Shown here: piece by piece, positions 1 to 64,000 of the stretch
Position numbering within the stretch: position 1 is the stretch's first letter
Layout: the number at the start of each line of letters is the position of its first letter
Origin: a virus
Taxonomy: Duplodnaviria; Heunggongvirae; Uroviricota; Caudoviricetes
Strand: one strand, 5' to 3'
DNA: 64,000 nt
IMG/VR virus record: IMGVR_UViG_3300042472_000628
Coordinates: 101,455 to 165,454 of that record
Made by a program: the position numbers and the translations under genes
The notes under the pieces: generated by a model
Database searches by the model: none
Told to the model about the DNA's origin: nothing
Seen by the model: only the letters and a program-made list of their open reading frames with translations

Positions 1-47
1 ATTGTACTGTCCATGGTGATAATTTTATCTGGAGCCCAGATTGGGAT

Positions 48-257
48 TTGGAACAATGTAGAGCTATTGAGATTAAGCAATATTTACAAGATCATCCAGA
101 AGTAACTCACTGGGTCGCTATTGATGATTTAAATATGGGCAAAGGTGAAGATTGGCGAGAATCATGGGGATTGGATAATTTTGTACTTACACCTAAACGA
201 ATGGAAGGAATTAAACAATCTGGAATTAAAGATAAAATATTAGAATTTTTAAAATAA
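48..257 (+). CDS. hypothetical protein; frame is open back to position 1, so it may be the 3' part of a gene starting upstream of the window (TTG at 48 otherwise)
   Basis: ORF track; manual frame check shows no stop between nt 3 and 48. Confidence 0.3.
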   Translation: MEQCRAIEIKQYLQDHPEVTHWVAIDDLNMGKGEDWRESWGLDNFVLTPKRMEGIKQSGIKDKILEFLK

Positions 258-341
258 CAAGATATGAAAAATTACGAAAGAGTGCTACACATATTAGCTG
301 GTATAACATTAGGATATTTAATGTTTGCAAATATTTAAATT

Positions 342-701
342 ATGGAAAGATTTTTTAATCACAAAGATTTGGGCAAGGTAGAAGTTTTAATGAGCTTCCA
401 GAGAACTGAAGATGGTAAAGATTTATCAAAGGTAATTGCATTAGCAACATCGACGACGAAACCATGTGTTTCAGAAAAATGGAGCAATTTAGGTGAAGTT
501 ACATATAAACAATCTTATAATAACAAAGGTCAATTGACCAAGCATCATTATTTGATTTGGGGAACTGATGAAAACTTCAAAGAATCAGGATTTCAACAAT
601 TAGTTACTAAATCAGGTAGAAAGGTATCTTTTAAAAGTGCTCTTAAAATTTTTAATGATGCAAGAAAAGCAACAGAATTTGTAAACTTTTCCAAGATCTA
701 A
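342..701 (+). CDS. hypothetical protein
   Basis: ORF track, same-strand tight packing. Confidence 0.4.
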   Translation: MERFFNHKDLGKVEVLMSFQRTEDGKDLSKVIALATSTTKPCVSEKWSNLGEVTYKQSYNNKGQLTKHHYLIWGTDENFKESGFQQLVTKSGRKVSFKSALKIFNDARKATEFVNFSKI

Positions 702-725
702 GATATAATTTAAAATATAACAATT

Positions 726-983
726 ATGCCATTTTATACAGGAACAAAACCAGACTTTTCTGATATTCGAGAAATCGGAGGTATGTATATCTCAGAAAAT
801 GGAAATGAATGGTCTAATCAACCATATCCAATTCATAGAGAATTGTACAGACACTTAAGATATGTTAATTTGTCTTTTAAAGAAGCATATGAAGCAATGT
901 TAAACGGAACTTCAAAAGCATCTAAGAGAGTACAAAAATATGTATTGGCTAATTATCATGCAATGAACCCGCAAAACAAATAA
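726..983 (+). CDS. hypothetical protein
   Basis: ORF track; stop 2 nt before next start. Confidence 0.4.
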   Translation: MPFYTGTKPDFSDIREIGGMYISENGNEWSNQPYPIHRELYRHLRYVNLSFKEAYEAMLNGTSKASKRVQKYVLANYHAMNPQNK

Positions 984-984
984 T

Positions 985-1665
985 ATGAAATATATCTCAA
1001 TTGATATCGAAACTACAGGATTAGATCCAGACTTTAACCAAATTCTTTCAATTGGTGCAGTAATCGAAGACACCTTAAACCCTCTTCCATTCGAAGAGTT
1101 ACCAAAGTTTCATGCTGTTATCAAACGCGAAAGTGTTTATGGTAGTATTTTTGCATTAAACTTAAACCGAGATTTGATTCAAGCAATGAAGGATTATTCT
1201 GAAGCAAGAACTCAAGAACTTAAGGATGAAATTGAGGAATCATTTGGTGCTAAATTCTATGAAGAGGATGAAGTTGTTGAAGCACTTTACCAATTTTGTT
1301 ATAGAAACAACTTGGTTGAATTTGATCCAGATTTCTTAAATAAACATATCAAAGTAGTTGATGGTATTGCGTATCCTATATTAGGCTCAAATATGAAGAA
1401 AACTTATTTGAATTGTGCTGGTAAAAACTTTGCAGGATTTGACAAGAAATTCTTAGAAAAACTACCAAGATGGAAACAAGTATTTTCAATTCGTAGTCGA
1501 GTTTTAGATCCAGGAATCTTATTTGTTGATTGGAAAAATGATGAATCAATTCCGAGTTTGGATCAATGCAAACAACGTGCAGGAATCGATGGTGTTGTAA
1601 CTCACAACGCCGTTGAAGATGCAATGGATGTTGTTATGTTATTACGTAAATGTTATCAAAAATAA
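985..1665 (+). CDS. DnaQ-like DEDDh 3'-5' exonuclease
   Basis: N-terminal IDIETTG (Exo I motif D-x-E) and C-terminal H-N-A-V-E-D (Exo III H-x4-D) in the translation. Confidence 0.65.
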   Translation: MKYISIDIETTGLDPDFNQILSIGAVIEDTLNPLPFEELPKFHAVIKRESVYGSIFALNLNRDLIQAMKDYSEARTQELKDEIEESFGAKFYEEDEVVEALYQFCYRNNLVEFDPDFLNKHIKVVDGIAYPILGSNMKKTYLNCAGKNFAGFDKKFLEKLPRWKQVFSIRSRVLDPGILFVDWKNDESIPSLDQCKQRAGIDGVVTHNAVEDAMDVVMLLRKCYQK

Positions 1666-1667
1666 TC

Positions 1668-2003
1668 ATGGGACTACTACAAAAAATAAGTTGGAAAACT
1701 CGTAAATGGAATCTTAAATTTAATTTACTTGAAGTTTATTTACATGATGGTGATGGTTGTTGGGGATTTTCATTCTTTGAAGTAATCAAAGACTACAGGC
1801 CATATTCATTATTGGCAATAGAATTTAGATTGCCAAATGGAGCAGAAAGAACTGAAACACAATTGACAAATTGGGATATTTTATGTTTAAGTACACCTTT
1901 ATATGATTGGATGGGCGATCTAGAAGAGTCTATATTATGGGGATATAAACCAACGAGAACACAAAGAATATTGCTTAACGTAGCAAATAGATTATTTAAA
2001 TAA
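1668..2003 (+). CDS. hypothetical protein (start moved to internal ATG after upstream stop)
   Basis: ORF 1650..2003 overlaps previous gene; the ATG at 1668 follows the TAA at 1663-1665. Confidence 0.4.
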   Translation: MGLLQKISWKTRKWNLKFNLLEVYLHDGDGCWGFSFFEVIKDYRPYSLLAIEFRLPNGAERTETQLTNWDILCLSTPLYDWMGDLEESILWGYKPTRTQRILLNVANRLFK

Positions 2004-2032
2004 ACAAAACCAATAACAAACATATAAGTTAT

Positions 2033-2506
2033 ATGAAATTAATACTTGTAGGAAAAGCAGCTTCTGGTAAAGATCACTTAAAACAGAAGTTACAAAAGAA
2101 AGGATTTAAAATCGGTATAAGTCATACCACAAGATTACCAAGAGCGAATGAACAAAATGGTGTAGATTATCATTTTGTAACTGAAGATCAATTTTCAGAA
2201 ATGCTAGAGAATGGTGCTTTCATCGAATACATGAAATTCAATGGTTGGTATTATGGCCAAACTGAAGAGGATTTTAATGGAGCAGATGTAATGATTATGA
2301 GCAAAGATGGTCTAGACATACTACCAGAACAGTATAGAAAACAATGTGCAGTCATTTATTTAGACATCGATAGATTAACTAGGATCGAAAGACTTAATGA
2401 CAGAGATGATAAGAATGATTCCATTCAAAGACGAATGGATACTGATGATGCACAGTTTGAAAACTTTACAGACTTTGAGATTAGAATAAAAAACGCAGAT
2501 TTTTAA
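2033..2506 (+). CDS. P-loop nucleoside monophosphate kinase, guanylate-kinase-like
   Basis: Walker A GKAASGKD; HTTR-x-PR and VDYHFV motifs resemble the guanylate kinase signature (TTRxPRxxExxGxDYxFV). Confidence 0.55.
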   Translation: MKLILVGKAASGKDHLKQKLQKKGFKIGISHTTRLPRANEQNGVDYHFVTEDQFSEMLENGAFIEYMKFNGWYYGQTEEDFNGADVMIMSKDGLDILPEQYRKQCAVIYLDIDRLTRIERLNDRDDKNDSIQRRMDTDDAQFENFTDFEIRIKNADF

Positions 2507-2545
2507 GCAAGATAAATAATAAAACAATTAATTTAAACAACAAAT

Positions 2546-3058
2546 ATGAACGCAAAATTAAAAACACGCCAAACTGAATTGGCTACGGAAATTGATGCAA
2601 TGCAAACAGAAGCTTCTCAAAAAAGATTCGAGATTAAATTTGATAGCATCAAATCAATTAAAACAGTACAAGAACACCTTAACAAAGGATATACTTGGAA
2701 AACTCAAAATGCTGCAGTAGTTGTATCTTTATATGATCAATTCAAAACCCAATCTAAAGGTTTTACAGCAGAAACAGAGCCAGTTATTTCATTGAGAGGT
2801 CATGAATTAAATGCGCTTTACCAAGCATTGTTAAATGTTGAAGGTACAGGAATTGAAAATGCTCGTAGATTTATCACAATGTTAACACAAGTTGGTGAAG
2901 CTGTAGGTATTGCAATGCAAGAATTGAGTGCAATGAATGTTACGCTTAACCAATTACATGCAGAATTAGGAGAAGTTGATGCTCAATTAGACGCTGAACA
3001 AAAAGTTGAGGTGGTTACACCTGAACTAGAAACTGCAACGACTAAATCTAGTAAGTAA
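2546..3058 (+). CDS. hypothetical protein
   Basis: ORF track. Confidence 0.4.
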   Translation: MNAKLKTRQTELATEIDAMQTEASQKRFEIKFDSIKSIKTVQEHLNKGYTWKTQNAAVVVSLYDQFKTQSKGFTAETEPVISLRGHELNALYQALLNVEGTGIENARRFITMLTQVGEAVGIAMQELSAMNVTLNQLHAELGEVDAQLDAEQKVEVVTPELETATTKSSK

Positions 3059-3120
3059 GAATCAAAAATGCACTGATCCCCAAAGATCAGTGCAATATTA
3101 AATTTATAGTAGCGTAATAT

Positions 3121-3636
3121 ATGAAAATATTTGTAACATCTAATCTTCAATTGGGAAGACCTGGTTCTATTAAAAAATATAAGAGATCGCATGCTGATGT
3201 AGATCAGATGACTAATGATCTTATATTAAAATGGAATACAGTTGTAAAGCAAGAGGATACAGTGTATCACCTTGGTAACTTTGCTCATGACCCAAAAACT
3301 GCACAAGATAGTATCACGAGATTAAATGGCACTATTAAATTCATTGAAGGCGATATGGATCAAGCAATCGTAACTTTACGAGATCGAGGTCTATTATCAC
3401 CAAGATGTTCTATAATTAATTGCTTAAGTTTTATAGAAGAACTTAATTGTGCAGTATCTTATTGGCCTTTGGGTGTATGGCCTAAGAAATCTTCAAAAGC
3501 ATGGTCTATTATAGGATACCCTGACAAAAAATTTAAATCAGATCCTAAGAATAAGATTATTAATGTTTCTACTGATTTATGGGGAAACACACCACAAGAA
3601 CTAGAAAAACTATTAGGCATATTTTCGGATTTCTAA
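3121..3636 (+). CDS. calcineurin-like metallophosphoesterase homolog with substituted metal ligands
   Basis: N-terminus IFVTSNLQLGRP aligns to the MPP motif I-x-x-SDxHxGH but with D to N and H to Q/R; a GNF/HD block follows. Confidence 0.35.
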   Translation: MKIFVTSNLQLGRPGSIKKYKRSHADVDQMTNDLILKWNTVVKQEDTVYHLGNFAHDPKTAQDSITRLNGTIKFIEGDMDQAIVTLRDRGLLSPRCSIINCLSFIEELNCAVSYWPLGVWPKKSSKAWSIIGYPDKKFKSDPKNKIINVSTDLWGNTPQELEKLLGIFSDF

Positions 3637-3718
3637 TTGTTCGTAACTTTTTTAAAAATACTTGACATAATGCTTTTTTATGTCAAGTTTTTCACGTATA
3701 TTTACATTATAATTAAAA
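3637..3718 (+). promoter_or_regulatory. conserved intergenic cassette 1: TTGTTCGTAACTTT + hairpin (cttgacat/atgtcaag) + TATATTTAC..TATAATTAAAA
   Basis: Motif repeated 11 times in the window at gene starts; ATG of the 3729 gene lies 11 nt downstream. Confidence 0.6.
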
Positions 3719-3728
3719 CAGTTAAACT

Positions 3729-4085
3729 ATGCAGATCAAAATTAATAAAGACCAAGAACAAGTTTTAAAGGACGCTATTGAACTTTACATCGAAAACCTA
3801 GTAGGTAAAGGTAAAAAGTACAACAATGCAGTTGAAATCTTAAATACGATTAATTCAACTGGATTAGTTACTGAAGAAACTAGAATTCCTAAGGTATTTA
3901 TAGAAAAACAATATATGTTCACATTTGCTGAAGGTGGTTGGAATACAGTTTGGGCTAAGACCAAGCGTGGAGCCATCCGAGCTGCCATGTCAGAGTATAA
4001 GGATTCAACTCTTAATCCTATTCCAAGTTCATTCCATGTGGCCACAGAAGCTGGTTTGAAATCAGCAATGAGTTTATTTTACTAA
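3729..4085 (+). CDS. hypothetical protein
   Basis: ORF track; preceded by cassette. Confidence 0.45.
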   Translation: MQIKINKDQEQVLKDAIELYIENLVGKGKKYNNAVEILNTINSTGLVTEETRIPKVFIEKQYMFTFAEGGWNTVWAKTKRGAIRAAMSEYKDSTLNPIPSSFHVATEAGLKSAMSLFY

Positions 4086-4156
4086 TTGTTCGTAACTTTT
4101 AGCAAATAAATTTTTTATTGTCAAATATTTGTAGTATATTAGCCTTATAATTAAAA
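4086..4156 (+). promoter_or_regulatory. conserved intergenic cassette 2 (TTGTTCGTAACTTTT ... TTTTTTATTGTCAA ... TATATTAGCCTTATAATTAAAA)
   Basis: Same motif as the other cassettes; lies upstream of the sigma factor gene. Confidence 0.6.
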
Positions 4157-4174
4157 ACTTAAAAAAACAATCAT

Positions 4175-4789
4175 ATGTCAAAACAACCAAAACAACTTAG
4201 TTACAGAGAATTATCAGAAAACTTTATTCGTACTAAATCAGAAAAGGACTACAATGCTCTTTATGCACGAGTAAAACCAGGACTTAAAAACTATATTGCA
4301 AATGTAGTTAAGGATTCTGAAGCTACTGATGATATTCTTACTAATACTCTAACAAAAATGTGGACTAAGATTGATCAATATGATCCATCATACCAAATTA
4401 CAACTTGGTTATATCGCATCGCATTTAATGAGTGTCTTGGATGGATTCGTCAACGTAACTCTAAATATAGTATTGATACTATGAAAGAGTATGGTATTGA
4501 AATCTCTGAACAGTTTAGTCACACTTCTGCTAAAGACTTGTTGATCGAGTCAGAATTCAAGACTGAAGCAGATTGGTTATTAGAAGATCAAGATTTGACT
4601 AATCGTTATGAATTGGCTTTGAATAACATCAATGATTTGAAACCAATGTATAAAGAGATTATCGAAGATCGATTACTTAATGACATGAAATACGAAGATA
4701 TTGCTGAAAAGTACAATCTTCCATTGCAGACTATCAAGAACAGAATTCGTCGAGGTAAGTCTATCATTGCAGAAAATATGGGATATTAA
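4175..4789 (+). CDS. phage-encoded sigma-70 family (ECF-like) RNA polymerase sigma factor
   Basis: Region 2-like block DDILTNTLTKMWTKIDQYDPSYQITTWLYRIAFNECLGWIRQR; region 4 HTH-like C-terminus YEDIAEKYNLPLQTIKNRIRRGK. Confidence 0.65.
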   Translation: MSKQPKQLSYRELSENFIRTKSEKDYNALYARVKPGLKNYIANVVKDSEATDDILTNTLTKMWTKIDQYDPSYQITTWLYRIAFNECLGWIRQRNSKYSIDTMKEYGIEISEQFSHTSAKDLLIESEFKTEADWLLEDQDLTNRYELALNNINDLKPMYKEIIEDRLLNDMKYEDIAEKYNLPLQTIKNRIRRGKSIIAENMGY

Positions 4790-4942
4790 TTCGATATTTT
4801 TTAAAAAAAGAGATGAAACAAAAAATAAAGGGGATATATAAATCTCATGATGACAACATTTACATATAATTTAGACACTGACAGGTTACAGGAATGTAGC
4901 TCAAAGGCTCTCTTTATGTAAAGTTAACACAACACTATCATG

Positions 4943-4975
4943 AAAAAGAGTCTCCGAAAGAGACTCTTTTTTTTG
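4943..4975 (+). terminator. rho-independent terminator hairpin (aagagtctc-cgaa-gagactctt + T8)
   Basis: Perfect inverted repeat followed by a T-run, downstream of the sigma factor gene. Confidence 0.6.
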
Positions 4976-5052
4976 AAACAAACTCAACGCTATCGGTATA
5001 AAGATAGTAAATAACAAAATGAGTTCATTGACATATTGGTAAGAAAGAAAAT

Positions 5053-5137
5053 ACTCGGGTGGCGAAATCGGTAAACGCGCTGGACTTAAACTCCAGTGGA
5101 CATTGTGTCCTTGCGGGTTCAAGTCCCGCCCCGAGTA
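5053..5137 (+). tRNA. tRNA-Leu (anticodon TAA), class II with long variable arm
   Basis: Acceptor actcggg/cccgagt; Leu-type D arm; anticodon loop cTTAAAc; T loop GGGTTCAAGTCCC. Confidence 0.75.
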
Positions 5138-5149
5138 CAACAAAAAAAT

Positions 5150-5223
5150 GATTCGATAGCTCAACTGGATAGAGCAACGCCCTTCTAAGGCGTAGGTTGA
5201 AGGTTCGACTCCTTCTCGAATCA
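5150..5223 (+). tRNA. tRNA-Arg (TCT)
   Basis: Acceptor gattcga/tcgaatc; D arm tagctcaactggatagagca; anticodon stem acgcc/ggcgt with loop cttctaa. Confidence 0.75.
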
Positions 5224-5266
5224 CAATCTAAACATGGTGTTTAGAGGTTAAAACAAAAACAAAAAG

Positions 5267-5440
5267 ATGAAAAAAGTATTTTTCGCAGCAGTTTTCGCAG
5301 TATTGGCTTTGGCCTCATGCAAGAACACATCAACTTCAGGAGAAGCAACTTCAACTGATTCAACAACAGTTGTAGTAGATTCTACAACAGCAACAGTAGA
5401 CAGCGTAACAGTTGATACTACTGCAGCTCAAGTAAAGTAA
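5267..5440 (+). CDS. small lipoprotein (57 aa) embedded in the tRNA array
   Basis: Hand translation MKKVFFAAVFAVLALASCKNTSTSGEATSTDSTTVVVDSTTATVDSVTVDTTAAQVK; signal peptide with LASC lipobox; not in ORF track because under 60 aa. Confidence 0.5.
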   Translation: MKKVFFAAVFAVLALASCKNTSTSGEATSTDSTTVVVDSTTATVDSVTVDTTAAQVK

Positions 5441-5551
5441 GAAGCTTTAAAAAGCTGACTCAAATCCTATTGCATTATAGGTGAAATAGAGAGAACCAGT
5501 AATCTGCGGGTAAACCATAAGATTAGAATACGTCATACTCTATTTTAATTT

Positions 5552-5624
5552 GCCTCTTTAGCTCAGTTGGTAGAGCAGATCATTTGTAATGATCAGGTCG
5601 TTGGTTCGAGCCCGACAAGAGGCT
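5552..5624 (+). tRNA. tRNA-Thr (TGT)
   Basis: Acceptor gcctctt/aagaggc; D arm tagctcagttggtagagca; anticodon stem gatca/tgatc with loop tttgtaa. Confidence 0.75.
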
Positions 5625-5639
5625 CAAAATATAAAGGAT

Positions 5640-5712
5640 GGTTACAGCAAAAAATACTGAATAGACTGTTAATCTCGTGGTCGTCGGTTCGAATCCGGCT
5701 TTGTGTATCGTA
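5640..5712 (+). other. tRNA-like 3' half (T arm cgtcggttcgaatccggc) without a matching 5' acceptor strand
   Basis: Canonical T stem-loop present, but no complementary 5' acceptor within 90 nt. Confidence 0.3.
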
Positions 5713-5720
5713 AGAAAAGC

Positions 5721-5760
5721 AAATAGCTCAGTTGGTAGAGCACGTATCAAAAAGCTATCC
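5721..5760 (+). other. tRNA-like 5' half (acceptor + canonical D arm gcaaatagctcagttggtagagca) without a matching 3' half
   Basis: Perfect D-arm consensus but no downstream T arm/acceptor partner; lies inside a repeat element also seen at 10793-10860. Confidence 0.3.
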
Positions 5761-5961
5761 TGTTATTTTAATTTAAAAAGTGTAGCTCAGTGACATTAAT
5801 GAGAGCAATCTTCAGTACTTCGCAATTTGCAAGGAACATAGACGTGACGGTAGGTTGGATTCCTCCCACTCTTTTTTATTTAGATGGTGTCTCGGTACGC
5901 TCTGAAGAAATTCAACGACGAGGTCTCGGTAGGCAAAAGGCCTTTGATCCTACCCAACTTT

Positions 5962-6033
5962 GGTCCTGTAGTTAAACGGCTATAATGCAGCCCTGTCACG
6001 GCTGAGTTCGGGGTTCGATTCCCCGTGGGACCG
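5962..6033 (+). tRNA. tRNA-Asp (GTC)
   Basis: Acceptor ggtcctg/tgggacc (2 GU); anticodon stem cagcc/ggctg with loop ctgtcac; T loop GGGGTTCGATTCCCC. Confidence 0.65.
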
Positions 6034-6371
6034 CAAATTGATAATGAAAAAGTACTTTATGAGTATGTTAAATGGGACACTGCCAAAACCCAATAACCCA
6101 TAGTTTAACGAAAGTAGAAGAAAGACAATGGCGCATCAGGAACCTTAGAGGCCGCAATCTCAATGGGTATTTAGAAGACAATGTGATAGCTTCATTTATC
6201 CTGCTCTGGTAAGAAATTTGGTCAATTTATCAATGATTATGCTTAAAACCATTTCGCGTTAAGGTAACAAGTAGCGGCGTGCGGAGACTATGAAACAGTA
6301 GTTGAGTCTTTTTAGAACAAGACGTTAAAGAATTCAAAACCTTGGAATTGTCAAATATTCCTGAAGCTACC

Positions 6372-6399
6372 ATGGAAGGTGCTGGTGGTGACCTTCCAT
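6372..6399 (+). other. perfect 9-bp hairpin (atggaaggt ... accttccat) immediately 5' of tRNA-Glu
   Basis: Exact inverted repeat with 10-nt loop; no strong T-run, so more likely a processing or structural element than a terminator. Confidence 0.4.
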
Positions 6400-6403
6400 A
6401 TTT

Positions 6404-6475
6404 GCTGCCATCGTCTAACGGTTAGGACATTAGGTTTTCATCCTAAAAATCGGAGTTCGATTCTCCGTGGCAGTA
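6404..6475 (+). tRNA. tRNA-Glu (TTC)
   Basis: Acceptor gctgcca/tggcagt; anticodon stem ttagg/cctaa with loop ttttcat; T loop GGAGTTCGATTCTCC. Confidence 0.65.
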
Positions 6476-6588
6476 CGAATGCTAATGTATATGGTCAATA
6501 CATTAAATGTGATATAACAGACCCGTAAAAAAATGAAGCAATCACGGAAGGAAAGTTTTCGCAAACCTGCTTACACTTTGGATCGTAA

Positions 6589-6672
6589 AGTGATTTGGGA
6601 TTATAGTACAATAGGATAGTATAAAGCGACAGTAGTTGCGACAACATGGGTTCGAGTCCCATTATTTCCACA
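6589..6672 (+). other. tRNA-like element with canonical T arm (atgggttcgagtcccat), cloverleaf unresolved
   Basis: T loop and plausible acceptor (gggatta/tatttcc, 1 mismatch) but D and anticodon arms could not be folded by eye. Confidence 0.25.
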
Positions 6673-7083
6673 AACAATTATTTCTTACCAATATGTCAAA
6701 TTGACTTATTTTTAAAATAAATTAGAAAAAAACACATAAATTGTGAAACTTTTAAAAAGTTAATGATATATACTATAATAATACAAAAAACAACAACGAT
6801 GAAACGCAACAACTTACATATAAAATATTGTCTACAGATGATTAGCTGGATATTTAATCCGGGGGTTAATCATGGGCGTGTCTTATCTATAAGTTGATAG
6901 TATAATTATTTCAACATTTAGTTAAACCAAGCCCATCAAAAAGCTTGGTTTTTTTTTGTTTAAAATTTTAAAACGTTTGGTTGGCCGATCGGTTAGGCGC
7001 AGGATTGCAAACTCTGTAAGGTTGGTTCGATTCCAACACTAAACTCAGAACAAAGAGTTCTTTGACATCTTGGTGAAAACGAT

Positions 7084-7156
7084 GGAGCAGTGGCAGATGA
7101 GGTCATTGCGCTGGACTGAAAATCCAGAGGAGTTGGATCGATACCAACCTGCTCCA
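7084..7156 (+). tRNA. tRNA-Phe (GAA)
   Basis: Acceptor ggagcag/ctgctcc; anticodon stem ctgga/tccag with loop ctgaaaa; non-canonical T loop atcgata. Confidence 0.65.
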
Positions 7157-7162
7157 CAATAT

Positions 7163-7233
7163 TGTCCTTTGGTCTAATGGCAGGACACCTGGTTTTGATC
7201 CAGGCGGTCGAGGTTCGAATCCTCGAGGGACAA
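7163..7233 (+). tRNA. tRNA-Gln (TTG)
   Basis: Acceptor tgtcctt/agggaca; anticodon stem cctgg/ccagg with loop ttttgat; T loop GAGGTTCGAATCCTC. Confidence 0.65.
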
Positions 7234-7239
7234 CAACTA

Positions 7240-7315
7240 CGGAAGGTATAGGAGTCAGGTTTATCTAGCTCGCCTTGGACGCGAGATCACGTGGGTTCGA
7301 ATCCCACTCTTCCGA
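7240..7315 (+). tRNA. tRNA-Pro (TGG)
   Basis: Acceptor cggaagg/tcttccg; anticodon stem ctcgc/gcgag with loop cttggac; T loop GTGGGTTCGAATCCCAC. Confidence 0.65.
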
Positions 7316-7323
7316 CTTTTAAA

Positions 7324-7402
7324 TTGTTCGTAACTTTTGAAAAATAATTACGAAAACTGTTTCCAGATTAAAAAACTTTGTGTATATTTACATATAATTA
7401 AT
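7324..7402 (+). promoter_or_regulatory. conserved intergenic cassette 3, located inside the tRNA array (TTGTTCGTAACTTTTG ... TGTATATTTACATATAATTAATAA)
   Basis: Same motif as the protein-gene cassettes; followed by a TTGACAT-TTGG motif and tRNA-Gly. Confidence 0.55.
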
Positions 7403-7439
7403 AACAAAAGCTCTTTGACATGTTGGAAATAACAAATAA

Positions 7440-7511
7440 GCAGATGTCGTATAATGGTCATTACTCCAGACTTCCAATCTGGAGATGAGAGTTCGATTCT
7501 CTCCATCTGCT
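7440..7511 (+). tRNA. tRNA-Gly (TCC)
   Basis: Acceptor gcagatg/catctgc (perfect); anticodon stem ccaga/tctgg with loop cttccaa; T loop GAGAGTTCGATTCTCTC. Confidence 0.7.
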
Positions 7512-7519
7512 CACAGATA

Positions 7520-8110
7520 AGACTGTTATTAATTCATAGAGCTACATATTGCGATCATAGAATTAAAGGTGTTGGCTTCAAGGACGCTAGTAGGGAAGTA
7601 CACTTAAATAAAACGTGCAACGGGGAAAGTGTCGACTTAAGAAACGGCAAGTACCAACGAAGCGTGTGGTATCCATCAAACGCCTCCACGTGGCGATACT
7701 GGAAATTAGTTATGGAACTTGCGCAAGGAAAGCAACTAAAACCAAGTTTGAAAAAGCATAGGTAACTGAAAAATGTGGTTCGAGTCCACACCCGTAATAG
7801 CCAAAGGGTTGAAGCATTGAGGTTGATGCATAAGTTATAACAGAGCTGCAGCTCTAGGATAGGTCTGGTTAAAGTAGGCAGTGCCAATACAAAAGGTTCG
7901 AATCCTTTCTATCCACAAATACATGAGCTTTGAAGCACAAGTGGACGTGCAACCGGTAAAAGGCCGGATTAGGTTATAGGTTCGAATCCTATCTCTGCTC
8001 CAAATGATTATGAGGCCATTGGTTGGCGGCACCTCACAAAGGTTGAGTTGAAATATACTCTTTATTGTAAAGCTGGAATTGGTTCGAATCCAATCATAAT
8101 TACAAAGAAG
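7520..8110 (+). other. block of at least four tRNA-like elements with canonical GGTTCGA(A/G)TCC T loops (near 7777, 7897, 7978, 8071) whose 5' halves do not fold into standard cloverleaves
   Basis: T-loop consensus matches; acceptor partners found for some (e.g. gattatg/cataatt spanning 8006-8101, about 95 nt) but D/anticodon arms unresolved. Confidence 0.3.
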
Positions 8111-8200
8111 ATGCCTGATCAGCAATATCTTCCTAACGATTAAGATTACATATAGCTTAAAGAAATTTGTCGACACTAATTTCTGTAATTTTAATTGATT

Positions 8201-8276
8201 GCTTTACGTAGTTTAACTTGGTTTGGAACGCGGGCACTGAGCCCGAAGAGTATGGGTTCGAATCCCATGTAAAGAC
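8201..8276 (+). tRNA. tRNA, anticodon uncertain (possibly CTG, Gln)
   Basis: Acceptor gctttac/gtaaaga (1 mismatch); stem cggg/cccg with loop cactgag; T loop ATGGGTTCGAATCCCAT. Confidence 0.4.
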
Positions 8277-8283
8277 ACTATAT

Positions 8284-8355
8284 TGCGGGGTAGAGCAGAG
8301 GTAGCTCAGCGGGCTCATAACCCGAAGGTCGCAGGTTCGAATCCTGCCCCCGCTA
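8284..8355 (+). tRNA. initiator tRNA-fMet (CAT)
   Basis: Anticodon loop ctcataa flanked by GGG/CCC in the anticodon stem (initiator hallmark); unpaired 1-72 position; D arm gagc/gctc; T loop GCAGGTTCGAATCCTGC. Confidence 0.65.
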
Positions 8356-8408
8356 CAAATCTTAAGAAGTAATTAATCTTAAGACTGAATGGTTCGAAAC
8401 ATTCGGAA

Positions 8409-8499
8409 TGATTATGGTGTATGGTGCACAGTAGAAGTTAGTAAGCACATAGTGACTGAGGGCGGACACAGGATTAAGGTTCAAATCCTTATTAATCAG
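8409..8499 (+). tRNA. class II (long variable arm) tRNA-like, anticodon unresolved
   Basis: Acceptor tgattat/ttaatca (6 of 7 bp), T loop AAGGTTCAAATCCTT, length about 91 nt. Confidence 0.3.
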
Positions 8500-8505
8500 C
8501 AAAAT

Positions 8506-8579
8506 TCCTCAGTAGCTCAGTTGGTTAGAGCACCTGACTGTTAATCAGGGGGTCGTAAGTTCGAGTCTTACCTGGGGAG
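8506..8579 (+). tRNA. tRNA-Asn (GTT)
   Basis: Acceptor tcctcag/ctgggga; D arm tagctcagttggttagagca; anticodon stem cctga/tcagg with loop ctgttaa. Confidence 0.75.
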
Positions 8580-8645
8580 CTAACTACCAAAATTGAATGA
8601 TACGAGCCTCCAAAGTTCGAAAGGAGTCAGGTGGTAGTTAAATTT

Positions 8646-8726
8646 GGGAGTGTTGAGCAACGGTTGCTTAGCAGACTGTAAATCTGTGGCCTTACGGCAT
8701 TGGGGGTTCGAATCCCTCCACTCCCA
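8646..8726 (+). tRNA. tRNA-Tyr (GTA), class II
   Basis: Acceptor gggagtg/cactccc; anticodon loop ctgtaaa; long variable arm ggccttacggcat; T loop GGGGGTTCGAATCCCTC. Confidence 0.65.
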
Positions 8727-8735
8727 CTATAATAT

Positions 8736-8806
8736 ACATGTGTGGTGCAATGGTAGCATGACGGTCTCCAAAACCGTTGATGGGAGTTCGAATCTCTCCA
8801 CTTGTG
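8736..8806 (+). tRNA. tRNA-Trp (CCA)
   Basis: Anticodon stem acggt/accgt with loop ctccaaa; D stem gtgc/gcat; acceptor acatgtg/cacttgt has one internal mismatch. Confidence 0.55.
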
Positions 8807-9002
8807 CAAATAATAAGTTGATATGCTGTGAAAACCGAAATGAGCGCAAGTTGAGGTTAGGTGGGTTCGAATCCTGTTCAATAATTCCTATGTGGTGGAG
8901 CCAAGTAACAGATAACATATCATAGCCGATTTGGGTTGTGCACCTCGTCCGAGAAGCCCTAATAGTTCCTAATAGTTCGGTATGGAACAACTTATTATTA
9001 AT

Positions 9003-9076
9003 GGACTTGTAGCTCAGTTGGTTAGAGCACCGCACTCATAATGCGTAGGTCGTTGGTTCGAGTCCAGCCTGGTCCA
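9003..9076 (+). tRNA. tRNA with CAT anticodon (elongator Met or Ile2/lysidine type)
   Basis: D arm tagctcagttggttagagca; anticodon loop ctcataa without the GGG/CCC initiator signature. Confidence 0.6.
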
Positions 9077-9139
9077 CAGAATATGGAACAACATCGATCC
9101 CGTAATGCCATGGCTCGTGCACGAGTAACGGGATGCAAT

Positions 9140-9211
9140 AGTCGATTAGTTCAACGGATAGAACACTGAGCTACGGACTCAGGAATAAGGGTTCGAATCC
9201 TTTATTGACTA
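9140..9211 (+). tRNA. tRNA-Arg (ACG)
   Basis: Acceptor agtcgat/attgact; D stem gttc/gaac; anticodon stem ctgag/ctcag with loop ctacgga. Confidence 0.7.
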
Positions 9212-9220
9212 CAAATATAT

Positions 9221-9294
9221 TGCGGGTTAAAGTTCTGGTGAACTTATCGGTCTCATAAGCCGAATGAAGGGTAGTTCGATTCTGCCACCCGCTA
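9221..9294 (+). tRNA. tRNA with CAT anticodon (second non-initiator copy; Met or Ile2)
   Basis: Anticodon stem tcggt/gccga with loop ctcataa; T loop GGTAGTTCGATTCTGCC; acceptor gcgggt/acccgc. Confidence 0.5.
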
Positions 9295-9300
9295 CTAAAT

Positions 9301-9374
9301 TGCGATATGGTAGAGTTGGTTTCTTACGATGCTCTCATAAGGCATAGACTCTGGTTCGAGTCCAGATATCGCAA
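9301..9374 (+). tRNA. tRNA with CAT anticodon (third CAT species)
   Basis: Perfect acceptor tgcgata/tatcgca; anticodon stem atgct/ggcat with loop ctcataa; T loop TCTGGTTCGAGTCCAGA. Confidence 0.55.
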
Positions 9375-9379
9375 CACAT

Positions 9380-9507
9380 GATTGTACTTGTGCAGGGAAG
9401 CACAGCCCACCGGTAAATTGGGTGCCTTTTAGGCTAGGTTAATTTAAAGATGATGAAGTATCGATCAAGTAATCATCAGGGTTCGAGTCCTCTTACAATC
9501 ACGAAGA
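9380..9507 (+). ncRNA. about 128-nt tRNA-like RNA (perfect 7-bp acceptor gattgta/tacaatc + T-loop-like cagggttcgagtcct) with about 55 extra nt of internal hairpins
   Basis: Acceptor pairing and T loop seen directly; internal hairpins tgtgc-agggaa-gcaca and cacc-ggtaaattg-ggtg; may be an intron-containing tRNA or a stable small RNA. Confidence 0.35.
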
Positions 9508-9532
9508 GAAAAGCGAATAGTAATAATATTAG

Positions 9533-9604
9533 CGGCGATTAGTGGAGTGGTGACCACGCTGGCTATAGGGGCCGGAGAAGCAAGTTCGATTCTTGTATTG
9601 TCGT
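9533..9604 (+). tRNA. tRNA, anticodon uncertain (loop tataggg gives TAG, but no long variable arm and A33)
   Basis: Acceptor cggcgat/attgtcg (2 GU); D stem gtgg/ccac; T loop GCAAGTTCGATTCTTGT. Confidence 0.4.
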
Positions 9605-9795
9605 TATAAAATACTGGCCGCAATAAAATAAACCGGAAGTGTAGTAACGTGACAGATACTTAAGTTGCAAATAAAGTATTTGGTGTAGTTAAGTCTTACG
9701 TGGATTCGCGGTCTTAGGTAAGATGTTTATTTTATACTCTTTTTAAAAGTTTTTAGGGTGGTTCTGGTTCTTCAAAAACGCTATCACCTCCACCA

Positions 9796-9869
9796 GACTT
9801 CGTAGCTCAGTTGGTTAGAGCATCGCACTTTTAATGCGAGGGCCGATGGTTCGAGTCCATCCGGGGTCA
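9796..9869 (+). tRNA. tRNA-Lys (TTT)
   Basis: D arm tagctcagttggttagagca; anticodon stem tcgca/tgcga with loop cttttaa; T loop GATGGTTCGAGTCCATC. Confidence 0.75.
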
Positions 9870-10034
9870 CAATAAACTAAAAATTGTTACAATAAACTAA
9901 TAAGGTTTATTGATACAAAAAGAAGTTTACTGAATATGCTTCACTCATAATACTGCGATCTCTCAGTTAAAAGCTGTCGTAGAGTAAAGTTATAGTCCAA
10001 TATGGCTATAGGTTATGGTAAAGTGAAGCTCCAC

Positions 10035-10109
10035 GCTTTCTTAGCTCAGTTGGTTCAGAGCGCCTCGTTTACACCGAGGAGGTCACAGGTTCGAACCCTG
10101 TAGAAAGTA
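10035..10109 (+). tRNA. tRNA-Val (TAC)
   Basis: D arm tagctcagttggttcagagcg; anticodon stem cctcg/cgagg with loop tttacac; T loop ACAGGTTCGAACCCTGT. Confidence 0.75.
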
Positions 10110-10180
10110 CGACGGTGCACAAAGGGTACATGTCCTGGTCAGAGATTTATTCTCGCAAACTCGATACCTTAAGTTGAGCT

Positions 10181-10204
10181 GCCGATCTACGGGATCGGCT
10201 TTAT
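10181..10204 (+). terminator. hairpin gccgatc-tacgg-gatcggc followed by TTTAT (terminator or processing site inside the tRNA array)
   Basis: Perfect 7-bp inverted repeat directly 5' of tRNA-Leu(TAG). Confidence 0.4.
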
Positions 10205-10284
10205 GCCTGGGTGGTGGAATTGGTAGACACGGCGGTCTTAGAAACCGTGGCGAAAGCTTGAGAGTTCGAGTCTCTCCCTGGGTA
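10205..10284 (+). tRNA. tRNA-Leu (TAG), class II
   Basis: D region tg-gtg-gaattggtaga-cac matches the E. coli tRNA-Leu D loop; anticodon stem gcggt/accgt with loop cttagaa; variable arm ggcgaaagctt. Confidence 0.65.
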
Positions 10285-10287
10285 CTA

Positions 10288-10345
10288 GTGTTCATTATAA
10301 ATGAATGTTCATTGCCAATGAACACATGAAAATAATGAACATATA
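10288..10345 (+). promoter_or_regulatory. array of four 9-bp TGTTCATT/AATGAACA motifs in alternating orientation (two overlapping inverted-repeat pairs)
   Basis: gtgttcatt(10288) .. atgttcatt(10304) .. aatgaacac(10318) .. aatgaacat(10335); candidate operator or RNA structure between tRNA-Leu and tRNA-His. Confidence 0.4.
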
Positions 10346-10348
10346 CAT

Positions 10349-10422
10349 GGTGGTTATAGTGTTAGCGGTTAGCACGTCAGTTTGTGGTACTGATAGCATG
10401 GGTTCGAATCCCATTAATCACC
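10349..10422 (+). tRNA. tRNA-His (GTG) with encoded G-1
   Basis: Anticodon stem tcagt/actga (perfect) with loop ttgtggt; acceptor gtggtta/taatcac preceded by an extra G; T loop ATGGGTTCGAATCCCAT. Confidence 0.65.
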
Positions 10423-10429
10423 CAAAATT

Positions 10430-10514
10430 GGAAGATTGTCAGAGTGGTCTATTGTGCAACTTTGCTAAAGTTGTGGACTTCACGGTCCCGAAGGTTCGAA
10501 TCCTTCATCTTCCG
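10430..10514 (+). tRNA. tRNA-Ser (GCT), class II
   Basis: Perfect acceptor ggaagat/atcttcc; anticodon stem caact/agttg with loop ttgctaa; variable-arm hairpin tggacttcacggtccc; T loop GAAGGTTCGAATCCTTC. Confidence 0.75.
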
Positions 10515-10599
10515 CAAAAAATGAAACTTTTTTAATTGATCAAGTATAATTATCAAATAACAAAGTTCTTTAAAATATTAAAGGTTTCTTACAGCAATT

Positions 10600-10725
10600 A
10601 AAAAGCAATCAGAACCGGTACATTGTAGGTTCGAGTCCTACCTCCTCAACAAATTAACTATGAAAAATTGAGGAGTGGTGAAATTGGTAAACACACTGGT
10701 AAGCAAAAACAGAAACCTGACCATA
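10600..10725 (+). other. apparently permuted tRNA: T arm + 3' acceptor strand (gtaggttcgagtcctac-ctcctca, ending about 10648) lies UPSTREAM of its complementary 5' acceptor + D arm (tgaggag-tg-gtg-aaattggtaaa-cac, from about 10669)
   Basis: Exact complementarity ctcctca/tgaggag seen in sequence; halves are in reversed order on the same strand. Confidence 0.3.
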
Positions 10726-10914
10726 TTGGAATACATACAGCAAATTTACAAACTTTGACTTTTACTCAAACAAACTGTATTCCGTATTTTTAAAATATAA
10801 AGGATGCTTCCAGCAAATTTAAAAACTTTTATTGGAAAAAGCAAATCAGCATCCTGTTATTTTATTCATTTAACTAGCCAGCTTTATTAGATACATATAT
10901 AAATATTACAACAA

Positions 10915-11607
10915 ATGAAAACACATATAATTTATCTAAAGGGCAATGAATTCTCAGAGACCATGGTAAAAGATACCATAAAGTCTTTGAACAAATTCGA
11001 TATCGACTATGAATTATTTGATGGAGTTGTAGGCAGAAAAGGCATTGAAGTTTTAAAATCTTATAATGCAAAACCCTCAGCATATGTTAATATGGAAGAT
11101 TGGACCGATGGTACTATCGGTTGTTTAGCAAGTCATTATTTATTATGGGACGAGTGCTCTAAACAAGATCAACCTTTTTTAATTCTTGAACAAGATGCTG
11201 TTTTAGTTAGAGATCCTAGAGAAATACTACACTTAATAGAAAATGCATGTCATTTAGATGCATATTTACCCTTTAATAATTCAGGTGCTGTTACAGAACA
11301 TGAACACTTTAAAGCTTATAATGATGCTATCAAACTTTATACTAGTGGAGTTAAAAAACACCCTATTAGTAAATTTTATGGAGATAAGTCTGTAACTGGA
11401 AGCACTTTTAGAGGCGCATATGGATATATAATAACACCCAAAGGTGCCCAAGAAATCTTAAATTTTATAAATAAAAAAGGTATATTTCCAGCAGATGCAT
11501 GTTTATGTGAAAATGCTACAGATATTCAAAGATCAAATAGTACATACGTTAGATTAAATCCATTTTTCGAAACATTGGACTTACAAAGAAAATTTTCATC
11601 AAGATAA
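10915..11607 (+). CDS. glycosyltransferase family 25 (LOS/LPS beta-glycosyltransferase-like)
   Basis: GTIGCLASHYLLWDE motif and overall layout typical of GT25 (Lic2B/LgtB-like). Confidence 0.55.
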   Translation: MKTHIIYLKGNEFSETMVKDTIKSLNKFDIDYELFDGVVGRKGIEVLKSYNAKPSAYVNMEDWTDGTIGCLASHYLLWDECSKQDQPFLILEQDAVLVRDPREILHLIENACHLDAYLPFNNSGAVTEHEHFKAYNDAIKLYTSGVKKHPISKFYGDKSVTGSTFRGAYGYIITPKGAQEILNFINKKGIFPADACLCENATDIQRSNSTYVRLNPFFETLDLQRKFSSR

Positions 11608-11611
11608 CCAT

Positions 11612-11685
11612 AGTCATTTAGCTCAGTTGGTTAGAGCGCCTCGCTGATACCGAGGAGGTCGTAAGTTCGAGTCTTACATTGACTA
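11612..11685 (+). tRNA. tRNA-Ile (GAT)
   Basis: D arm tagctcagttggttagagcg; anticodon stem cctcg/cgagg with loop ctgatac; T loop GTAAGTTCGAGTCTTAC. Confidence 0.7.
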
Positions 11686-11689
11686 CATA

Positions 11690-11717
11690 AAAAAAGCCGC
11701 AATTTGCGGCTTTTTTC
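11690..11717. terminator. bidirectional rho-independent terminator (A6-gccgcaa-at-ttgcggc-T6) between convergent + and - strand genes
   Basis: Perfect 7-bp hairpin flanked by an A-run and a T-run. Confidence 0.7.
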
Positions 11718-11734
11718 GTTTCATCAGTTTTAGA

Positions 11735-14365
11735 TTAACTAAAAGATATTGATATTGGATCACCATATACAAATGATGAAGCTGCTGTTACAGTTTGAGT
11801 TGCTGCAGCAGTGTTAATACTTATAAAACCTGGACCTGCATTAACATACGCCATGTTTGACATAAGAGTGTAAGTTGCTGTATTACCATTTTGTGTAACT
11901 GATATAGTTCCACCGTTATTTTGTAAAGCAGTGAATTGAGTTGTATAATCAGTACCTGCGCTGTCTTTTAAGCAAAAGTTAAGATAGTCAATTCCTGTAT
12001 TATTATTTGGATTAAATGTTGAAAGAGTTCCAGAACCTGAGTTATTATCTGTAAATATCGCTTGACCGTCTGATGTAGGAGGTCCAACTGTGAATGCTCC
12101 TTCAGCAGTATAGAAGTACCAAGAACCTGATCCAGTGTTTCCACCTCCACCGTTGTTTCCACCTTCATCTAAAACAAAAGGTCCTTTATAGTCTTTTGAA
12201 ATATAAACTCCATTTCCTCCTGCGCTCATGCTTAATACACTAATCATAGGAACATTACCTTCAATTGTATCAAATCCTCTTAAAATAGTAGAATTTATTG
12301 TTTCATAAACTAAAGGCATTGCTGTAAGAGTATTAACAACTAAACTTAGATCTTGCGTACTTCCAGGAATTTGATCCATTGAAATTCCGATTATATTGTA
12401 AACATTATATAAGTTACCTCCATTAGTTATTTCAATATTAGTGATTGAGCCACCAGAAACTGTAATTGTAAATTGTGCACCAGTACCTTCACTACCAGAA
12501 TAGTTAGCAGTTTGGTATACATTATAAACACCATCAGTATATGTAGATTCTCCTATGTTTATTGAAACTGTAGCTATAGAATTAAGTTTTTCTTTAAAAT
12601 TCACACCAGATAAACCAACAACATCAACTTTATTATTTTGAAACCAATGACCGATATTATTAGTACTAAAGTTATCAGCGATATGATTACTATAAAAATA
12701 TTCACCAATGTTATTACCAGTAAAGAAATTACCAATTACATTTCCTCTTGATTCACCATAACCAAATCCAAAGTCTGATGCAATAGTGTTATTGGTAAAA
12801 TTATGACCAATTGTATTGAATCTAAAATCATATCCAATTGTATTATTTTGAAAATTATTACCGATGGTGTTATTATCACCACCTTCTAATATATTAGCTA
12901 TAAAATAATTACCAATTACATTATCACCGAAATTGTTTGTGATTTTATTTTCTCTAAATGCATTTCCAATTCTATTGTTTTCAAACGTATCATGGCAAAT
13001 GTTATTACCGAAATCAAAATCAATAGTGTTAGCTATAAATGTATCGTCTATTATGTTTCTTTGAAAATCATCATTGATGATATTTTTCATGAACTCACCG
13101 TTTGACATAGTTACGAAATTATATTTAAAATTATTTCGTATAACATTATTACTAAAATCATAACCATCATTATCAGCTAAAGTATTATGTTCAAAGCCAT
13201 CACCAATTTGATTTCTAGCCATATCACAATCAATCCAGTTATTTGTAAAATAATTTCCAATGGTGTTTCTATCAAAATCATCAGTCATGATATTATTTTG
13301 GAAATAAAGACCTATTCTGTTACCGTCCATATCATCATCAAATGTATTATTTTGTACATTAGCACCAAAATAATTATCATTATATGTACCGTCTAAGAAA
13401 ACATTATTTGATAAAATAAAAGAATTATAGTCTCTATTATCACCTAAATAAGTATTATTACTATCGTTATCATTAAACGTATAAAATTGTTCAGAATTGA
13501 AACGCAAAGATGGTGCATTACATTTAAATGGACTTCTAAGACCTTTTGTCCAACCTTTAGAATATGTAGCGTTATATTCCCAACCATATGAAATACCAGC
13601 AACAGTCATTGTTGTATCATTTTCAATTCCAACAACTTCATAGAAGTTATGACAACCGATATTATTTGTGTTAAAAACAGCAAGATAATCACCAACATAG
13701 AAACTATTTGTAAAACTAGTATTAGTTCCGGTTACTGTTGCATGCATTATTGGTCCATCAGGTCCGATTAATTGTTCTTGTGTTTCAGGATTATACACGA
13801 AAAAAGGTTCTCCAACACTAACAGTACCTTCATAATAAGAATCTGCCATTAAAGCTTCATGTCTTATAAATTGTACATTTCTAAAATCATAATCAGCTCT
13901 ATTATTTCTTTCATCGATTCTTTCTGTAATTCTACCTTTAGCACCACTATTAGTAAACTCAGTTTGATTCCAAGTAACGTCATATTGAATTTTGTCTTTA
14001 GGATATTCTGGTGAATAAGTTGTTGATGAAATTCTATCTGCAGCTAAAGCCAAAACCATTAATGACTCAATATTACCAACTTTATATGTGTTTTCATTAC
14101 TGATAGCATTACCATTCCAGTCAAAATTAGGTTGATCATAGCATGTTTGGAAATCTGTTATCATATAGAAGTTACCCGGTACTAAACCAACAACTGATAT
14201 TAATCCTGTTAATTCAGCATAAGTTAGTTCTGTGTAGTTTACACCTGCAATTTCAGAATATGGTACATGAACTGTAGCACCATTTTTTTCAGCTAAAAAT
14301 AATGTAGTAGCTGTAACTTGATCAATTGGATTTAATTGACCTATTGTTTTTGGAGTTAATGACAT
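11735..14365 (-). CDS. tail fibre / receptor-binding protein with long run of N-x-(I/F)-G-x-N-F beta-helix-type repeats and Gly-rich C-terminal region
   Basis: 876-aa ORF; central region is about 25 degenerate repeats (NNIxxDxFxxNxIGNxF...); composition typical of phage fibres/spikes. Confidence 0.55.
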   Translation of the reverse strand: MSLTPKTIGQLNPIDQVTATTLFLAEKNGATVHVPYSEIAGVNYTELTYAELTGLISVVGLVPGNFYMITDFQTCYDQPNFDWNGNAISNENTYKVGNIESLMVLALAADRISSTTYSPEYPKDKIQYDVTWNQTEFTNSGAKGRITERIDERNNRADYDFRNVQFIRHEALMADSYYEGTVSVGEPFFVYNPETQEQLIGPDGPIMHATVTGTNTSFTNSFYVGDYLAVFNTNNIGCHNFYEVVGIENDTTMTVAGISYGWEYNATYSKGWTKGLRSPFKCNAPSLRFNSEQFYTFNDNDSNNTYLGDNRDYNSFILSNNVFLDGTYNDNYFGANVQNNTFDDDMDGNRIGLYFQNNIMTDDFDRNTIGNYFTNNWIDCDMARNQIGDGFEHNTLADNDGYDFSNNVIRNNFKYNFVTMSNGEFMKNIINDDFQRNIIDDTFIANTIDFDFGNNICHDTFENNRIGNAFRENKITNNFGDNVIGNYFIANILEGGDNNTIGNNFQNNTIGYDFRFNTIGHNFTNNTIASDFGFGYGESRGNVIGNFFTGNNIGEYFYSNHIADNFSTNNIGHWFQNNKVDVVGLSGVNFKEKLNSIATVSINIGESTYTDGVYNVYQTANYSGSEGTGAQFTITVSGGSITNIEITNGGNLYNVYNIIGISMDQIPGSTQDLSLVVNTLTAMPLVYETINSTILRGFDTIEGNVPMISVLSMSAGGNGVYISKDYKGPFVLDEGGNNGGGGNTGSGSWYFYTAEGAFTVGPPTSDGQAIFTDNNSGSGTLSTFNPNNNTGIDYLNFCLKDSAGTDYTTQFTALQNNGGTISVTQNGNTATYTLMSNMAYVNAGPGFISINTAAATQTVTAASSFVYGDPISISFS

Positions 14366-14387
14366 TTTTGTTAAATTTATTTTTTGT

Positions 14388-14834
14388 TTAGATGTTATAA
14401 GCTAAGTATACGCCTTCGTCAAGAGAGATGTATTCGTTGTTTGAAGTGATGATCGCATTAAATAATTCGGTTTCTTCATTTGGAGTTAATCCCCAAGAAG
14501 TCCAATATCCATTATCGTTTAACCAAACTTTTGCGGTATCGCCTGTTAAAAAACTTTGATCAAATACTTTATTTACTAGTAAAAGAAATGAAGCTTCTGT
14601 TTTTATAGAAGATCTTACGAAACCTAAATAAGCGGTATCACCATCTGCACCTATGTGCAAACCTTCTGGATCTGGTTGAGCAATAATATAATTTAGATCT
14701 TCTTCTGGACCGTTCCACCATTTTAATGATGTGGACTCAAAACTATCAGTAGGTGTTCCTACAGTTAATGATCCAAATTGTTGTGTTCCTGATATATTCC
14801 CACTGGGATTATATGCAAATGGTCTTGTACTCAT
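14388..14834 (-). CDS. tail-fibre-associated / baseplate protein (co-oriented, immediately upstream of the fibre gene)
   Basis: ORF track; position and strand. Confidence 0.35.
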   Translation of the reverse strand: MSTRPFAYNPSGNISGTQQFGSLTVGTPTDSFESTSLKWWNGPEEDLNYIIAQPDPEGLHIGADGDTAYLGFVRSSIKTEASFLLLVNKVFDQSFLTGDTAKVWLNDNGYWTSWGLTPNEETELFNAIITSNNEYISLDEGVYLAYNI

Positions 14835-14901
14835 ATTTCATACTTTTTTATAATTATATATTTAGAGGAATATATAGAATATACTTAAAAATAAGACAGT
14901 T

Positions 14902-15933
14902 ATGAAATTAAAAAGTTATGAAGGGTTCATTGCTAATAAAAGATTAGTAGAATCTAGACGACAAGTAATAGTTAATGTACTTGAACAGTTCGAAGAAATT
15001 AAACCAATTATGAATGAAGCTCTATTTATAGTTGAGTTTGGTATATTTGATGAAGGTTTTGATAATCTGAATGAAGAGAACCTAATTAGCAAAATGAAAG
15101 CTAAATTTGATGCTGCTGTAGAGGTTGCAAAAGAAAAAGGTAAACAAGCATTATCAAAATCACAAGAAGTTATCATCAAATTAGGTGGTAAAATTGCTTC
15201 TATTATTAAACTTATAGTTGAGAAATTAAAAGAATGGGTTGACACCGCATGGACTGCTGCAAAAGCTGCATATCAATCAGGTGTACAAGCTAAGGCTAAA
15301 GAAATTTCTGCAGCTATTGAAAAGAAATCAGAAGAAAGTAAAAATCTTTTATTAAAAGAAGTTAAACAAGGTAAACAGGTTGTATCTGCAACAGTTGGAT
15401 GGATTACTAGTGGATTTGTTAAAGATACTGCAACTGCAGCTCAACAGGCTGCAAGTGAAGATGTTAAAGAAGCTTTTGAAATTGCAATATTAGATTCTAT
15501 AAATGAAGCTATTATTAATGGCGATATTGATTTCAGAGAATTGGTACAAGAAAGCGATGAACATGCAGCTGGTATTCCATTTGTATCTGCAATCGCTCAT
15601 AAAATGCACCATATTCCACCGTTTAATTTATTAGATAAAGTTAAACAAGCTGCTGAAAAAGTTGCTAAAGGAACTCTAGGTAAATTATCATATTATGCTA
15701 CTGAATTAGCAGGAGCACCAGGACCATTTGAGTTTATTGCACTTGCAGGTATTATTGGAATTATTGCTGAAGTTAAAGTTAAAGGAGCTGCAAAACATGC
15801 TTTATTACATGCAGTGCCAGGTTTAGGTACAGTAGCATCAATTATATCAAATGTTGCCATGTTATTAGCTGTAATTGGTATTGTTGAAGCTTTAATGGCA
15901 AAAGATTCTGAAGAAGGCGAAAAAGCACACTAA
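14902..15933 (+). CDS. hypothetical alpha-helical protein with C-terminal hydrophobic segments
   Basis: ORF track; K/E/A-rich helical N-terminus, hydrophobic C-terminus (IALAGIIGIIAEV..., VASIISNVAMLLAVIGIV). Confidence 0.4.
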   Translation: MKLKSYEGFIANKRLVESRRQVIVNVLEQFEEIKPIMNEALFIVEFGIFDEGFDNLNEENLISKMKAKFDAAVEVAKEKGKQALSKSQEVIIKLGGKIASIIKLIVEKLKEWVDTAWTAAKAAYQSGVQAKAKEISAAIEKKSEESKNLLLKEVKQGKQVVSATVGWITSGFVKDTATAAQQAASEDVKEAFEIAILDSINEAIINGDIDFRELVQESDEHAAGIPFVSAIAHKMHHIPPFNLLDKVKQAAEKVAKGTLGKLSYYATELAGAPGPFEFIALAGIIGIIAEVKVKGAAKHALLHAVPGLGTVASIISNVAMLLAVIGIVEALMAKDSEEGEKAH

Positions 15934-15958
15934 TTTCAAGCTACCAATCTGATATATA

Positions 15959-16264
15959 TTGTATAACGCTATAATGCGTAAAAATATATACGATATTATG
16001 AAATTTATTAATTGGTTAGCGAAATTATTTCAGGATGAACATGGTAATCCATCATCTAAAAGATTTGTTGGAATTATATGTGCACTATCATTATGTGTTA
16101 CTTTATTTCTTCCAGTAAATCTACAACACTCAGGTACTTTAATCAATGCAGTGGCTTTATTAGCATTTGGTGGTTTAGGATTATCTTCAGTAGACAAATT
16201 TACTGCTGTTAAAAAACAAATCGCTGAAGCTACAGCAGATGAAACTGAAAAAACAGAAAATTAA
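15959..16264 (+). CDS. small membrane protein (2 predicted TM helices), holin-like topology
   Basis: FVGIICALSLCVTLFLPV and LINAVALLAFGGLGL hydrophobic stretches. Confidence 0.35.
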   Translation: MYNAIMRKNIYDIMKFINWLAKLFQDEHGNPSSKRFVGIICALSLCVTLFLPVNLQHSGTLINAVALLAFGGLGLSSVDKFTAVKKQIAEATADETEKTEN

Positions 16265-16266
16265 TT

Positions 16267-16866
16267 ATGTACACTAGAGAACAAATAGAAAAAGCTGTAA
16301 AAGCAAAAAAATACGTTTGGTTTGAAGGTGCAAAAGACTTTGATGTTAATATCGTTGGAGTTAGAAGTAACGCAGCTGCAATTGCAGACAAAGTAACTAA
16401 CGTATTTGATGACTATATGACTTTATCTTTTAAAGAAGGTGGAGTTTGGAAATTCTATCAATGGGCAATTACAACAGATCCTGGAACAAAAGCTGTAAAG
16501 GAATTTCACAATCCAAATGGAGTTGCAAGAGTAGTTCCTAGTCAATATAGAGGAATGTGGGCAGTTGGTTTACATCAAGGTAAATATGAAGCAATGCGTC
16601 AAGTTAAACCTGTTAAAGTTTACCGTGATAAGAATAAGGATATGACATTTGATGAAACCATTATTCAAGAAGGTATTTTTGGAATCAATGGTCATAGATC
16701 TAATCCTAAAACTGAATCAGCTTATGTAGAAAATTGGTCAGAAGGTTGTCAAGTATTTAAAAGAATAAAGGATTTCAAAGAATTTATGGCACTTATTAAT
16801 AAAGCCAAAGCAATTCATGGAAATTCATTCACATATACCTTAATAGAGTCAACTGACATCGCATAA
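16267..16866 (+). CDS. putative cell-wall-acting enzyme with His...S-x-G-C motif reminiscent of the YkuD (L,D-transpeptidase) catalytic fold
   Basis: GINGHRSNPKTESAYVENWSEGCQVF: His then 17 aa then SEGC; family assignment is tentative. Confidence 0.3.
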   Translation: MYTREQIEKAVKAKKYVWFEGAKDFDVNIVGVRSNAAAIADKVTNVFDDYMTLSFKEGGVWKFYQWAITTDPGTKAVKEFHNPNGVARVVPSQYRGMWAVGLHQGKYEAMRQVKPVKVYRDKNKDMTFDETIIQEGIFGINGHRSNPKTESAYVENWSEGCQVFKRIKDFKEFMALINKAKAIHGNSFTYTLIESTDIA

Positions 16867-16868
16867 AA

Positions 16869-16950
16869 TTGTTCGTAACTTTTACGAAAATAATTAGCCA
16901 AACATTTTTTTGTTTGGCTTTTTTTGTGTATATTAGCTCTATAATTAAAA
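16869..16950 (+). promoter_or_regulatory. conserved intergenic cassette 4 (TTGTTCGTAACTTTT; hairpin agccaaaca-T7-tgtttggct; GTATATTAGCTCTATAATTAAAA)
   Basis: Motif instance; the stop codon of the 16267 gene lies just before TTGTTCG. Confidence 0.6.
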
Positions 16951-16961
16951 AACAAACAGAT

Positions 16962-17438
16962 ATGACAGAACAAGATATAGCATTTAAACCCATTGTTTGG
17001 CTTTTTATTCAACAATATAATTCAACAAATGATCTTTATATAAAGAAGAAATTAAAAGAAGCTTTAAAAGATACTCTTAAAAAAATGACAGATCAAAAAG
17101 TAACTATGGTTTCTGAAGCTGTTTTCTTAGCATGTCAAAAAATTAATCAAGATCCATTTGAATTGTTATGGACAAAGAGAAATATTTTAGGTAAAGATGA
17201 AAATGGTAAATCACTTCTTTTATGGGAACATTCAACACCACTAGCAGAATATTTTGAATCATTGATTAAATGTACATCTGAAACGGAAGTAGAAAAAACT
17301 ATTGAAAATTATAGCGGTGTGTGTTGGTTAATGCGATATGAAGATAATTTATTAAATAAATCAGGATTTAGAGCTAAGAGACCTGGAGGTTGGGAAGAAA
17401 CATATACTAAATGCGATATTAAAATCATTAGAAAATAA
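16962..17438 (+). CDS. hypothetical protein (start placed at ATG 12 nt after the cassette rather than the track's 16869, which lies inside the cassette)
   Basis: ORF track frame; promoter-to-ATG spacing consistent with other cassettes. Confidence 0.45.
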   Translation: MTEQDIAFKPIVWLFIQQYNSTNDLYIKKKLKEALKDTLKKMTDQKVTMVSEAVFLACQKINQDPFELLWTKRNILGKDENGKSLLLWEHSTPLAEYFESLIKCTSETEVEKTIENYSGVCWLMRYEDNLLNKSGFRAKRPGGWEETYTKCDIKIIRK

Positions 17439-17464
17439 ACACTATAACAAATCAAACGTATAAT

Positions 17465-17620
17465 ATGAAAGTAATTTACATGGAGCCTACAATTCAAATG
17501 TTGGCATTTTTAAACAAAGAAAATCCTAATTATGTTAAAACACTTATTGAAAGTGGTACAGTTAAAGAATTAGAAGGTGGTCAAAAATATTTAGTAATCG
17601 AAGATAAAACAGAAGTATAA
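17465..17620 (+). CDS. small hypothetical protein (51 aa)
   Basis: Hand translation MKVIYMEPTIQMLAFLNKENPNYVKTLIESGTVKELEGGQKYLVIEDKTEV; stop overlaps next start (TAATG). Confidence 0.3.
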   Translation: MKVIYMEPTIQMLAFLNKENPNYVKTLIESGTVKELEGGQKYLVIEDKTEV

Positions 17621-18912
17621 TGCAAGATTTAAAACAAATACAAGAGTTCGTAGATGCTCAAAATTCTACAAATAGTAATACTGACAAATTGAATGTATTA
17701 AAGGCGTATGCTAATAATCCAGCAATTCGTAAAGTACTCGAGTATACATACAATACTTTTAAACAATATTATGTTACTTCAGAAACTTGTAAAAAACGTA
17801 GCGACTTGGTTGCTTCAGAAAACGTGTATAACGATCTTTTTAGTTTGCTCGATGACCTTAGTATTCGTTATATTACTGGCCACTCCGCTATTCAAGCAGT
17901 CAATGCGTTTGTTGGCACATATCCTGAATCCGAGGAGCTAATCTTTAATATCATTGATCGTAATCTTAAAACAAGAGCTACAGCATCCATGATTAATACT
18001 GCAATCCCTAATTTAATTCCTACATTTGATGTTGCATTAGCAAAAGCATATGATGAAAAAACTCAAAAGAAAGTTAAATGGTCAGATGGTTGGTTTGTTA
18101 GTCGTAAATTAGATGGATGTCGATGTGTATGTATTATCGATGGACAAGGTGAACCTAGATTTTATTCTCGTGTAGGAAATGAATTCTTAACACTTGATAA
18201 TCTTAAACCTTCAATTAGACAACTTGGTCTTATTAATACAGTATTAGATGGTGAGATTTGTATTGTAGATGCAAATGGAAACGAAGATTTCACAAGTATT
18301 ATGAAAGAGATCAAGCGTAAAGATTACACAATTGAGAAACCACATTATTATATCTTTGACCACTTAACAATCAAAGAATTTGAATCTAAAGTTTCAACTA
18401 CTAAATTTGGTCAACGTATTGCAAACATTGAAAGCATTGTTCCAAATGATTTAGTAGGTATTTCAGTCTTAGATCAATTCATATGTGCAGACGATATGTT
18501 TGCTAGTTTATTAGAGCATTCCAAAAATGAAGGATGGGAAGGACTTATGTTACGTAAGAATACAACTTACAAAGGTAAGAGATCTGATGAGGTTCTTAAA
18601 GTAAAATCATTTCATGATGCAGAGTATATTGTTGTAGATGTTGAAAACGATATACAGCGAGTTATTGTTGATGGTTCAGAAGTTTCTGAATTAATGTTGA
18701 AAAATATTATTATTGAACATAAAGGATATCGTGTTCAAGTTGGTAGTGGTTTTAATCATGAACAGAGACGTCATTATTACAACAATCCTAATGATATTAT
18801 CGGCAAACAAGTCACTGTTCAATATTTCGAAGAAACTCACAACCAAAACGGTGGAACTAGTTTGAGATTTCCAACTATAAAAGCTATTTACGAAACAAAA
18901 AGAGATTTTTAA
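17620..18912 (+). CDS. ATP-dependent DNA ligase
   Basis: Adenylation motif I K-L-D-G-C-R (VSRKLDGCRCV); motif IV-like EGLMLRK; motif V LKVK. Confidence 0.65.
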   Translation: MQDLKQIQEFVDAQNSTNSNTDKLNVLKAYANNPAIRKVLEYTYNTFKQYYVTSETCKKRSDLVASENVYNDLFSLLDDLSIRYITGHSAIQAVNAFVGTYPESEELIFNIIDRNLKTRATASMINTAIPNLIPTFDVALAKAYDEKTQKKVKWSDGWFVSRKLDGCRCVCIIDGQGEPRFYSRVGNEFLTLDNLKPSIRQLGLINTVLDGEICIVDANGNEDFTSIMKEIKRKDYTIEKPHYYIFDHLTIKEFESKVSTTKFGQRIANIESIVPNDLVGISVLDQFICADDMFASLLEHSKNEGWEGLMLRKNTTYKGKRSDEVLKVKSFHDAEYIVVDVENDIQRVIVDGSEVSELMLKNIIIEHKGYRVQVGSGFNHEQRRHYYNNPNDIIGKQVTVQYFEETHNQNGGTSLRFPTIKAIYETKRDF

Positions 18913-18923
18913 ATATAAACAAT

Positions 18924-19142
18924 ATGAAAAAATTGTTGAGATTTATTAAGTTTCTACAAGAAGACTTTTGGAATTATATGCAATCTCTTCCTAAATGTAA
19001 AAAAGGAGGCTATTGTAACCAAGATCGTGAAGAATATTATGTCAATGATATTAAGGCTGGAAATAAAAGTACAATTGTCTATGGATACAAATATTATTGC
19101 AAAAAATGTGGCAATAATACAACTGAATTTGGTAAAATTTAA
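18924..19142 (+). CDS. small zinc-ribbon protein (two C-x-x-C-like pairs)
   Basis: CKKGGYC ... CKKCG in translation. Confidence 0.4.
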   Translation: MKKLLRFIKFLQEDFWNYMQSLPKCKKGGYCNQDREEYYVNDIKAGNKSTIVYGYKYYCKKCGNNTTEFGKI

Positions 19143-19153
19143 ATATAATTAAT

Positions 19154-19384
19154 ATGGAACAAGGATTAATTTTAGAAGAGGCAAAGTTTAGATTTTCACA
19201 AGATGCAAACTGTTTATCTGACGATGAATATGAATTCTTGGAAGTAGAAGCGAAAAGTTCACTAGGTATCGACAGAGATGGTGATTGCTTTTTTGTTTTA
19301 AAAACAAATTCATGGTCAGTAGATTCAATTGAAGATTTAGAAAAAGTGTTTGATAGAATTAGACAAGTTGTTATAAAAAAATAA
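19154..19384 (+). CDS. hypothetical protein
   Basis: ORF track. Confidence 0.4.
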   Translation: MEQGLILEEAKFRFSQDANCLSDDEYEFLEVEAKSSLGIDRDGDCFFVLKTNSWSVDSIEDLEKVFDRIRQVVIKK

Positions 19385-19391
19385 AAAAGGT

Positions 19392-19979
19392 TTGAAGGTA
19401 TTTGTTGCACCACCGAAAGGTGAAATAGAAGGAAAGGCATATATTGATTGGATTATATCAAAGGGTTATGAACCTGTTATGATAGATCTTAGATACAAAA
19501 GGATCGATGCTCCTCTTATACTTTGCGGTGGTGCAGATATTGGTATAAATGTAGATCGAGATACGCGTGAACTTAATTGGATAAAAATGGCAATTGATGC
19601 CAAACAACCAATCATTGGTGTTTGTCGTGGCATGCAAATATTGAATCACTATTTTGGTGGCAAGGTAGAAGATCTAAAAGACAGAATAGTAGAATATCAT
19701 CAAAGTGATGAATTCTCAGATGATGAAGATCATAGTGAAAGAGAATCACAATTTCATTACATCAAAAACTTAGACGATGTAATGTTTGAAGTTAATTCTA
19801 GGCATCATCAATGGTGCTCAATTATTGCAGATAATTTTAAAGTGACACATATGTCTTTTGATGGTGGTTGGATTCCAGAAGCTATAGAAGACGAAGCACT
19901 TAAAATCATTGCAGTTCAATGGCACCCAGAAAGATTTGAGTGCCCAGAGGTATTAAATCTATTTAAATATATAAAATAA
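19392..19979 (+). CDS. class I glutamine amidotransferase-like / peptidase C26 (gamma-glutamyl hydrolase-like)
   Basis: Nucleophile elbow GVCRGMQ, HHQW and QWHPE motifs. Confidence 0.6.
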   Translation: MKVFVAPPKGEIEGKAYIDWIISKGYEPVMIDLRYKRIDAPLILCGGADIGINVDRDTRELNWIKMAIDAKQPIIGVCRGMQILNHYFGGKVEDLKDRIVEYHQSDEFSDDEDHSERESQFHYIKNLDDVMFEVNSRHHQWCSIIADNFKVTHMSFDGGWIPEAIEDEALKIIAVQWHPERFECPEVLNLFKYIK

Positions 19980-19981
19980 TT

Positions 19982-20197
19982 ATGAGCGGATATTACGTAA
20001 GTGACGAGTTTAGAACAAACAATTTAAGTCTAACTCCAGGTGGTTCAACAGTAATTGTAGAATTGTCTAATGGTGAAACCAAAGCATATGACAAGGTTAA
20101 AAATCCAACAGCATATATTAATGCAATCCTAAATAAGAATCCTAATGTCATAAACGTACACGTGGATGCAAAACTAGTTTGGTCTAAAAATAAATAA
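19982..20197 (+). CDS. hypothetical protein
   Basis: ORF track. Confidence 0.4.
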   Translation: MSGYYVSDEFRTNNLSLTPGGSTVIVELSNGETKAYDKVKNPTAYINAILNKNPNVINVHVDAKLVWSKNK

Positions 20198-20202
20198 AAT
20201 TA

Positions 20203-20847
20203 ATGACAGTAAATAAAATACCAAAGAAACTACATCAAGTTTGGATTGGCTATAAAGAAGTACCAGATTGGTGCAAAAGATTTGGAGAAGAGATGCAAGC
20301 AATGCATCCAGATTGGGAATATAAGTTATGGAGTCATGATGATATTTTCAATGATTTGTACAAAGATGATCCATTTTTACAAAACTATGTAAAAGAACCT
20401 GAAATTTATAAATGGGCTTTTATTGCCGATAGAGTTAGGTTATTATTACTTAGAGATTTTGGAGGTATTTATTGTGATATAGATGCAAAACCAATTAGAC
20501 CATTTGATATAATATTGGATCAACTCTCAGAAGAACATACATTCTTTGCAGGTATGAAACCAACTCAAGAACACAATACTCTTATTGATTGTACAGTTTA
20601 TGGATCTACACCTCAAAGTAGAATCATAAATGAATGTCTTAGTGTTTATGATAGAATTACATGGGCTCATGGATGTAAAACATTCAATAATAAGATTATT
20701 GAAAAAATGGATCTGGATGTCGCTTTATTTAATTATGAATATTTCTATAATGACAAAGTAACTGATAAGACTATTATCTTGCATGATGTTGAAGAGACAC
20801 GTTTATTCTCATGGGTTGATGATGTGCATTACAAGAAAAATTGGTAA
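20203..20847 (+). CDS. DXD-motif glycosyltransferase (GT32 / Gly_transf_sug-like)
   Basis: RVRLLLLRDFGGIYCDIDAKP block matches the conserved region R-x-x-x-L-x-x-Y-GG-x-Y-x-D-x-D. Confidence 0.5.
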   Translation: MTVNKIPKKLHQVWIGYKEVPDWCKRFGEEMQAMHPDWEYKLWSHDDIFNDLYKDDPFLQNYVKEPEIYKWAFIADRVRLLLLRDFGGIYCDIDAKPIRPFDIILDQLSEEHTFFAGMKPTQEHNTLIDCTVYGSTPQSRIINECLSVYDRITWAHGCKTFNNKIIEKMDLDVALFNYEYFYNDKVTDKTIILHDVEETRLFSWVDDVHYKKNW

Positions 20848-20850
20848 AAT

Positions 20851-21111
20851 ATGAGAAACAGAGGTAAAGCTATCGAAAATAGTTACGAAATCATAAGTGG
20901 TAATGTAACGCTTATGCAAATAATAACATGTATATGTTTTATCACTGTACACCAAGGTGGTGATTTTCCAGAAGATTTAATTCCTGAATTTTTTATAGAA
21001 ACTGACCAAGAACCTACAGAACATCAAATAGATGAAATGATCAAATACTTTGAAAAGCAAGAAGAGTACGAAAAATGTCAATATTTAAAGGAATTTAAAC
21101 TTAGAATGTAA
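20851..21111 (+). CDS. hypothetical protein
   Basis: ORF track; stop abuts TTGTTCGTAAC motif. Confidence 0.4.
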   Translation: MRNRGKAIENSYEIISGNVTLMQIITCICFITVHQGGDFPEDLIPEFFIETDQEPTEHQIDEMIKYFEKQEEYEKCQYLKEFKLRM

Positions 21112-21112
21112 A

Positions 21113-21193
21113 TTGTTCGTAACTTTATGAAAATAATTAAGCCCAAATTTTTTAGTTTGGGCTTTTTTTCGTATATTAGCTTAGTAATTAAAA
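21113..21193 (+). promoter_or_regulatory. conserved intergenic cassette 5 (TTGTTCGTAACTTTATG; hairpin gcccaaa-T6-agtttgggc; GTATATTAGC..TAATTAAAAG)
   Basis: Motif instance. Confidence 0.6.
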
Positions 21194-21203
21194 GATAAAC
21201 AAA

Positions 21204-21428
21204 ATGATCAGAGAAAAACAAGAGAAAAACGGACCAATTATTATAGATTTAACAGGACCTGATGGTAATGCATTTGCTCTTATGGCATATGCTAAACGAT
21301 TTGCAACTCAATTGGGTTGGAAGGACAGAGGTGCTTCACTTATTGCTGATATGATGTCAGGTGACTATGAACACCTTTTAGAAGTTTTTGATAATGCATT
21401 TGGTGAATTTGTAATCTTAGAACGATAA
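21204..21428 (+). CDS. hypothetical protein
   Basis: ORF track. Confidence 0.4.
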   Translation: MIREKQEKNGPIIIDLTGPDGNAFALMAYAKRFATQLGWKDRGASLIADMMSGDYEHLLEVFDNAFGEFVILER

Positions 21429-21430
21429 CC

Positions 21431-21775
21431 ATGAAAATTTATACATTTCCTCGCAGTGCTTTTTACGGTGATGTTTTTGGCATAGTTAAGACCATATCTG
21501 GTACATATGTATGTCCAGGTTGGCATCGTGTAGCAGAAGGTACTACTAGAGAGCAAATTAAGTTTGAGGCAGCAGTTAATATACCTAAAAAAGAAACTCG
21601 ACCAGAGTCACCTAAAAAAGAATGGCAGGTAAATGGTTCTAAAGTTGGTGTAAATTATACAGTTTCAGATACTAATGGATCTTGGAATTGTACATGTCCA
21701 TCAAAAAGCTTCCACCGAGGTGATTGTAAACATATTAAAGCAAAAAAAGCTGAATTGTTAATAACTTTATCTTAA
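21431..21775 (+). CDS. SWIM-type zinc-finger protein
   Basis: C-x-C-x10-C-x-H (CTCPSKSFHRGDCKH). Confidence 0.45.
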   Translation: MKIYTFPRSAFYGDVFGIVKTISGTYVCPGWHRVAEGTTREQIKFEAAVNIPKKETRPESPKKEWQVNGSKVGVNYTVSDTNGSWNCTCPSKSFHRGDCKHIKAKKAELLITLS

Positions 21776-21780
21776 TATAT

Positions 21781-21825
21781 TTTTTTATATCAAATATTAG
21801 TTGTATATTAGCCTTATAATTAAAA
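21781..21825 (+). promoter_or_regulatory. conserved promoter cassette 6 (T7-ATATCAA ... TGTATATTAGCCTTATAATTAAAA)
   Basis: Motif instance without the TTGTTCG part. Confidence 0.55.
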
Positions 21826-21835
21826 ACAAACAAAG

Positions 21836-22063
21836 ATGACAGAAGACAATTATTTAGCAGAACAAGAGTACAAACAGTACCAAGAGATCATGGATACTAA
21901 AGTGTATTTGACTCAAGAAGAGTATGATTTTTGTTTCAATTGGGATCACGAAGAAACTCGTACCTCAACTAGTAAGCTTTCAGAAGGGCGATACTTAAAT
22001 CTTAATGTTTATTCTGAGGCTGAAAAAGAAGATTACGATTTTAGAAGAGAAACCGGACTTTAA
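21836..22063 (+). CDS. hypothetical protein
   Basis: ORF track. Confidence 0.4.
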   Translation: MTEDNYLAEQEYKQYQEIMDTKVYLTQEEYDFCFNWDHEETRTSTSKLSEGRYLNLNVYSEAEKEDYDFRRETGL

Positions 22064-22084
22064 TATAAATTTAAAATATAAAAC

Positions 22085-22432
22085 ATGAATAAATTAGCAA
22101 CACTTAAAGTAATCGAAGTAACAAGTCAACGTCAAGCCGATAATGGTACAATTTGTTTTCATGATCCTATTACTAACTGTGATTATTTAAGTTACGAGAG
22201 TGGTTACATCAGACGTAAGACAACAACTAAATGTTGGAGAAATGGTAAAACCTTATTTTCAATTTACCAATTAAATCCAGTTAAAAAAGAAAGCATATGG
22301 GTTGAATGGGCTGAAAGAGATTTTAAAATCAACAAACGTATCTTAATACACAATCCAAATTATCGTCTAGAGCTTCTTGCTCGTGCCGTAGTAAATTACA
22401 GAAACACTGTAAAATCTTATAAAACCGTATAA
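22085..22432 (+). CDS. hypothetical protein
   Basis: ORF track. Confidence 0.4.
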   Translation: MNKLATLKVIEVTSQRQADNGTICFHDPITNCDYLSYESGYIRRKTTTKCWRNGKTLFSIYQLNPVKKESIWVEWAERDFKINKRILIHNPNYRLELLARAVVNYRNTVKSYKTV

Positions 22433-22443
22433 AACCAACAATC

Positions 22444-22680
22444 ATGTCAAACAACGAAAAAAATCTAACACCGAACGAACGTGAACTTCTAAAAAGTTTA
22501 AACACTAAAGCTAATCTTATTCTTGAATTTGAAACTTTAATGCAAGGACTTAAATTACCATATGATAAGACTTATATTTATAGTCTTGACGAACAAGTTT
22601 TGAGAGATTTTATAATTTCATGGACACCTGAAAATCAAGAAGAGATGAAGAAAAAATTCTATCTTGAAACTAAAAAGTAA
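22444..22680 (+). CDS. hypothetical protein
   Basis: ORF track. Confidence 0.4.
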   Translation: MSNNEKNLTPNERELLKSLNTKANLILEFETLMQGLKLPYDKTYIYSLDEQVLRDFIISWTPENQEEMKKKFYLETKK

Positions 22681-22722
22681 AAGTAGCATATAAAAAATGT
22701 CTCAAACCAAAGGTAAGATAAG

Positions 22723-22998
22723 ATGAAAAAGCCAATAACAGTTTACTATTTACATTACTATGATGAGGAACACAAAAATCCTGCATTTAGCAAATATAAA
22801 GACTTCGTTACATGTGTAATGGCTGAAGATACCAATGAGGCAATTGAAAAAACTAAAATTATCGCTGGAAATCAAAATATCAAAATCATGGGTATTGCTT
22901 CTGGTAGAGAAGAAGACGTTAATGAAAAACATCCGTTAGGAACTCACGAAGAAATAATGCCACTTGGTGGTTGGAAAAACAAAAACAAAACAATATGA
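22723..22998 (+). CDS. hypothetical protein
   Basis: ORF track. Confidence 0.4.
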   Translation: MKKPITVYYLHYYDEEHKNPAFSKYKDFVTCVMAEDTNEAIEKTKIIAGNQNIKIMGIASGREEDVNEKHPLGTHEEIMPLGGWKNKNKTI

Positions 22999-23237
22999 CA
23001 GAATTAGAAACATGGCAACTGGTTAATCAAGCTGAAACACAGGAGCAACTTGCATTTATTATCAATAAACTTGCAGATGAAGAAGGAATGATTCAAGGTC
23101 GCTTAAGAAAATTTGAAGCTGGCAAAATGATCATTGGTTTGGATCTTTTTATGAAAGACCAAATAGCATCTAATATTCTTACAAGAGAATTCGGTATCAG
23201 ACAGCAAGCAATTTATCTAAAACACTTTATTAACTAA
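22971..23237 (+). CDS. hypothetical protein
   Basis: ORF track (overlaps previous by 28 nt; true start may be downstream). Confidence 0.35.
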   Translation: MEKQKQNNMTELETWQLVNQAETQEQLAFIINKLADEEGMIQGRLRKFEAGKMIIGLDLFMKDQIASNILTREFGIRQQAIYLKHFIN

Positions 23238-23241
23238 GATT

Positions 23242-23487
23242 ATGTTAAATCCAGCAAAATACGTAATTGTTGATGGATGTGCAATCATATTCTCAGCAGC
23301 AATCCAACACAAAGATATGGTTGGTTATAATGAAAAGGCAACTGGTGCAGGTTTCGTAAGATTCTACTTCGACGAAAATGAAGATGAAATTAGAGTAAGA
23401 GCTTATGGTAAATCAATCTCACTAGGAATCGAATCACAAGAAGGCGATTCAGAGATATTAACAAGACAAATCACTAATACCTATTAA
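23242..23487 (+). CDS. hypothetical protein
   Basis: ORF track. Confidence 0.4.
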   Translation: MLNPAKYVIVDGCAIIFSAAIQHKDMVGYNEKATGAGFVRFYFDENEDEIRVRAYGKSISLGIESQEGDSEILTRQITNTY

Positions 23488-23488
23488 G

Positions 23489-24034
23489 ATGAAAATAGAT
23501 TGGATTTTAAAACAACATAAAGATACAAATCACATGTATGATACGTATCTTCCTTATGAATTTCATTTGAGAATGGTTTCAAATGTTGCTCAAGAATTTA
23601 TTAAAGCAATACCTGATACAAATGATGGAGAAACTTCATTTAGAGGATCGGTGCTTTTGGCAGCTTGGGGACATGACCTTATTGAAGATACTCGTGTTTC
23701 TTATAACGATGTAAAAGATCAATTAGGACAAGAAGCTGCCGATATTATTTATGCAGTTTCTAATGAGAAAGGTAAAACACGTAAAGAACGTGCAAACACA
23801 ACTTATTACAAAGGAATTCGTCAAACTCCAGGTGCAACATTCGTAAAACTATGTGACCGTATTGCAAACGTTCAATATTCCAAAATGACTGGAAGTAGAA
23901 TGTTTGAAATGTATAAGAAAGAAAACTCAGACTTCATTCAAGAACTTGGATGGTTTGGAGATGTTACAGACCCTAACTATGAGTTATTCTGTACATTACA
24001 AGAATTATTTGTTGAACCCCGTAAAGAAAAATAA
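23489..24034 (+). CDS. HD-domain phosphohydrolase
   Basis: H ... WGHDLIEDT ... D pattern. Confidence 0.5.
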   Translation: MKIDWILKQHKDTNHMYDTYLPYEFHLRMVSNVAQEFIKAIPDTNDGETSFRGSVLLAAWGHDLIEDTRVSYNDVKDQLGQEAADIIYAVSNEKGKTRKERANTTYYKGIRQTPGATFVKLCDRIANVQYSKMTGSRMFEMYKKENSDFIQELGWFGDVTDPNYELFCTLQELFVEPRKEK

Positions 24035-24126
24035 ATGAGAGAAATTGTATTTGGCCTGATTGGAATTGCAGTAGGTTTATTTATAAGATTTTGTATTATA
24101 GAACAATTTAAAAATAAAAAATAAAG

Positions 24127-24537
24127 ATGAAAAAACACTATTTCGAATTGGACAAAGTAGATTCAATTACATTAACTGGCGAAAGAGAATCAAGTTACCG
24201 ATGGTTTCCTGAAATTCCAGCAAAAGAAAAATCATTCATGGGAATTAAATACGGAATGACTGAAGCAATTCCTGCAGGTTGGAATGAATATATTGACGAT
24301 GATGGAAATGAATACCGACCATGGAACCGAAAACAATCTTCATATTTTGATGATTACAAATGGTACCGAGTAGATGATGTAAATAAAAAAGTTTGTAGTA
24401 GAGCACATGTTGAAATACGTTTAGGATATAAACAATCTTTCGGTGTTAACTTTGAATCTACTGAAGCAGCACAAGCTTATGTTGATGATTTAATCTTAGG
24501 CTCAGATAAAAAATTCACAGTAATCATTAACAAATAA
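24127..24537 (+). CDS. hypothetical protein
   Basis: ORF track. Confidence 0.4.
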   Translation: MKKHYFELDKVDSITLTGERESSYRWFPEIPAKEKSFMGIKYGMTEAIPAGWNEYIDDDGNEYRPWNRKQSSYFDDYKWYRVDDVNKKVCSRAHVEIRLGYKQSFGVNFESTEAAQAYVDDLILGSDKKFTVIINK

Positions 24538-24541
24538 AATT

Positions 24542-25081
24542 ATGAAATTAAATATCAATTCAAAAACATCAAGGTTGTACAGATGGTTCTATGCAACTCA
24601 AAACATGCCAGAATCATTATGTCCATACTTTTGGAAATTAATCTTAATGTGGATTCTTATAATTCCATATTCGATTCTTGCACTTCCAATTATTTTAATG
24701 GAATTAACAAATACAAACGATAAGAATTCAACCGGAGAAAGAGCAGGATTCGGATTCTTAATCTGGTTTATTTTAGGCATGATTATATGCATGTTATCTT
24801 ATGTTGGTTTAATTTGGGTAATTCCAACTAAAGATTCTTTTTTCATGTTTATGTTAACTGTAGGTGGTATTGGATGGGCTGTTGGAATTATAGTTGGAGG
24901 TATTGAGTTATTCAAAGTTCTGGTAGAGAAATGGGAAAATCGAGGTGTTAAATATGACGAAAATGGTTATAGAATCTGGAATCCTAAACCAAAACAAGAT
25001 TCAATCCTTGTATCTTTCGTTAAAGCGTCATATAATAAATATTGTCCTAGAATTGAATGGACTAGAAACGATAACAAATAA
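24542..25081 (+). CDS. integral membrane protein (multiple TM helices)
   Basis: Hydrophobic segments in the translation. Confidence 0.45.
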   Translation: MKLNINSKTSRLYRWFYATQNMPESLCPYFWKLILMWILIIPYSILALPIILMELTNTNDKNSTGERAGFGFLIWFILGMIICMLSYVGLIWVIPTKDSFFMFMLTVGGIGWAVGIIVGGIELFKVLVEKWENRGVKYDENGYRIWNPKPKQDSILVSFVKASYNKYCPRIEWTRNDNK

Positions 25082-25085
25082 AATT

Positions 25086-25319
25086 ATGACAACAGATGCA
25101 CTAGGAAATCCAATTGAAATTGGACAACGTTACGGATATTCACAACAAAGTAATGGACATGTTACAATAGTCGTAGGAACAGTTGAAAAGATTAATGAAC
25201 TAAAAGCAACTTTAACTAATGTTGAAGAGCGCAGAGGTCTTTGGGGAGAAATCACAGAATCTTTTAAACCAGAATTACGTAGACGATCAGTTAATGCATG
25301 TCACCTTTTTAAAGTATAA
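25086..25319 (+). CDS. hypothetical protein (start at internal ATG after upstream stop)
   Basis: Track ORF 24945..25319 overlaps the previous gene; the ATG at 25086 follows the TAA at 25079-25081. Confidence 0.4.
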   Translation: MTTDALGNPIEIGQRYGYSQQSNGHVTIVVGTVEKINELKATLTNVEERRGLWGEITESFKPELRRRSVNACHLFKV

Positions 25320-25322
25320 ATT

Positions 25323-25757
25323 ATGAACGCAAACGAAACTCTTAAACAAGGATTAGAATGGATGAAAAGTCTACCTGGTCAAAAAAGTATGGAAGATTAC
25401 TTTAAAAAACTTGCAGAAAAGGACAGAATCCAAATGGAAAGAGCAAACAAATTATTAGAACGATATGGTGTTTGTGATGACTCGACATTTGATTATTTAA
25501 TGATTGATATTTTTGTTAAGCAAGAGAGATCTGATCAGAAACATTATAATACTTATTCAGATAGACCTCTACATCTAATGAATTTAATGTGGGAATTAGC
25601 AAGTACTTATGGAACTGAAATTGAGCCATTAGATGGTTTAACAGAGAATTTCTCATCAATGATCTATGATTATTATGGTTATCAATTTGCAATTACACAT
25701 GGACAAGGATCTGTGTTAAGTGTTTATCGTCAAAATGAATTAAGATACAGAAGCTAA
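25323..25757 (+). CDS. hypothetical protein
   Basis: ORF track. Confidence 0.4.
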   Translation: MNANETLKQGLEWMKSLPGQKSMEDYFKKLAEKDRIQMERANKLLERYGVCDDSTFDYLMIDIFVKQERSDQKHYNTYSDRPLHLMNLMWELASTYGTEIEPLDGLTENFSSMIYDYYGYQFAITHGQGSVLSVYRQNELRYRS

Positions 25758-26161
25758 TGAAAAGATTTAATGAATGGTGCGATCGAATGGATCAGAACCT
25801 AAAGAATTTTGATTGGAAAGAGATATTATACTTATTATTTCCATTTTCTTTATTCTATAAAAGAAAGCCTAAAAATGAAACTGGAAAGGCATTTGTTTAC
25901 GATACTAAAATAGGAAATCCTATACAAATCAGAAGCACCAGAAACATGTCTAATATGGAAATGATGTATGGCACTGATTTTTCTACAAGTGGATCTGGTA
26001 ATGCATCTACTAGCGGGAATTTTGCACTAGACATGTATAAAGCTGGAATTGCAAGAGAGATATGTGAAGAAATTATGAAAGGTAATCTTATAGATTGGGC
26101 AACAGAAGATACACCTAATGGTACTCAAATCACTGGGCGTATAATTGTTAACAAGTTTTGA
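25757..26161 (+). CDS. hypothetical protein
   Basis: ORF track. Confidence 0.4.
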   Translation: MKRFNEWCDRMDQNLKNFDWKEILYLLFPFSLFYKRKPKNETGKAFVYDTKIGNPIQIRSTRNMSNMEMMYGTDFSTSGSGNASTSGNFALDMYKAGIAREICEEIMKGNLIDWATEDTPNGTQITGRIIVNKF

Positions 26162-26180
26162 TAAAATAATCACACATATA

Positions 26181-26226
26181 TTTTTTTATGTCAAAACTTT
26201 TTGGTATATTTACATATAATTAAAAA
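26181..26226 (+). promoter_or_regulatory. conserved promoter cassette 7 (T7-ATGTCAAAAC ... GGTATATTTACATATAATTAAAAA)
   Basis: Motif instance. Confidence 0.55.
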
Positions 26227-26236
26227 CAACTTAAAG

Positions 26237-27133
26237 ATGATAACATTAGACTTAGTTAATCCAGAAAAATCAGACATTAAATACAAAATTAGTCAATTTC
26301 CAGATGGTCAACAAACAGTAGACCTTATTGATTGGAATGACTTAATGATATATGAAGATGCTGTAAAAATCAGTTCACGTTTAAATAGTTTTAAGGACTT
26401 AGAATTAATTATTTGTGCAACAGCAGCAATCAGAAATATTAAACCAAATCGAGAAATCGCACTTTACGTTCCATACTTCATGGGAGCTCGTTCAGATCGT
26501 AAATTTGTTGACGGTGGTGTTAACTATTTGAAACAAGTTATTTGTCCAATCATTAACTCTTTAAACTTCATAACAGTAATTACATTGGATCCACATTCAG
26601 ATGTTTTAGAAGCATGTTTAAATAACTATGAGAAAACAGATAATCATACAGTAGTTAAATATGCACTTACAGATATTGATAATAAGAGAGATGCTCAAGA
26701 AAGAATTTGTTTAGTAAGCCCAGATGCTGGTGCATACAAGAAAATCTTTGATGTTGCTAAGAAGTTTCAAATCCAAAATATTGTTACGGCAAACAAAGTT
26801 AGAGATATGAGAACTGGTAACATTCTTAAAACAGAAGTACCAAACTTACCAGGATCTATCGGAGACCCTAACTCAGTTAATGATGATATGAAATATGTAA
26901 TCATTGATGATATTTGTGATGGTGGTAGAACTTTTATTGAATTAGCTAAAGCTATTAAAGCAAGCAGACCAAGTGCTAAAATTTATTTAGTAGTTACTCA
27001 TGGAATATTTAGTGCTGGTTTTACAGAGCTAAACAAATATTTCGAACGTATTTACACAACAAATTCTCATAGAGATATTGCTGATAATGAATATGATGTA
27101 AAAACAAACACAACTGCATTTAAAGTAATATAA
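26237..27133 (+). CDS. ribose-phosphate pyrophosphokinase (PRPP synthetase) family protein; candidate ADP-ribose pyrophosphokinase of an NAD+ reconstitution pathway
   Basis: PRPP-binding loop VIIDDICDGGRTF, VSPDAGAYKK, overall Prs layout; start set at ATG 26237 (track start 26201 lies in the promoter). Confidence 0.6.
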   Translation: MITLDLVNPEKSDIKYKISQFPDGQQTVDLIDWNDLMIYEDAVKISSRLNSFKDLELIICATAAIRNIKPNREIALYVPYFMGARSDRKFVDGGVNYLKQVICPIINSLNFITVITLDPHSDVLEACLNNYEKTDNHTVVKYALTDIDNKRDAQERICLVSPDAGAYKKIFDVAKKFQIQNIVTANKVRDMRTGNILKTEVPNLPGSIGDPNSVNDDMKYVIIDDICDGGRTFIELAKAIKASRPSAKIYLVVTHGIFSAGFTELNKYFERIYTTNSHRDIADNEYDVKTNTTAFKVI

Positions 27134-27348
27134 TGTATACAATAGATTCTTTATTTACACAGCATGGTTACGTTATAGAAATAGAAGTAGACCGTACAAG
27201 TGCTCCAAAGTTTGCATTTGACATATACAAATATGAACACTTTGGTAACTATGAAAAAATTGAAGTAAGAGATTGGTATTTATACAGAACATGGCAAGAA
27301 GCATTCGATGCTGCCATTGAAGAACTAACACAATTAAATTTAATATAA
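27133..27348 (+). CDS. hypothetical protein
   Basis: ORF track. Confidence 0.4.
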   Translation: MYTIDSLFTQHGYVIEIEVDRTSAPKFAFDIYKYEHFGNYEKIEVRDWYLYRTWQEAFDAAIEELTQLNLI

Positions 27349-27349
27349 G

Positions 27350-27484
27350 ATGGCTAAAAAAGCAAAAGCAGTAGAAAAGCAAGTACAAGAAGTTATTGTA
27401 CTAGTACACGATCCAATCTTAGGTTCAAGATATGAATTAAGAGAAGTTGAAGTAGAAGAATCTGAAAACGAGGAAGCAGAGTAA
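27350..27484 (+). CDS. small acidic hypothetical protein (44 aa)
   Basis: Hand translation MAKKAKAVEKQVQEVIVLVHDPILGSRYELREVEVEESENEEAE. Confidence 0.3.
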   Translation: MAKKAKAVEKQVQEVIVLVHDPILGSRYELREVEVEESENEEAE

Positions 27485-27981
27485 TGGAATCTATTTACAA
27501 TAGAGAATATCGAATGTATGGATTGGTGCCTTATAATTTAAGCCCAATCCAACAAGGTATCCAATTTGGACATGCTGTTGTAGAATATGGACTTGACTTC
27601 TTTAATACTCCAGAATACCAAGAATGGGCGAAAATAGACAAAACATTTATTATTTTAAATGGTGGAACTACTAATGACAGTAGCATGAGATTAGGAACTC
27701 TTCAGCAAAACTATTTTGAATTAACAGATCGAGGTATTAAAGTTGGAGAATTTCATGAGCCAGATTTGGGTGATCAAATGACAGCTGTAGTTTTCTTAGT
27801 TGATGACAGAGCATTTGACAAAACCCACTGGCCTGATTATGTTGGTCCATATTATATAGATGGTACAACACCAATCGAAATGGATTATTATGAATGGAAG
27901 ATGAAATTTGCTGAAACAGAAAAGGAAGCAGATCAGATCATTTTCTTAAGAGAATTTTTAAAACGATTTAGACTAGCATAA
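27484..27981 (+). CDS. hypothetical protein; weak resemblance to peptidyl-tRNA hydrolase PTH2 family
   Basis: SPIQQGIQFGHAVVEYG resembles the PTH2 s-x-G-K-i-a-A-Q-x-x-H-A motif; tentative. Confidence 0.3.
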   Translation: MESIYNREYRMYGLVPYNLSPIQQGIQFGHAVVEYGLDFFNTPEYQEWAKIDKTFIILNGGTTNDSSMRLGTLQQNYFELTDRGIKVGEFHEPDLGDQMTAVVFLVDDRAFDKTHWPDYVGPYYIDGTTPIEMDYYEWKMKFAETEKEADQIIFLREFLKRFRLA

Positions 27982-28544
27982 TGGGAGAATTAAACAAATT
28001 TATGAAATCGATGATAGATGTTGATACAAATTATCAAGAAATAGAAGGTGATTTAATTGCACTAGCAAAACAGGGAAAGTTTGATGTAATTACACATGGT
28101 TGTAATTGCTTGTCAAATATGGGAGCTGGAATAGCACCGCAAATGGCAAAAGCGTTTGGAGTTGACCGTTTTGAAATGGAAACTTGGGGAGCAACCATTG
28201 AAAAGCTCGGATGTATCGATTGGCAAACATTCGTCATTGGTCAAAATACAATCTGGTCTTTAGAAGACGCCGATAATAAAAGGAATGAACCTGAATTATC
28301 AGTTGTAAATTCATACACTCAATTCAGATATGGTAAGAATCATACCGATGGAGTTTCAAAACCTTTAGATTATGAGGCATTAACTCTTTGTATGCGTAAG
28401 ATCAATTTTCAATTTGAAGGTAAACATATTGGATTGCCAAAGATTGGAGCAGGATTAGCAGGTGGAGATTGGAATAGAATTAAAAGGATTATTCAAACAG
28501 AATTAAAAGACATGAAAGTGTCGGTAGTAATTTATAAACCATAA
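27981..28544 (+). CDS. macro domain (ADP-ribose binding/processing) protein
   Basis: DVITHGCNCLSNMGAGIAPQMAKAFG and GLPKIGAGLAGGDW blocks align to the macrodomain N-A-A-N...G-G-G-V..A-I and P-x-I-S-t-G-x-y-G motifs. Confidence 0.5.
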   Translation: MGELNKFMKSMIDVDTNYQEIEGDLIALAKQGKFDVITHGCNCLSNMGAGIAPQMAKAFGVDRFEMETWGATIEKLGCIDWQTFVIGQNTIWSLEDADNKRNEPELSVVNSYTQFRYGKNHTDGVSKPLDYEALTLCMRKINFQFEGKHIGLPKIGAGLAGGDWNRIKRIIQTELKDMKVSVVIYKP

Positions 28545-28547
28545 GAA

Positions 28548-28757
28548 ATGAAAGATTTAATAGAAGCGCTAATCATATTAGCTAAATACATGGATCCTGA
28601 ACAAAAATGGCCTACTCATTGCGAACATGATGTTCTTTATGTTTGTCACATTGACGAAGAAGATGTATCCGAAGAGGACACGAAAAGATTAGATGAATTA
28701 GGATTTCATCCAAGCGAAGAAGGCGGATTTCAATCTTATAGATTCGGTAGTTGTTAA
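28548..28757 (+). CDS. hypothetical protein
   Basis: ORF track. Confidence 0.4.
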   Translation: MKDLIEALIILAKYMDPEQKWPTHCEHDVLYVCHIDEEDVSEEDTKRLDELGFHPSEEGGFQSYRFGSC

Positions 28758-29245
28758 ATAAGATGAAGGTTATTTTTCTAGATTTTGACGGTGTATTAAA
28801 TGTAATTCCTCAAGGACATGATGATTTCGGTGGAATATTCCATCCTGAATTTGTAGAAAATCTAGGTAGAATCATTGATGAAACCGGAGCAAAATTAGTT
28901 ATTAGTTCTTCATGGAGACACATGGGATTGGAAAGACTACATAGAATGTGGAAACAACGTCAATATCCTGGAGAAATAATTGGAATTACACCAGATCTTA
29001 GATGGAACCATGATTTAGAAGGTGGCCCAGAAATGGTTCGTGGAGATGAAATACAGTCAATTCTCGATAGACAACCTGAAATAACTAATTACGTTATTCT
29101 TGATGATGACACGGATATGTTAAAGAGTCAACGAATGAACTTTGTACAAACATCGACCAATATTAATCATCCAGATTGTATCGATATTGGTTATGGATTA
29201 ACTAAAGAATGCACAAATAGAGCAATAAGAATTTTAAACAAATAG
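28751..29245 (+). CDS. HAD-superfamily phosphatase
   Basis: Motif I FLDFDGVL, motif II ISSSW, motif IV ILDDD. Confidence 0.55.
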   Translation: MLNKMKVIFLDFDGVLNVIPQGHDDFGGIFHPEFVENLGRIIDETGAKLVISSSWRHMGLERLHRMWKQRQYPGEIIGITPDLRWNHDLEGGPEMVRGDEIQSILDRQPEITNYVILDDDTDMLKSQRMNFVQTSTNINHPDCIDIGYGLTKECTNRAIRILNK

Positions 29246-29248
29246 AAT

Positions 29249-29461
29249 ATGTCACAATCTTCACCAGAAGGAATAATTTTAGGAAAAGGTTCTAAATTAG
29301 TTTCATTTAAAGCTTCAATTGATAATGAAGTAGTTGTTAATATAGAAAAGGACAATGCTTTAGAAAAAGCCATTTCATTATTAAAACAAACAACCGAATA
29401 TGAAGTTTTAGAAAGTTTCAGAGAAAAGGTAAAAAATCTTGAACAATTTAAAAACAAATAA
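29249..29461 (+). CDS. hypothetical protein
   Basis: ORF track. Confidence 0.4.
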   Translation: MSQSSPEGIILGKGSKLVSFKASIDNEVVVNIEKDNALEKAISLLKQTTEYEVLESFREKVKNLEQFKNK

Positions 29462-29951
29462 TATGAAAGTAACAGATAAACATGTATTTTTCTGGAATGG
29501 AATTTACTCACAATGGCATAAAGCTCCAATGACAATTGACAAGATTGAATATAATTCATGTGAACAATATATGATGCATCAAAAGGCATTATTATTTGGA
29601 GATGATATTGTAGCAAGTTTGATTATGGAGGAAACGAATCCAAGAGAGCAAAAGAAATATGGTAGACAAATCCAAAACTTTGATAAAGCAACTTGGGATA
29701 AAAATTGTTTGGCAATTGTTTATGAAGGAAACTTGGCAAAATTCAGACAAAATGCTGGATTAAGAGAAGAAATGTTAAATACTGGTGATCGTATCTTTGT
29801 AGAGGCTTCTCCATTAGATAATATTTGGGGAATTGGTCTTGATGAAAATGCCGAAGGAATTGATGATCCATCATATTGGTTAGGTTTAAATCTTTTAGGA
29901 CAAGCATTAACTCTTGTAAAAAATCAATTAAGAAATGAGACAATCAGGTAA
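29439..29951 (+). CDS. NADAR (YbiA-like, DUF1768) domain protein
   Basis: FFWNGIYSQWH ... SCEQYMMHQKALLFGD ... NLAKFRQN ... NTGDRIFVEASPLDNIWGIG follows the NADAR family pattern. Confidence 0.55.
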   Translation: MNNLKTNNMKVTDKHVFFWNGIYSQWHKAPMTIDKIEYNSCEQYMMHQKALLFGDDIVASLIMEETNPREQKKYGRQIQNFDKATWDKNCLAIVYEGNLAKFRQNAGLREEMLNTGDRIFVEASPLDNIWGIGLDENAEGIDDPSYWLGLNLLGQALTLVKNQLRNETIR

Positions 29952-30219
29952 AACTACAAGATTAGTAGATGCTGCAGTTCAATATTTATTTGAACATGGA
30001 TATATTAAAATTTTAACAAACTTTGAAATATTCAATCAAAAATTCATGAGAGGTTATAGACCAGAGCAAGTTGATATGTTTTTAAGATTTATCGATCCAG
30101 ATACTAGACCAGACAATAGAGCACAACAGTATTTTATTGAAGCATTAGATAGAAGACTTGCAACTGAACACGGAGGAAGCACTGAAAGAATTAGTAGAAC
30201 AGAATTTAAAGTAATTTAA
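29935..30219 (+). CDS. hypothetical protein
   Basis: ORF track. Confidence 0.4.
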   Translation: MRQSGKTTRLVDAAVQYLFEHGYIKILTNFEIFNQKFMRGYRPEQVDMFLRFIDPDTRPDNRAQQYFIEALDRRLATEHGGSTERISRTEFKVI

Positions 30220-30371
30220 TATGAAAAGATTAGTAGAATTATTAGCACCATCATATTTAGGATTTGCTCTATCAGCATTTGCAAATATCAGCTGGTACCA
30301 ATGGGAATTTTATGCAATTATAGTTCCATTTTATATTTTAGTAAAAATAACGGATTTTAATAAAGACGAAG

Positions 30372-30947
30372 ATGAGTAGAACAGAATTTCATACCGGAAA
30401 ATTATATCCAGTCAAAATTGAGAAAAGTTTAGAAGAGACTTGTAGAAGTATTGCAAAACGATTTGATGTTGAATTAGGCGAGGATTGGCAAGAAGATTTT
30501 ATGGATGCTTTTGACGAGTACTCTAATAAAAGAAACAGTCAAAAGGAAGAGTATTTTATCTATGGAGAGAAACTTTATAGAGTTATCGATCATGTAGAAT
30601 CTGAAGATTCAGAATACTTTATGAATGTTACTAGAAATAGCGACGGAAGCCTTTCATTTATGGGACAATTCTATAATGGTGGTACATGCTTCTCTGAAAT
30701 GTTAGAAGAGTCTTTGGATAGATTGAAACCAACCTTTGTTGAACAAATCAAAATTGAAGTTGATAAAATTATCGAAGAGCATGGAGAAAAGATGCCTATA
30801 ACAGTTCCATCTGCAGCAACACTAATCATGAAATATCATGGTATTGAAAGAGCAAGAGAATTATTTGCCGGAGCTTCTAGAGAAACTGAAGGGGATCCAT
30901 TTAAACATTCGGCATATCAAGCAACTTTGCAAATCACTTTAAAATAG
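30372..30947 (+). CDS. hypothetical protein
   Basis: ORF track. Confidence 0.4.
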   Translation: MSRTEFHTGKLYPVKIEKSLEETCRSIAKRFDVELGEDWQEDFMDAFDEYSNKRNSQKEEYFIYGEKLYRVIDHVESEDSEYFMNVTRNSDGSLSFMGQFYNGGTCFSEMLEESLDRLKPTFVEQIKIEVDKIIEEHGEKMPITVPSAATLIMKYHGIERARELFAGASRETEGDPFKHSAYQATLQITLK

Positions 30948-31024
30948 TGAAACAAAATAAAAGTATTTAATATAATACTTATAACCAGCATCCAACTAAC
31001 GACGGTTGCACAATAACATATATT

Positions 31025-31870
31025 ATGAAAAACGATGCATTAGGCGATCGCATGAAAGAGTTCTACGAAGATAGAACTAGAATCAAACTCCCAAGGAGAA
31101 CATTTACAATTATCCGTATTGACGGAAAAGCCTTTCACACCTATACGAAAGGATTAGAGAGACCATTTGACCAAGGACTTATTGAAGACATGAATGCAAC
31201 TACTGCATATTTATGTAAAAACATTCAAGGTGCTAAATTTGGTTATGTACAATCAGATGAGATTAGTTTAGTTCTAACAGACTTTGATGACCTAGGAACT
31301 CACGCTTGGTTTGACAACAACCTACAAAAAATGGTATCAGTTGCTGCTTCTATGGCCACTGCAGAATTCAATAAACTTAGGTTAATGAGATACATGAAAA
31401 ATAGCATGATCTTTTTAGAACCGGAACATATTGAAAAATTCAAAATGGCTGAATTCGACGCAAGAGCATTTCAAATTCCATTTATTGATGAGGTAGAAAA
31501 CTATTTTATCTGGAGACAACAAGACGCTGTAAGAAATTCAATTTCTTCAGTTGCTCAAAGTCTTTATAGTACTAAAGAATTACATGGTAAAAAAACAAGT
31601 GACATGCAAGAATTGATCTTCCAAAAAGGAATCAATTGGAATGACTATGATTTTCGTCTAAAACGAGGTGCAGTAATTGCAAAGGTGGAAGTTCCAGTAC
31701 TTGTAAAAACCAAAGAGTTTATTAATGATGGTGAAACACATGTAATAGACCCTACTCAAATTGTAATGAGAAACAAATGGCAAGTTGTAGAAACTCCAAC
31801 ATTTACACAAGACAGATGGTTCATTAAAGGATTAATAAACCCAACTAAAAACATAGACAATGATAATTAG
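31025..31870 (+). CDS. Thg1-like protein (tRNA-His guanylyltransferase family; 3'-5' polymerase / tRNA 5'-end repair)
   Basis: N-terminal RMKEFYEDRTRIKLPRRTFTIIRIDGKAFH...RPFD...FGYVQSDEISLV parallels Thg1 FEYVRxFE...IVVRIDGKKFH...KPND...GESDEYSF. Confidence 0.6.
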   Translation: MKNDALGDRMKEFYEDRTRIKLPRRTFTIIRIDGKAFHTYTKGLERPFDQGLIEDMNATTAYLCKNIQGAKFGYVQSDEISLVLTDFDDLGTHAWFDNNLQKMVSVAASMATAEFNKLRLMRYMKNSMIFLEPEHIEKFKMAEFDARAFQIPFIDEVENYFIWRQQDAVRNSISSVAQSLYSTKELHGKKTSDMQELIFQKGINWNDYDFRLKRGAVIAKVEVPVLVKTKEFINDGETHVIDPTQIVMRNKWQVVETPTFTQDRWFIKGLINPTKNIDNDN

Positions 31871-32318
31871 AGAACAAATAAATGCAGACTTTATAACTGC
31901 AATGAAAGCAAAAGACGAAGTAGCCAAAATGGCACTTAATAGTATTAAAGCAGCAATCACGAATGCTGAAAAGGGAAATGGAACTTGGGTTGCAACGAAT
32001 GAAGAGGTTATTAAAATAATTAATAAAGGAATCAAGCAACGTGAGGAATCCATTAAAATGTATGATTTGGCAAATAGACCAGAATTGTCTAAAAAAGAAT
32101 CAGAAGAGTGTGCAATCTTAAGAAGATATATGCCAGCACAAATGGAACCTCAAGAAATTGTAGATGCTCTTACAGAAATTATGCAAGAATTTAGTGGAAT
32201 AGTTACAAATCCACAAGCATTACAAGGTAAAACTATTGGCGAATTTAACAAAAGATACCAAGGTCGTGCAGAAATCGGTATAGTTAAGAGTGTTTTAGCA
32301 AATCTTGTAGATTGTTAA
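31860..32318 (+). CDS. GatB/YqeY-domain protein
   Basis: Full-length match to the YqeY pattern (AMKAKD..., IKQREESIKMY, ILRRYMPAQM, GKTIGEFNKRYQGRAE). Confidence 0.55.
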   Translation: MIIREQINADFITAMKAKDEVAKMALNSIKAAITNAEKGNGTWVATNEEVIKIINKGIKQREESIKMYDLANRPELSKKESEECAILRRYMPAQMEPQEIVDALTEIMQEFSGIVTNPQALQGKTIGEFNKRYQGRAEIGIVKSVLANLVDC

Positions 32319-32324
32319 TAACTT

Positions 32325-32394
32325 TTTTAAAATAAATCACCTGATATTTTTTTATGTCAGGTTTTTTATGTATATTTACTCTATAATTAAAAAC
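32325..32394 (+). promoter_or_regulatory. conserved cassette 8 (degenerate TTGTTAATAACTTTTTT; hairpin acctga-T7AT-gtcaggt + T6; ATGTATATTTACTCTATAATTAAAA)
   Basis: Motif instance upstream of the NAMPT-like gene. Confidence 0.6.
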
Positions 32395-32403
32395 AATTAA
32401 TAT

Positions 32404-33984
32404 ATGAACCCATTATTTTTAACAGACGGTTACAAAACAGGACATCACCAACAATATCCAAAAGGAACAACGTTGGTTTATTCAAACTTCACACCTAGAA
32501 GTAATAAGTATGCTCCTAAAGGATGCGACCAATTAGTATCATTTGGACAACAAATGGTAATCAAACAAATTCACGAAGCATTTGACAAAGATTTCTTTAG
32601 CAAACCTAAAGATGAAGTTTGCGGCGAAATGAAACGTGAATTGTCAATGTACTTAAATACTGACTATGATGTTAGTCACTTTGAAGCATTACATGATTTA
32701 GGTTATTTACCAATCGTGGTAAAAACAATCGAAGAAGGTTCTTTAGTACCAATGAGAGTTCCTGTATTGACAATTTACAATACACATCCAGATTTCTATT
32801 GGATTACAAACTACTTAGAAACAATTATTTCTAACTTGTTATGGAAACCAATGACTTCAGCAACTATTGCACATGCTTACCGTAAATTATTTACATCATG
32901 GCAAGAAAAAACCGATGCTGAAAAAGGTTGGTTCGTAGATTGGCAAGCACATGATTTTTCAATGAGAGGTTTAGATTCTATTGATGCAACTATTAGTTCA
33001 GGATTGGGTCACTTAACAAGTTTCTCAGGTTCAGACAGTTTACCAGCAATCTTTGGAGCTCGTAAATTCTATGGAGAAACTGGATTTGTTGCTGGATCTG
33101 TGAATGCAACTGAACACTCAGTTATGTGTGCTGGATCTAAAGAAGATGAGGTTGGAACATTTAGAAACTTGATGGAAACATATCCAACAGGAATTCTTTC
33201 AATCGTATCAGATACTTGGGACTTATGGAAAGTTTGTACTGAACATATTGTTACCTTGAAAGAAGAGATTTTAGCTCGTGATGGTAAGGTAGTTATTAGA
33301 CCCGACTCTGGTGATCCAGTAGATATTATTTGCGGCGCAAGTGTTATTAAAACAAACGCGCACCATGATAATGATGTGGTTGCTTACTTAGGTGGAGTAG
33401 CAGAAGTTAATCCTACCGATGAATATTTAAACAAACCAGAAGTAAAAGGAGTTATTGAATTACTTTGGGATGTATTCGGTGGAACTATCAATGAACAAGG
33501 TTACAAAGTTCTTGATTCTCATATTGGAGCAATCTACGGAGATTCAATAACGTTAGATCGTGCAGAACAAATCTTTACAAGATTAGAAGCAAAAGGTTTC
33601 GCAAGTACAAATATTGTATTAGGCGTTGGAAGTTTTACATACCAATATAACACTAGAGATACTTTTGGTTTTGCAATGAAAGCAACTTATGTTGAAGTTA
33701 AAGAACATTTTAGAACTGTTAAAGACGAGAATGGTAACTATACACATTCAGAAGAAATCATCACAGGTCGTGAAATCTTTAAAGATCCAATCACTGATGA
33801 CGGTATTAAGAAATCTGCAAAAGGTTTATTAAGAGTTGCCGGAGACGAAACATGTTTCTTATTAGAAGATCAATGTACTTGGGAAAATGAAGCCACTGGT
33901 AAATTAAAAACTATCTATAAAGATGGCCAATTCGAAAACCAAACTACACTAACAGAAATTCGTGAACGTTTAACTAATTCATAA
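32404..33984 (+). CDS. nadV: nicotinamide phosphoribosyltransferase family protein (NadV/NAMPT-like); candidate nicotinamide ADP-ribose transferase if paired with an ADPR pyrophosphokinase
   Basis: N-terminus MNPLFLTDGYKTGHHQQYP and length 526 aa are diagnostic of the NAMPT family. Confidence 0.7.
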   Translation: MNPLFLTDGYKTGHHQQYPKGTTLVYSNFTPRSNKYAPKGCDQLVSFGQQMVIKQIHEAFDKDFFSKPKDEVCGEMKRELSMYLNTDYDVSHFEALHDLGYLPIVVKTIEEGSLVPMRVPVLTIYNTHPDFYWITNYLETIISNLLWKPMTSATIAHAYRKLFTSWQEKTDAEKGWFVDWQAHDFSMRGLDSIDATISSGLGHLTSFSGSDSLPAIFGARKFYGETGFVAGSVNATEHSVMCAGSKEDEVGTFRNLMETYPTGILSIVSDTWDLWKVCTEHIVTLKEEILARDGKVVIRPDSGDPVDIICGASVIKTNAHHDNDVVAYLGGVAEVNPTDEYLNKPEVKGVIELLWDVFGGTINEQGYKVLDSHIGAIYGDSITLDRAEQIFTRLEAKGFASTNIVLGVGSFTYQYNTRDTFGFAMKATYVEVKEHFRTVKDENGNYTHSEEIITGREIFKDPITDDGIKKSAKGLLRVAGDETCFLLEDQCTWENEATGKLKTIYKDGQFENQTTLTEIRERLTNS

Positions 33985-34256
33985 TGAACAGAAAAAATGT
34001 AACATTATTAATATTAATCTTTGCAGCGCTTGTAGCCTTTGTGGTTACAAGCTGCGAAGGTAATGTACAAGTTTCAACTCAACCGAATCCGCATCGAATG
34101 GAACTTGATAGTAATTCACAATACTCTGATCAAAATTATAGAGTCTACACTCTTGAAGGTTGTGAATATATTGTAGTCGGAATGGGTAATACTCAATGGG
34201 GATCCCATAAAGGAAATTGTAAAAATTCAATACACAAAGAAAATGGAAGTAATTAA
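33984..34256 (+). CDS. small lipoprotein / secreted Cys-rich protein
   Basis: Signal peptide LLILIFAALVAFVVTSC. Confidence 0.4.
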   Translation: MNRKNVTLLILIFAALVAFVVTSCEGNVQVSTQPNPHRMELDSNSQYSDQNYRVYTLEGCEYIVVGMGNTQWGSHKGNCKNSIHKENGSN

Positions 34257-34719
34257 ACCAGAACCAAAAAATGCATATTATAACGATCATCATGTTAAAA
34301 TATTTTTAGCAGGTTCTATTGAAATGGGAAAAGCAGAAGATTGGCAAGCAGTAATTCCTGAATTATTTAAAGATCGTCAAAACTTGGTTTTTTTCAATCC
34401 TCGTAGAGATGATTGGGATAGTTCATGGGAACAAAAAGAATCTAATCCACAATTCAGTGGACAAGTAAATTGGGAAATGAATAAGTTAGATGAATGCGAT
34501 ATTATTTTCATGTACTTTTCTCCAGAAACCAAGAGTCCAATCAGTTTATTAGAACTTGGTATGCATGCTGCATCTGAAAAAATGATTGTTTGTTGTCCAG
34601 ATGAATTTTGGCGCAAAGGAAATGTAGATATAGTTTGCAGTCGACACAACATTCCAGTCTATAATACTTTAGAAGGTGCAATTGGTAGATTAAGAACAGA
34701 ATTAAAAGACGTAGAATAA
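34243..34719 (+). CDS. nucleoside 2-deoxyribosyltransferase-like (DNPH1/Rcl family) protein
   Basis: VKIFLAGSIEMG N-terminus and ...ECDIIFMYFSPETKSPISLLELGMHAASEKMIVC core resemble the Nuc_deoxyrib_tr fold. Confidence 0.45.
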   Translation: MEVIKPEPKNAYYNDHHVKIFLAGSIEMGKAEDWQAVIPELFKDRQNLVFFNPRRDDWDSSWEQKESNPQFSGQVNWEMNKLDECDIIFMYFSPETKSPISLLELGMHAASEKMIVCCPDEFWRKGNVDIVCSRHNIPVYNTLEGAIGRLRTELKDVE

Positions 34720-34720
34720 T

Positions 34721-34999
34721 ATGAAAAATACATTAGGACTTATAAATTACGAAGGAGATTGTCTTAAATTAGTTAAAGACAATGATGCGCTTCATGTTAA
34801 AGATCAATATGGTCAAACTGTAATGCAGAATATTACAGTAGAAAGGATATATGAATTTATATCGGGTACCATAAGTATCACTGATAGTGAAGGTAAAGGT
34901 TGGTGGTTTACATTAGAACATGAGAACGCAAAACCATCACTTTTTAAAATACACGAATTCCTTAAAGACATTAACATTAAAATCTGCAAATGTTCGTAA
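34721..34999 (+). CDS. hypothetical protein (terminates inside the TGTTCGTAA motif)
   Basis: ORF track. Confidence 0.4.
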   Translation: MKNTLGLINYEGDCLKLVKDNDALHVKDQYGQTVMQNITVERIYEFISGTISITDSEGKGWWFTLEHENAKPSLFKIHEFLKDINIKICKCS

Positions 35000-35070
35000 C
35001 TTTTTAAAAAATAATCAGTCAAACATTTTTTTGTTTGGCTTTTTTTATGTATATTAGCCTTATAATTAAA
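34990..35070 (+). promoter_or_regulatory. conserved cassette 9 (TGTTCGTAACTTTTT; hairpin agtcaaaca-T7-tgtttggct; ATGTATATTAGCCTTATAATTAAAAG)
   Basis: Motif instance. Confidence 0.6.
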
Positions 35071-35081
35071 AGATAAACAAT

Positions 35082-35405
35082 ATGAAAAAATTTAAAGTAC
35101 TTAGTCAAGAAGATGCAATCAACGAGTCAAATGGCTCATCTCTTAAAGGTTACATTAGTGCAACTTATAGTCAATTAATTGAAGCACTTGGAGAACCTAC
35201 TCATAATACACCTTCGGGTGATGACAAAACTCAAGTAGAATGGGTTGTTGAATTTGAAGATAGTATTTTTACAATTTATGATTGGAAAACATATTCAAGA
35301 GAATATACTGAAACCAGATTGACACAATTTAATGTTGGTGGCAAAACTTATGCCGGGGATTTCATCGATCAAATTGAAACTATTTTAAAATCTAAAGCTT
35401 ATTAA
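35082..35405 (+). CDS. hypothetical protein
   Basis: ORF track. Confidence 0.4.
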   Translation: MKKFKVLSQEDAINESNGSSLKGYISATYSQLIEALGEPTHNTPSGDDKTQVEWVVEFEDSIFTIYDWKTYSREYTETRLTQFNVGGKTYAGDFIDQIETILKSKAY

Positions 35406-35406
35406 T

Positions 35407-35571
35407 ATGAACTACAAGAACTATTTTATTGAAGAAAATGAAAACTATTGGCCATCACACCCTGAATCTAAGTATGTGTTTAATAATACTGAAGATTGCG
35501 ATGAAACAATAGGATGTGGTAGTAGTATAGAGGATTGTATAGAACAAATCGAAGAAAGATTAGACCAATAA
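35407..35571 (+). CDS. small Cys-rich hypothetical protein (54 aa)
   Basis: Hand translation MNYKNYFIEENENYWPSHPESKYVFNNTEDCDETIGCGSSIEDCIEQIEERLDQ. Confidence 0.3.
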   Translation: MNYKNYFIEENENYWPSHPESKYVFNNTEDCDETIGCGSSIEDCIEQIEERLDQ

Positions 35572-35574
35572 CAT

Positions 35575-36282
35575 ATGAGAATAACATTAATTTCAGATAC
35601 TCACACAAAGCACGATGAGTTATCTTACGACCCTAAAGATCTCCCAGGTGGAGACTTATTAATCCACGCAGGAGACCTTATGAATTCTGGTAGAAATCCA
35701 ATGGATATTCACCAATTTTGTAAATGGTTTGAAGGATTAGAGCAATATAGCAATAAAGTTTTTATTGCAGGAAATCATGACAGAATCTTTGAAACTGACC
35801 CAGAAATGGCAAGTGAGATTTATACCTCTTATAAAAACATTGAATATCTTCAAGATAATCGATTAGATCTATGGGATCAAGATGACCAACAAACCGTTAT
35901 TTATGGTAGTCCATGGCAACCTGAATTCTATAGTTGGGCATTTAACTTACCAAAGGGTGGTCCTGGATTAATGTCAAAATGGGAAGCAATTCCTAAAGAT
36001 ACTGATATTCTTATCACACATGGACCTCCACAAGATCATTTAGATGTGAGTGGTCCTCCATATAATGAACCACATTTAGGATGTGCATTACTTAGAGAAA
36101 AGGTAGATGAACAACCACCTAAGATTCATGTATTTGGACACATTCACGGTGGATATGGTTACAAATTCCACAACGGTACTCACTTCTTTAACGCATCAAT
36201 CTTAAACGAAAGATATGAATATGTGAATAAGCCTGTAACGTTCGATTGGGATCCTGAAACTAATGAAATAACTTTTATATAA
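35575..36282 (+). CDS. calcineurin-like metallophosphoesterase
   Basis: ISDTHTKH, GDL, GNHD, GHIHGG motifs. Confidence 0.6.
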   Translation: MRITLISDTHTKHDELSYDPKDLPGGDLLIHAGDLMNSGRNPMDIHQFCKWFEGLEQYSNKVFIAGNHDRIFETDPEMASEIYTSYKNIEYLQDNRLDLWDQDDQQTVIYGSPWQPEFYSWAFNLPKGGPGLMSKWEAIPKDTDILITHGPPQDHLDVSGPPYNEPHLGCALLREKVDEQPPKIHVFGHIHGGYGYKFHNGTHFFNASILNERYEYVNKPVTFDWDPETNEITFI

Positions 36283-36287
36283 TTAAC

Positions 36288-36920
36288 ATGAAACAGAAAA
36301 GTAAATTTGAATTTAAAGACAATAGACCATTTAGCAAAAAGGCAAAAGACTTTGCTACAATGATATTGTATTGCGTGATATTTTGGAAAGGTCGTTCTAA
36401 AGGAATGATTCACACCATGAACATTAGATTCAAAGATGTTTTGGCTGTTTTCTTTCCAAAGAATTTTGCTGAGAAATATCGATACTTAGGAACTAGTGTT
36501 TGGCGAGAAGATAGTGAATATTATAAAGCCTTATTTCCATTAGTCTTAGCATTAGATTATGAGGCCAAACCAAAATGGTGTCCAAGATGGTTCTTAAGAT
36601 TCTTACACTTATTTGGTAGTGATAATTCAATAGTTAGAGTTAGAAATCGTAGACTACACAATTTATCAAAGAAACTTACTGGCGGTATTATGTTTGTTGA
36701 TTGGAAAACTAAGTGGACTAATTATGATTTAAGAATTAGTATTTGGGCACCAGAACACCTACAAGAATTGGCATCTGCAATTGAAGATAGATTTTATAGT
36801 CGAGGTAGACAAACTGAATTGAGAGATCAAATTATAGCAATAGATCCAACTAGAAATCCAATTTGGGGCAGCATCTCAAGATTAGAGAAAGAATTAGAGG
36901 AATTACAAGATAAACAATAA
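36288..36920 (+). CDS. hypothetical protein
   Basis: ORF track. Confidence 0.4.
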   Translation: MKQKSKFEFKDNRPFSKKAKDFATMILYCVIFWKGRSKGMIHTMNIRFKDVLAVFFPKNFAEKYRYLGTSVWREDSEYYKALFPLVLALDYEAKPKWCPRWFLRFLHLFGSDNSIVRVRNRRLHNLSKKLTGGIMFVDWKTKWTNYDLRISIWAPEHLQELASAIEDRFYSRGRQTELRDQIIAIDPTRNPIWGSISRLEKELEELQDKQ

Positions 36921-36949
36921 TTAATTTAACAGTATAACTAAAAAATAAG

Positions 36950-37210
36950 ATGACTAAACAAGCAAAAATTACAACAATGGCATACATCGAGATGATTTCA
37001 AAGGATTATCAATTCGATAAGAACCATGAAAATTATTTAGGATTTATTAATATAGATCCACAAGATGCAATTGAACTTGGTACTGATCATTCAGACGCTG
37101 CTATTCAAATAGCAATGAATCCTAGTCAATTTGAAGCCATCTTTAATGAATATGGTTTAAGTATACAAAGTGCTCACGAAAGTGAACTTATTATTGAGGA
37201 ACTAAACTAA
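36950..37210 (+). CDS. hypothetical protein
   Basis: ORF track. Confidence 0.4.
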   Translation: MTKQAKITTMAYIEMISKDYQFDKNHENYLGFINIDPQDAIELGTDHSDAAIQIAMNPSQFEAIFNEYGLSIQSAHESELIIEELN

Positions 37211-37215
37211 GAGAA

Positions 37216-37644
37216 ATGAAACGTATATTCCATTATTTCAAAAGAAGATTTCAAAAGGCAAAAATCAAAGTTAAGAAAACATTTGATCCAGTTGCATATT
37301 CTAGTAGAAAATTAGATCCTACTCAACAAAAGGCAAGAACAATTTGTATGAGACTCTTGAATGATCCTGATTCAGAATTATTATATTCAGGTCCACATTT
37401 AGACAGAAGATATGTTAAGAACGGTGACTACTTTATAATTATAGACGAATCAAGTCTTAAGATTGTAAATCATGTTTATAGTTACGATATAGCATTTCAT
37501 GGTTCACCTAATACTAAATTAAAAAACTTTTTCGATTTAAAATTAAATGGAATACGATTAGAAATGGAAGATGAAATCATGTTAAACGTTACACATTCAC
37601 TAGATAATATTATTGCAAACATTAATTCAAAAACAAAAAAATGA
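37216..37644 (+). CDS. hypothetical protein
   Basis: ORF track. Confidence 0.4.
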   Translation: MKRIFHYFKRRFQKAKIKVKKTFDPVAYSSRKLDPTQQKARTICMRLLNDPDSELLYSGPHLDRRYVKNGDYFIIIDESSLKIVNHVYSYDIAFHGSPNTKLKNFFDLKLNGIRLEMEDEIMLNVTHSLDNIIANINSKTKK

Positions 37645-37841
37645 CAAATTTAATAGAATTCGCAAATTTGGTTATGACCAAATATCCTCATCTTAAAGAA
37701 GATGTAAAATCATTAGTTCAGTTATGTATTGATGAAATCGAAGAAGGTAGTCCAGAATCACATGAAATTCAATTATGTTGGAGTGATATTGAGGAATTAG
37801 TAAAAGAGGAAGAGGTTAGTATTTTGTCTAGAAATATATAA
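37641..37841 (+). CDS. hypothetical protein
   Basis: ORF track; 4-nt overlap with upstream gene. Confidence 0.4.
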   Translation: MTNLIEFANLVMTKYPHLKEDVKSLVQLCIDEIEEGSPESHEIQLCWSDIEELVKEEEVSILSRNI

Positions 37842-37844
37842 TCA

Positions 37845-38060
37845 ATGAGTACCAAACCTAAATTAGATAAATTTCATTATCACGAAATGTTAGACAGATT
37901 ACATGTCGTAATGTGTATGGCTGACGATCATTTACAGCAACATCCAGTAGCAAAAATAGAATCTGAGATTGGCAAACATATAGATGATGCAGTATCTAGT
38001 TTATGGCAAGCATATCAATTAACTGGTAGAATTGATTACGAAAAATTTGACAAAGAATGA
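37845..38060 (+). CDS. hypothetical protein
   Basis: ORF track. Confidence 0.4.
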   Translation: MSTKPKLDKFHYHEMLDRLHVVMCMADDHLQQHPVAKIESEIGKHIDDAVSSLWQAYQLTGRIDYEKFDKE

Positions 38061-38431
38061 CGTACGAAAGATTTTTAAAAGTAATTCTAAGCCTTCAAAA
38101 AGAAGACAGAACCATTAATGCATTGTATACGAATGGTGTAGATCTAATTAATTTTGTTGATCCATATCATGAGATTATTTCAGAGTTGATTAAAGAAATA
38201 TATGGTGAAGAGGGTTACGATTGGTTTAGTTGGTTTTGTCATGACAGTGAATATGGTCAAAAAGATTGGTCAACATCCGATTCATATAAAATAAATGAAG
38301 AAGGTAACATGGAACTAGAACACAAAAGCGGTGAAGTTAGATTCGGAGCACATGACAAAGACGGTAATCCAATATGCTATTCATTTGAATCATTATATGA
38401 ATATCTAGAAGAAAATCATAAAACAAAATAA
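38057..38431 (+). CDS. hypothetical protein
   Basis: ORF track. Confidence 0.4.
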   Translation: MTYERFLKVILSLQKEDRTINALYTNGVDLINFVDPYHEIISELIKEIYGEEGYDWFSWFCHDSEYGQKDWSTSDSYKINEEGNMELEHKSGEVRFGAHDKDGNPICYSFESLYEYLEENHKTK

Positions 38432-38436
38432 TTAAT

Positions 38437-39165
38437 ATGAAACTGGTAGTTATAGGAGATTCAACATCTGGCGCCAGACTAAAAGATTGTGGCGATGATA
38501 CGATAGGTTGGGCAGAATATGTCAATGAATATCTAGATACCACTAAATGTATTGGTGAAAATAAATGTATGATTGGTTGGGGTATTCGAGACTTCTTTAA
38601 TCGTAATGGAAATATACTCGATATGATAATATCTAAACTTGATGAAAATGATATATTGTTAGCATCTTTTGGCACATTAGAAAGATCACCGTTATCAAGA
38701 ACAGATTTTGGTGGATTTGGTGCAAGAGGATCATTGCCAGGAAAAGATGATAGATTTGAAATAGTATATGATGAACATTATAAAGTTGAGTATACAGTAT
38801 ATACGTTTGGTGAATATCTAAGAAGACTGGCACAAAAGGTAAAAGACAGAGGTGCAAAACTATATTTTCTAAGTCAAATACCAAGAAATACATGGGAAGA
38901 TGGTCACCATAAAAGAACACATTCTATTGAATATGCTAGAATTATGGAAGACATTGCAAATGAAACTAAAGTTGGTTTTCTAGATACAAATGAAATACTG
39001 TCAGTGTTTTTAGAAGAGATTGGGCAAGATAAAGCCAAAGACTTTTATTCACCAACTGACAAATCACATACTACACCAGAAGGTGCTAAAACATATACTC
39101 AGATAATCTTGAATGAACTTAACAAGAAATATTCAAATGACTTTGACTTTATTAACAAAATTTAA
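38437..39165 (+). CDS. SGNH/GDSL-type hydrolase
   Basis: N-terminal LVVIGDSTSG (GDS block). Confidence 0.45.
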   Translation: MKLVVIGDSTSGARLKDCGDDTIGWAEYVNEYLDTTKCIGENKCMIGWGIRDFFNRNGNILDMIISKLDENDILLASFGTLERSPLSRTDFGGFGARGSLPGKDDRFEIVYDEHYKVEYTVYTFGEYLRRLAQKVKDRGAKLYFLSQIPRNTWEDGHHKRTHSIEYARIMEDIANETKVGFLDTNEILSVFLEEIGQDKAKDFYSPTDKSHTTPEGAKTYTQIILNELNKKYSNDFDFINKI

Positions 39166-39176
39166 ATTATAATAAT

Positions 39177-39953
39177 ATGGAAGCAGAAAAAGATTACACA
39201 GTAAAGGACGACATGATTTGTCCTATTACAAAATCACATTGCGATGACGAATGTTGTCCAGTTGGATCAACATGTAACATGAGCGATACAGATATACTAG
39301 ACTGTGAAAGTCCTTCATCTGAACCAGAATTAGACGTATTTGATGAATGGGCTGAAGAGAGAGCCAAAAAACTATGGATTGTAAGAAAACTTGAATGGAT
39401 TCCATTATGGTGGGATCATGAAGGTAAGTATTACCATAAAATGTTTAAAACAGGTATTAAGAACTTGATTTATTGGTTTCCTATCATTTGGAAAGATCGT
39501 AATTGGGATTCTCACTATATCTTTGAAATCATGATGCACAAAATCAAAGCTCAATCAAAATATATCGGAGAACGAGATATTCATACAAGAGCCCAACGAG
39601 ATGCTGAAATTATGATGACATGTGTTAGATTAATGAAACTAATCGATGATGATTTTTATAGCTCTGAATATTCTGACTATCATAAGACTAAGCATTGGTT
39701 TGCAGATGTGCCAGGAAAAGAAGGTTTGAGTTCATGGGAATCTCGTTTATTAGAAGAGAATTTTGATGATTTCTTTAAGAAATATCCATTGATCTATAAA
39801 AGAGTTTTAGCAGGTGAAGGTCCATTTGGTCGTGATGGACGTGAAGATGACAAACAAGTTATTGCAATGAATATTGGACATATCAATCACAACAGAGCAA
39901 ACAAATTGTTATTTAAGTTAATGGAAGAAAATATCCAAAGATGGTGGGATTAA
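39177..39953 (+). CDS. hypothetical protein
   Basis: ORF track. Confidence 0.4.
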   Translation: MEAEKDYTVKDDMICPITKSHCDDECCPVGSTCNMSDTDILDCESPSSEPELDVFDEWAEERAKKLWIVRKLEWIPLWWDHEGKYYHKMFKTGIKNLIYWFPIIWKDRNWDSHYIFEIMMHKIKAQSKYIGERDIHTRAQRDAEIMMTCVRLMKLIDDDFYSSEYSDYHKTKHWFADVPGKEGLSSWESRLLEENFDDFFKKYPLIYKRVLAGEGPFGRDGREDDKQVIAMNIGHINHNRANKLLFKLMEENIQRWWD

Positions 39954-40076
39954 TACAAAACAATACAATAGAAGTAATCATTGGTTACTTGCTGATAACA
40001 GGATGTTTTATTGCATATCATATGTATAAGGCACCAGAAGTGGACGAAAAAGGTAACATAATAAAAAACAATAAAA

Positions 40077-40238
40077 TTGAAAAGAAGTAAAACAAACAGT
40101 TACCTCGGAGGTGTCTGCGGTGGTATTGCTAAAGCTACTGGAACATCAGCTATAGCATGGCGATTAATATTCTTACTTGTACCATATACATTCTGGATAT
40201 ATGTTGCATTGTGGATAGGACTATTAGAAGAAGATTAA
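40077..40238 (+). CDS. small PspC-domain membrane protein (TTG start proposed)
   Basis: Hand translation ...KRSKTNSYLGGVCGGIAKATGTSAIAWRLIFLLVPYTFWIYVALWIGLLEED matches the PspC pattern (R-x-x-I-a-G-V-C-G-G-l-A...R-l-f-v-l); no in-frame ATG. Confidence 0.35.
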   Translation: MKRSKTNSYLGGVCGGIAKATGTSAIAWRLIFLLVPYTFWIYVALWIGLLEED

Positions 40239-40307
40239 TTCACACAGTATTGAAACAAACCAAAACAGCCCAGTATAACATATATAATAAATAAACAAAT
40301 ATAAAAC

Positions 40308-40481
40308 ATGGAAACATTAGCACAAATTCAAGAAGTATTAAACGCAGTTCAAGCTGACGCAACAAAATTCTTCGAAAACGGAAACAAAGCAGCTGGAACA
40401 AGAGTTCGTAAAGCTATGCAAGAGATCAAAAACTTAGCACAAGTTGTTAGAACAGAAGTATCTGAGAAGAACAACGCCTAA
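40308..40481 (+). CDS. histone H1-like small DNA-binding protein (Bacteroidetes type)
   Basis: Hand translation METLAQIQEVLNAVQADATKFFENGNKAAGTRVRKAMQEIKNLAQVVRTEVSEKNNA. Confidence 0.45.
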   Translation: METLAQIQEVLNAVQADATKFFENGNKAAGTRVRKAMQEIKNLAQVVRTEVSEKNNA

Positions 40482-40703
40482 TTAAACCTTAAAAAACTGT
40501 TCGAGTAGGCGTTAACGACTTATTCACTCTGACGCTAAAGTGGTGGACAAATATATAGATAAAGGTCACTAGTCAATAACGATAAGTAGTGGTTCTAATA
40601 CTGAACCTGAGGCTAGAGCGGTTGGATCCCGAAGTAATATGAGTTTTAAATGGAATAGGCTAGTTTCTCACATTGCTAAAATTAATAAGATATATAATAT
40701 CAC

Positions 40704-40777
40704 GGGGGTGTAGCTCAGTTGGCTAGAGCATCTGCCTTGCACGCAGAGGGTCGCAGGTTCGATTCCTGTCACCTCCA
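40704..40777 (+). tRNA. tRNA-Ala (TGC)
   Basis: Acceptor gggggtg/cacctcc with G3-U70; D arm tagctcagttggctagagca; anticodon stem tctgc/gcaga with loop cttgcac. Confidence 0.7.
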
Positions 40778-40781
40778 CTAA

Positions 40782-40815
40782 AAAAGACTCATCGAATGAT
40801 GAGTCTTTTTGGTTT
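40782..40815 (+). terminator. rho-independent terminator (aagactcatc-gaat-gatgagtctt + T5)
   Basis: Perfect 10-bp hairpin and T-run directly after tRNA-Ala. Confidence 0.65.
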
Positions 40816-40824
40816 AACAAACAA

Positions 40825-40903
40825 TTGTTCGTAACTTTATGAAAATAATTAGCCAAATATTTTTTTGTTTGGCTTTTTTTGTGTATATTAGCTCTATAAT
40901 TAA
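40825..40903 (+). promoter_or_regulatory. conserved cassette 10 (TTGTTCGTAACTTTATG; hairpin agccaaata-T7-gtttggct; GTGTATATTAGCTCTATAATTAAAAG)
   Basis: Motif instance. Confidence 0.6.
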
Positions 40904-40915
40904 AAGATAATCATT

Positions 40916-41830
40916 ATGGAAAATTCAATTAAAGTAGGTTACGATTCTCAAACAGGTTTATATGTAGTTAAAACTATCTATAATAGAGCTCTTATTGTTA
41001 ACGGTAAACCATTAGTAGATGCCTTAAGAGGTACTTCAAACGGTTCAGATCTTATTACTATTTCTGAGAAACCAGAAACTATCACATATAAAAGTTCTAG
41101 TCGTAATTTAATCGGTTATGATAATGTAGAAAACATGACCACAATCAGTTTAAAAGAATATAACAAAATTCTTGAAAAAGTTGTTGAGTCAAAAACTTAT
41201 AATGAAGAACTCGACGAAGATGTTTATAACACAATCGAGGATGAGGTATTTGCTACACGTTTCTTTAGAACTTATAAAGCAATTTATGAAAATATTGAAG
41301 AGATTCACAATATGGAAATCGAGATCATTGAATATCCAGTAAGCGCATATAAAAATATTGTACCATTGCACTCAATGGATGCTAAACATATTCTTGAAAC
41401 TAATTGTAAATTTACACCAAACAATAACGAATTATTCTTTGAAGTTTGTGCAAGTTTTGGAATTGACAAAACAAGAATCGATATTCCTACACATTCTGGT
41501 TTAAGATTTGTTAAGATTGACGGTTCTTATGTTAGTGGAATGGAAGATTTTGAAAAATCTGCAAGTCTTTCTATTATTTCAACATATGATAAGTGTATTG
41601 AAAGAATGAATGATAATCGTAAGAAATTAGAGGACTTAATTAGTTTCCATTTAGCAAAACAATCTCAGAAGAAAGTAAATGATGCAACTGTTGGAAACTT
41701 ATTGACTCAATTACAACATTTGCAAAATTCAGTTAGAAGTTTAGATGTTAAAGCAAAAGAACACAACTCTCAAAGATCAATTTTAACCAGAATTGGTGAA
41801 TTAATTGTAACTTATAAAGAACAAGCATAA
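40916..41830 (+). CDS. hypothetical protein
   Basis: ORF track. Confidence 0.45.
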   Translation: MENSIKVGYDSQTGLYVVKTIYNRALIVNGKPLVDALRGTSNGSDLITISEKPETITYKSSSRNLIGYDNVENMTTISLKEYNKILEKVVESKTYNEELDEDVYNTIEDEVFATRFFRTYKAIYENIEEIHNMEIEIIEYPVSAYKNIVPLHSMDAKHILETNCKFTPNNNELFFEVCASFGIDKTRIDIPTHSGLRFVKIDGSYVSGMEDFEKSASLSIISTYDKCIERMNDNRKKLEDLISFHLAKQSQKKVNDATVGNLLTQLQHLQNSVRSLDVKAKEHNSQRSILTRIGELIVTYKEQA

Positions 41831-41973
41831 TGAAAGAGACTAAGAAAATCAAATTAGAAAAAATTAACATAACATTACAAGAATGGTTTGATGCTCTTAA
41901 AGTGCCTGCACCTTATCGTAATAAAAAGAAGTATTATCGCAAAGACAAACATAAAAAGAATGATTGTTCGTAA
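41830..41973 (+). CDS. small basic hypothetical protein (47 aa) whose stop lies in the TTGTTCGTAA motif
   Basis: Hand translation MKETKKIKLEKINITLQEWFDALKVPAPYRNKKKYYRKDKHKKNDCS. Confidence 0.3.
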   Translation: MKETKKIKLEKINITLQEWFDALKVPAPYRNKKKYYRKDKHKKNDCS

Positions 41974-42030
41974 CTTTTTTAAAATATATTTTTTTATGTC
42001 AAATATTAGTATTATATTTACCCTATAACA
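41963..42030 (+). promoter_or_regulatory. conserved cassette 11 (TTGTTCGTAACTTTTTT; T7-ATGTCAAAT; TATTATATTTACCCTATAACAATTAAAA)
   Basis: Motif instance. Confidence 0.55.
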
Positions 42031-42047
42031 ATTAAAAACAATTAAAA

Positions 42048-42308
42048 ATGAAAAAATTATTCATTATAGCTATCGCAGCTATTTCACTAGCATCTTGTAC
42101 AGAAAATCAAAGAGCTAGATCATTTGGTGGAACAGAGGTTATTAACCTAGAAGCTGGTACACGAGTAGTAAATGTTACCTGGAAAGGTAAAGATGCAAGT
42201 CTTTGGATCTTGACTAAAAAAGATACCACCAAAGCAACTACTTATTACTTTACTGAGAAATCTGGTTTTGGAGTAATGGAAGGCCAAGTAATCATTAACG
42301 AAAAATAA
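42048..42308 (+). CDS. lipoprotein
   Basis: Signal peptide + lipobox LASC. Confidence 0.5.
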   Translation: MKKLFIIAIAAISLASCTENQRARSFGGTEVINLEAGTRVVNVTWKGKDASLWILTKKDTTKATTYYFTEKSGFGVMEGQVIINEK

Positions 42309-42514
42309 TGAGATACTTACTTATACTTTTAATGGTGATCCTCTCATTTTCATGTAAACCTGCAGAGGAAAGAATCAAAGAATATAGTTACACCAAAGAG
42401 TGGTATTTCAAAGATGGTCAAAGGTATCAATTGTATAAAACTAAATATGACAAAAAGTACATTTTAGTTATAAACAAGAAGGAAACCAAAATCATTAGAA
42501 AATACGTTAAATAA
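42308..42514 (+). CDS. small lipoprotein
   Basis: MRYLLILLMVILSFSCK (lipobox FSC). Confidence 0.45.
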   Translation: MRYLLILLMVILSFSCKPAEERIKEYSYTKEWYFKDGQRYQLYKTKYDKKYILVINKKETKIIRKYVK

Positions 42515-42543
42515 ACTTTTTACAATTAACAAGTACAATACAT

Positions 42544-42816
42544 ATGAACTACAAAAATCTATTTAGGGACATTTTAATTATCTTGACAATCACTATTGCG
42601 TTATTGCCAGTGGGAGATCAGATTTTTAATCTTATGAGTGCAAAATCAGATTTTGCATATTTAGGTCCAATCTTATTATTCAGCGTAGGATTTGCTGCTG
42701 GATTATTAATCTACGAGAGATGCAAATCAATTATTTACAATTATAAACAATCTGAAGAATGTCAGAAAAAAGCTACTGGGAAATCCAGCAAGAACAAAGA
42801 GAACAAGAAAAATTAA
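42544..42816 (+). CDS. small membrane protein
   Basis: Two hydrophobic helices. Confidence 0.4.
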   Translation: MNYKNLFRDILIILTITIALLPVGDQIFNLMSAKSDFAYLGPILLFSVGFAAGLLIYERCKSIIYNYKQSEECQKKATGKSSKNKENKKN

Positions 42817-42839
42817 ATCAACAATTAAAAATTAAAAAA

Positions 42840-43688
42840 ATGGTAAAGAAAATTTTAATCGGAGTAGTAGCGTTTATCGCTTTAGTAGTAGTGTTTCAAT
42901 CATGTGAGCGTATTGACGCAGGACATGTCGGAGTAAAAGTTAATTTGTACGGAAGTGGTAAAGGTGTAGATGATGTTGTAGCATGTACTGGAGTTGTATT
43001 TTATAATCCAATTTCAACAAAAATTTATGAGTTTCCAACATATATTCAACACAAAGAATATAAATTAGACAAAGAATCTGGTGTTGATAATTCATTTATC
43101 GTAAACTCAAAGGATGGTTCTGAATTTAGTGTTTCGCCTATTATGAACTACTCTGTTAAGTCAGAAAAAGTACCAGCAATTTTTGCTAAATATCGTAGAT
43201 CTCTTCCAGAAATCGAGGAAGGATTCTTAAAAACAGCAGTTTATGATGCATTCCGTTTAGCTACTAATAAATATACAGCAGACGAATTAATTTCAAATCG
43301 TGCAGTATTTGAAGTAGAAGTACGAAGATTACTTGAAGGACAATTACTTAAAGAGGGATTCGTTATTAATCAATTCACATCCAACTTAATTTATCCTGAA
43401 ACATTCAAGAGATCAATTGAAGCTAAGAATAACGCAGTACAATCAGCATTAAGAGCAGAAAATGAAGTTAAAACAGCAGAAGCACAAGCTAAAATTAAAG
43501 TTGCAACTGCAAATGGTAATGCCTCTGCAATGTTAGCATCTGCAAGAGCTGAAGCTGAAGCAAATAGTTTAAAACAAAAAACTATCACACCAATGTTACT
43601 TCAATTAGAATGGATCAATAAATGGAACGGTAAATTACCAACTACAATGTTAGGTGATAAATCAACTTCTATGATTGGTATCAAGTAA
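42840..43688 (+). CDS. SPFH / band-7 (prohibitin-flotillin-like) membrane protein
   Basis: N-terminal TM anchor then SPFH-like core (GHVGVKVN..., coiled AEAQAKIKVATANG...ARAEAEANSLKQ); start set at ATG 42840. Confidence 0.5.
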   Translation: MVKKILIGVVAFIALVVVFQSCERIDAGHVGVKVNLYGSGKGVDDVVACTGVVFYNPISTKIYEFPTYIQHKEYKLDKESGVDNSFIVNSKDGSEFSVSPIMNYSVKSEKVPAIFAKYRRSLPEIEEGFLKTAVYDAFRLATNKYTADELISNRAVFEVEVRRLLEGQLLKEGFVINQFTSNLIYPETFKRSIEAKNNAVQSALRAENEVKTAEAQAKIKVATANGNASAMLASARAEAEANSLKQKTITPMLLQLEWINKWNGKLPTTMLGDKSTSMIGIK

Positions 43689-43708
43689 ATCAAACAAACA
43701 ACAAACTC

Positions 43709-43736
43709 AAGGGCACTAATTTAGTGCCCTTTTTTA
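43709..43736 (+). terminator. rho-independent terminator (agggcactaa-ttt-agtgccct + T6)
   Basis: Perfect hairpin + T-run after the SPFH gene. Confidence 0.65.
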
Positions 43737-43766
43737 GTTAGATAAATATTTAAAATATATTAAAAT

Positions 43767-44468
43767 ATGGCATTCGATCTAACTTCACAATCTGGTCAAA
43801 AGTTTTTTTATCAAGTAGGTTCTGTTACTACAACAATTCCATGGCGAAGACCATCTTTTGAAAAGATAACAAGATTTTTTCAAGATGAATCAATTTCTTA
43901 TTTACTTGAAAAATATAATGCATATCTTACTGGTGGATGTTTATGGGATTTTAATACATGGGACGTTGATTTAATATTAATACATGATTGGAACGAATCA
44001 GTGGATTGGAATGTAATCGAACAGGATCTAAATACATTAAATGATGCAGCTCTAAATAAACATCACATATTAGTAGATCTTTCATTGTTTGACAAAATAG
44101 AAAATTCTTTTAAATTTCCAACTAAATCTGAATTAATAGAACACAATAAAGGAATAGATGAATCAGAATATGAATATCAAAGAAGACCATTGGAAGGTGC
44201 AGTACTTGTAAAAGTAAGTTACATCAAAAAACAAGTAGGTGACATAACACAGGAAACTGATTTAAAATATGATGAAAGAAAACAACCTCTTACAGAAAAT
44301 TATCTATATAAAATTGATGACAGAGGAAATCCACATTCAAGTAAGATCATTCAAAAGATATTGAAGTTTGATGAATCTGGTAAATTTATTCATCATTTGC
44401 ACTATAAAGAATTTTTATCTATGGATGCTGACACTTTTTACAAAATACAAAATAAACGAATATTCTAA
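43767..44468 (+). CDS. hypothetical protein
   Basis: ORF track. Confidence 0.4.
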   Translation: MAFDLTSQSGQKFFYQVGSVTTTIPWRRPSFEKITRFFQDESISYLLEKYNAYLTGGCLWDFNTWDVDLILIHDWNESVDWNVIEQDLNTLNDAALNKHHILVDLSLFDKIENSFKFPTKSELIEHNKGIDESEYEYQRRPLEGAVLVKVSYIKKQVGDITQETDLKYDERKQPLTENYLYKIDDRGNPHSSKIIQKILKFDESGKFIHHLHYKEFLSMDADTFYKIQNKRIF

Positions 44469-44516
44469 TCTTTTGAAACATTTCAATATTACCTCATATA
44501 AAACTAAACATTAGTT

Positions 44517-44735
44517 ATGAATATACAAATTTGGATACAAGAAGAAGCTATTGAGAACCTTATTAAAATTAGCTCTGAAAAATATCAAGGCGATGCTGAG
44601 CAAGCTTTTGAAGATTCAGTAGAATACACTAAGGTATTAACAATAGAAGGTCAGGTTGCTATTAATATGTCATTGGACACATTTATTAGATTAACAGACA
44701 ATGAATTATTAACAGAATGGACATTACAATATTAA
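44517..44735 (+). CDS. hypothetical protein
   Basis: ORF track. Confidence 0.4.
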   Translation: MNIQIWIQEEAIENLIKISSEKYQGDAEQAFEDSVEYTKVLTIEGQVAINMSLDTFIRLTDNELLTEWTLQY

Positions 44736-44738
44736 AAT

Positions 44739-45023
44739 ATGGAAATTAAAGAACAAATTAAAACAGGCAGAGTACTTGTAGATTTTTACGCAGATTGGTG
44801 TGGACCATGTAGAGTCTTAGGTAAGACTTTAGAGAAATATGAAACTGAAATTACTGACGTGAAAGTAGTTAAAGTAAACGTTGATAAACATCAAGATTTA
44901 TCAGCAGAATATGGCATTAGATCAATACCAGCATTATTGTATATGGAAGATGGTCAATTGATTGACAGAACCATAGGTACAAAAAGCATGGACCAATTAA
45001 AAGAATTTACTAAAATCAATTAA
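44739..45023 (+). CDS. thioredoxin
   Basis: WCGPC active site, about 94 aa. Confidence 0.65.
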   Translation: MEIKEQIKTGRVLVDFYADWCGPCRVLGKTLEKYETEITDVKVVKVNVDKHQDLSAEYGIRSIPALLYMEDGQLIDRTIGTKSMDQLKEFTKIN

Positions 45024-45024
45024 T

Positions 45025-45513
45025 ATGTGGAAATCATTTTTAAGTACATTTAGTTTTTGGCGAGAACTCTCCAAAGATGTCAGAATATGGTGGATCTTTC
45101 GTAGAACTGCAAATCAATATAAAGATCAATTAAATAAAGATTTTCAATTGAGAGTTGACTGGTTAGGAAGAATTTATGGCGTAGTTAATTTACCAGAAGA
45201 AGTACAAGGTGCTTCAGGTGAAATTCAACAAGCTTATGTTCTTAATAAGATTTCAACGTATGGTAACTATATGTTACAAATTGGTTTAGCAGATATGGTA
45301 TATCCACAGATTCAAAAACTACCACAATCAGCATCATACTTGGTTATATTATGGCCAGTTTTTGATGAGCTTGCAATATTGCCTATTCTTGGTAATATTT
45401 TAAAATCTGCATTTGTAGGACTAATATTATTCCTTATTTATAAATTTATCTTTGTTAATCTAGATCTTTGGGTTGCATTATGGGATAAATTTACACACGT
45501 AATCTTACAATAG
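45025..45513 (+). CDS. membrane protein
   Basis: Hydrophobic helices in translation. Confidence 0.4.
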   Translation: MWKSFLSTFSFWRELSKDVRIWWIFRRTANQYKDQLNKDFQLRVDWLGRIYGVVNLPEEVQGASGEIQQAYVLNKISTYGNYMLQIGLADMVYPQIQKLPQSASYLVILWPVFDELAILPILGNILKSAFVGLILFLIYKFIFVNLDLWVALWDKFTHVILQ

Positions 45514-45514
45514 T

Positions 45515-46276
45515 TTGGATCAGTATAAAATAGTACGAGTTCATGAAGATGGTCTAAGATTTTATCAAGTTACCGAAGGTGATACAGTAATAGCTAAATT
45601 ACCATCTGTTACTACAGTTTTAGGTCAAACTAAAGATCAATCTGGATTGGACAAATGGCGTCAAAAAGTTGGTGAAGCAGAAGCTGATCGAATTTCAACG
45701 CTATCTATGAATAGAGGTACTATTATGCACAGACTTATAGAGCTATATAAGGGCACTTCTGGCGAAGCTAACGAAAGGCTTATTATTCTTAAAGATTTGG
45801 CAAAAGAAGATGATGAGTGTAACCAATTCAGTGATGATGAGAACGGAGCATTGTACTTAGCAGAAGCTTGGAAATTCTTTTACAAATTCTACTTTAATAG
45901 TTCAGATTATTTTGACAGAATTAAAAAAGTATTAGAAGCTGAAACATTCTTATGGACTACAAAAGCCGGAGGTTGGGCAGGTACAGTAGATAACATATCT
46001 GAAATGACAGATAATTTGATTAAGATCATTGACTACAAAAATTCACGTAAACCAAAACAAGAACATTGGATCCAAGATTATTTCATTCAAACAGGTGCTT
46101 ATTTTATTGCATATTGGGATAGAACTGGTATTAAAGCAGATGGAGCAGAAATTTGGATCGCTAACGAAGAGGATAATTTACCACAATGTTTCTCATTAAC
46201 ACAAAAAGATTTAGAATTCTATTCAAAAGAATTCATGAGAAGAAGAAAAATGTTTAAAGAAAAATTTAATATATGA
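45515..46276 (+). CDS. PD-(D/E)XK-family nuclease (TTG start)
   Basis: GTVDNI ... IIDYKNSRK (D...D/E-x-K arrangement) and upstream GTIMHRLIE. Confidence 0.4.
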   Translation: MDQYKIVRVHEDGLRFYQVTEGDTVIAKLPSVTTVLGQTKDQSGLDKWRQKVGEAEADRISTLSMNRGTIMHRLIELYKGTSGEANERLIILKDLAKEDDECNQFSDDENGALYLAEAWKFFYKFYFNSSDYFDRIKKVLEAETFLWTTKAGGWAGTVDNISEMTDNLIKIIDYKNSRKPKQEHWIQDYFIQTGAYFIAYWDRTGIKADGAEIWIANEEDNLPQCFSLTQKDLEFYSKEFMRRRKMFKEKFNI

Positions 46277-47364
46277 AAGCAAACAAAAAATTCTTATACA
46301 ATTATTTAAATGCGTATAGTCCAGTAGGACAAGAAAGCGAAGGACAACAAATATGGACAGATTACATTAGACCATATGCTGATACTTTAAAACAAGATGC
46401 ATATGGAACCACATATGGTGTACTAAAAGGATCACAACCGTCATTAGCACATAGATTGGGTGTACCATATAAAGTAGTTATTGAAGCACATTGTGATGAA
46501 ATAGCATGGATCATTACCAATATTGAAAAAACTGGAATGATTAGAGTTAAAAGACATGGTGGTTCAGATAACATGATTGCACCTTCTAAAACTGTAATGA
46601 TTCATACACATGATGGTAAGAAAGTTAGAGGTCTTTTTGGTTGGCCGGCAATTCACACTAGAGATTCATACACCGAAATGGGTTATGAGCAACATGAATT
46701 ATGGGTTGATTGTGGATTAGCTGACAAAGAAGCAGTAATTGAAGCAGGTATTGAGATTGGAAATCTAATTACGTTTGATACACAATTAGAAGAAATTGGG
46801 GACTATTATGTTGGAAGATCATTAGATAATAAGATTGGTGGTTACATTATCGCAGAAGCACTAAGAACTATTAAAGAGAATAGTATTAAACTACCTTATG
46901 ATTTATATGTAGTCAATTCAGTACAAGAAGAAGTTGGATTACATGGTGCAAAGAAAATTGCTAAAGAATTAAAAGCAGATCTTGCATTAGTACACGATGT
47001 ATGTCACAATACTAATACACCTAAAATTGACAAAGCAAAAGATGGAGATAATAAAGGTGGAGAAGGTCCTTGTTTAGAATACACTGCACAAAATCACAGA
47101 GACATTAATAAAATGTTAAGAGAGGTTGCAAAAACAAACGAGATTCCAGTTCAATTAACAGTAGGTTCAATGGGTAACGATACCATGGCTTTCTTTATGG
47201 AAAACACACCAACTGCAATCTTGGCAACTCCACTCAAATATATGCATACCACAGTTGAAATGGCACATAAAGATGATGTTGAAGCTTGTATTAAACTATT
47301 CATTGAATTCTTAAAGGCACTGACAATCGAAAAAATTGACACAATAAATAAAACAAATATATAA
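46273..47364 (+). CDS. M42-family (glutamyl aminopeptidase / CelM-like) metallopeptidase
   Basis: HCDEIAW (M42 H-x-D-E-I-G-type motif), DNKIGG, VQEEVGLHGA. Confidence 0.5.
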   Translation: MKANKKFLYNYLNAYSPVGQESEGQQIWTDYIRPYADTLKQDAYGTTYGVLKGSQPSLAHRLGVPYKVVIEAHCDEIAWIITNIEKTGMIRVKRHGGSDNMIAPSKTVMIHTHDGKKVRGLFGWPAIHTRDSYTEMGYEQHELWVDCGLADKEAVIEAGIEIGNLITFDTQLEEIGDYYVGRSLDNKIGGYIIAEALRTIKENSIKLPYDLYVVNSVQEEVGLHGAKKIAKELKADLALVHDVCHNTNTPKIDKAKDGDNKGGEGPCLEYTAQNHRDINKMLREVAKTNEIPVQLTVGSMGNDTMAFFMENTPTAILATPLKYMHTTVEMAHKDDVEACIKLFIEFLKALTIEKIDTINKTNI

Positions 47365-47379
47365 ATAAAACATAAAATC

Positions 47380-47664
47380 ATGAACAAATTTAATCAATTC
47401 CTAGAAAATCACGGTACAAAGATTGTATTAGTGTTATTATTGTTAACTTACATGAAATCATGTAGTATTGATTCTGAAGTCAGCAAATTAAAAAAAGAAG
47501 CTAAGGCAAATCAAGAAATTATCAATACTTTACCAACAGCAAAGCAATTGCAAATTGAAGGTTTAAAAGTTGAAAAAAGAATGATCCAAGCAACTGATCG
47601 TAAAATGTTAGATGTTCAACGTCAAAATGTAATTGAAAAAGAAATAGAAAAACTTAGCAAATAA
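47380..47664 (+). CDS. hypothetical secreted/membrane protein
   Basis: N-terminal hydrophobic segment. Confidence 0.4.
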   Translation: MNKFNQFLENHGTKIVLVLLLLTYMKSCSIDSEVSKLKKEAKANQEIINTLPTAKQLQIEGLKVEKRMIQATDRKMLDVQRQNVIEKEIEKLSK

Positions 47665-47669
47665 TAATT

Positions 47670-48032
47670 ATGGCATCCGAAGATAAAACACAAAATTTCA
47701 ACGAGGATCTTAACAAGATAAACATTACGCCACCTCCGGCTAGTATTGAGACACCAAGAGAGGAAACGTCTCAAATTAGTCAAATACTTTCTGGATGGGG
47801 TAATAGGTTTAAAGATGTATTCGGTTTACTAGATGAAGAGACTAAAGAGATTAGTCGTGCACGTTTAATACACTGTAATTCATGTTATATGAGAACTGGT
47901 AATTCATGTGATCCAAGGAAAGCTATGAAAAATAATGCAACAGGCGAAATAGTAAAAGGATGCGGATGTAATATATCTGCAAAATCATTATCACCACATT
48001 CGATATGTCCATTGAGTAAATGGGACAAATAA
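47670..48032 (+). CDS. Cys-rich (zinc-binding) hypothetical protein
   Basis: CNSC...C...CGC...C pattern. Confidence 0.4.
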   Translation: MASEDKTQNFNEDLNKINITPPPASIETPREETSQISQILSGWGNRFKDVFGLLDEETKEISRARLIHCNSCYMRTGNSCDPRKAMKNNATGEIVKGCGCNISAKSLSPHSICPLSKWDK

Positions 48033-49111
48033 AAACAAAAATTATGAAAGATAAATTAGTAAGAAACTTTGTAATAGGCACATTTGTAACTCTGTATGCG
48101 TTAGTGTCAGTAATTTCAACAATTCACGTAATAGACTTCTTTGAATTATCGAATCCATATTGGTTAGCGGTAACTCTTGCAATTGGATTTGAGATTGGAG
48201 CAGCGGCATCATTAGCATCTTTAGTTATTTTGAAAAAAATGAATAAGACATTGGTTTGGGCTCTCTTTATTACCATAACTTTAATGCAAATGCAAGGAAA
48301 TATGTATTACGCATTTAAAAATATTAGTAATTACGAAACATGGTCTCAATTATTCAATTTAATAGAAGAAGATGCTATTTACCAAAAAAGAATTCTTGCG
48401 TTTGTTTCAGGTGCTATTTTACCTCTTATTGCATTAGGATTTATTAAATCATTAATTGATTATATCAAACCAGAAGAAGATGAACAAGAAACATTAACTG
48501 ATGGTATATTGGGCGAAAATATGGAAATGCCTCACGGATTTGATAAAGAACCTTCTAAAGAATATTTTGAAGATATTGAAGATCCAACACAACTTACTAA
48601 AGAGCATAGAAGAGAAACTCTTGCCGAGATGATGAAAAATGATGAAGAACTTGGTTTATATGACGAGATTTGGGATCAAACATTAATGGATGGATTAGAA
48701 GACGAAGATCATGCATTTGATTTAGTTATGAATGATATGGTTGAAGATATGACACCTGATGAAATTCAAGAAATTATTGATGGAACTTCAGAACAAGAAA
48801 AACCATGGTGGGAAGGACCAATAGGTACAAATGGACCGAATGATGAATTTGATGGTTTAACAATGGGTCAAATTGAGTCAAAACCAGAAAAAGAAAATAT
48901 GTTAGACATACTTGAATTAGAAATTGATGATGAGAATGCAAATATAAATCCAACATCAGTAGGTTCAATAGTACAAAAAATGTCTACACCGCATTTACCA
49001 ACAAATGAAGATCAACCTAAAAGTGAAGACCAACTTTGGAATGAAGCCATGGCTAAAAAAGCTAAAGAAGACATGGAAGCTTTTATAAAAAATAAAAATG
49101 CTAACAAATAG
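48020..49111 (+). CDS. membrane protein with acidic C-terminal region
   Basis: Multiple TM helices then a D/E-rich tail. Confidence 0.4.
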   Translation: MGQIKTKIMKDKLVRNFVIGTFVTLYALVSVISTIHVIDFFELSNPYWLAVTLAIGFEIGAAASLASLVILKKMNKTLVWALFITITLMQMQGNMYYAFKNISNYETWSQLFNLIEEDAIYQKRILAFVSGAILPLIALGFIKSLIDYIKPEEDEQETLTDGILGENMEMPHGFDKEPSKEYFEDIEDPTQLTKEHRRETLAEMMKNDEELGLYDEIWDQTLMDGLEDEDHAFDLVMNDMVEDMTPDEIQEIIDGTSEQEKPWWEGPIGTNGPNDEFDGLTMGQIESKPEKENMLDILELEIDDENANINPTSVGSIVQKMSTPHLPTNEDQPKSEDQLWNEAMAKKAKEDMEAFIKNKNANK

Positions 49112-49532
49112 ACTTAAGATCAATATTGAAGATCTTTATATTTCAAAGCCCTTAGAGAAAGAAACTTTTCTCAAAGTCATTAATGAGCATCACAACACAA
49201 TTCATTCGTTATATTTAATAGCGAATGAATTGAAGTCTATGCACTATTTCCTTTCATTAGAAGATCATCCATTATATGACGTAAGTGCATATATTAGTGT
49301 CCAACATGGATACTGTGGTAAAGCAAAACAACAAATCGGTGTTGTTAAATCGATGATCGATAAGTATAAACAAAGACCACTATTTTCAATTTCTTATAAG
49401 ATAATATTGAAAGAGAATGTCAAGGAAGTCTTTTCTTTTAGACATGTATGTTCGAGTAAAAAGGAAATATATAAATTAATAGATAAATTTCATAAAAAAA
49501 CAGAACAGTTATGCAAAGTAAATACGTTTTAA
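49098..49532 (+). CDS. hypothetical protein
   Basis: ORF track. Confidence 0.4.
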   Translation: MLTNRLKINIEDLYISKPLEKETFLKVINEHHNTIHSLYLIANELKSMHYFLSLEDHPLYDVSAYISVQHGYCGKAKQQIGVVKSMIDKYKQRPLFSISYKIILKENVKEVFSFRHVCSSKKEIYKLIDKFHKKTEQLCKVNTF

Positions 49533-50431
49533 AATTAGGTCAAACTGGAAACTTGGTAGGAATACTTCAAGAACTTTTGGATCTAAAAATAGACGGTGAA
49601 TTTGGAAATGAAACTAGACTTGCCGTTATTAAATTCCAAAAAGCAAATGGTTTAAAATCAGATGGTACAGTGGGTCCATTAACATGGAAAGCTTTAAATT
49701 ATAATCCACTAGAATTAGATGCCGATACTGATGCTACTACTGGTGCAACATGGATTCAACAACATCTTTTACCAGATAACGAATATATCAAAGAAGTAAC
49801 ACATAAAGAATGGATATTTTTACATCACACTGCTGGTAGACATAATCCAAAAGATACAATTGACCAATGGGCTAAGGACCAACGTGGTAGAATAGGAACA
49901 CATTATGTTATTGGTGGAATTCCTTCAACTGCAAATATTAATACACTGACAGAAAAAGAATCTGAATGGGATGGTAAAATTTTACAAGCCATCAAAGATG
50001 AATATTGGGGTTATCATTTAGGTGCTGTCAAATCTTCAAAAATGCATAAGGGTTCTATTAGTATAGAAATCTGTTCTGCAGGATGTTTAACAGAAAAGGA
50101 TGGTAAATATTACACATGGTACGGTGCTCAAGTTCATGAATCACAAGTCGCAAGATTAGATTCTGAATACAGAGGTTTTAAATATTACCATAAATATTCA
50201 CCAGAACAAATCAAAGCTACTAAAGCATTATTGTTATTATTATCAGATAAACATGATATTGATTTAAAATCAGGAGTAGTTCAAAAATTAACTAGTTCTA
50301 ATGCTTTTGAATATAGCGAAGATGCAAATCTAGGAAAGATCAAAGGCGTATTAACGCATGGTCAAGTTAGAAAGGATAAATCAGATGTATTTCCACAACA
50401 AGAATTAATTACAATGCTATTGAGTTTATAA
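49511..50431 (+). CDS. endolysin: peptidoglycan-binding domain + N-acetylmuramoyl-L-alanine amidase (amidase_2/PGRP type)
   Basis: PG_binding_1-like LQELLDLKIDGEFGNETRLAVIKFQKANGLKSDGTVGPLTWKAL; amidase_2-like FLHHTAG ... THYVIGG. Confidence 0.55.
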   Translation: MQSKYVLKLGQTGNLVGILQELLDLKIDGEFGNETRLAVIKFQKANGLKSDGTVGPLTWKALNYNPLELDADTDATTGATWIQQHLLPDNEYIKEVTHKEWIFLHHTAGRHNPKDTIDQWAKDQRGRIGTHYVIGGIPSTANINTLTEKESEWDGKILQAIKDEYWGYHLGAVKSSKMHKGSISIEICSAGCLTEKDGKYYTWYGAQVHESQVARLDSEYRGFKYYHKYSPEQIKATKALLLLLSDKHDIDLKSGVVQKLTSSNAFEYSEDANLGKIKGVLTHGQVRKDKSDVFPQQELITMLLSL

Positions 50432-50489
50432 TTAATCCTCAATATAAACTATTAGTATAAATTTGGTATAAGTATTAAACTATTTAAAA

Positions 50490-50696
50490 ATGTCAGAACA
50501 AACAACACAAGAAAAACCACAAGTTTCACCTTTCGAAGAAGTGAAAACTATGACCAATGTACAAGCTCTTAATATTTTAATTCAGGCAGCTAATGCAGCT
50601 CAAGGCGCAGGAGTATTAAGTGTACGAGATTCAGTATTTGTTGCAGCCGCAGCAGAATTATTAACAAAACCATTCAGTGATAAAAAAGCGAAATAA
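50490..50696 (+). CDS. hypothetical protein
   Basis: ORF track. Confidence 0.4.
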   Translation: MSEQTTQEKPQVSPFEEVKTMTNVQALNILIQAANAAQGAGVLSVRDSVFVAAAAELLTKPFSDKKAK

Positions 50697-51085
50697 TGAA
50701 AATCGAGGTATCAAACGGAGAAATTATTGACAAGTTAACTATTTTAGAAATCAAACTTAAAGAGATTTCTGATCCTGAAAAATTAGCAAATATTCAAAAA
50801 GAGTATGATTCACTTTCATCTGTCGTAGATCACATCTATAATGAAGTTGATGACTATCGTGAATTAACAGTATTACACGAAGATTTATTTAATGTAAATA
50901 AAACCCTTTGGAATATTGAAGATATGATTCGTGAATGTGAACGCAAAGAATCATTTGGCGAAGACTTCATTGAATTGGCAAGATCTGTGTATTACACAAA
51001 TGATGATAGATCTGATGTCAAGAAAAAAATCAATTTGTTAACAGGATCTTTATTCGTAGAAGAGAAATCCTATGAATCATACTAA
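50696..51085 (+). CDS. hypothetical protein
   Basis: ORF track. Confidence 0.4.
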   Translation: MKIEVSNGEIIDKLTILEIKLKEISDPEKLANIQKEYDSLSSVVDHIYNEVDDYRELTVLHEDLFNVNKTLWNIEDMIRECERKESFGEDFIELARSVYYTNDDRSDVKKKINLLTGSLFVEEKSYESY

Positions 51086-51088
51086 TAC

Positions 51089-54000
51089 ATGTCAAAACAA
51101 GTTGCGATATGTATAGATACGCCTGCATTAGGTGACACGATAGCAGCAATTCCTACACTTAGGAAGTTAGCTAAAGCGTGTGAGTCACAGCTTATAGTAT
51201 TTTCTAGTAAACCTTTCTTATTCGAGGGTCATCCACTAGTGTCGAAAGCACTAAAGTTGGATGACCCTCTTAGATATGACCCTAATATAAAGGTTTATCG
51301 TACGTTTATGCCAATTGTTGGTAAAGCATATGATTTAAGAGGTGAACAAGTAGAATTTAGATCGTCTAATATGGATATTAGACAATTTCATGCAGTTTCA
51401 TTAGGGTTTAGTTTAACTCAAGATGAAATGGAAATGGATTTGTATATTGAACGTGAAAGAAATCTTGGATTTGAAAACTATGTTATAATACACCCAACTT
51501 ATACTTGGGCAAGTAGAACATGGGATCAAGATAAGTGGCAAGAACTTGTTGATAGATTAAACGATAGAGGTATTCCAGTAGTTGCAGTTGGTCGAGATTC
51601 TCATGAAGTTGGTACATTCTCAGTAGACAAACCAGTAATGAATTTGAATATAAAACTCGGAGTTAACTTACTTAATGATCCAACAAATGATCCAGCTGAA
51701 TTAAGATGGATGATGAATCATAAAGCTAGAGCTATAGTTACTATGGATTCTGGTTTATTGCACATTGCAGGAACTACTGATGTAAATATTATTCAATTGG
51801 GTAGTTCAATAGATCCAAAATTAAGAGCACCTTATAGAAAGGGTTCACAAGATTATAAATACAAATATATTGGTGGAAGTTGCGATATTTTCTGTTCTAG
51901 TAATATGAAATACAATATTATTGAACATGGAACTATTCAAGCTATTCCTCCACAGTTGCATTGCTTAGAATATAAACCAACATTCGAGTGTCATCCTACA
52001 GTGGATAAAACATTCGATGCAGTTATAGATTTGTATAATGACTTATTAGTAGACCATGTCTATATGAAACCTAACACCAAAGAAATGACAAACAAAACTA
52101 AATTACTATTCCTAGCACCACATTTAAGTACAGGAGGCATGCCTCAATTTGTCTTAAAGAGAGTTGAAGCTATGTTAGATGTAAAAGACTTTGAAATCCA
52201 CTTAGTAGAGTATACTCAATATAGTGATATTTACAATGTACAACGAGATCAACTTATAGAAAAATTAGGTGCTAGATTTCATTCATTAGGATTTTTAAAT
52301 TCAATAGACATCACTGAGCGAGGTGAAAGATTAAAAGCAAAGATTTTAGAAATAAACCCAGATATTATTCATATTGATGAATGTCCAGAATCATTTGATG
52401 GATTTAATAAAATTGATCAAAGCGCAATGGAATGGCTTTACAATAAACAATGGAAGATTGTAGAAACATCTCACAATATTTGGTTTGATCCAAACAATAA
52501 GATCAATGATCCAGATATGTACATGATGTGTACTCCATATCATTTAGAAACATTTGGAAATAGAGATGGTTTAAAACCAGTTGTAGAATATCCTATATTA
52601 AATCAAAAACCTTCAGCATTTGATAAAGCAAAATCAAGAGCTAAATTAGGTTTAGCTATCGATAAGACTCACATATTAAATGTAGGTCTTTGGACACAAG
52701 GAAAGAATCAAGCAGAAGGTGTTGATATTGCTAGAATTGTAGAAGCTCAATTTCCTGGAAAGTATCACTTTCATTTCGTGGGTAATCAAGCAGAAAACTT
52801 CGAACAATATTGGGGACCAATTATGAAGAAGCTGCCAAGTAATGTTACTATATGGGGTGAGAGAAACGACGTTGATGTCTTTATGAGTGCATGTGACGCA
52901 TTTATGTTTAACTCAACATGGGAGTGTAGTCCACTCGCACTACGTGAAGCAATCGGTCATGGTCTAATCACATTCTCTAGAAACTTAGAGCAATATAAGG
53001 ACATGTTTACACCTTACATTGTCCCATTCACAGATGATCTCCATGGAAATGTTGACCAATTAATCAAAACACTCAAATCATCCGAGGCACAAGGAAAAAA
53101 TATCCCAGACGACGATCTAAAACGTTTCACTGTACAACATATCCAATGGTACCAACAATGTTTAACTACCCCACGAGGCCCTCAAAAGCCACCGACACAC
53201 AAACAACCTGAATGGACATTAGAGTATCAAGATGGTCCGAAATTAACGATCAAGTCAACTGGAAGTGGTCAATTACGGGCCGAGTTTTATGATAACCAAG
53301 ATCTAGTCTGGAACGCTACAGACCTGCAAGCTGGAAGTTGGTACAAGCCCGCAAGAAATTGGTGGACTCAGTGGACTGTTAAGGTTTACAGTAATGACCA
53401 ACTAGTTCATTCAGAACGTCTGAGCCTGGAAGGCCAGGAACTGACAGTGGAAATGGCGAGCTCATCACTTGGAGACACACTGAGCTTCATGGGACAGCTG
53501 CACACAGTGATAGACACACATAAGCTTAGCAAATTATATGTGAAGACACACAAACCCTGGCTGTTTGACAAAGCATGGTATAGCTCAAAGGGCATAGACA
53601 TCATTGACTGGTCAGTGCCTAACAAGGGTGCGCTAATTACACTCGGAGTCTTTTACACCATGGAAGAACCATGGAAACGTGCTGAACATAAATATGACTG
53701 GAGACAAATACCCCTGGGGAAAATCGCCTCAGATCGCTTAGGTACTGAGTACGTAGAACAAAGACCTCAACTAGCGCGCGAATTCTTGATCAAGTCTACT
53801 GCAAAAAAACGCTCCATTGTCATTGCTACCCAAAGTACCGCACAAGCCAAGTATTGGAATAATCCTACTGGATGGCAAGAAACCATTGACTGGTGTAATA
53901 GTAAAGAGATTAGTGTGTACCATGCTAGTAAAGAAGGTAGTCAATTAAAAGGGGTTAAACAATTACCAGAAGAGCTTGCATTAGTAGCAGGAGCTATCAA

Positions 54001-54292
54001 TGAAGCTGAACTGTTTATTGGAATCAGCTCTGGCCTTAGTTGGTTCGCTTGGGCACTTGGAGCAAAAGTAATTATTATTAGTGGCTTTACAGATCCTTAT
54101 GTAGAATTTGCAGATGCCATTTATATTAACAATCATCAAGTATGTCATGGTTGTTGGGGTTGGGATACATTTGACAAAGGTGATTGGAATTGGTGTCCTT
54201 TATGGAAAGGTACACACCGACAATTTGAATGTACTAAAACAATTGGATCGGACAGAGTTATAAATGTAATTAATAAAGAACTGTATGGATAA
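51089..54292 (+). CDS. 1067-aa multidomain glycosyltransferase (GT9 heptosyltransferase-like N-domain + GT4/GT1-like middle domain + second GT9-like C-domain)
   Basis: N-term VAICIDTPALGDTIAAIPTLRKL (GT9 signature); middle ...FNSTWECSPLALREAIGHGL (GT4 E-x7-E-like region); C-terminal IATQSTAQAKYWNNPTGW block GT9-like. Confidence 0.5.
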   Translation: MSKQVAICIDTPALGDTIAAIPTLRKLAKACESQLIVFSSKPFLFEGHPLVSKALKLDDPLRYDPNIKVYRTFMPIVGKAYDLRGEQVEFRSSNMDIRQFHAVSLGFSLTQDEMEMDLYIERERNLGFENYVIIHPTYTWASRTWDQDKWQELVDRLNDRGIPVVAVGRDSHEVGTFSVDKPVMNLNIKLGVNLLNDPTNDPAELRWMMNHKARAIVTMDSGLLHIAGTTDVNIIQLGSSIDPKLRAPYRKGSQDYKYKYIGGSCDIFCSSNMKYNIIEHGTIQAIPPQLHCLEYKPTFECHPTVDKTFDAVIDLYNDLLVDHVYMKPNTKEMTNKTKLLFLAPHLSTGGMPQFVLKRVEAMLDVKDFEIHLVEYTQYSDIYNVQRDQLIEKLGARFHSLGFLNSIDITERGERLKAKILEINPDIIHIDECPESFDGFNKIDQSAMEWLYNKQWKIVETSHNIWFDPNNKINDPDMYMMCTPYHLETFGNRDGLKPVVEYPILNQKPSAFDKAKSRAKLGLAIDKTHILNVGLWTQGKNQAEGVDIARIVEAQFPGKYHFHFVGNQAENFEQYWGPIMKKLPSNVTIWGERNDVDVFMSACDAFMFNSTWECSPLALREAIGHGLITFSRNLEQYKDMFTPYIVPFTDDLHGNVDQLIKTLKSSEAQGKNIPDDDLKRFTVQHIQWYQQCLTTPRGPQKPPTHKQPEWTLEYQDGPKLTIKSTGSGQLRAEFYDNQDLVWNATDLQAGSWYKPARNWWTQWTVKVYSNDQLVHSERLSLEGQELTVEMASSSLGDTLSFMGQLHTVIDTHKLSKLYVKTHKPWLFDKAWYSSKGIDIIDWSVPNKGALITLGVFYTMEEPWKRAEHKYDWRQIPLGKIASDRLGTEYVEQRPQLAREFLIKSTAKKRSIVIATQSTAQAKYWNNPTGWQETIDWCNSKEISVYHASKEGSQLKGVKQLPEELALVAGAINEAELFIGISSGLSWFAWALGAKVIIISGFTDPYVEFADAIYINNHQVCHGCWGWDTFDKGDWNWCPLWKGTHRQFECTKTIGSDRVINVINKELYG

Positions 54293-54992
54293 TTTTTGGA
54301 TAATAAATCGATTAGCAGATCAATATAAAACTAGTCTAGAAGCCAATGGAGGTCGACCTGAAAGAGCAAGACAAATTGATACTATAGTTAGCGCTATAAT
54401 TGGTAAAGTAAAAGCTATTGGTCCTATTAATATTATAGAAACTGGAGCTAGTCAATCATGGCAAGATGGTATGATGGGTACTTTTTTTGCTAATATAGCT
54501 TTAGTAACTGGTGGTAAAATGTGGGTCGTAGATATAGATCCTATTATAATAGCTAAATCTAAAACAGCATTTGCAGAATTAGGTTTGGAATTTGTAGAAT
54601 TTTTTACTGAAGACTCCGTCCAATTTTTAAAGAGGTTTGATGAGCATGTAGATATTGTTCATTTAGATTCATGGGATTTGGATTTACGTGATTCTTTACC
54701 TAGTGCATTACATGGTTGGCGAGAATTCGAAGCCATTGAAGCCAAATTAGGTGCAGGTGCTATAGTAATAGTCGATGATAATTATTTAGATGGTACATGG
54801 GTTAATATAAACGAGATACTAAATGGTCAGTTGACTGAAAAATTCGAAAGATTTGATGTAACAATGCCATGTGCTGGTAAAGGTGCTCATATATATTGGT
54901 GGGTTAAACAAGATGCAAATAAATGGTCTCTTTTAGGAGATCATTATCATGCAGGAAATAATATTAAAATTATATGTCAAAAAGAAGTATGA
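54285..54992 (+). CDS. class I SAM-dependent methyltransferase (TylF/MycF, Methyltransf_24-like)
   Basis: IIETGASQSW ... VVDIDP pattern; tentative. Confidence 0.4.
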   Translation: MDNFWIINRLADQYKTSLEANGGRPERARQIDTIVSAIIGKVKAIGPINIIETGASQSWQDGMMGTFFANIALVTGGKMWVVDIDPIIIAKSKTAFAELGLEFVEFFTEDSVQFLKRFDEHVDIVHLDSWDLDLRDSLPSALHGWREFEAIEAKLGAGAIVIVDDNYLDGTWVNINEILNGQLTEKFERFDVTMPCAGKGAHIYWWVKQDANKWSLLGDHYHAGNNIKIICQKEV

Positions 54993-55867
54993 AAGCTGTA
55001 GTTACAGGTGGAGCTGGTTTTATCGGTTCACATCTAGTTAAAGAACTATTAAATAATGGATGGTTTGTAACTGTACTTGATAATTTCAGTACTGGATCAA
55101 TTGACAATTTAGAGCCACATCCAAATCTAATTATTGAAGCCATAGATATTACTAATGGTAAATTGCCAACTTATAAATTTGATACTCTATTTCATTTAGC
55201 TGCACCTATTAGTGTACCTGAAAGTTTAGAAGAGCCAATGAAATATTGGACAGGTATATGTGTTGCAAGTAGAAGAGTCATGAGTTGGGCTTATGAAATG
55301 GGAGCTACTTCAATGGTAGCTGCATCCACTGCTGCAGTTTATGGTGATTCAGAACAAGTGCCTCTAAAAGAGAGTGATACACCAAGTCCAATGAGTCCTT
55401 ATGCCGAATTTAAATTGGAAATGGAACACATGATGATGAGTTATAATAAACCTCAATTTAAGTGTACAGCTCTAAGATTTTTTAATGTCTTTGGTGAAGG
55501 TCAAAGAGCTACTGGTGGATACCGAAGTGCAGTGCCTATTTTCTTACAACAATATGAATCTTATCAACCTATTACTGTAACTGGTGATGGTGCACAAACC
55601 AGAGATTGGATTTATGTTAAAGATGTAGTCAATGCTATTATAATGAGTAGTCAGGCCGAATTTAAGACCACAATGCCAATTTATAATGTTGGATCTGGCA
55701 CAGAAACTCAAGTTATTGAAGTAGCTGAAGCATTTGGTGGTGAAATCAAACATTTAGAAAAAAGAGAGGAACCTATGCGTTCTGTTGCAGATATTGCAAA
55801 AATAACTAAACAATTGGGTTGGAAACCTGAAACAAACTTATTATCTTGGATAAAATCAATTAAGTAA
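54974..55867 (+). CDS. NAD-dependent nucleotide-sugar epimerase/dehydratase (SDR family)
   Basis: VVTGGAGFIGSHLVKEL Rossmann motif; about 297 aa. Confidence 0.6.
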   Translation: MSKRSMKAVVTGGAGFIGSHLVKELLNNGWFVTVLDNFSTGSIDNLEPHPNLIIEAIDITNGKLPTYKFDTLFHLAAPISVPESLEEPMKYWTGICVASRRVMSWAYEMGATSMVAASTAAVYGDSEQVPLKESDTPSPMSPYAEFKLEMEHMMMSYNKPQFKCTALRFFNVFGEGQRATGGYRSAVPIFLQQYESYQPITVTGDGAQTRDWIYVKDVVNAIIMSSQAEFKTTMPIYNVGSGTETQVIEVAEAFGGEIKHLEKREEPMRSVADIAKITKQLGWKPETNLLSWIKSIK

Positions 55868-55876
55868 AACTAATAA

Positions 55877-56269
55877 ATGGAACATATAACAACACACCCT
55901 ATCAAAAAGTCAGATTTGGGTTTTCATGGAAATCTTTTTGGTGGAAAACTATTAGCATGGTTAGATGCTGCAGCTGCAGGATATGCAATGCAAGTGTGTG
56001 ATACACCAAGAATGGTTACAGTAATGATTGATAAGTGTGAGTTTAAAAAACCTGCAAAAGAAGGTCAACTATTAAAAATTTATGGTAAAATGCTAAATAT
56101 CGGTAGAACGAGTATTACGCTATATTTAGAAGCCAGAGCACATAACGTATATTCAGGCAGTCAATCAATTATATTATGTACAAATATCAAGTTTGTACGA
56201 ATAGATGAGAATGGTGATCCCATACCAATTAGTGAAAGAGTTAAAGAAAAATATAAACTCGATATATAA
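55877..56269 (+). CDS. hotdog-fold acyl-CoA thioesterase
   Basis: HGNLFGGKLLAWLDAAAAGYA block. Confidence 0.5.
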   Translation: MEHITTHPIKKSDLGFHGNLFGGKLLAWLDAAAAGYAMQVCDTPRMVTVMIDKCEFKKPAKEGQLLKIYGKMLNIGRTSITLYLEARAHNVYSGSQSIILCTNIKFVRIDENGDPIPISERVKEKYKLDI

Positions 56270-56304
56270 GTTATAAGTGTTTAAATTAAAAACATAAAAA
56301 CATC

Positions 56305-56595
56305 ATGAGCACTACAGAAAAGTTTCTAATGCTATTTTCAGACTTCGAGATGATCGTGGTTGAAAAAACGAATGAGGTAAAAATAGACAAGAGTAATACT
56401 CAACATTCGATTGGCACCAATCAAACAAAGAGTGAACTAAAGAAAGTACTTAAGCGATTGACTGAAGAATACAGCAGAGCTAAAAAGTCATTTAAACAAA
56501 ATAAATTAAGTCGTCAAGAGCTATTTGATTTCGAATGGAGATTATTTGAAATACAAGAAGAGATTAAAAGATTAGATGACGAAACTACAGCATAA
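56305..56595 (+). CDS. hypothetical protein
   Basis: ORF track. Confidence 0.4.
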   Translation: MSTTEKFLMLFSDFEMIVVEKTNEVKIDKSNTQHSIGTNQTKSELKKVLKRLTEEYSRAKKSFKQNKLSRQELFDFEWRLFEIQEEIKRLDDETTA

Positions 56596-57083
56596 TGAAA
56601 CACCTAAAAAAATATGATCAATTTATCAACGAGAAATATCTAGACACTAGATATTCAGCTGGTCTTGCGATTGTGTTTGATGGTAAAATTTTGTTAGGTC
56701 AATCTAGAGGTAGAAAAGAAGGAACAGGTTATGGTATATCTAAAGGTGGCATCGAAGAAGGTGAATCACATTTAGATGCTGCTATCAGAGAAACTTATGA
56801 AGAGTTCGGTATCAAAGTTCCTAAATCTTTAATAAGCAAAAATGAACATACATTTGTTTTAACTTCTAGAAAGTATAAGTATAATAAAGTTATTTATTAT
56901 TTTATAGTTGAAATAGATAACCTGTCTAAAATAGGACTTAAAGATCTAGTGGTACCTAAAGGACAATTACAGCGTGAAGAAATTGATAATGCCAAATTTA
57001 TGGACAAAATCGAAGCTTCACAAGTTGTAATGTTAAGTCAACAAGTGGTTTTACAAAATCTAAGTGCAATGGGACTAATATGA
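56595..57083 (+). CDS. Nudix hydrolase
   Basis: Nudix box GGIEEGESHLDAAIRETYEEFGI (G-x5-E-x7-R-E-x2-E-E-x-G). Confidence 0.6.
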   Translation: MKHLKKYDQFINEKYLDTRYSAGLAIVFDGKILLGQSRGRKEGTGYGISKGGIEEGESHLDAAIRETYEEFGIKVPKSLISKNEHTFVLTSRKYKYNKVIYYFIVEIDNLSKIGLKDLVVPKGQLQREEIDNAKFMDKIEASQVVMLSQQVVLQNLSAMGLI

Positions 57084-57403
57084 AAGAATTAATAGGACAA
57101 TACATATCAGAATGGGGTTGGGTGACAGCAGTAGCTATAATTTCATTTACATTCAAAGACATGATTGCTAATCTTGTTATTGGTATGCAGTTTTTATGGG
57201 GTAATGATTTTAATGTAGACGATATTGTTTATATTAAAGGCGCTAAGAAAGCTAGAATAGTTAGACAAAATATATATAAAACAACTTTTTATGTTTTTGG
57301 ACATGAAAGAAAATTCGTAGTACCTAATAATAGGCTATGGACTCTAGAAATAGAAAAAGAAATACCAAAAGATGAAACACCTGAAAACTTTCCAATTATT
57401 TGA
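57080..57403 (+). CDS. hypothetical membrane protein
   Basis: ORF track. Confidence 0.4.
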   Translation: MKELIGQYISEWGWVTAVAIISFTFKDMIANLVIGMQFLWGNDFNVDDIVYIKGAKKARIVRQNIYKTTFYVFGHERKFVVPNNRLWTLEIEKEIPKDETPENFPII

Positions 57404-57635
57404 GGATGCTCAAAAAGTAGCTGACCTAAATCTTAAAGTTAGAGAATTAGATTCAAAGAAAAACGACATTAAATCTAAAGCGGTTGAAACTGCAAAAGCA
57501 ATGAGAAATGAAGAGGATCCATTAAAATCTGAAATATTATCACTTAATGCTCAAAAATTATCTATGCAAGCAGAAATAGCAAAAATTGATATAAAAATTG
57601 CTGCTATAAAAATAAAACAAGAATCTAATAAATAA
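57372..57635 (+). CDS. hypothetical coiled-coil protein
   Basis: ORF track. Confidence 0.35.
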   Translation: MKHLKTFQLFEDAQKVADLNLKVRELDSKKNDIKSKAVETAKAMRNEEDPLKSEILSLNAQKLSMQAEIAKIDIKIAAIKIKQESNK

Positions 57636-57665
57636 ACATTATTAGATTTTTTAGTATAATTAAAG

Positions 57666-58265
57666 ATGAAACACCTTAAGAATTACACAGAATACCTGAA
57701 TGAGGTAAACAGAGCTGGAAAACCATATCATGGTTCAAAAATTCTTGTGTTTGATCTTGACGACACATTAGTTATTTCTTCAGCTAAGATTAAGGTTTGC
57801 AATAAGAAAACCGGAGAATGTTATTCATTAACACCAGAGGAATTTAATAGTTATGAAAAACATGCAGATCATGAATTAAACTTTGATGAATTTAAATCAT
57901 TAGAGATTATGAAAGCTGGTCAAATGATTGAACATTACTTAGACATATTCAAAGAAGCTTATAAATCACGTATCGCAGTTGGAATTGTTACAGCAAGAGA
58001 TGATAGAGAAATGATCTATAGATGGTTAAGAGAACATGTTGGATTTAGAATCGACAAAGATCTTATTTTTGCAGTAAATGATTCAGTACATAAATTTAAA
58101 GGTAGTATATCAGATCGTAAAAAACAAGCGTTTAGAGAATTGATCAATATGGGTTATAGCGACCTACAATTTTACGATGATGATGAAGCTAATTTAGTAT
58201 TAGTAAAATCATTAGAACAAGAACACGAAGGAATTCAAATTTCCACAATCAGAGCATATAAATAA
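57666..58265 (+). CDS. HAD-superfamily phosphatase (possible sugar-phosphate, KdsC-like, phosphatase)
   Basis: Motif I FDLDDTLV, GIVTARD, FYDDD. Confidence 0.5.
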   Translation: MKHLKNYTEYLNEVNRAGKPYHGSKILVFDLDDTLVISSAKIKVCNKKTGECYSLTPEEFNSYEKHADHELNFDEFKSLEIMKAGQMIEHYLDIFKEAYKSRIAVGIVTARDDREMIYRWLREHVGFRIDKDLIFAVNDSVHKFKGSISDRKKQAFRELINMGYSDLQFYDDDEANLVLVKSLEQEHEGIQISTIRAYK

Positions 58266-58271
58266 TTTAAT

Positions 58272-60092
58272 ATGAAAAAACAATTTAACGATATCAGAAA
58301 TGATTTTGCTATTGCTATGGCAAAAATGAATGCAAAAAATGCTATCAATGAGCTTGACTTTACAGATAAAGAAGAGATGGCTGATTATGAAGATGAACAT
58401 AAAATCGGAGATAATACAAAAGTTACAATAGATGGTGTTACATCTAAAAGAGGTGATGTCGAAACAGAAGATGATAAAAAATTATCTGGTTTAAATAAAA
58501 TTACCGATAATATTGAAAAAGCATTAAAAGATATAACAGATCCAGAACAAAAAGCAAATGCTGAAGAATTATTAAGCGGTATTAGAAAGATCCAAGATCC
58601 AAATGTATCAGCTGAAGAAAAGAAAGAATTGTTAGGTAAATATGTTGAATCTGGTTGGATTAAAAAAAATGCAGGAGGTACTAAATTATATGTAGACACT
58701 GCTTCAACTGGTCTTTATAGAAAATCATTAGGTGATAAAACTACGCCAAAGGGTCTTATTGATGTTGCTAATGATTACGGGATTGATAATATTGAAAAAG
58801 ATGGTAGTAAACGTATTGCTAAAAAAGCAATGACCGGAGCTAAAATCTTTGGTGATAAAAAAGCCAAAATGGAAGTTAAACAATTAGACAATGGTGTTTC
58901 TATTGACGGTGCTGACTATACAAGACATGATGTTCCCAGCGACGAAAGATTACTTGAAATCTATGGTAATGAAAAAGAAGCAAAACGTGCAAAAAAAGTA
59001 TTAGAGAAATATAATAAAATTATTGACCTAACTGCAAAAGCATTTAAAGACACTGATAATATTGAAACATTATCTGCATTTCCTGATACACCTCCTACCA
59101 CACCAGAAAATAGAAAAAAACTAAAAGATGGTACAGCAGATATTTTAGCAGATGGTTTTGCTAAACAATTTGCAGATGAAGAACCTACCAAAGAACAACA
59201 AGCCATAATTGATGATTTTAAAAATCTTAAAGATATTAAAGATCAGCAAGAATATGATGACAAATTAATGGAAATTACTGGAAGAATGATGAAGGATCCG
59301 TATATGTCAACTGGAGCAGCTGATGTAGTTGAAATGGTTTCATATATGAGAGAACTTAATAAAGGTAATTCAGTTTATATGCCAGCCGCTTCTAACTTTC
59401 CGTTAGGTGATATTGTTTCTATTTCACCAGAAAAAGTTGATTTTGAAAAAGATTCACCAGAAGAAATTCAAAGAAAATTACAATTAATTATGACTAGTGT
59501 TGAAACTAGATCTATTAAAAAAGATGCTGGTGGAGCATCAGCTTCTGGAGATAAAACAGAATTAACTGAATACAAAGAATACACAAGTAAAGACGGTAAG
59601 AAGATTAGTCCTGAAGAAATAAAAGGTGATTTAACTAAAATGTCTAACAAAACAGAGATGTATTCATCTATATTTGATGGAGATACGGCGAAAGCACATG
59701 AAGACATTAAAGCAATGTCTAAGAAATATGATTTTGATCTAGAAGATCCAAAATACAAAGCACGTAAAGAAAAATCAATTGCATCTGCAATAGCTTACGT
59801 GAAAAAGAAAAATCAAGATATCGATGAAGATAAATTGAGAGCACAATACGAAGCATATTACGATTTAGGTAACATATATGCAAATACGTATAATTCTACT
59901 GCTGATTCTCAAATGTTTACAAACGAAGTTTGGAAGTATGATAAAAAAGAAGGTAAAGCTAAAGTTAATAAAACAGATGGATTAGATACATTAAGTTTAT
60001 TGAAATTCGAATTCAATATTGGATTCGGTGCAACTGGAAGACCTTCAAATCCAGTACCTACCAGATTTCAAAATCAAGAAGGTGAAGAATAA
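58272..60092 (+). CDS. large K/E/D-rich hypothetical protein (606 aa), possibly virion-associated
   Basis: ORF track; composition. Confidence 0.4.
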   Translation: MKKQFNDIRNDFAIAMAKMNAKNAINELDFTDKEEMADYEDEHKIGDNTKVTIDGVTSKRGDVETEDDKKLSGLNKITDNIEKALKDITDPEQKANAEELLSGIRKIQDPNVSAEEKKELLGKYVESGWIKKNAGGTKLYVDTASTGLYRKSLGDKTTPKGLIDVANDYGIDNIEKDGSKRIAKKAMTGAKIFGDKKAKMEVKQLDNGVSIDGADYTRHDVPSDERLLEIYGNEKEAKRAKKVLEKYNKIIDLTAKAFKDTDNIETLSAFPDTPPTTPENRKKLKDGTADILADGFAKQFADEEPTKEQQAIIDDFKNLKDIKDQQEYDDKLMEITGRMMKDPYMSTGAADVVEMVSYMRELNKGNSVYMPAASNFPLGDIVSISPEKVDFEKDSPEEIQRKLQLIMTSVETRSIKKDAGGASASGDKTELTEYKEYTSKDGKKISPEEIKGDLTKMSNKTEMYSSIFDGDTAKAHEDIKAMSKKYDFDLEDPKYKARKEKSIASAIAYVKKKNQDIDEDKLRAQYEAYYDLGNIYANTYNSTADSQMFTNEVWKYDKKEGKAKVNKTDGLDTLSLLKFEFNIGFGATGRPSNPVPTRFQNQEGEE

Positions 60093-60259
60093 TGAATCCT
60101 CAAGAGTGGAAACACTACATAGACAAAGGTGAGGTTCCAATGCATTTTTTTAAATCAATGGTGGAATCTATTAAGAAAGGCGAAAGGCTAAATGGTCAAC
60201 ATTTAGCCGTTTACCAATCTCATGGCATGATTGTTGAAATGATGTTACGTAAAAAATAA
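60092..60259 (+). CDS. small hypothetical protein (55 aa)
   Basis: Hand translation MNPQEWKHYIDKGEVPMHFFKSMVESIKKGERLNGQHLAVYQSHGMIVEMMLRKK; start overlaps the upstream stop. Confidence 0.3.
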   Translation: MNPQEWKHYIDKGEVPMHFFKSMVESIKKGERLNGQHLAVYQSHGMIVEMMLRKK

Positions 60260-60290
60260 ACTATTTCCAAGATTTTCATATAACTCATAA

Positions 60291-61043
60291 ATGAAAATGG
60301 AAAATTACACATATATTCTAGGTCCTTGTAGCATTGAAAGCGAGGACAACTTCATAGAAGTAGCAAATGCACTATATCCTTTAATGCAAGGAAAAGATTG
60401 GTATCTTAAAGGTAGCTTTGATAAAGCCAATAGAACTTCAATTCACTCTAATCGAGGTCCAGGTTTGGACGAAGGTATTCAGATCATGCGAAATGTTAAA
60501 GATAAATTTCCAGGTCTTAAAATTGTTACAGATATTCATACTGCAGATCAAGCATTACCATTATCAGATGTAGTAGATGTGATTCAAATTCCAGCATTCT
60601 TGTGTAGACAAACAGATCTTCTTATAGAATGTGCAAAACACTTTGATATTATTAACGTTAAGAAAGGTCAGTGGTTATCTGCAGATGCAATGAAACATGC
60701 TGTTACCAAGATCAAAGAAGTAAATCCAACATGTCAAGTATGGATTACAGAACGTGGATCTCAATTTGGCTTCGATAGATTAATTGTAGATTTTAGAGGT
60801 GTTGATGTTATGAAACAATTTGCAGATAAAGTTATCTTTGATTGTACACACTCAACTCAAATGTCAGGTGATGGTATTACTGGTGGAAGCAGAAAACTTG
60901 CAAAACAATATTCTTTAGCTGCGCGTATTTTTGAATATGATGGAGTATTTATTGAAACACATCCAGATCCTGATAATGCCATCTCAGACGCAGCTAGTCA
61001 AGTAGAATTGGATTGGATGGTTGAAAATCTAAAAAACATCTAA
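60291..61043 (+). CDS. kdsA: 3-deoxy-8-phosphooctulonate (KDO-8-P) synthase
   Basis: ILGPCSIES, GSFDKANRTS, IPAFLCRQTDLL blocks characteristic of KdsA / DAHP-synthase I family. Confidence 0.6.
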   Translation: MKMENYTYILGPCSIESEDNFIEVANALYPLMQGKDWYLKGSFDKANRTSIHSNRGPGLDEGIQIMRNVKDKFPGLKIVTDIHTADQALPLSDVVDVIQIPAFLCRQTDLLIECAKHFDIINVKKGQWLSADAMKHAVTKIKEVNPTCQVWITERGSQFGFDRLIVDFRGVDVMKQFADKVIFDCTHSTQMSGDGITGGSRKLAKQYSLAARIFEYDGVFIETHPDPDNAISDAASQVELDWMVENLKNI

Positions 61044-61074
61044 ATTTCGTGTTAGATATATAATAAGAGAGTAT

Positions 61075-61278
61075 ATGCCTTACCCTTTAAAAATATCTAG
61101 TTTTACAATGGCTGAATTTATCCCAGAAGTTGTTCCCGCTTCTGAGCATGATTCAAAAACCGTAGAAGTTACAAGTGTTAAAAATGATCACATTTTCCAA
61201 ATTAGTTTAGATGATCTTTATGACATAGCAGATGATTACGCAAATTGGGTCCATTTCGGAGTCGGTGGTCCAGCTTAA
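61075..61278 (+). CDS. hypothetical protein
   Basis: ORF track. Confidence 0.35.
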   Translation: MPYPLKISSFTMAEFIPEVVPASEHDSKTVEVTSVKNDHIFQISLDDLYDIADDYANWVHFGVGGPA

Positions 61279-61289
61279 ACAGAACAAAG

Positions 61290-61313
61290 AGCAGCTTTTT
61301 AGCTGCTTTTTTC
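61290..61313 (+). terminator. rho-independent terminator (agcagct-tttt-agctgct + T6)
   Basis: Perfect 7-bp hairpin + T-run. Confidence 0.6.
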
Positions 61314-61378
61314 TTTTATGAAACAAAACGAAGATAAATAATATAAATATATAATCAAAAATAATAAAAAACAAAATT

Positions 61379-61810
61379 ATGAGTACAACAATCATCGCAG
61401 TAGTGCTAGTATCTTTAGTAGTTATTATAACTATTTTTAAAGCAGTTGCAAAAAAAGAGAAAGAAGATTCTAAAAGAGGTTCAGTACTTGATCCTATTGT
61501 AGAACCTACAGTAAAAAAGCCTACTAAAATTAAAGCTGCTAAACCAGTAAAAGAAGTAGCACCAATTGCTAAAGAAGCAAAAGCTAAAAAACTTACACCT
61601 AAAAAACCAAAAACAGGTAAAAATGCTACTAGTGGTTCAGGATCTGGATCAGGATCGGGCACTGGAAGTGGATCAAATATAGGTGGAACAGGATATGCTT
61701 ATGGTACAGGTTCTGGCCGTTCAAGTGGTAAAGGTTCAGGTTCTGGAAGCGGAAGTGGTTCAGGTTCTGGAAGCGGAAGTGGTAAAGGTTCCGGTGCTGG
61801 TAAAAAATAA
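61379..61810 (+). CDS. membrane-anchored protein with basic linker and long Gly-Ser (GSGSGS) repeat tail
   Basis: N-terminal TM IIAVVLVSLVVIITIF; KKPTKIKAAKPVKE basic segment; (GSGS)n. Confidence 0.45.
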   Translation: MSTTIIAVVLVSLVVIITIFKAVAKKEKEDSKRGSVLDPIVEPTVKKPTKIKAAKPVKEVAPIAKEAKAKKLTPKKPKTGKNATSGSGSGSGSGTGSGSNIGGTGYAYGTGSGRSSGKGSGSGSGSGSGSGSGSGKGSGAGKK

Positions 61811-61842
61811 GAATATATAAAGTAAAATATACAAACAAACAT

Positions 61843-64000
61843 ATGTCATCATTTATTAATTTCAATAATAAAGAAGTTACGACTGAAGTAAGCTATACTG
61901 CTGAAGCAGTTAAACTAGCTTTATTAAAGTCAGAGACTAAAAGCTCTATAAAAGCTGAAACGCTTACAAAAAATATCAAAGAACCTTTGTCATTAAATGA
62001 GGCTTTAGTATTTTTTACTGATAAATTATCAGCAATGAAATCATTATCTCTTGCAAACGCAGAGATCAATGAAGGAAAGATCAAGCAATTCGAAACGGAT
62101 TACAAGGATATGGAAACTAGTATCAAAAGAGGTATTGGTTGGATTGATCCAGAATACGTAGGAGATACTTGGGAAAATTCATCTGATTCTATTGATTTTG
62201 AATTAGTTAAAACCGAGCTTTATAAGAGATTAATTGCTGCAGGTTTATTAGCATTTTCAAATCCAGAAGATGGTGAAACAAAAGGTGTACCTGTTAGAAG
62301 TTTAAAAGACTTAAGTATTAAAGAATCTTTAGAAGCAGATAAAGTTAACGAAACTTTATTCTTTGCATTCTTTAATAACAAGAAAATTGAAGTAGAAGGT
62401 AAAGATCTTTGGGATGCTAAACAAAAAGCAATCATTGAACTAAAGGTACCTAAATCAAAAATCGGTTATTTAGCTGTAGTAAGTGCTGAATCACAAAAGA
62501 ATCAAGATTTTAAATTTGAATCCTTTGTAAATGAAAGCGAAGTTGAAACCATTGAACTTGATATGGCATGGGACGCTTCTAGTACAGAAGATGACAAAGC
62601 AGCTAAAGCAGCATTCAAGAAATATAAGATCAAAGTAAAAGGTGCAAATGGTCAACCCGGAACATATGAAGTAACTGGTAAGAAAAAAGACATTCTTGCA
62701 TATCTTAAAAGTGATTTCTATGAAATGGATCAAGAAACTATTGAAGAATACTATCCTGAACTTTTAGAATCTGCTAAAAAACCAGCAGGTCTTACATTAG
62801 ACGATACAAAAAAAGTTGCAGAATTATATGCTAGCGCTCTTTCTAAAGCAGATGGTGTTAAAGCTACTGTTAATAAAAAATCACTAGAAGAAGATTCATT
62901 TGATTTAGATGTAGATGGCGAAGAATACGCAGGTGGATCTTATAATATTTATCATAACGGAGAAGTAGTTAATCACGCAGTTCCAGGATCACCAGTATAC
63001 GGTTATTTTGATGACAAGCTAGATACTATTGTAAAAAATATAAAAAATCCAAAGTTACACGAAAGTGCAATGTCAAATATTGATATTATGGCTCAAGAAG
63101 CAAAAGATTTTAAATCATTTGTAAAAGAGTTTAAAAAAGAACATCATGATTTGTCTAAATCTGGTGAACCTGGTCAATTTGAAGCATGGTTACAAACAAT
63201 TTACGATACTGCTAAAGAAAACATGGATGAGTCAGTAGTTAATGAAGGTCAATTCTCATGGATGGCTCAAGATACTGGAAATCAAATTGGTTCTGAAAAA
63301 CAAAATACCATTACAATTACAATGTTTGATGACAAAGGTAATAAATGGGAAGAAAAGAAATACGACGGTTATGGTGAATTCGGTGGTAAAGATTACTATG
63401 AATTACTAGCTCAAATGAATGGAATTGAAAATCCTAATAGACAAGATGGTATTGATATTGCATTTGATAAAAAGAAAGTTAAAGGAAAAGTTCTTTTCCC
63501 AGCTTTAGTTGAAGATCCAAAACGTTTTAACTTCAAAAAGCATGATTTTACACAAGAAGCTGAAAGTGATCCAAATCAATCATGGTACCAGGAAGAAGAG
63601 TATGATGATGATTATGAAGAGTATGATGAATCAGTTGTAACTGAAGCTATGTTTGGTGCTAAAGATTTTAATAAAACTTTAATAACATATGCACTTGATC
63701 CTAAAGCTGATGAAATCTATATTATTAAAGTTGATACAGTTATTAATTCAGGCTTCCCTGATCCTACAAAAGTATCAGACAAAAGATTCCATGGAATGTT
63801 CGGTATGATGTTAGAAGATAACTGGATGAAACAATATGACAAATTACCAGAAGTTGGTGATATTTTACCAGCTCCTAAAAAAGATAAAGCATTTGAATCT
63901 AAAGTCAATGAAGCAGCAAGAGTACCTTCTAATGTTTTAGATTTTGCTAAAAGAAAAGGAAGTTATGCAACTTCATTAGTTAAGAAAGCTGCTACATGGG
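61843..64000 (+). CDS. large hypothetical protein, 5' partial in window (more than 719 aa, continues past the window end); K/E-rich, possibly structural
   Basis: Open frame from ATG 61843 to the window end, checked by hand over the first about 1.2 kb (to about 63040) and assumed open beyond; absent from the ORF track because no stop is reached. Confidence 0.45.
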   Translation, partial: MSSFINFNNKEVTTEVSYTAEAVKLALLKSETKSSIKAETLTKNIKEPLSLNEALVFFTDKLSAMKSLSLANAEINEGKIKQFETDYKDMETSIKRGIGWIDPEYVGDTWENSSDSIDFELVKTELYKRLIAAGLLAFSNPEDGETKGVPVRSLKDLSIKESLEADKVNETLFFAFFNNKKIEVEGKDLWDAKQKAIIELKVPKSKIGYLAVVSAESQKNQDFKFESFVNESEVETIELDMAWDASSTEDDKAAKAAFKKYKIKVKGANGQPGTYEVTGKKKDILAYLKSDFYEMDQETIEEYYPELLESAKKPAGLTLDDTKKVAELYASALSKADGVKATVNKKSLEEDSFDLDVDGEEYAGGSYNIYHNGEVVNHAVPGSPVYGYFDDKLDTIVKNIKNPKLHESAMSNIDIMAQEAKDFKSFVKEFKKEHHDLSKSGEPGQFEAWLQTIYDTAKENMDESVVNEGQFSWMAQDTGNQIGSEKQNTITITMFDDKGNKWEEKKYDGYGEFGGKDYYELLAQMNGIENPNRQDGIDIAFDKKKVKGKVLFPALVEDPKRFNFKKHDFTQEAESDPNQSWYQEEEYDDDYEEYDESVVTEAMFGAKDFNKTLITYALDPKADEIYIIKVDTVINSGFPDPTKVSDKRFHGMFGMMLEDNWMKQYDKLPEVGDILPAPKKDKAFESKVNEAARVPSNVLDFAKRKGSYATSLVKKAATW

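Follow-up and report, generated by a model that had tools for sequence, protein, structure and literature searches.

A conserved phage RNA built on a tyrosine tRNA carries an extra domain in its T arm and may act as a non-decoding mimic

Phage tRNA clusters are usually seen as kits for codon supply or tRNA replacement, and the units within them that are skipped by tRNA finders are ignored or taken for spacers. Phage tRNAs counter the tRNA-Tyr-degrading retron-Eco7 (PMC11555353) and, through mutations in their loops, anticodon nucleases (PMC10264068), and the RNA-repair systems of jumbo phages have been reviewed (PMC7824862). The T4 species 1 and 2 RNAs (rnaC and rnaD) are stable RNAs of 119-139 nt that are not tRNAs and that lie on the tRNA strand within the T4 tRNA cluster. 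Tyrosine tRNA is known to its synthetase, TyrRS, by an identity set made of the GUA anticodon, the class-II long variable arm, A73 and the G1-C72 pair. Here, we describe a Tyr-type RNA in which at least one such cluster "gap" turns out to be a conserved, covarying RNA.

The element lies in a 64,000-nt stretch of a Caudoviricetes virus (positions 101,455 to 165,454 of IMG/VR record IMGVR_UViG_3300042472_000628), hereafter called the window, inside the phage tRNA cluster and on the same strand as the cluster tRNAs. An earlier note, made from the sequence alone, had proposed at this place an RNA of about 128 nt closed by the pairing of gattgta with tacaatc. This pairing was borne out, GATTGTA being the perfect complement of TACAATC, which stands directly 3' of cagGGTTCGAGTCCtct, next to a canonical T loop (9482-9488) and followed by the discriminator A9501 (Table 1). 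The true unit, on the + strand, is 121 nt (9380-9500) plus A9501, and the end formerly placed at 9507 is too far by 6-7 nt. The stem announced as perfect over 7 bp is so in the window and in one relative (L034) only, since pair 3-70 is U·G in 15/19 relatives and C-G in 2/19. The unit is indeed tRNA-like, too long for a standard tRNA and closed by a real acceptor stem, whose use is shown by covariation at pairs 7-66 (AU exchanged with GC) and 3-70 (UA, UG or CG). Family members measure 121-131 nt, outside the length of canonical tRNAs (about 70-95 nt), and ARAGORN left 9380-9500 uncalled with its intron option on or off and reported no tmRNA there. In Rfam, no family of any kind, whether tRNA (RF00005), group I intron, tmRNA or YrlA (RF02553), matched 9380-9500 even at E<=5-10, which answers in the negative the scan with group I and tRNA models that had been suggested. 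A sub-threshold YrlA match was seen elsewhere in the cluster, at 5655-5767. About ten other units of the cluster combine a T arm with an aberrant body and are likewise uncalled by the tRNA finder. A promoter and terminator scan of the cluster gave counts not above those of shuffled sequence.

Table 1. Parts of the element, in window coordinates
Feature	Positions	Strand	Description
Acceptor stem, 5' strand GAUUGUA	9380..9386	+	tRNA positions 1-7; 7/7 pairs, 100% paired in 19 sequences
D arm	9389..9404	+	non-canonical 5-bp stem UGUGC 9389-9393/GCACA 9400-9404; 6-nt loop AGGGAA containing GG
Anticodon arm	9406..9422	+	4-bp stem CCCA 9406-9409/UGGG 9419-9422; 9-nt loop C-CGGUAAA-U 9410-9418
Variable-arm hairpin, class II	9424..9434	+	GCC-UUUUA-GGC
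Proposed lower T stem, 5' strand AGG	9436..9438	+	positions 49-51, part of invariant CUAGG; partner 9491-9493
Inserted domain, 41 nt	9439..9479	+	A/U-rich linker 9439-9448, 6-bp hairpin, 17-nt loop, linker AG 9478-9479
T loop and upper T stem	9480..9490	+	GG 9480-9481, UUCGAGU 9482-9488, CC 9489-9490
Proposed lower T stem, 3' strand UCU	9491..9493	+	directly 3' of CC 9489-9490
Acceptor stem, 3' strand UACAAUC, and discriminator	9494..9501	+	UACAAUC 9494-9500, A73 = 9501

Homologous copies, 28 in number, were found in public phage and metagenome contigs and gave 19 distinct full-length sequences, which sit in different flanking contexts and are not assembly duplicates. Across these 19 sequences 99.8% of the pair cells are paired, compared with 32-51% when the partners are slid as a control. 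Compensatory changes affect 11/30 pairs distributed in five helices, and the observed covariation score was reached by 0/500 shuffles. The helices supported by the alignment are the acceptor, the 5-bp D stem, the anticodon stem, the short variable hairpin and a new 6-bp hairpin, and the same helices were recovered by a MAFFT/RNAalifold analysis that is independent of the covariance model. In the D stem, 4/5 pairs show compensatory changes (10-25, UA/AU/CG; 14-21, CG/UA/UG; 11-24, GC/UA; 12-23, UA/AU), leading for instance to CUAGU/ACUAG in L037. The anticodon stem CCCA/UGGG becomes UCUG/CAGA in divergent relatives, with covariation in 3/4 pairs, and the variable stem GCC/GGC becomes GUC/GAC, or CUU/AAG in L010, while TARA variants carry a UUCG loop. 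Thus, of the two internal hairpins proposed from the sequence alone, tgtgc/gcaca is real and covaries, whereas the second exists but in another register, cacc/ggtg being contradicted by the covariation that supports CCCA/UGGG; the variable arm (9424-9426/9432-9434) and the 6-bp GAUGAU/AUCAUC hairpin had not been noticed.

Single-sequence folding of the window copy against shuffles was not significant (z = -0.72). Together with the missing ARAGORN and Rfam calls and with the lack of the element in some close relatives, this could be taken for the mark of a decaying tRNA-Tyr pseudogene, or of a chance acceptor-like complementarity, without any function. Such a reading is refuted by the covariation of five helices, and conservation in both freshwater and marine phage contigs, with diverged stems and invariant loop and insert motifs, also contradicts it, so that we consider it highly improbable. 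No homologue was found among GenBank phages, and the five 19-mer matches found in bacterial genomes include none (0/5) that fits the family covariance model. An exact 21-mer from the 3' end of the element in the window had no match in viral contigs, because the TACAATC/CCTCT variant of the window is rare. We found no earlier description of such an RNA in the literature, and the covariance model built here, R1, defines a family missing from Rfam.

Judged from its sequence, the body of the element is a derivative of a class-II, bacterial-type tyrosine tRNA. The Tyr-type features read from the sequences are the anticodon GUA, the long variable arm with its covarying hairpin, G1-C72 and A73, the last invariant in the 19 sequences. 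The variable hairpin of the phage's own tRNA-Tyr, GCC-UUAC-GGC, has the same architecture as that of the element. With R1, the next-best matches after the family members were canonical tRNA-Tyr genes (24.1 and 23.9 bits), other class-II tRNAs being absent; the tRNA-Tyr matches, at 18-24 bits, fall in L003, the window and L008, and those in L028 and L009 are probably tRNA-Tyr too. Deletion of the insert in silico led ARAGORN to call a tRNA-Tyr(GTA) in 8/14 variants, the window included. At the loci whose flanks are long enough for the tRNA array to be seen, namely the window, L005, L006, L032 and L037, a canonical tRNA-Tyr is also present, and the element is absent from the close relatives L003 and L004, so the element is accessory and redundant for decoding.

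The anticodon arm is the intact and best-conserved portion of the molecule, and it departs from the canonical arm, made of a 5-bp stem and a 7-nt loop with U33. It has a 4-bp stem followed by a C31·U39 mismatch (9410/9418), and G33 (9412) precedes the anticodon GUA (9413-9415). G33 is invariant in 19/19 sequences, and the 9-nt loop is otherwise constant save in L005, where C at position 39 gives C·C. The loop is that of tRNA-Tyr, CUGUAAA, save that G replaces U33 and positions 31 and 39 no longer pair. U33 is near-universal among decoding tRNAs. Part of this apparent invariance comes from the use of the loop as a search pattern, for which five homologues obtained with an insert-only pattern, and a combined-pattern scan, provide a partial control. 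In these five homologues the D, anticodon and variable stems differ and the loop CCGGUAAAU is identical, indicating that the anticodon loop is under selection.

The inserted domain, 41-47 nt across relatives, lies 3' of the variable hairpin and 5' of the T loop. It is therefore outside the anticodon loop, and the earlier proposal of an intron in that loop, of group I or another kind, is not supported, since the anticodon arm is intact, the insert sits in the T-stem/variable region and Rfam is silent. Its hairpin pairs GAUGAU (9449-9454) with AUCAUC (9472-9477) over 6 bp and encloses a loop of 17 nt in the window and 17-20 nt in the family. The stem covaries, A-U being replaced by G-C and G-C by A-U with intermediates that are all G·U on the + strand. 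The loop exists as two discrete haplotypes, its flanks GAA (9455-9457) and AGUA (9468-9471) are invariant, and the 3' boundary of the insert varies freely (AG, GA, GU, AU, AC, UUA). Under nearest-neighbour rules a loop of this size does not allow a stable hairpin (-3.5 kcal/mol), which suggests a non-canonical structure or a bound partner. We infer that the GAA and AGUA flanks may form a loop-E-like motif. A kink-turn or box C/D reading of GAUGAUGA, which came from a chance snoRNA match (E = 6.1), was rejected, as the opposite strand has no partner GA and the A of the "C box" covaries as a Watson-Crick pair.

The T arm was compared with the canonical form, a contiguous 5-bp stem closing a GTTCRANYC loop. 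The T loop is canonical, and the contiguous stem reaches 3/5 pairs in the window; the extra pairs that it calls for, 50-64 and 51-63, form in 5-6/14 sequences (36-43%), so this contiguous stem was rejected. Of the uncalled ("orphan") T arms of the cluster, 10 were checked, and 10/10 have a contiguous T stem with 5/5 pairs. The split T stem AGG/CCU is paired in 19/19 sequences and finds no support from covariation, because both halves are invariant. Its complementarity, its position and the failure of the contiguous alternative suggest that this lower T stem, 9436-9438 with 9491-9493, forms. It is less likely that the T stem has 2 bp and stands next to a giant variable region. The extra domain would thus split the T stem on its 5' side, where AGG^GG pairs with CCYCU, and produce a three-way junction.

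Removal of the insert in silico restores a perfect AGGGG/CCCCU T stem, and this result, together with the ARAGORN tRNA-Tyr call, could point to an intron-containing tRNA-Tyr in which excision of the 41-47-nt block from the T stem is followed by joining of the two halves into an 80-nt tRNA, perhaps by heal-and-seal enzymes of the phage. The window does encode RNA-repair functions of the ligase, phosphatase and Thg1 types, its genes including a Thg1-like enzyme, a YqeY domain, an SAK-type HAD RNA-repair domain, a ligase and NAMPT. However, the "spliced" product would keep G33 and C31·U39, and the 3' boundary of the insert is freely variable. The length of the block also falls short of group I and group II introns: the group I catalytic core P3-P9 takes about 200 nt or more (Rfam RF00028), far above 41-47 nt, and no intron match was obtained in Rfam at E<=5-10. 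An archaeal-type intron was rejected as well, for by inspection no bulge-helix-bulge, with its 4-bp helix and 3-nt bulges, can be drawn between the junctions; the window encodes a bacterial-type sigma-70 factor. A deletion scan for the insert boundaries was not decisive, many boundaries being accepted by ARAGORN. We know of no bacterial or phage enzyme that splices such inserts, and we consider the intron very unlikely.

The insert is preceded by a tRNA-like 5' part and followed by the T arm, which is the topology of tmRNA, and the element could be read as a miniature, tmRNA-like RNA with a short tag frame, GAU GAU GAA ... UAA/UAG, in its insert. An in-frame stop inside the AGUAA motif does end both loop haplotypes; this follows from the conserved AGUA motif. 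ARAGORN sees no tmRNA, the anticodon arm is full, pair 3-70 is U·G, U-A or C-G and not G·U, and the putative tags, DDEVSIK and DDESVAS, are dissimilar. Moreover, the AUG frame passes through the T loop and the frame changes in L005. This makes the tmRNA-like molecule the least probable of the readings considered here. A small ORF or tag in the insert was rejected on similar grounds: the AUG frame runs on through the T loop, the other frame lacks a start, its 7-residue products are dissimilar, and there is no conserved ORF.

The insert could also be the active part of the molecule. In that case, the element would be a small RNA scaffolded on a tRNA, whose body serves as a handle for processing (excision by RNase P/Z) and stability and whose GAA...AGUA hairpin, with its 17-20-nt loop, is an effector that binds a protein or an RNA. 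The insert hairpin is conserved and covaries, its two loop haplotypes are as expected for a specificity element, its oversized loop (-3.5 kcal/mol) suggests a non-canonical structure or a bound partner, and the cluster holds the ten or so further units with a T arm and an aberrant body. Such an RNA leaves unaccounted for the invariance of the Tyr-type loop (G33, C31·U39) amid changing stems, and no antisense target of the insert loop stands out within the window, where the best duplex is of -15.9 kcal/mol against a mean of -16.0 for shuffled sequence. We regard the scaffolded small RNA as unlikely.

Taken together, these data lead us to propose that the element is a conserved, phage-specific RNA derived from tRNA-Tyr and most likely a non-decoding mimic that would draw to itself, as a decoy or as a competing ligand, a factor reading the anticodon loop of tRNA-Tyr; we give this proposal an even chance. 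RNase P, together with trimming at the 3' end, would release the RNA from a polycistronic tRNA transcript, and CCA would be added as for its neighbours. Indeed, position -1 is U in all relatives, and A9501 is followed by C9502 without an encoded CCA, an A73-C74 flank that the element has in common with the cluster tRNAs: the last base of the ARAGORN interval, read as position 74, is C in 25/26 of them. These two conserved features argue for tRNA-like processing. The insert would be kept in the mature RNA, giving a stable species of about 125 nt. The TyrRS identity set appears to be kept (G34-U35-A36, long variable arm, A73 and G1-C72), and the element is therefore probably recognised, and perhaps charged, as a tRNA-Tyr. 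G33, the open 31-39 pair, a D stem without A14 and A21 and the interrupted T stem would make it a poor substrate for EF-Tu and the ribosome. Probable recognition by TyrRS combined with a predicted poor use in translation makes a non-decoding mimic of tRNA-Tyr its likeliest role.

The target of the decoy could be, for example, a host tRNA-targeting defence nuclease, and by analogy with known phage tRNAs we infer that the decoy may take part in a tRNA-targeted phage-host conflict. The genes of the window listed above, from the Thg1-like enzyme and the RNA-repair domain to NAMPT, fit a setting of this kind. The same conflict could be met by a working elongator, an isoacceptor of tRNA-Tyr in which G33 and the extra domain resist a host anticodon nuclease and which replaces the cleaved host tRNA-Tyr. 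In favour of the elongator, both the identity elements of tRNA-Tyr and the anticodon GUA have been kept, and nuclease-insensitive phage tRNAs have precedent (PMC10264068, PMC11555353). Against the elongator stand G33 at the place of the near-universal U33, the broken 31-39 pair, the D stem devoid of A14/A21, the interruption of a T stem that is read by EF-Tu, and the canonical tRNA-Tyr(GUA) already carried by the phage, and we judge it quite unlikely. The mimic has its own difficulty, as a simple decoy does not explain the need for a structured 41-47-nt domain with two loop haplotypes.

In its fullest form, our proposal is that of an undescribed phage RNA family, in which a tRNA-Tyr is made chargeable yet excluded from translation (U33 changed to G, 31-39 opened, a module placed in the T stem at the EF-Tu site) and serves to lure away or inhibit a host immune nuclease, or some other factor, that targets the anticodon loop of tRNA-Tyr, as one of a wider set of tRNA-like decoys in the tRNA arrays of jumbo phages; with so many parts we put it forward as tentative and rather doubtful as a whole. 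The alterations of the element fall where decoding matters, at U33, in the T stem and at the 31-39 pair, and the TyrRS features are retained. Should the element act as a decoy or competitive ligand, an RNA-based counter-defence would join the known protein and tRNA-replacement strategies, which would suggest that immunity in aquatic hosts targets tRNA-Tyr. The element would also be a natural case of a module grafted into the T stem of a tRNA.

Among known RNAs, bacterial class-II tRNA-Tyr(GUA), of which the phage has a copy at 8646-8727, shares with the element GUA followed by AAA, the long variable arm with GCC/GGC, G1-C72, A73, G18G19 and the canonical T loop. It differs in length, 82 nt against 121-131 nt, and the element has G33 for U33, C31·U39, a 5-bp D stem with a short loop and a T stem split by 41-47 nt, and scores under the ARAGORN and Rfam tRNA thresholds. 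The analogy with T4 species 1 and 2 drawn in the earlier note stands as one of kind, both being stable-RNA-sized units of a phage tRNA cluster, but not as homology, since R1 found no match in T4 69500-73500 (L029) at E<=10 and the folds differ. The rnaC RNA ends in a perfect T arm, CCGGG-UUCGAAU-CCCGG, adjoining the terminal stem, in a way similar to the element, whereas neither a D arm, nor an anticodon arm, nor an amino-acid identity can be recognised in the T4 RNAs and the element is a complete Tyr-type cloverleaf. Stable tRNA-like RNAs, first met as these T4 species, have long lacked an explanation, and the element supplies a concrete candidate of this class that lends itself to testing.

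The tRNA-Tyr of T5 facing retron-Eco7 and the anticodon-loop mutants of mycobacteriophages resemble the element in being phage-encoded and in showing a tRNA-Tyr and/or an altered loop in a tRNA-targeted conflict (PMC11555353, PMC10264068). These tRNAs are canonical and decode, whereas the features of the element are predicted to bar decoding and its link to a nuclease is put forward by analogy. The 8/4 and 9/3 "allo-tRNAs", which are tRNA-Sec-like, are unusual bacterial and phage architectures that, like the element, came from metagenome mining and combine an extended D stem with a long variable arm (PMC5389517). In the allo-tRNAs a 12-bp acceptor/T branch is rearranged without insertion, while the element has a 7/5 branch with a large domain in its T stem. 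Finally, the tRNA-like modules of YrlA/Y RNA and tmRNA join an acceptor-like stem, a T arm and D-loop mimicry to a non-tRNA domain, as the element does. YrlA, in which a Ro-binding terminal helix takes the place of the acceptor end, and tmRNA have other structures where the anticodon arm would be, whereas the element keeps this arm, the part that has been conserved best.

Twenty-five ARAGORN-called tRNAs cluster on the + strand at 5053-11686 of the window, with a 26th at 40704. The window is low in G+C (~31%), its + strand holds nearly all ORFs, and no close relative was found among GenBank phages. Immediately upstream of the cluster, at 4175-4789, lies the gene for a sigma-70-family factor with regions 2 and 4, which may drive the cluster's transcription. 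A tRNA-Tyr-like RNA lies inside the cluster at 9380-9500 (+). Its ends, GATTGTA (9380-9386) and TACAATC (9494-9500, directly after GGTTCGAGTCC), are perfect complements, exactly as the earlier note read them; the start proposed there stands, while its end, 9507, overshoots a unit of 121 nt plus the discriminator A9501. ARAGORN does not detect it, nor does Rfam, whether at the gathering threshold or with the limit relaxed to E<=5-10, and folded singly it does not outdo shuffled sequences (z = -0.72). From the window sequence alone the element is indistinguishable from chance.

The GT25 gene nearby led to two close relatives, L003 and L004, at 95% and 91% amino-acid identity. A 369-nt block of the window (~9376-9744), made up of the element, an odd tRNA and 140 nt more, is absent from L003; L004 lacks it as well, together with another ~45 nt, indicating that the element is accessory. 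Homologs were collected by pattern scans of viral and metagenome contigs. Scanning for the inserted hairpin only yielded five much more divergent homologs, confirmed by the covariance model built from the family, and a combined scan (loop, CTAGGT and T loop) yielded 11 IMG/VR contigs, all of them already known. The 28 public copies, from freshwater and TARA marine samples and contigs of up to 256 kb, represent 19 distinct full-length sequences of 122-131 nt. No copy was found in GenBank phages, and none of five bacterial-genome matches to a 19-mer fits the covariance model. The position of the element within tRNA arrays varies among loci; its flanks are always ...AU before and A-C after.

Helices were derived with MAFFT and RNAalifold from 14 sequences: a 7-bp acceptor stem, a 5-bp D stem, an anticodon hairpin followed by a short hairpin, a 6-bp GAUGAU/AUCAUC hairpin, and a 2-bp GG/CC stem closing the T loop. 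In the 19-sequence alignment, standard pairs fill 99.8% of pair cells, against 32-51% for slid partners; compensatory changes occur at 11 of 30 pairs, and no shuffle attains the observed covariation score. Covariation is found in the acceptor stem (pair 7-66, AU/GC; pair 3-70, UA/UG/CG), at four of five D-stem and three of four anticodon-stem pairs (CCCA/UGGG vs UCUG/CAGA), in the variable hairpin (GCC/GGC vs GUC/GAC), and in the new hairpin (A-U to G-C and G-C to A-U). The covarying register of the second internal hairpin differs from the cacc/ggtg pairing first proposed. The single-step intermediates of the new hairpin are all G·U on the + strand, which points to an RNA rather than a DNA structure. 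A decaying pseudogene is excluded by the compensatory changes and by loops that stay invariant although the stems have diverged.

Standard tRNA numbering fits the element, with G26 opposite U44 and a 27-30/40-43 stem. The anticodon loop, C32-G33-G34-U35-A36-A37-A38, lies inside a C31·U39 mismatch and is the CUGUAAA loop of tRNA-Tyr in which G replaces U33. CUGUAAA is also the loop of the phage's own tRNA-Tyr at 8646-8727, where A31 pairs with U39 and the variable arm reads GCC-UUAC-GGC. The element also has a class-II variable hairpin, A73 and G1-C72. Descent from tRNA-Tyr is supported by two results. In 273 kb of loci, the best matches of the covariance model after family members are canonical tRNA-Tyr genes (24.1 and 23.9 bits), other class-II tRNAs being absent from its matches; and in-silico removal of the CUAGG-to-GGUUCGA block leads ARAGORN to call tRNA-Tyr(GTA) in 8 of 14 variants, the window included. 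We are highly confident that the element is a conserved structured RNA derived from tRNA-Tyr.

The extra domain (41-47 nt across the family; 9439-9479 in the window) consists, 5' to 3', of an A/U-rich linker, the 6-bp hairpin and a free 2-3-nt linker. The hairpin loop (17-20 nt) occurs as two haplotypes, GUAUCGAUCA and AGUGUCGCGAGUU, between invariant GAA and AGUA, which may form a loop-E (bulged-G) motif. If the domain were a giant variable region, the T stem would be GG/CC only; this placement is less favoured, as no more than 5-6 of 14 sequences can make the next two contiguous T-stem pairs. We favour a split T stem interrupted by the domain: the invariant AGG of CUAGG sits where position 49 belongs and pairs with CCU, likewise invariant (the window has UCU), on the 3' side of the T loop, rebuilding AGG^GG/CCCCU in 19 of 19 sequences. 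A contiguous 5-bp stem is perfect in all ten uncalled ('orphan') T arms checked in the cluster, against 3/5 in the element. However, the split stem has no covariation support, both strands being invariant, and in a deletion scan ARAGORN accepts many insert boundaries.

Several other identities were rejected. The group I intron suggested in the earlier note does not fit an insert that is too short, wrongly positioned and without Rfam match to E<=5-10. A BHB intron is contradicted by the lack of a drawable motif, by a variable 3' boundary and by the bacterial-type sigma factor of the window. For tmRNA, ARAGORN finds none, the anticodon arm is full, pair 3-70 is not G·U and no ORF is conserved. 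YrlA has no match on the element.

The element probably matures like a tRNA: in common with the tRNAs around it, it has U at -1, a C after the discriminator (as in 25 of 26 tRNAs) and no encoded CCA. It retains features used by bacterial TyrRS. Decoding features appear lost or altered, and selection seems to maintain the alterations: homologs that were found without the loop as bait, and whose anticodon stem differs at three of four pairs, still carry G33 and the open 31-39 pair. Positions 14 and 21 are absorbed into the D stem, and the T stem would be interrupted. Canonical tRNA-Tyr coexists wherever the tRNA array is visible (the window and loci L005, L006, L032 and L037).

The window encodes RNA-repair and anti-defence functions, among them the Thg1-like 3'-5' polymerase, YqeY domain, SAK-type HAD domain, metallophosphatase, ligase and NAMPT; with the RNase T-like exonuclease, the first five form an RNA-repair-flavoured set. 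NAMPT, the phosphoribosyltransferase and the NUDIX hydrolase resemble an NAD+-salvage module, as phages use against NAD-depleting defences. The RNA-repair and anti-defence repertoire from Thg1 to NAMPT was described for jumbo phages under tRNA attack (PMC7824862). Retron-Eco7 is documented to target tRNA-Tyr, and infection is rescued by tRNA-Tyr of phage origin (PMC11555353); altered anticodon loops in phage tRNAs are a proposed means of evading anticodon nucleases (PMC10264068). The kept TyrRS features, altered decoding features, coexisting tRNA-Tyr, repair genes and precedents together suggest a tRNA-Tyr mimic that keeps its insert and does not decode. Retention of the insert in the mature RNA is likely, a non-decoding mimic is an even proposition, and a decoy for a tRNA-Tyr-directed nuclease is rather unlikely. 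In the main rival reading, the tRNA would scaffold an effector hairpin; within the window, the loop of this hairpin has no outstanding antisense target. Sugar and cell-envelope genes, comprising the glycosyltransferases, the epimerase/dehydratase and the DAHP/KDO8P-synthase family enzyme, are many for a phage, and the C-terminal part of the 1067-aa protein matches (tblastn) a Microcystis phage region annotated FkbM methyltransferase.

Genes and tRNA-like features of the window
Feature	Position	Strand	Remark
RNase T-like exonuclease	985-1665
ATP-dependent ligase	17620-18912
HAD domain of 'Swiss Army Knife' (SAK) RNA-repair proteins	28751-29245
Thg1-like tRNA 5'-end polymerase	31025-31870
YqeY/GatB-like domain protein	31860-32318		directly after Thg1-like gene
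Metallophosphatase	35575-36282
NAMPT	32404-33984
PRPP-synthetase-like phosphoribosyltransferase	26201-27133
NUDIX hydrolase	56595-57083
GT25 glycosyltransferase	10915-11607
DXD-type glycosyltransferase	20203-20847
GT9 + GT1 glycosyltransferases	51089-54292		1067-aa protein
NAD-dependent epimerase/dehydratase	54974-55867
DAHP/KDO8P-synthase family enzyme	60291-61043
tRNA-Met	9301-9375	+	upstream neighbour of element
Odd tRNA	9532-9605	+	downstream neighbour of element
Orphan T arms (G53 of each)	5687, 6650, 7778, 7896, 7980, 8082, 8479, 8865, 9274, 10629	+
Orphan units closing by acceptor-like stem	5629-5707, 6597-6670, 7710-7798, 8006-8102, 8409-8499, 9221-9294		73-96 nt

The odd tRNA, which often, not always, accompanies the element, is a 74-nt class-I 'tRNA-Leu(UAG)' with A33 and no long variable arm (Rfam 44 bits); its anticodon loop is hypervariable among relatives (UAUAGGG, CAUACGG, CACACGG, UAUACGG, CAUAGGG, CAUUACGG, GUUGGA, GCGGGA, GUAGA). 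The third part of the block (9606-9744) is a conserved structured module without Rfam match. One of its hairpins, UCUUAC-GUGGAUUCGCGGUCUUAG-GUAAGA, changes to CUUUAC/GUAAAG in L016; another, around UUAAGUUGCAA, likewise covaries. The cluster's fourth CAU-anticodon gene (9222-9292; 6-bp D stem, 4-nt D loop), missed by ARAGORN, matches only the Rfam tRNA-Sec model, sub-threshold (36 bits vs gathering score 47); its positional counterpart in L005 is called tRNA-Met. A sub-threshold match to YrlA (Y RNA-like; RF02553) at 5655-5767 (33.5 bits vs gathering score 69, E = 2e-4) overlaps the orphan T arm at 5687, and no Ro/TROVE protein was found among the ORFs scanned.

Among TARA relatives, a 149-nt tRNA-like RNA (L017 548-696; L018 4138-4286; fold z = -2.2) combines a CAUCCUA/UAGGGUG acceptor stem and a perfect T arm with a large domain in its interior, and contains CUAGGUU motifs and an ...AAGUA-flanked hairpin resembling the element's insert. 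Directly after the element in L007 (~2870-2980, -), with equivalents in L017, L018 and L022, lies a ~100-nt tRNA-like unit (GGAAAG ... UGAG-UUCGAUU-CUCA ... CUUUCC); next comes a cloverleaf with a CAU anticodon, whose T loop is non-canonical (CAAG-AGCGUAA-CUUG).

The ten orphan T arms, located between called tRNAs, all combine a GTTCRANYC loop with a perfect stem of 5 bp, and several close by acceptor-like stems, so that tRNA-like units with aberrant bodies are numerous in the cluster. Since about ten such units are skipped by tRNA finders and some are conserved in distant relatives, the phenomenon may be broader than the element. In L037 and L042, a homolog of the unit whose T loop is at 7980 lies downstream of the element and shows a compensatory change from CCGG to CUGG/CCAG around a variable loop.

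No prior description of the element was found in the literature, and it has no Rfam family. Stable tRNA-like RNAs in phage tRNA clusters are a known kind. Non-canonical cloverleaf tRNAs are another (PMC5389517). New in the element is its architecture, which combines G33 in a Tyr cloverleaf with a T stem that holds an extra domain. It is no homolog of the T4 species 1 and 2 stable RNAs (rnaC/rnaD), to which it had been likened: the covariance model has no match in the T4 region. The analogy holds for general design, as T4 rnaC likewise places a terminal stem and a T arm around a foreign body.

Follow-up and report, generated by a model that had tools for sequence, protein, structure and literature searches.

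Gene content of the locus

The stretch of DNA analysed here, referred to as the window, is 64 kb long and comes from a large, uncultured phage whose whole genome probably measures at least 165 kb, 100 kb or more of it outside the window. The original prediction of a Prs-family and a NAMPT-family gene, co-oriented and 5 kb apart, is borne out. Both open reading frames (ORFs) lie on the + strand at 26237..27133 and 32404..33984. Pfam assigns Pribosyltran/Pribosyl_synth to the Prs-like protein and NAPRTase and NAMPT_N to the NAMPT-like protein. From its ATG the Prs-like ORF encodes 298 aa; an alternative TTG start 36 nt upstream would extend this to 310 aa, and alignment with relatives favours the ATG. 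The NAMPT-like ORF encodes 526 aa. JGI's independent annotation of an identical metagenomic contig (L003) has the same 298-aa and 526-aa products. The genes are 5,270 bp apart, and 12 ORFs of 50 aa or more, all in the same orientation, lie between them; JGI called 13. The features of the locus are as follows.

26156..26238, + strand: cassette copy of about 80 nt, a putative terminator/promoter unit ending at the Adps start codon (profile search)
26237..27133, + strand: Adps-type PRPS-like enzyme, predicted ADP-ribose (ADPR) pyrophosphokinase (PP loop, contact residues, profile, tree)
27484..27981, + strand: 165-aa protein, phrog_3668 'hydrolase', abutting the Macro gene (PHROG match)
27981..28544, + strand: Macro-domain Poa1p-like protein, Adpp homologue, predicted ADPR-1''-phosphate phosphatase yielding ADPR (homology)
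28763..32318, + strand: inserted block between the Macro gene and Namat (Pfam matches and small ORFs)
28763..29245, + strand: HAD_SAK_2 (Pfam)
29463..29951, + strand: NADAR (Pfam)
31025..31870, + strand: Thg1-like (Pfam)
31860..32318, + strand: YqeY-like (Pfam)
32322..32403, + strand: second cassette copy, stopping 1 nt short of the Namat start codon (nhmmer E=2.3e-13)
32339..32362, + strand: terminator-like hairpin with a 9-bp stem, then a T-run, within the second cassette copy (consensus scan, direct sequence reading)
32404..33984, + strand: Namat, predicted nicotinamide ADP-ribose transferase (motifs, PDB matches, tree)
34243..34719, + strand: nucleoside 2-deoxyribosyltransferase-like protein, PF15891 (linkage to Namat)
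35001..35077, + strand: next cassette copy (profile search)
35017..35040, + strand: terminator-like hairpin and T-run overlapping that copy, at the end of a putative Namat-headed unit (consensus scan)
56595..57083: stand-alone Nudix

The Prs-like protein

The Prs-like protein has the overall fold and catalytic residues of bacterial PRPS, including equivalents of K194, D220 and D221, but is only 21% identical to the E. coli enzyme. Residue-level discriminators for Adps were taken from PMC13586617. The PP loop, DDICDGGRTF, is identical to that of a Bas63-type Felixounavirus sequence and matches the DDICDGAASF of ICP1 Adps; E. coli PRPS has DDMIDTGGTL. Most ADPR/ATP contact residues of ICP1 Adps are kept, as is its catalytic lysine: F18, R87, F92, H121, D161 and K185 correspond to window F21, R85, F90, H120, D163 and K187, and D212, D213, C215, D216 and F221 to D224, D225, C227, D228 and F233. 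Three ICP1 donor-site residues are replaced (V195 by L, C197 by T and F223 by E), the F223 change being common to the Bas63-type protein. Past the TH-IF motif the protein has 22 aa fewer than E. coli PRPS, and the alignment shows the C-terminal module of PRPS (alpha11–alpha12) to be absent. On TIGR01251, the curated PRPS model, the window protein scores 77 bits, below the cut-off of 113, where E. coli PRPS scores 423 and validated-type Adps 98–125 bits. In a PRPS-rooted tree with an outgroup of Gammaproteobacteria only, it is nested among phage Adps. PRPS and the phage proteins separate in 200/200 bootstraps; internal branching is weak, and the window lineage joins PRPS in 20/200.

Because of its Adps-type PP loop and contact residues, missing C-terminal module and sub-threshold PRPS score, the protein is assigned to Adps. 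Canonical PRPS identity was also considered; the PP loop, the shortened C-terminus and the TIGR01251 score speak against it.

The NAMPT-like protein

The NAMPT-like protein resembles bacterial and human Nampt in overall fold, catalytic histidine and NMN-site residues, and differs in its low identity (35% to Xanthomonas Nampt) and in the adenine clamp, which is absent from Nampt. Its top PDB matches are SpβL1 Namat structures (9W5X/9W5W, 485 bits), compared with 207 bits for Xanthomonas Nampt and 177 bits for human NAMPT. Discriminating residues for Namat were taken from PMC12774641. The SCH motif, G409-S-F411-T-Y-Q-Y415-N-T417-R418-D419, fits the published Namat-only pattern GSXΦXΦXΦTRD, and this 11-mer is identical to that of the crystallized SpβL1 enzyme. 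In the SCL, K35-Y36 lie within a long loop of the Lys-Tyr selectivity type. The catalytic core is kept (D8, Y10, F185, R188, D211, H238, R299 and D301). The protein shares the signature IYGDSIT with all Adps-linked homologues, where NadVs read IQGDGIN. It is 53.5% identical to SpβL1 Namat and 29–35% to Nampt/NadV references, and Namat and NadV split in 200/200 bootstraps with the window protein on the Namat side. Given the Namat-only motif, the Lys-Tyr loop and its place in the Namat clade, the protein is assigned to Namat, not NadV. The SCH motif, the SCL and the 200/200 split speak against NadV. The enzyme could still make some NMN, since Namat enzymes retain PRPP-to-NMN activity in vitro (PMC12774641).

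The original prediction proposed the ADPR-specific route and held that the canonical and ADPR-specific variants could not be told apart from sequence. Residue discriminators, trees and profile controls all fall on the ADPR-specific side, and motifs, trees and profiles did separate the two.

The NMN route

A canonical salvage of the NARP2 type would have the Prs-like protein make PRPP, the NAMPT-like protein make NMN, and an NMNAT encoded outside the window complete the synthesis. Pfam, PHROG and NCBIfam names (Prs and NAMPT), the NMN-forming activity of Namat in vitro and the stand-alone Nudix are compatible with such a scheme, and the 64-kb window is a minor part of the genome. NARP2 itself pairs NadV/Nampt with a bifunctional NMNAT-Nudix in Vibrio phage KVP40 and relatives such as GAP32. 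It shares with the window the NAPRTase/NAMPT fold, the conserved core (D, Y, F, R, D, H, R, D) and the general purpose of NAD+ restoration. The window Namat, however, has neither the GG-LLQ motif nor the short SCL loop of the NadV type, is 29–33% identical to phage NadVs, and has an Adps partner, with no NMNAT partner found within the window. Among all ORFs of at least 60 aa in the 64 kb, the domain search found no CTP_transf_like/NMNAT, NadR or PnuC domain, in agreement with the original prediction that the window has no NMN adenylyltransferase. In GAP32, the NARP2 reference, a bifunctional NMNAT/ADPR-pyrophosphatase lies two genes upstream of NadV; in phiCbK the adjoining gene is annotated just as a NUDIX-domain protein. 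The profile and tree comparison with Prs and NadV did not, within the window, yield clustering with the bacterial enzymes together with an NMNAT. The Namat-specific clamp motifs and clade membership, and the Adps-specific PP loop, shortened C-terminus and PRPS score below threshold as in validated Adps, make canonical salvage very improbable.

Linkage and intergenic cassettes

Related viral contigs were counted as informative if each flank measured at least 8 kb; these 37 relatives are phylogenetically non-independent, with Namat identities of 69–87%. In 37/37, an Adps homologue shares the strand of the NAMPT-like gene and is less than 10 kb away from it, so the pairing is not chance. Adps is upstream of Namat in 30 relatives and downstream in seven, the intervening genes differ, and layouts include overlapping genes, Adps-Macro-Namat and, at the widest, a 9.4-kb gap. 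Gaps span -35 to 9371 bp; the window layout is therefore an expanded version of a usually compact operon. The pairing also occurs in the unrelated cultured phages ICP1, Gary, Azalea, ctKR88 and a Felixounavirus, and a Namat homologue adjoins 97% of Adps-clade genes (bioRxiv 10.1101/2024.02.11.579819).

Both genes follow a copy of a common cassette, which consists of a short hairpin and T-run, then GTATATTTAC-TATAATTAAAAACAA. A profile search of the window found 11 copies, all on the + strand and each with its end no more than 38 nt from the next gene. The Namat-upstream and Adps-upstream copies have 85% mean column identity. The cassette precedes Adps in 15 of the 22 relatives that carry it and Namat in 10/29, and was never found upstream of 11 other neighbourhood genes tested in relatives. 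Its promoter function is putative. The hairpin at 32339..32362 suggests that Namat heads a separate transcription unit.

Separate putative units 5.3 kb apart, and the non-independence of the relatives, would suit functionally unrelated neighbours in an auxiliary-gene island, co-occurring only through the common ancestry of close contigs. That explanation is already disfavoured and can hardly be credited: the linkage outlasts heavy rearrangement in order and spacing, and recurs in the unrelated cultured phages and across the Adps clade.

The Macro-domain protein and accessory genes

The Macro protein is 30% identical over its full length to gp182 of Vibrio phage Gary (tblastn E=2e-9; BLASTP E=4e-17), a biochemically validated Adpp (bioRxiv 10.64898/2026.01.28.702374). 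The Adps-Adpp-Namat operon of Gary was confirmed. Phrog_335 is the best match for both proteins, and phmmer aligns the window protein nearly full-length with yeast Poa1p (6LFU, E=4e-4). Homology alone does not fix the substrate, because the phrog_335 Macro family (2,537 records) is very common in phages without NARP1. The Macro gene occurs in 18/37 relatives; in L047 and L074 it is flanked by Adps and Namat. Its homology to a validated Adpp marks the locus as a predicted NARP1-AP system. The 165-aa protein encoded immediately upstream has no match in Pfam, NCBIfam or PDB; its gene is present in 11/37 relatives, directly 5' of the Macro gene in 10.

The inserted block has an ADP-ribose/RNA-repair flavour, and its genes are candidate pathway members at most. 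HAD_SAK_2, NADAR, Thg1-like and YqeY-like genes each occur in just 6–11 of the 37 relatives, at variable positions. Their presence raises the question of whether NARP1 chemistry serves mainly housekeeping, recycling ADPR and nicotinamide that the phage itself releases when it consumes NAD+, for instance in cycles of RNA repair or ADP-ribosylation run by the adjacent Macro, NADAR, HAD_SAK_2 and Thg1-like proteins. The 26 tRNA genes in the window would fit, as would relative L007, where a CCA-adding-type nucleotidyltransferase, a T4-type RNA ligase and an AAA_33 kinase adjoin the pair, and Poa1p, the nearest characterized Adpp relative, works in tRNA splicing (bioRxiv 10.64898/2026.01.28.702374). 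Yet no Tpt1/KptA-type 2'-phosphotransferase or ADP-ribosyltransferase domain was found in the 64-kb window, the RNA-repair-type genes are sporadic where Adps-Namat is constant, and all experimentally tested NARP1 systems are counter-defence (bioRxiv 10.1101/2024.02.11.579819). A mainly housekeeping role is unlikely.

Proposed pathway

The locus is very probably a NARP1-AP-type NAD+ reconstitution system. From the genes present, their subfamily membership, the lineage-wide linkage and the common cassette, we infer the enzymatic activities, co-expression and an anti-defence benefit in the window phage. (i) A host defence would cleave NAD+ to nicotinamide and ADPR. (ii) Adps would convert ADPR and ATP to ADPR-PP and AMP, pyrophosphorylating the terminal ribose of ADPR. 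(iii) Namat would exchange the pyrophosphate for nicotinamide, releasing NAD+ and PPi, so that NAD+ is regenerated directly with neither an NMN intermediate nor an adenylyltransferase. (iv) The Macro protein would dephosphorylate ADPR-1''-phosphate to ADPR, making the pathway effective against RES-type defences too. (v) In the compact operon enlarged by inserted genes, Adps and Namat, each first after a cassette copy, are probably co-expressed as two successive transcription units.

The non-contiguous core genes and the terminator-like hairpin before Namat count against the NARP1-AP assignment, as do the three donor-site replacements and weak internal tree branching of Adps, the PRPP-to-NMN activity of Namat enzymes and the breadth of the Macro family.

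The original prediction overrated the novelty of the pair: NARP1 has been reported from 859 genomes, 4.3% of sequenced phages (bioRxiv 10.1101/2024.02.11.579819). Both the pathway and the helper phosphatase have been described, and only the gene layout is unusual here.

Comparison with known systems

NARP1 (Adps and Namat) is known from phages Bas63, SpβL1 and Fado (Osterman et al., bioRxiv 10.1101/2024.02.11.579819). Both window core enzymes belong to the same subfamilies, with co-oriented, linked genes, and share the SpβL1 SCH 11-mer and the PP loop of the Bas63-type Felixounavirus. In contrast, 12–13 genes and a terminator-like hairpin before Namat interrupt the window pair, Namat has lineage-specific insertions at about residues 314–346 and 435–453, and identity to characterized proteins is only 31% (Adps) and 43–54% (Namat). 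As in the NARP1-AP of Gary, the window has the order Adps, Macro/Adpp, Namat, with a Macro protein that is a full-length homologue of gp182 and Poa1p; a compact layout like that of Gary is seen in relatives L047 and L074. The window Macro gene differs in being third or fourth after Adps and nine genes before Namat, a position that puts it outside the 'within two genes' rule used for NARP1-AP detection (bioRxiv 10.64898/2026.01.28.702374). Its product, 30% identical to the validated enzyme, is 29 aa longer.

In the RyDEP-coupled NARP1 of mycobacteriophage DyoEdafos, an accessory enzyme turns a non-canonical NAD+-derived molecule into ADPR (PMC13232231). The concept of an accessory enzyme supplying ADPR beside NARP1 is shared, but the window has Macro, NADAR and PF15891 deoxyribosyltransferase-like accessories, and no RyR-domain protein was found in its 64 kb. 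The PF15891 gene is the accessory most steadily linked to Namat within this lineage, and is a possibly new side lead.

The NARP1 core genes

NARP1, the pathway in which the enzymes Adps and Namat rebuild NAD+, has been reported in 4.3% of sequenced phages (bioRxiv 10.1101/2024.02.11.579819). The system is already well described, and what is unusual in the present large, uncultured phage is its interrupted layout. The original prediction paired a Prs-like with a NAMPT-like gene and left undecided whether these encode Adps and Namat or canonical Prs and NadV. Both open reading frames are confirmed, and their products agree with the JGI gene calls for a metagenomic contig of identical sequence.

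26237..27133, + strand: Prs-like protein of 298 aa, with Pfam matches Pribosyltran/Pribosyl_synth (Adps)
32404..33984, + strand: NAMPT-like protein of 526 aa, with Pfam matches NAPRTase and NAMPT_N (Namat)

The two genes are separated by 5,270 bp within an uninterrupted run of + strand genes. Motifs, trees and profile scores all favour the Adps and Namat alternative, and a homologue of a third enzyme, the phosphatase Adpp, sharpens this to NARP1-AP, the variant of the pathway that includes it. The three proteins belong to the Adps, Namat and Adpp families, and their genes are linked.

Namat and the selectivity clamp

Comparison of Namat from phage SpβL1 with Nampt has defined an adenine 'selectivity clamp', whose two elements are a motif conserved on a helix (SCH) and a variable, extended β1-β2 loop (SCL) (PMC12774641). 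The SCH consensus is GS-X-Φ1-X-Φ2-X-Φ3-TRD, with aromatic residues at X positions 3 and 7 for adenine stacking; Nampt lacks the motif (PMC12774641). In the SCL, which is longer than the corresponding Nampt loop, the third residue is Arg, Lys or Tyr and is combined with a stacking residue, the fourth if the third is Lys or Tyr (PMC12774641). In alignment, the SCH of the window protein, G409-S-F-T-Y-Q-Y-N-T-R-D419, fits this consensus and is exactly that of SpβL1 Namat. The same site reads GGALLQKVDRD in Xcc Nampt and is of GG-L-type in phage NadVs. The SCL, TPRSN-K35-Y36-APKGCD, is of the Lys-aromatic type found in ICP1 (K-Y) and Bas63-type (K-W) proteins, and at the sequence level exceeds the Xcc Nampt loop by 5 residues. 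The catalytic core is intact: D8, Y10, F185, R188, D211, H238, R299 and D301 are the equivalents of SpβL1 D13, Y15, F189, R192, D215, the catalytic His, R306 and D308.

Database matches and phylogeny point the same way. In the PDB, 9W5X and 9W5W rank first (485 bits), with Xanthomonas Nampt at 207 and human NAMPT at 177; both top entries are SpβL1 Namat according to the data-availability statement of the structural work (PMC12774641). A neighbour-joining tree of 14 sequences included four Nampt/NadV references: Xcc Nampt, GAP32 NadV (whose gene adjoins an NMNAT/Nudix gene), the KVP40-like NadV of XZ1 and phiCbK NadV. These split from the window protein and all Adps-linked homologues in 200/200 bootstraps, which assigns 32404..33984, as judged by alignment and tree, to the Namat clade rather than to the Nampt/NadV clade. 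Two lineage-specific insertions, at residues ~314-346 and ~435-453, make the window protein about 35 aa longer than Namat of SpβL1 or ICP1. The PDB entries 9KE8/9KEO, titled 'nicotinamide phosphoribosyltransferase', also sit in the Namat clade (48% identity to the window protein); their SCH, GAQTYQRNTRD, is off the published consensus at positions 2, 3 and 7.

Other phage routes to NAD+ were considered. NARP2 combines a PRPP-preferring NadV/Nampt with NMNAT, usually as a bifunctional NMNAT-Nudix protein near NadV. It was rejected on both sides: the protein at 32404..33984 groups apart from the NadV clade (200/200) and has no NadV motifs, and no NMNAT partner is found in the window. The latter point comes from a Pfam scan of all the window's non-overlapping ORFs of 60 aa or more, submitted as concatenated sets, in which no CTP_transf_like (NMNAT), NadR, PnuC or RyR domain was found. 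NARP3, which requires a PnuC-like transporter and a NadR-like enzyme, was rejected on the same scan, neither domain occurring in the window. The only Nudix protein there is a stand-alone 162-aa product (56595..57083), encoded 22.6 kb downstream and devoid of an NMNAT domain. Should ADPR be hydrolysed by this protein, Adps would face competition for its substrate.

Adps and the PRPS alternative

Structures of ICP1 Adps have revealed three marks of the enzyme: a remodelled PP loop/donor site, a set of ADPR/ATP-contact residues and the loss of the C-terminal α11-α12 module (PMC13586617). The remodelled site, ICP1 C215-S220 and F221, is common to Adps homologues (PMC13586617). The window protein was aligned with ICP1 Adps (sequence from GenBank), Gary Adps, the Bas63-type Felixounavirus protein, three other Namat-linked phage proteins and E. 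coli PRPS. Its PP loop, D224-D-I-C-D-G-G-R-T-F233, is identical to that of the Bas63-type protein and of the same type as ICP1 DDICDGAASF; E. coli PRPS reads DDMIDTGGTL. ICP1 residues F18, R87, F92, H121, D161, K185, D212, D213 and D216 are all kept (as F21, R85, F90, H120, D163, K187, D224, D225 and D228), as are C215 and F221. PRPS departs at the positions of ICP1 F92 (V in E. coli), C215, G217 and F221. Three ICP1 donor-site residues are changed in the window protein, V195 to L, C197 to T and F223 to E, the last of these also in the Bas63-type protein. After the TH-IF motif 45 residues remain, where E. coli PRPS has 67 and validated-type Adps have 40-46, and the match to TIGR01251 stops at profile position 272 of 309. 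The PRPS α11-α12 module therefore appears to be absent.

Canonical PRPS identity for 26237..27133 was rejected on profile scores. Against TIGR01251 (cut-off 113 bits) the protein scores 77.1; the range for validated-type Adps is 98-125, and E. coli PRPS reaches 423. The window protein is under the cut-off of the curated PRPS models, and far below those of all equivalog models. In a PRPS-rooted tree, PRPS and phage proteins are split in 200/200 replicates and the window lineage is nested among phage Adps, with weak internal support and a narrow outgroup of nine PRPS. The latter are all gammaproteobacterial, the genome-contig scan having given only Gammaproteobacteria, at 80-99% identity. In a PDB set without the ICP1 Adps structures, the best matches are ordinary PRPS (E=2e-12). 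PHROG families were also tried as subclass discriminators. E. coli PRPS too matches phrog_619 (193 bits), and NadVs match phrog_448 as Namats do; the families cannot separate the subclasses and were therefore dropped.

A Macro-domain homologue of Adpp

Gp182 of Vibrio phage Gary is Adpp, the biochemically validated ADPR-1''-phosphate phosphatase of NARP1-AP (bioRxiv 10.64898/2026.01.28.702374). Its gene is placed between those of Gary Adps and Namat. A Macro gene occupies the same interval in the window.

27981..28544, + strand: Macro-domain protein (Adpp homologue)

The product is recovered with Gary gp182 by tblastn (E=2e-9) and by BLASTP (E=4e-17), with 30% of residues identical in a full-length alignment. 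Both proteins have phrog_335 as best match. The Pfam Macro match is sub-threshold (17.1 bits against 22), and yeast Poa1p (6LFU) is matched over almost the full length (E=4e-4). By these comparisons the protein is a Poa1p-like Macro homologue of Adpp associated with NARP1 genes. Since this full-length homologue lies between the core genes, the locus is best described as NARP1-AP, with the caution that 2,537 phage records contain this Macro family, mostly without NARP1. Directly 5' of the Macro gene, 27484..27981 encodes a 165-aa protein (phrog_3668, 'hydrolase') that gave no Pfam, NCBIfam or PDB match. Of the 11 relatives with this gene, 10 have it in the same position.

The expected reactions are those of the characterised homologues. 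(i) Adps would convert ADPR and ATP to ADPR-PP and AMP and would not synthesise PRPP. (ii) Namat would join ADPR-PP, in preference to PRPP, with nicotinamide, yielding NAD+ directly, and PPi. (iii) The Adpp homologue would dephosphorylate ADPR-1''-P, releasing ADPR and Pi. Together, these steps would allow the phage to reverse NAD+ depletion by TIR, SIR2, DSR, SEFIR and RES-type defences. Both the activities and the benefit to the phage are predicted by analogy, and the core finding leaves the known mechanism unaltered.

An enlarged form of a compact operon

The contiguous two-gene operon typical of NARP1, which is not biochemically defining, is absent in the window: 12-13 genes intervene between Adps and Namat, and a terminator-like hairpin (32339..32362) interrupts the stretch. 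Relatives were collected by fetching 80 IMG/VR loci with the Namat protein and counting the 37 with flanks of 8 kb or more on each side. All 37 carry an Adps homologue within 10 kb of Namat, always co-oriented, upstream in 30 and downstream in seven. The gap between the genes extends from -35 to 9371 bp (median 973) and is below 200 bp in six loci. Two relatives (L047 and L074) have the compact Adps-Macro-Namat order, as in Gary; others carry progressively more inserted genes. Given this range from overlapping genes to a 9.4-kb gap, the window represents an enlarged form of an operon that is normally compact.

The inserted genes for HAD_SAK_2, NADAR, Thg1-like and YqeY-like proteins are each found in only 6-11 of the 37 relatives and are therefore passengers or optional accessories, not core parts. 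These genes, at 28763..32318, have an RNA-repair flavour. One relative (L007, 16343..19407) adds a PolyA_pol protein of the CCA-adding type, a T4-type RNA ligase and an AAA_33 kinase. The RNA-repair-flavoured and NAD+ genes may constitute a combined tRNA-repair/ADP-ribose island.

A near-identity search with the 8.2-kb block against a phage DNA collection of 50,697 records returned a 52-bp match only, and the block is thus without a cultured close relative. Many protein relatives, 75-100% identical, are found on metagenomic contigs of 160-290 kb; one contig of 165 kb encodes the identical Namat. NARP1-AP is thereby extended to a widespread, uncultured lineage of environmental phages with contigs of this size. 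Because insertions separate the linked genes, detection rules based on adjacency, or on a distance of at most two positions for accessory genes, would overlook or wrongly score loci of this kind, and counts of NARP1 and NARP1-AP would be too low.

A repeated upstream cassette

Direct comparison of the regions upstream of Adps and Namat identified a common element of about 80 nt (85% mean column identity). One copy ends at the Adps start codon and the other 1 nt before that of Namat. A search with a profile built from eight copies found 11 in the window, each ending at most 38 nt before the next gene.

3648, 4086, 7334, 16881, 21124, 21755, 26156, 32322, 35001, 40836 and 41964 (span 3648..42047), + strand: cassette copies from the profile search
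4175..4789: phage sigma factor (Sigma70_r2 + r4), with a cassette copy directly ahead

Each copy consists of a hairpin and a T-run, followed by GTATATT(T/A)(A/G)C…TATAATTAAAAACAA. In two copies, those ahead of Namat and of 35082, the hairpin has a terminator-like score. One copy precedes the sigma-factor gene, whose product is a candidate regulator of the cassette promoter class, and another stands before part of the tRNA array. In cassette-carrying relatives the element immediately precedes Adps in 15/22 and Namat in 10/29; it was found upstream of none of the 11 other neighbourhood genes tested. The cassette is probably a phage-specific terminator/promoter unit. The simplest reading would be two consecutive transcription units under one promoter class, 26237-32318 and 32404-34999, each with a core enzyme first. 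A scan for sigma-70 promoters gave 57 sites compared with 70.8 in shuffled sequence; being fewer than in shuffled sequence, those matches are uninformative. As this locus shows, insertions can move the pathway genes kilobases apart, yet the genes remain linked, with a common upstream cassette.

A PF15891 protein linked to Namat

After Adps, the neighbour most steadily tied to Namat is the gene for a PF15891 protein.

34243..34719, + strand: PF15891 nucleoside-2-deoxyribosyltransferase-like protein, linked to Namat in 26/37 relatives

Across no fewer than five arrangements, the gene is never more than about 6 kb from Namat. Three loci (L053, L054 and L096) have it between Adps and Namat, the slot held by Adpp in NARP1-AP. 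The fold is that of the Rcl, MilB and NDT N-glycosidases, and the literature searched held no link between a PF15891 protein and NARP1. It is conceivable, if improbable, that the protein is a hitherto undescribed NARP1 accessory, an N-glycosidase or transferase that makes a NARP1 substrate from an immune signal or from some other non-canonical product of NAD+. The proposed role is modelled on Adpp (ADPR-1''-P) and RyDEP (2'/3'cADPR), which feed NARP1. Candidate substrates under the accessory-enzyme reading include an N-linked ADPR conjugate, a cyclic ADPR isomer or NMN. The variable genes gathered between the core genes and next to them, for the Macro, NADAR, PF15891 N-glycosidase-like and 165-aa proteins, provide a list of candidates for further enzymes feeding odd NAD+ breakdown products into the pathway. 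In phage Tunturi_5, the PF15891 match is N-terminal in a 1,262-aa ORF annotated MutT/NUDIX, a possible fusion of the domain with a Nudix protein.

Other genes of the window

The window carries 26 tRNA genes, comprising a 25-gene array that spans nearly all amino acids (5053..11686) and a lone tRNA-Ala (40704..40778). The array accounts for an ORF-poor stretch of higher GC content. The sole long minus-strand gene, 11735..14365, coincides with a local GC-skew reversal. Its 876-aa product has degenerate Asn/Gly repeats ('NN-F--N-IG') and no Pfam match, and may be a fibre or beta-helix protein. Sugar/LPS-type biosynthesis genes form a cluster further downstream.

51089..56269 and 60291..61043: 1,067-aa GT9 + GT1 glycosyltransferase protein, NAD-dependent epimerase/dehydratase, 4HBT thioesterase and DAHP_synth_1-family (KDO8P-synthase-like) protein

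An HD-domain phosphohydrolase (phrog_990, with a weak HD_4 match) is encoded at 23489..24034. It may be related to a protein of Leptolyngbya phage Lbo-JY46, annotated guanosine-3',5'-bis(diphosphate), whose gene lies about 6 kb upstream of the Namat-like gene of that phage.
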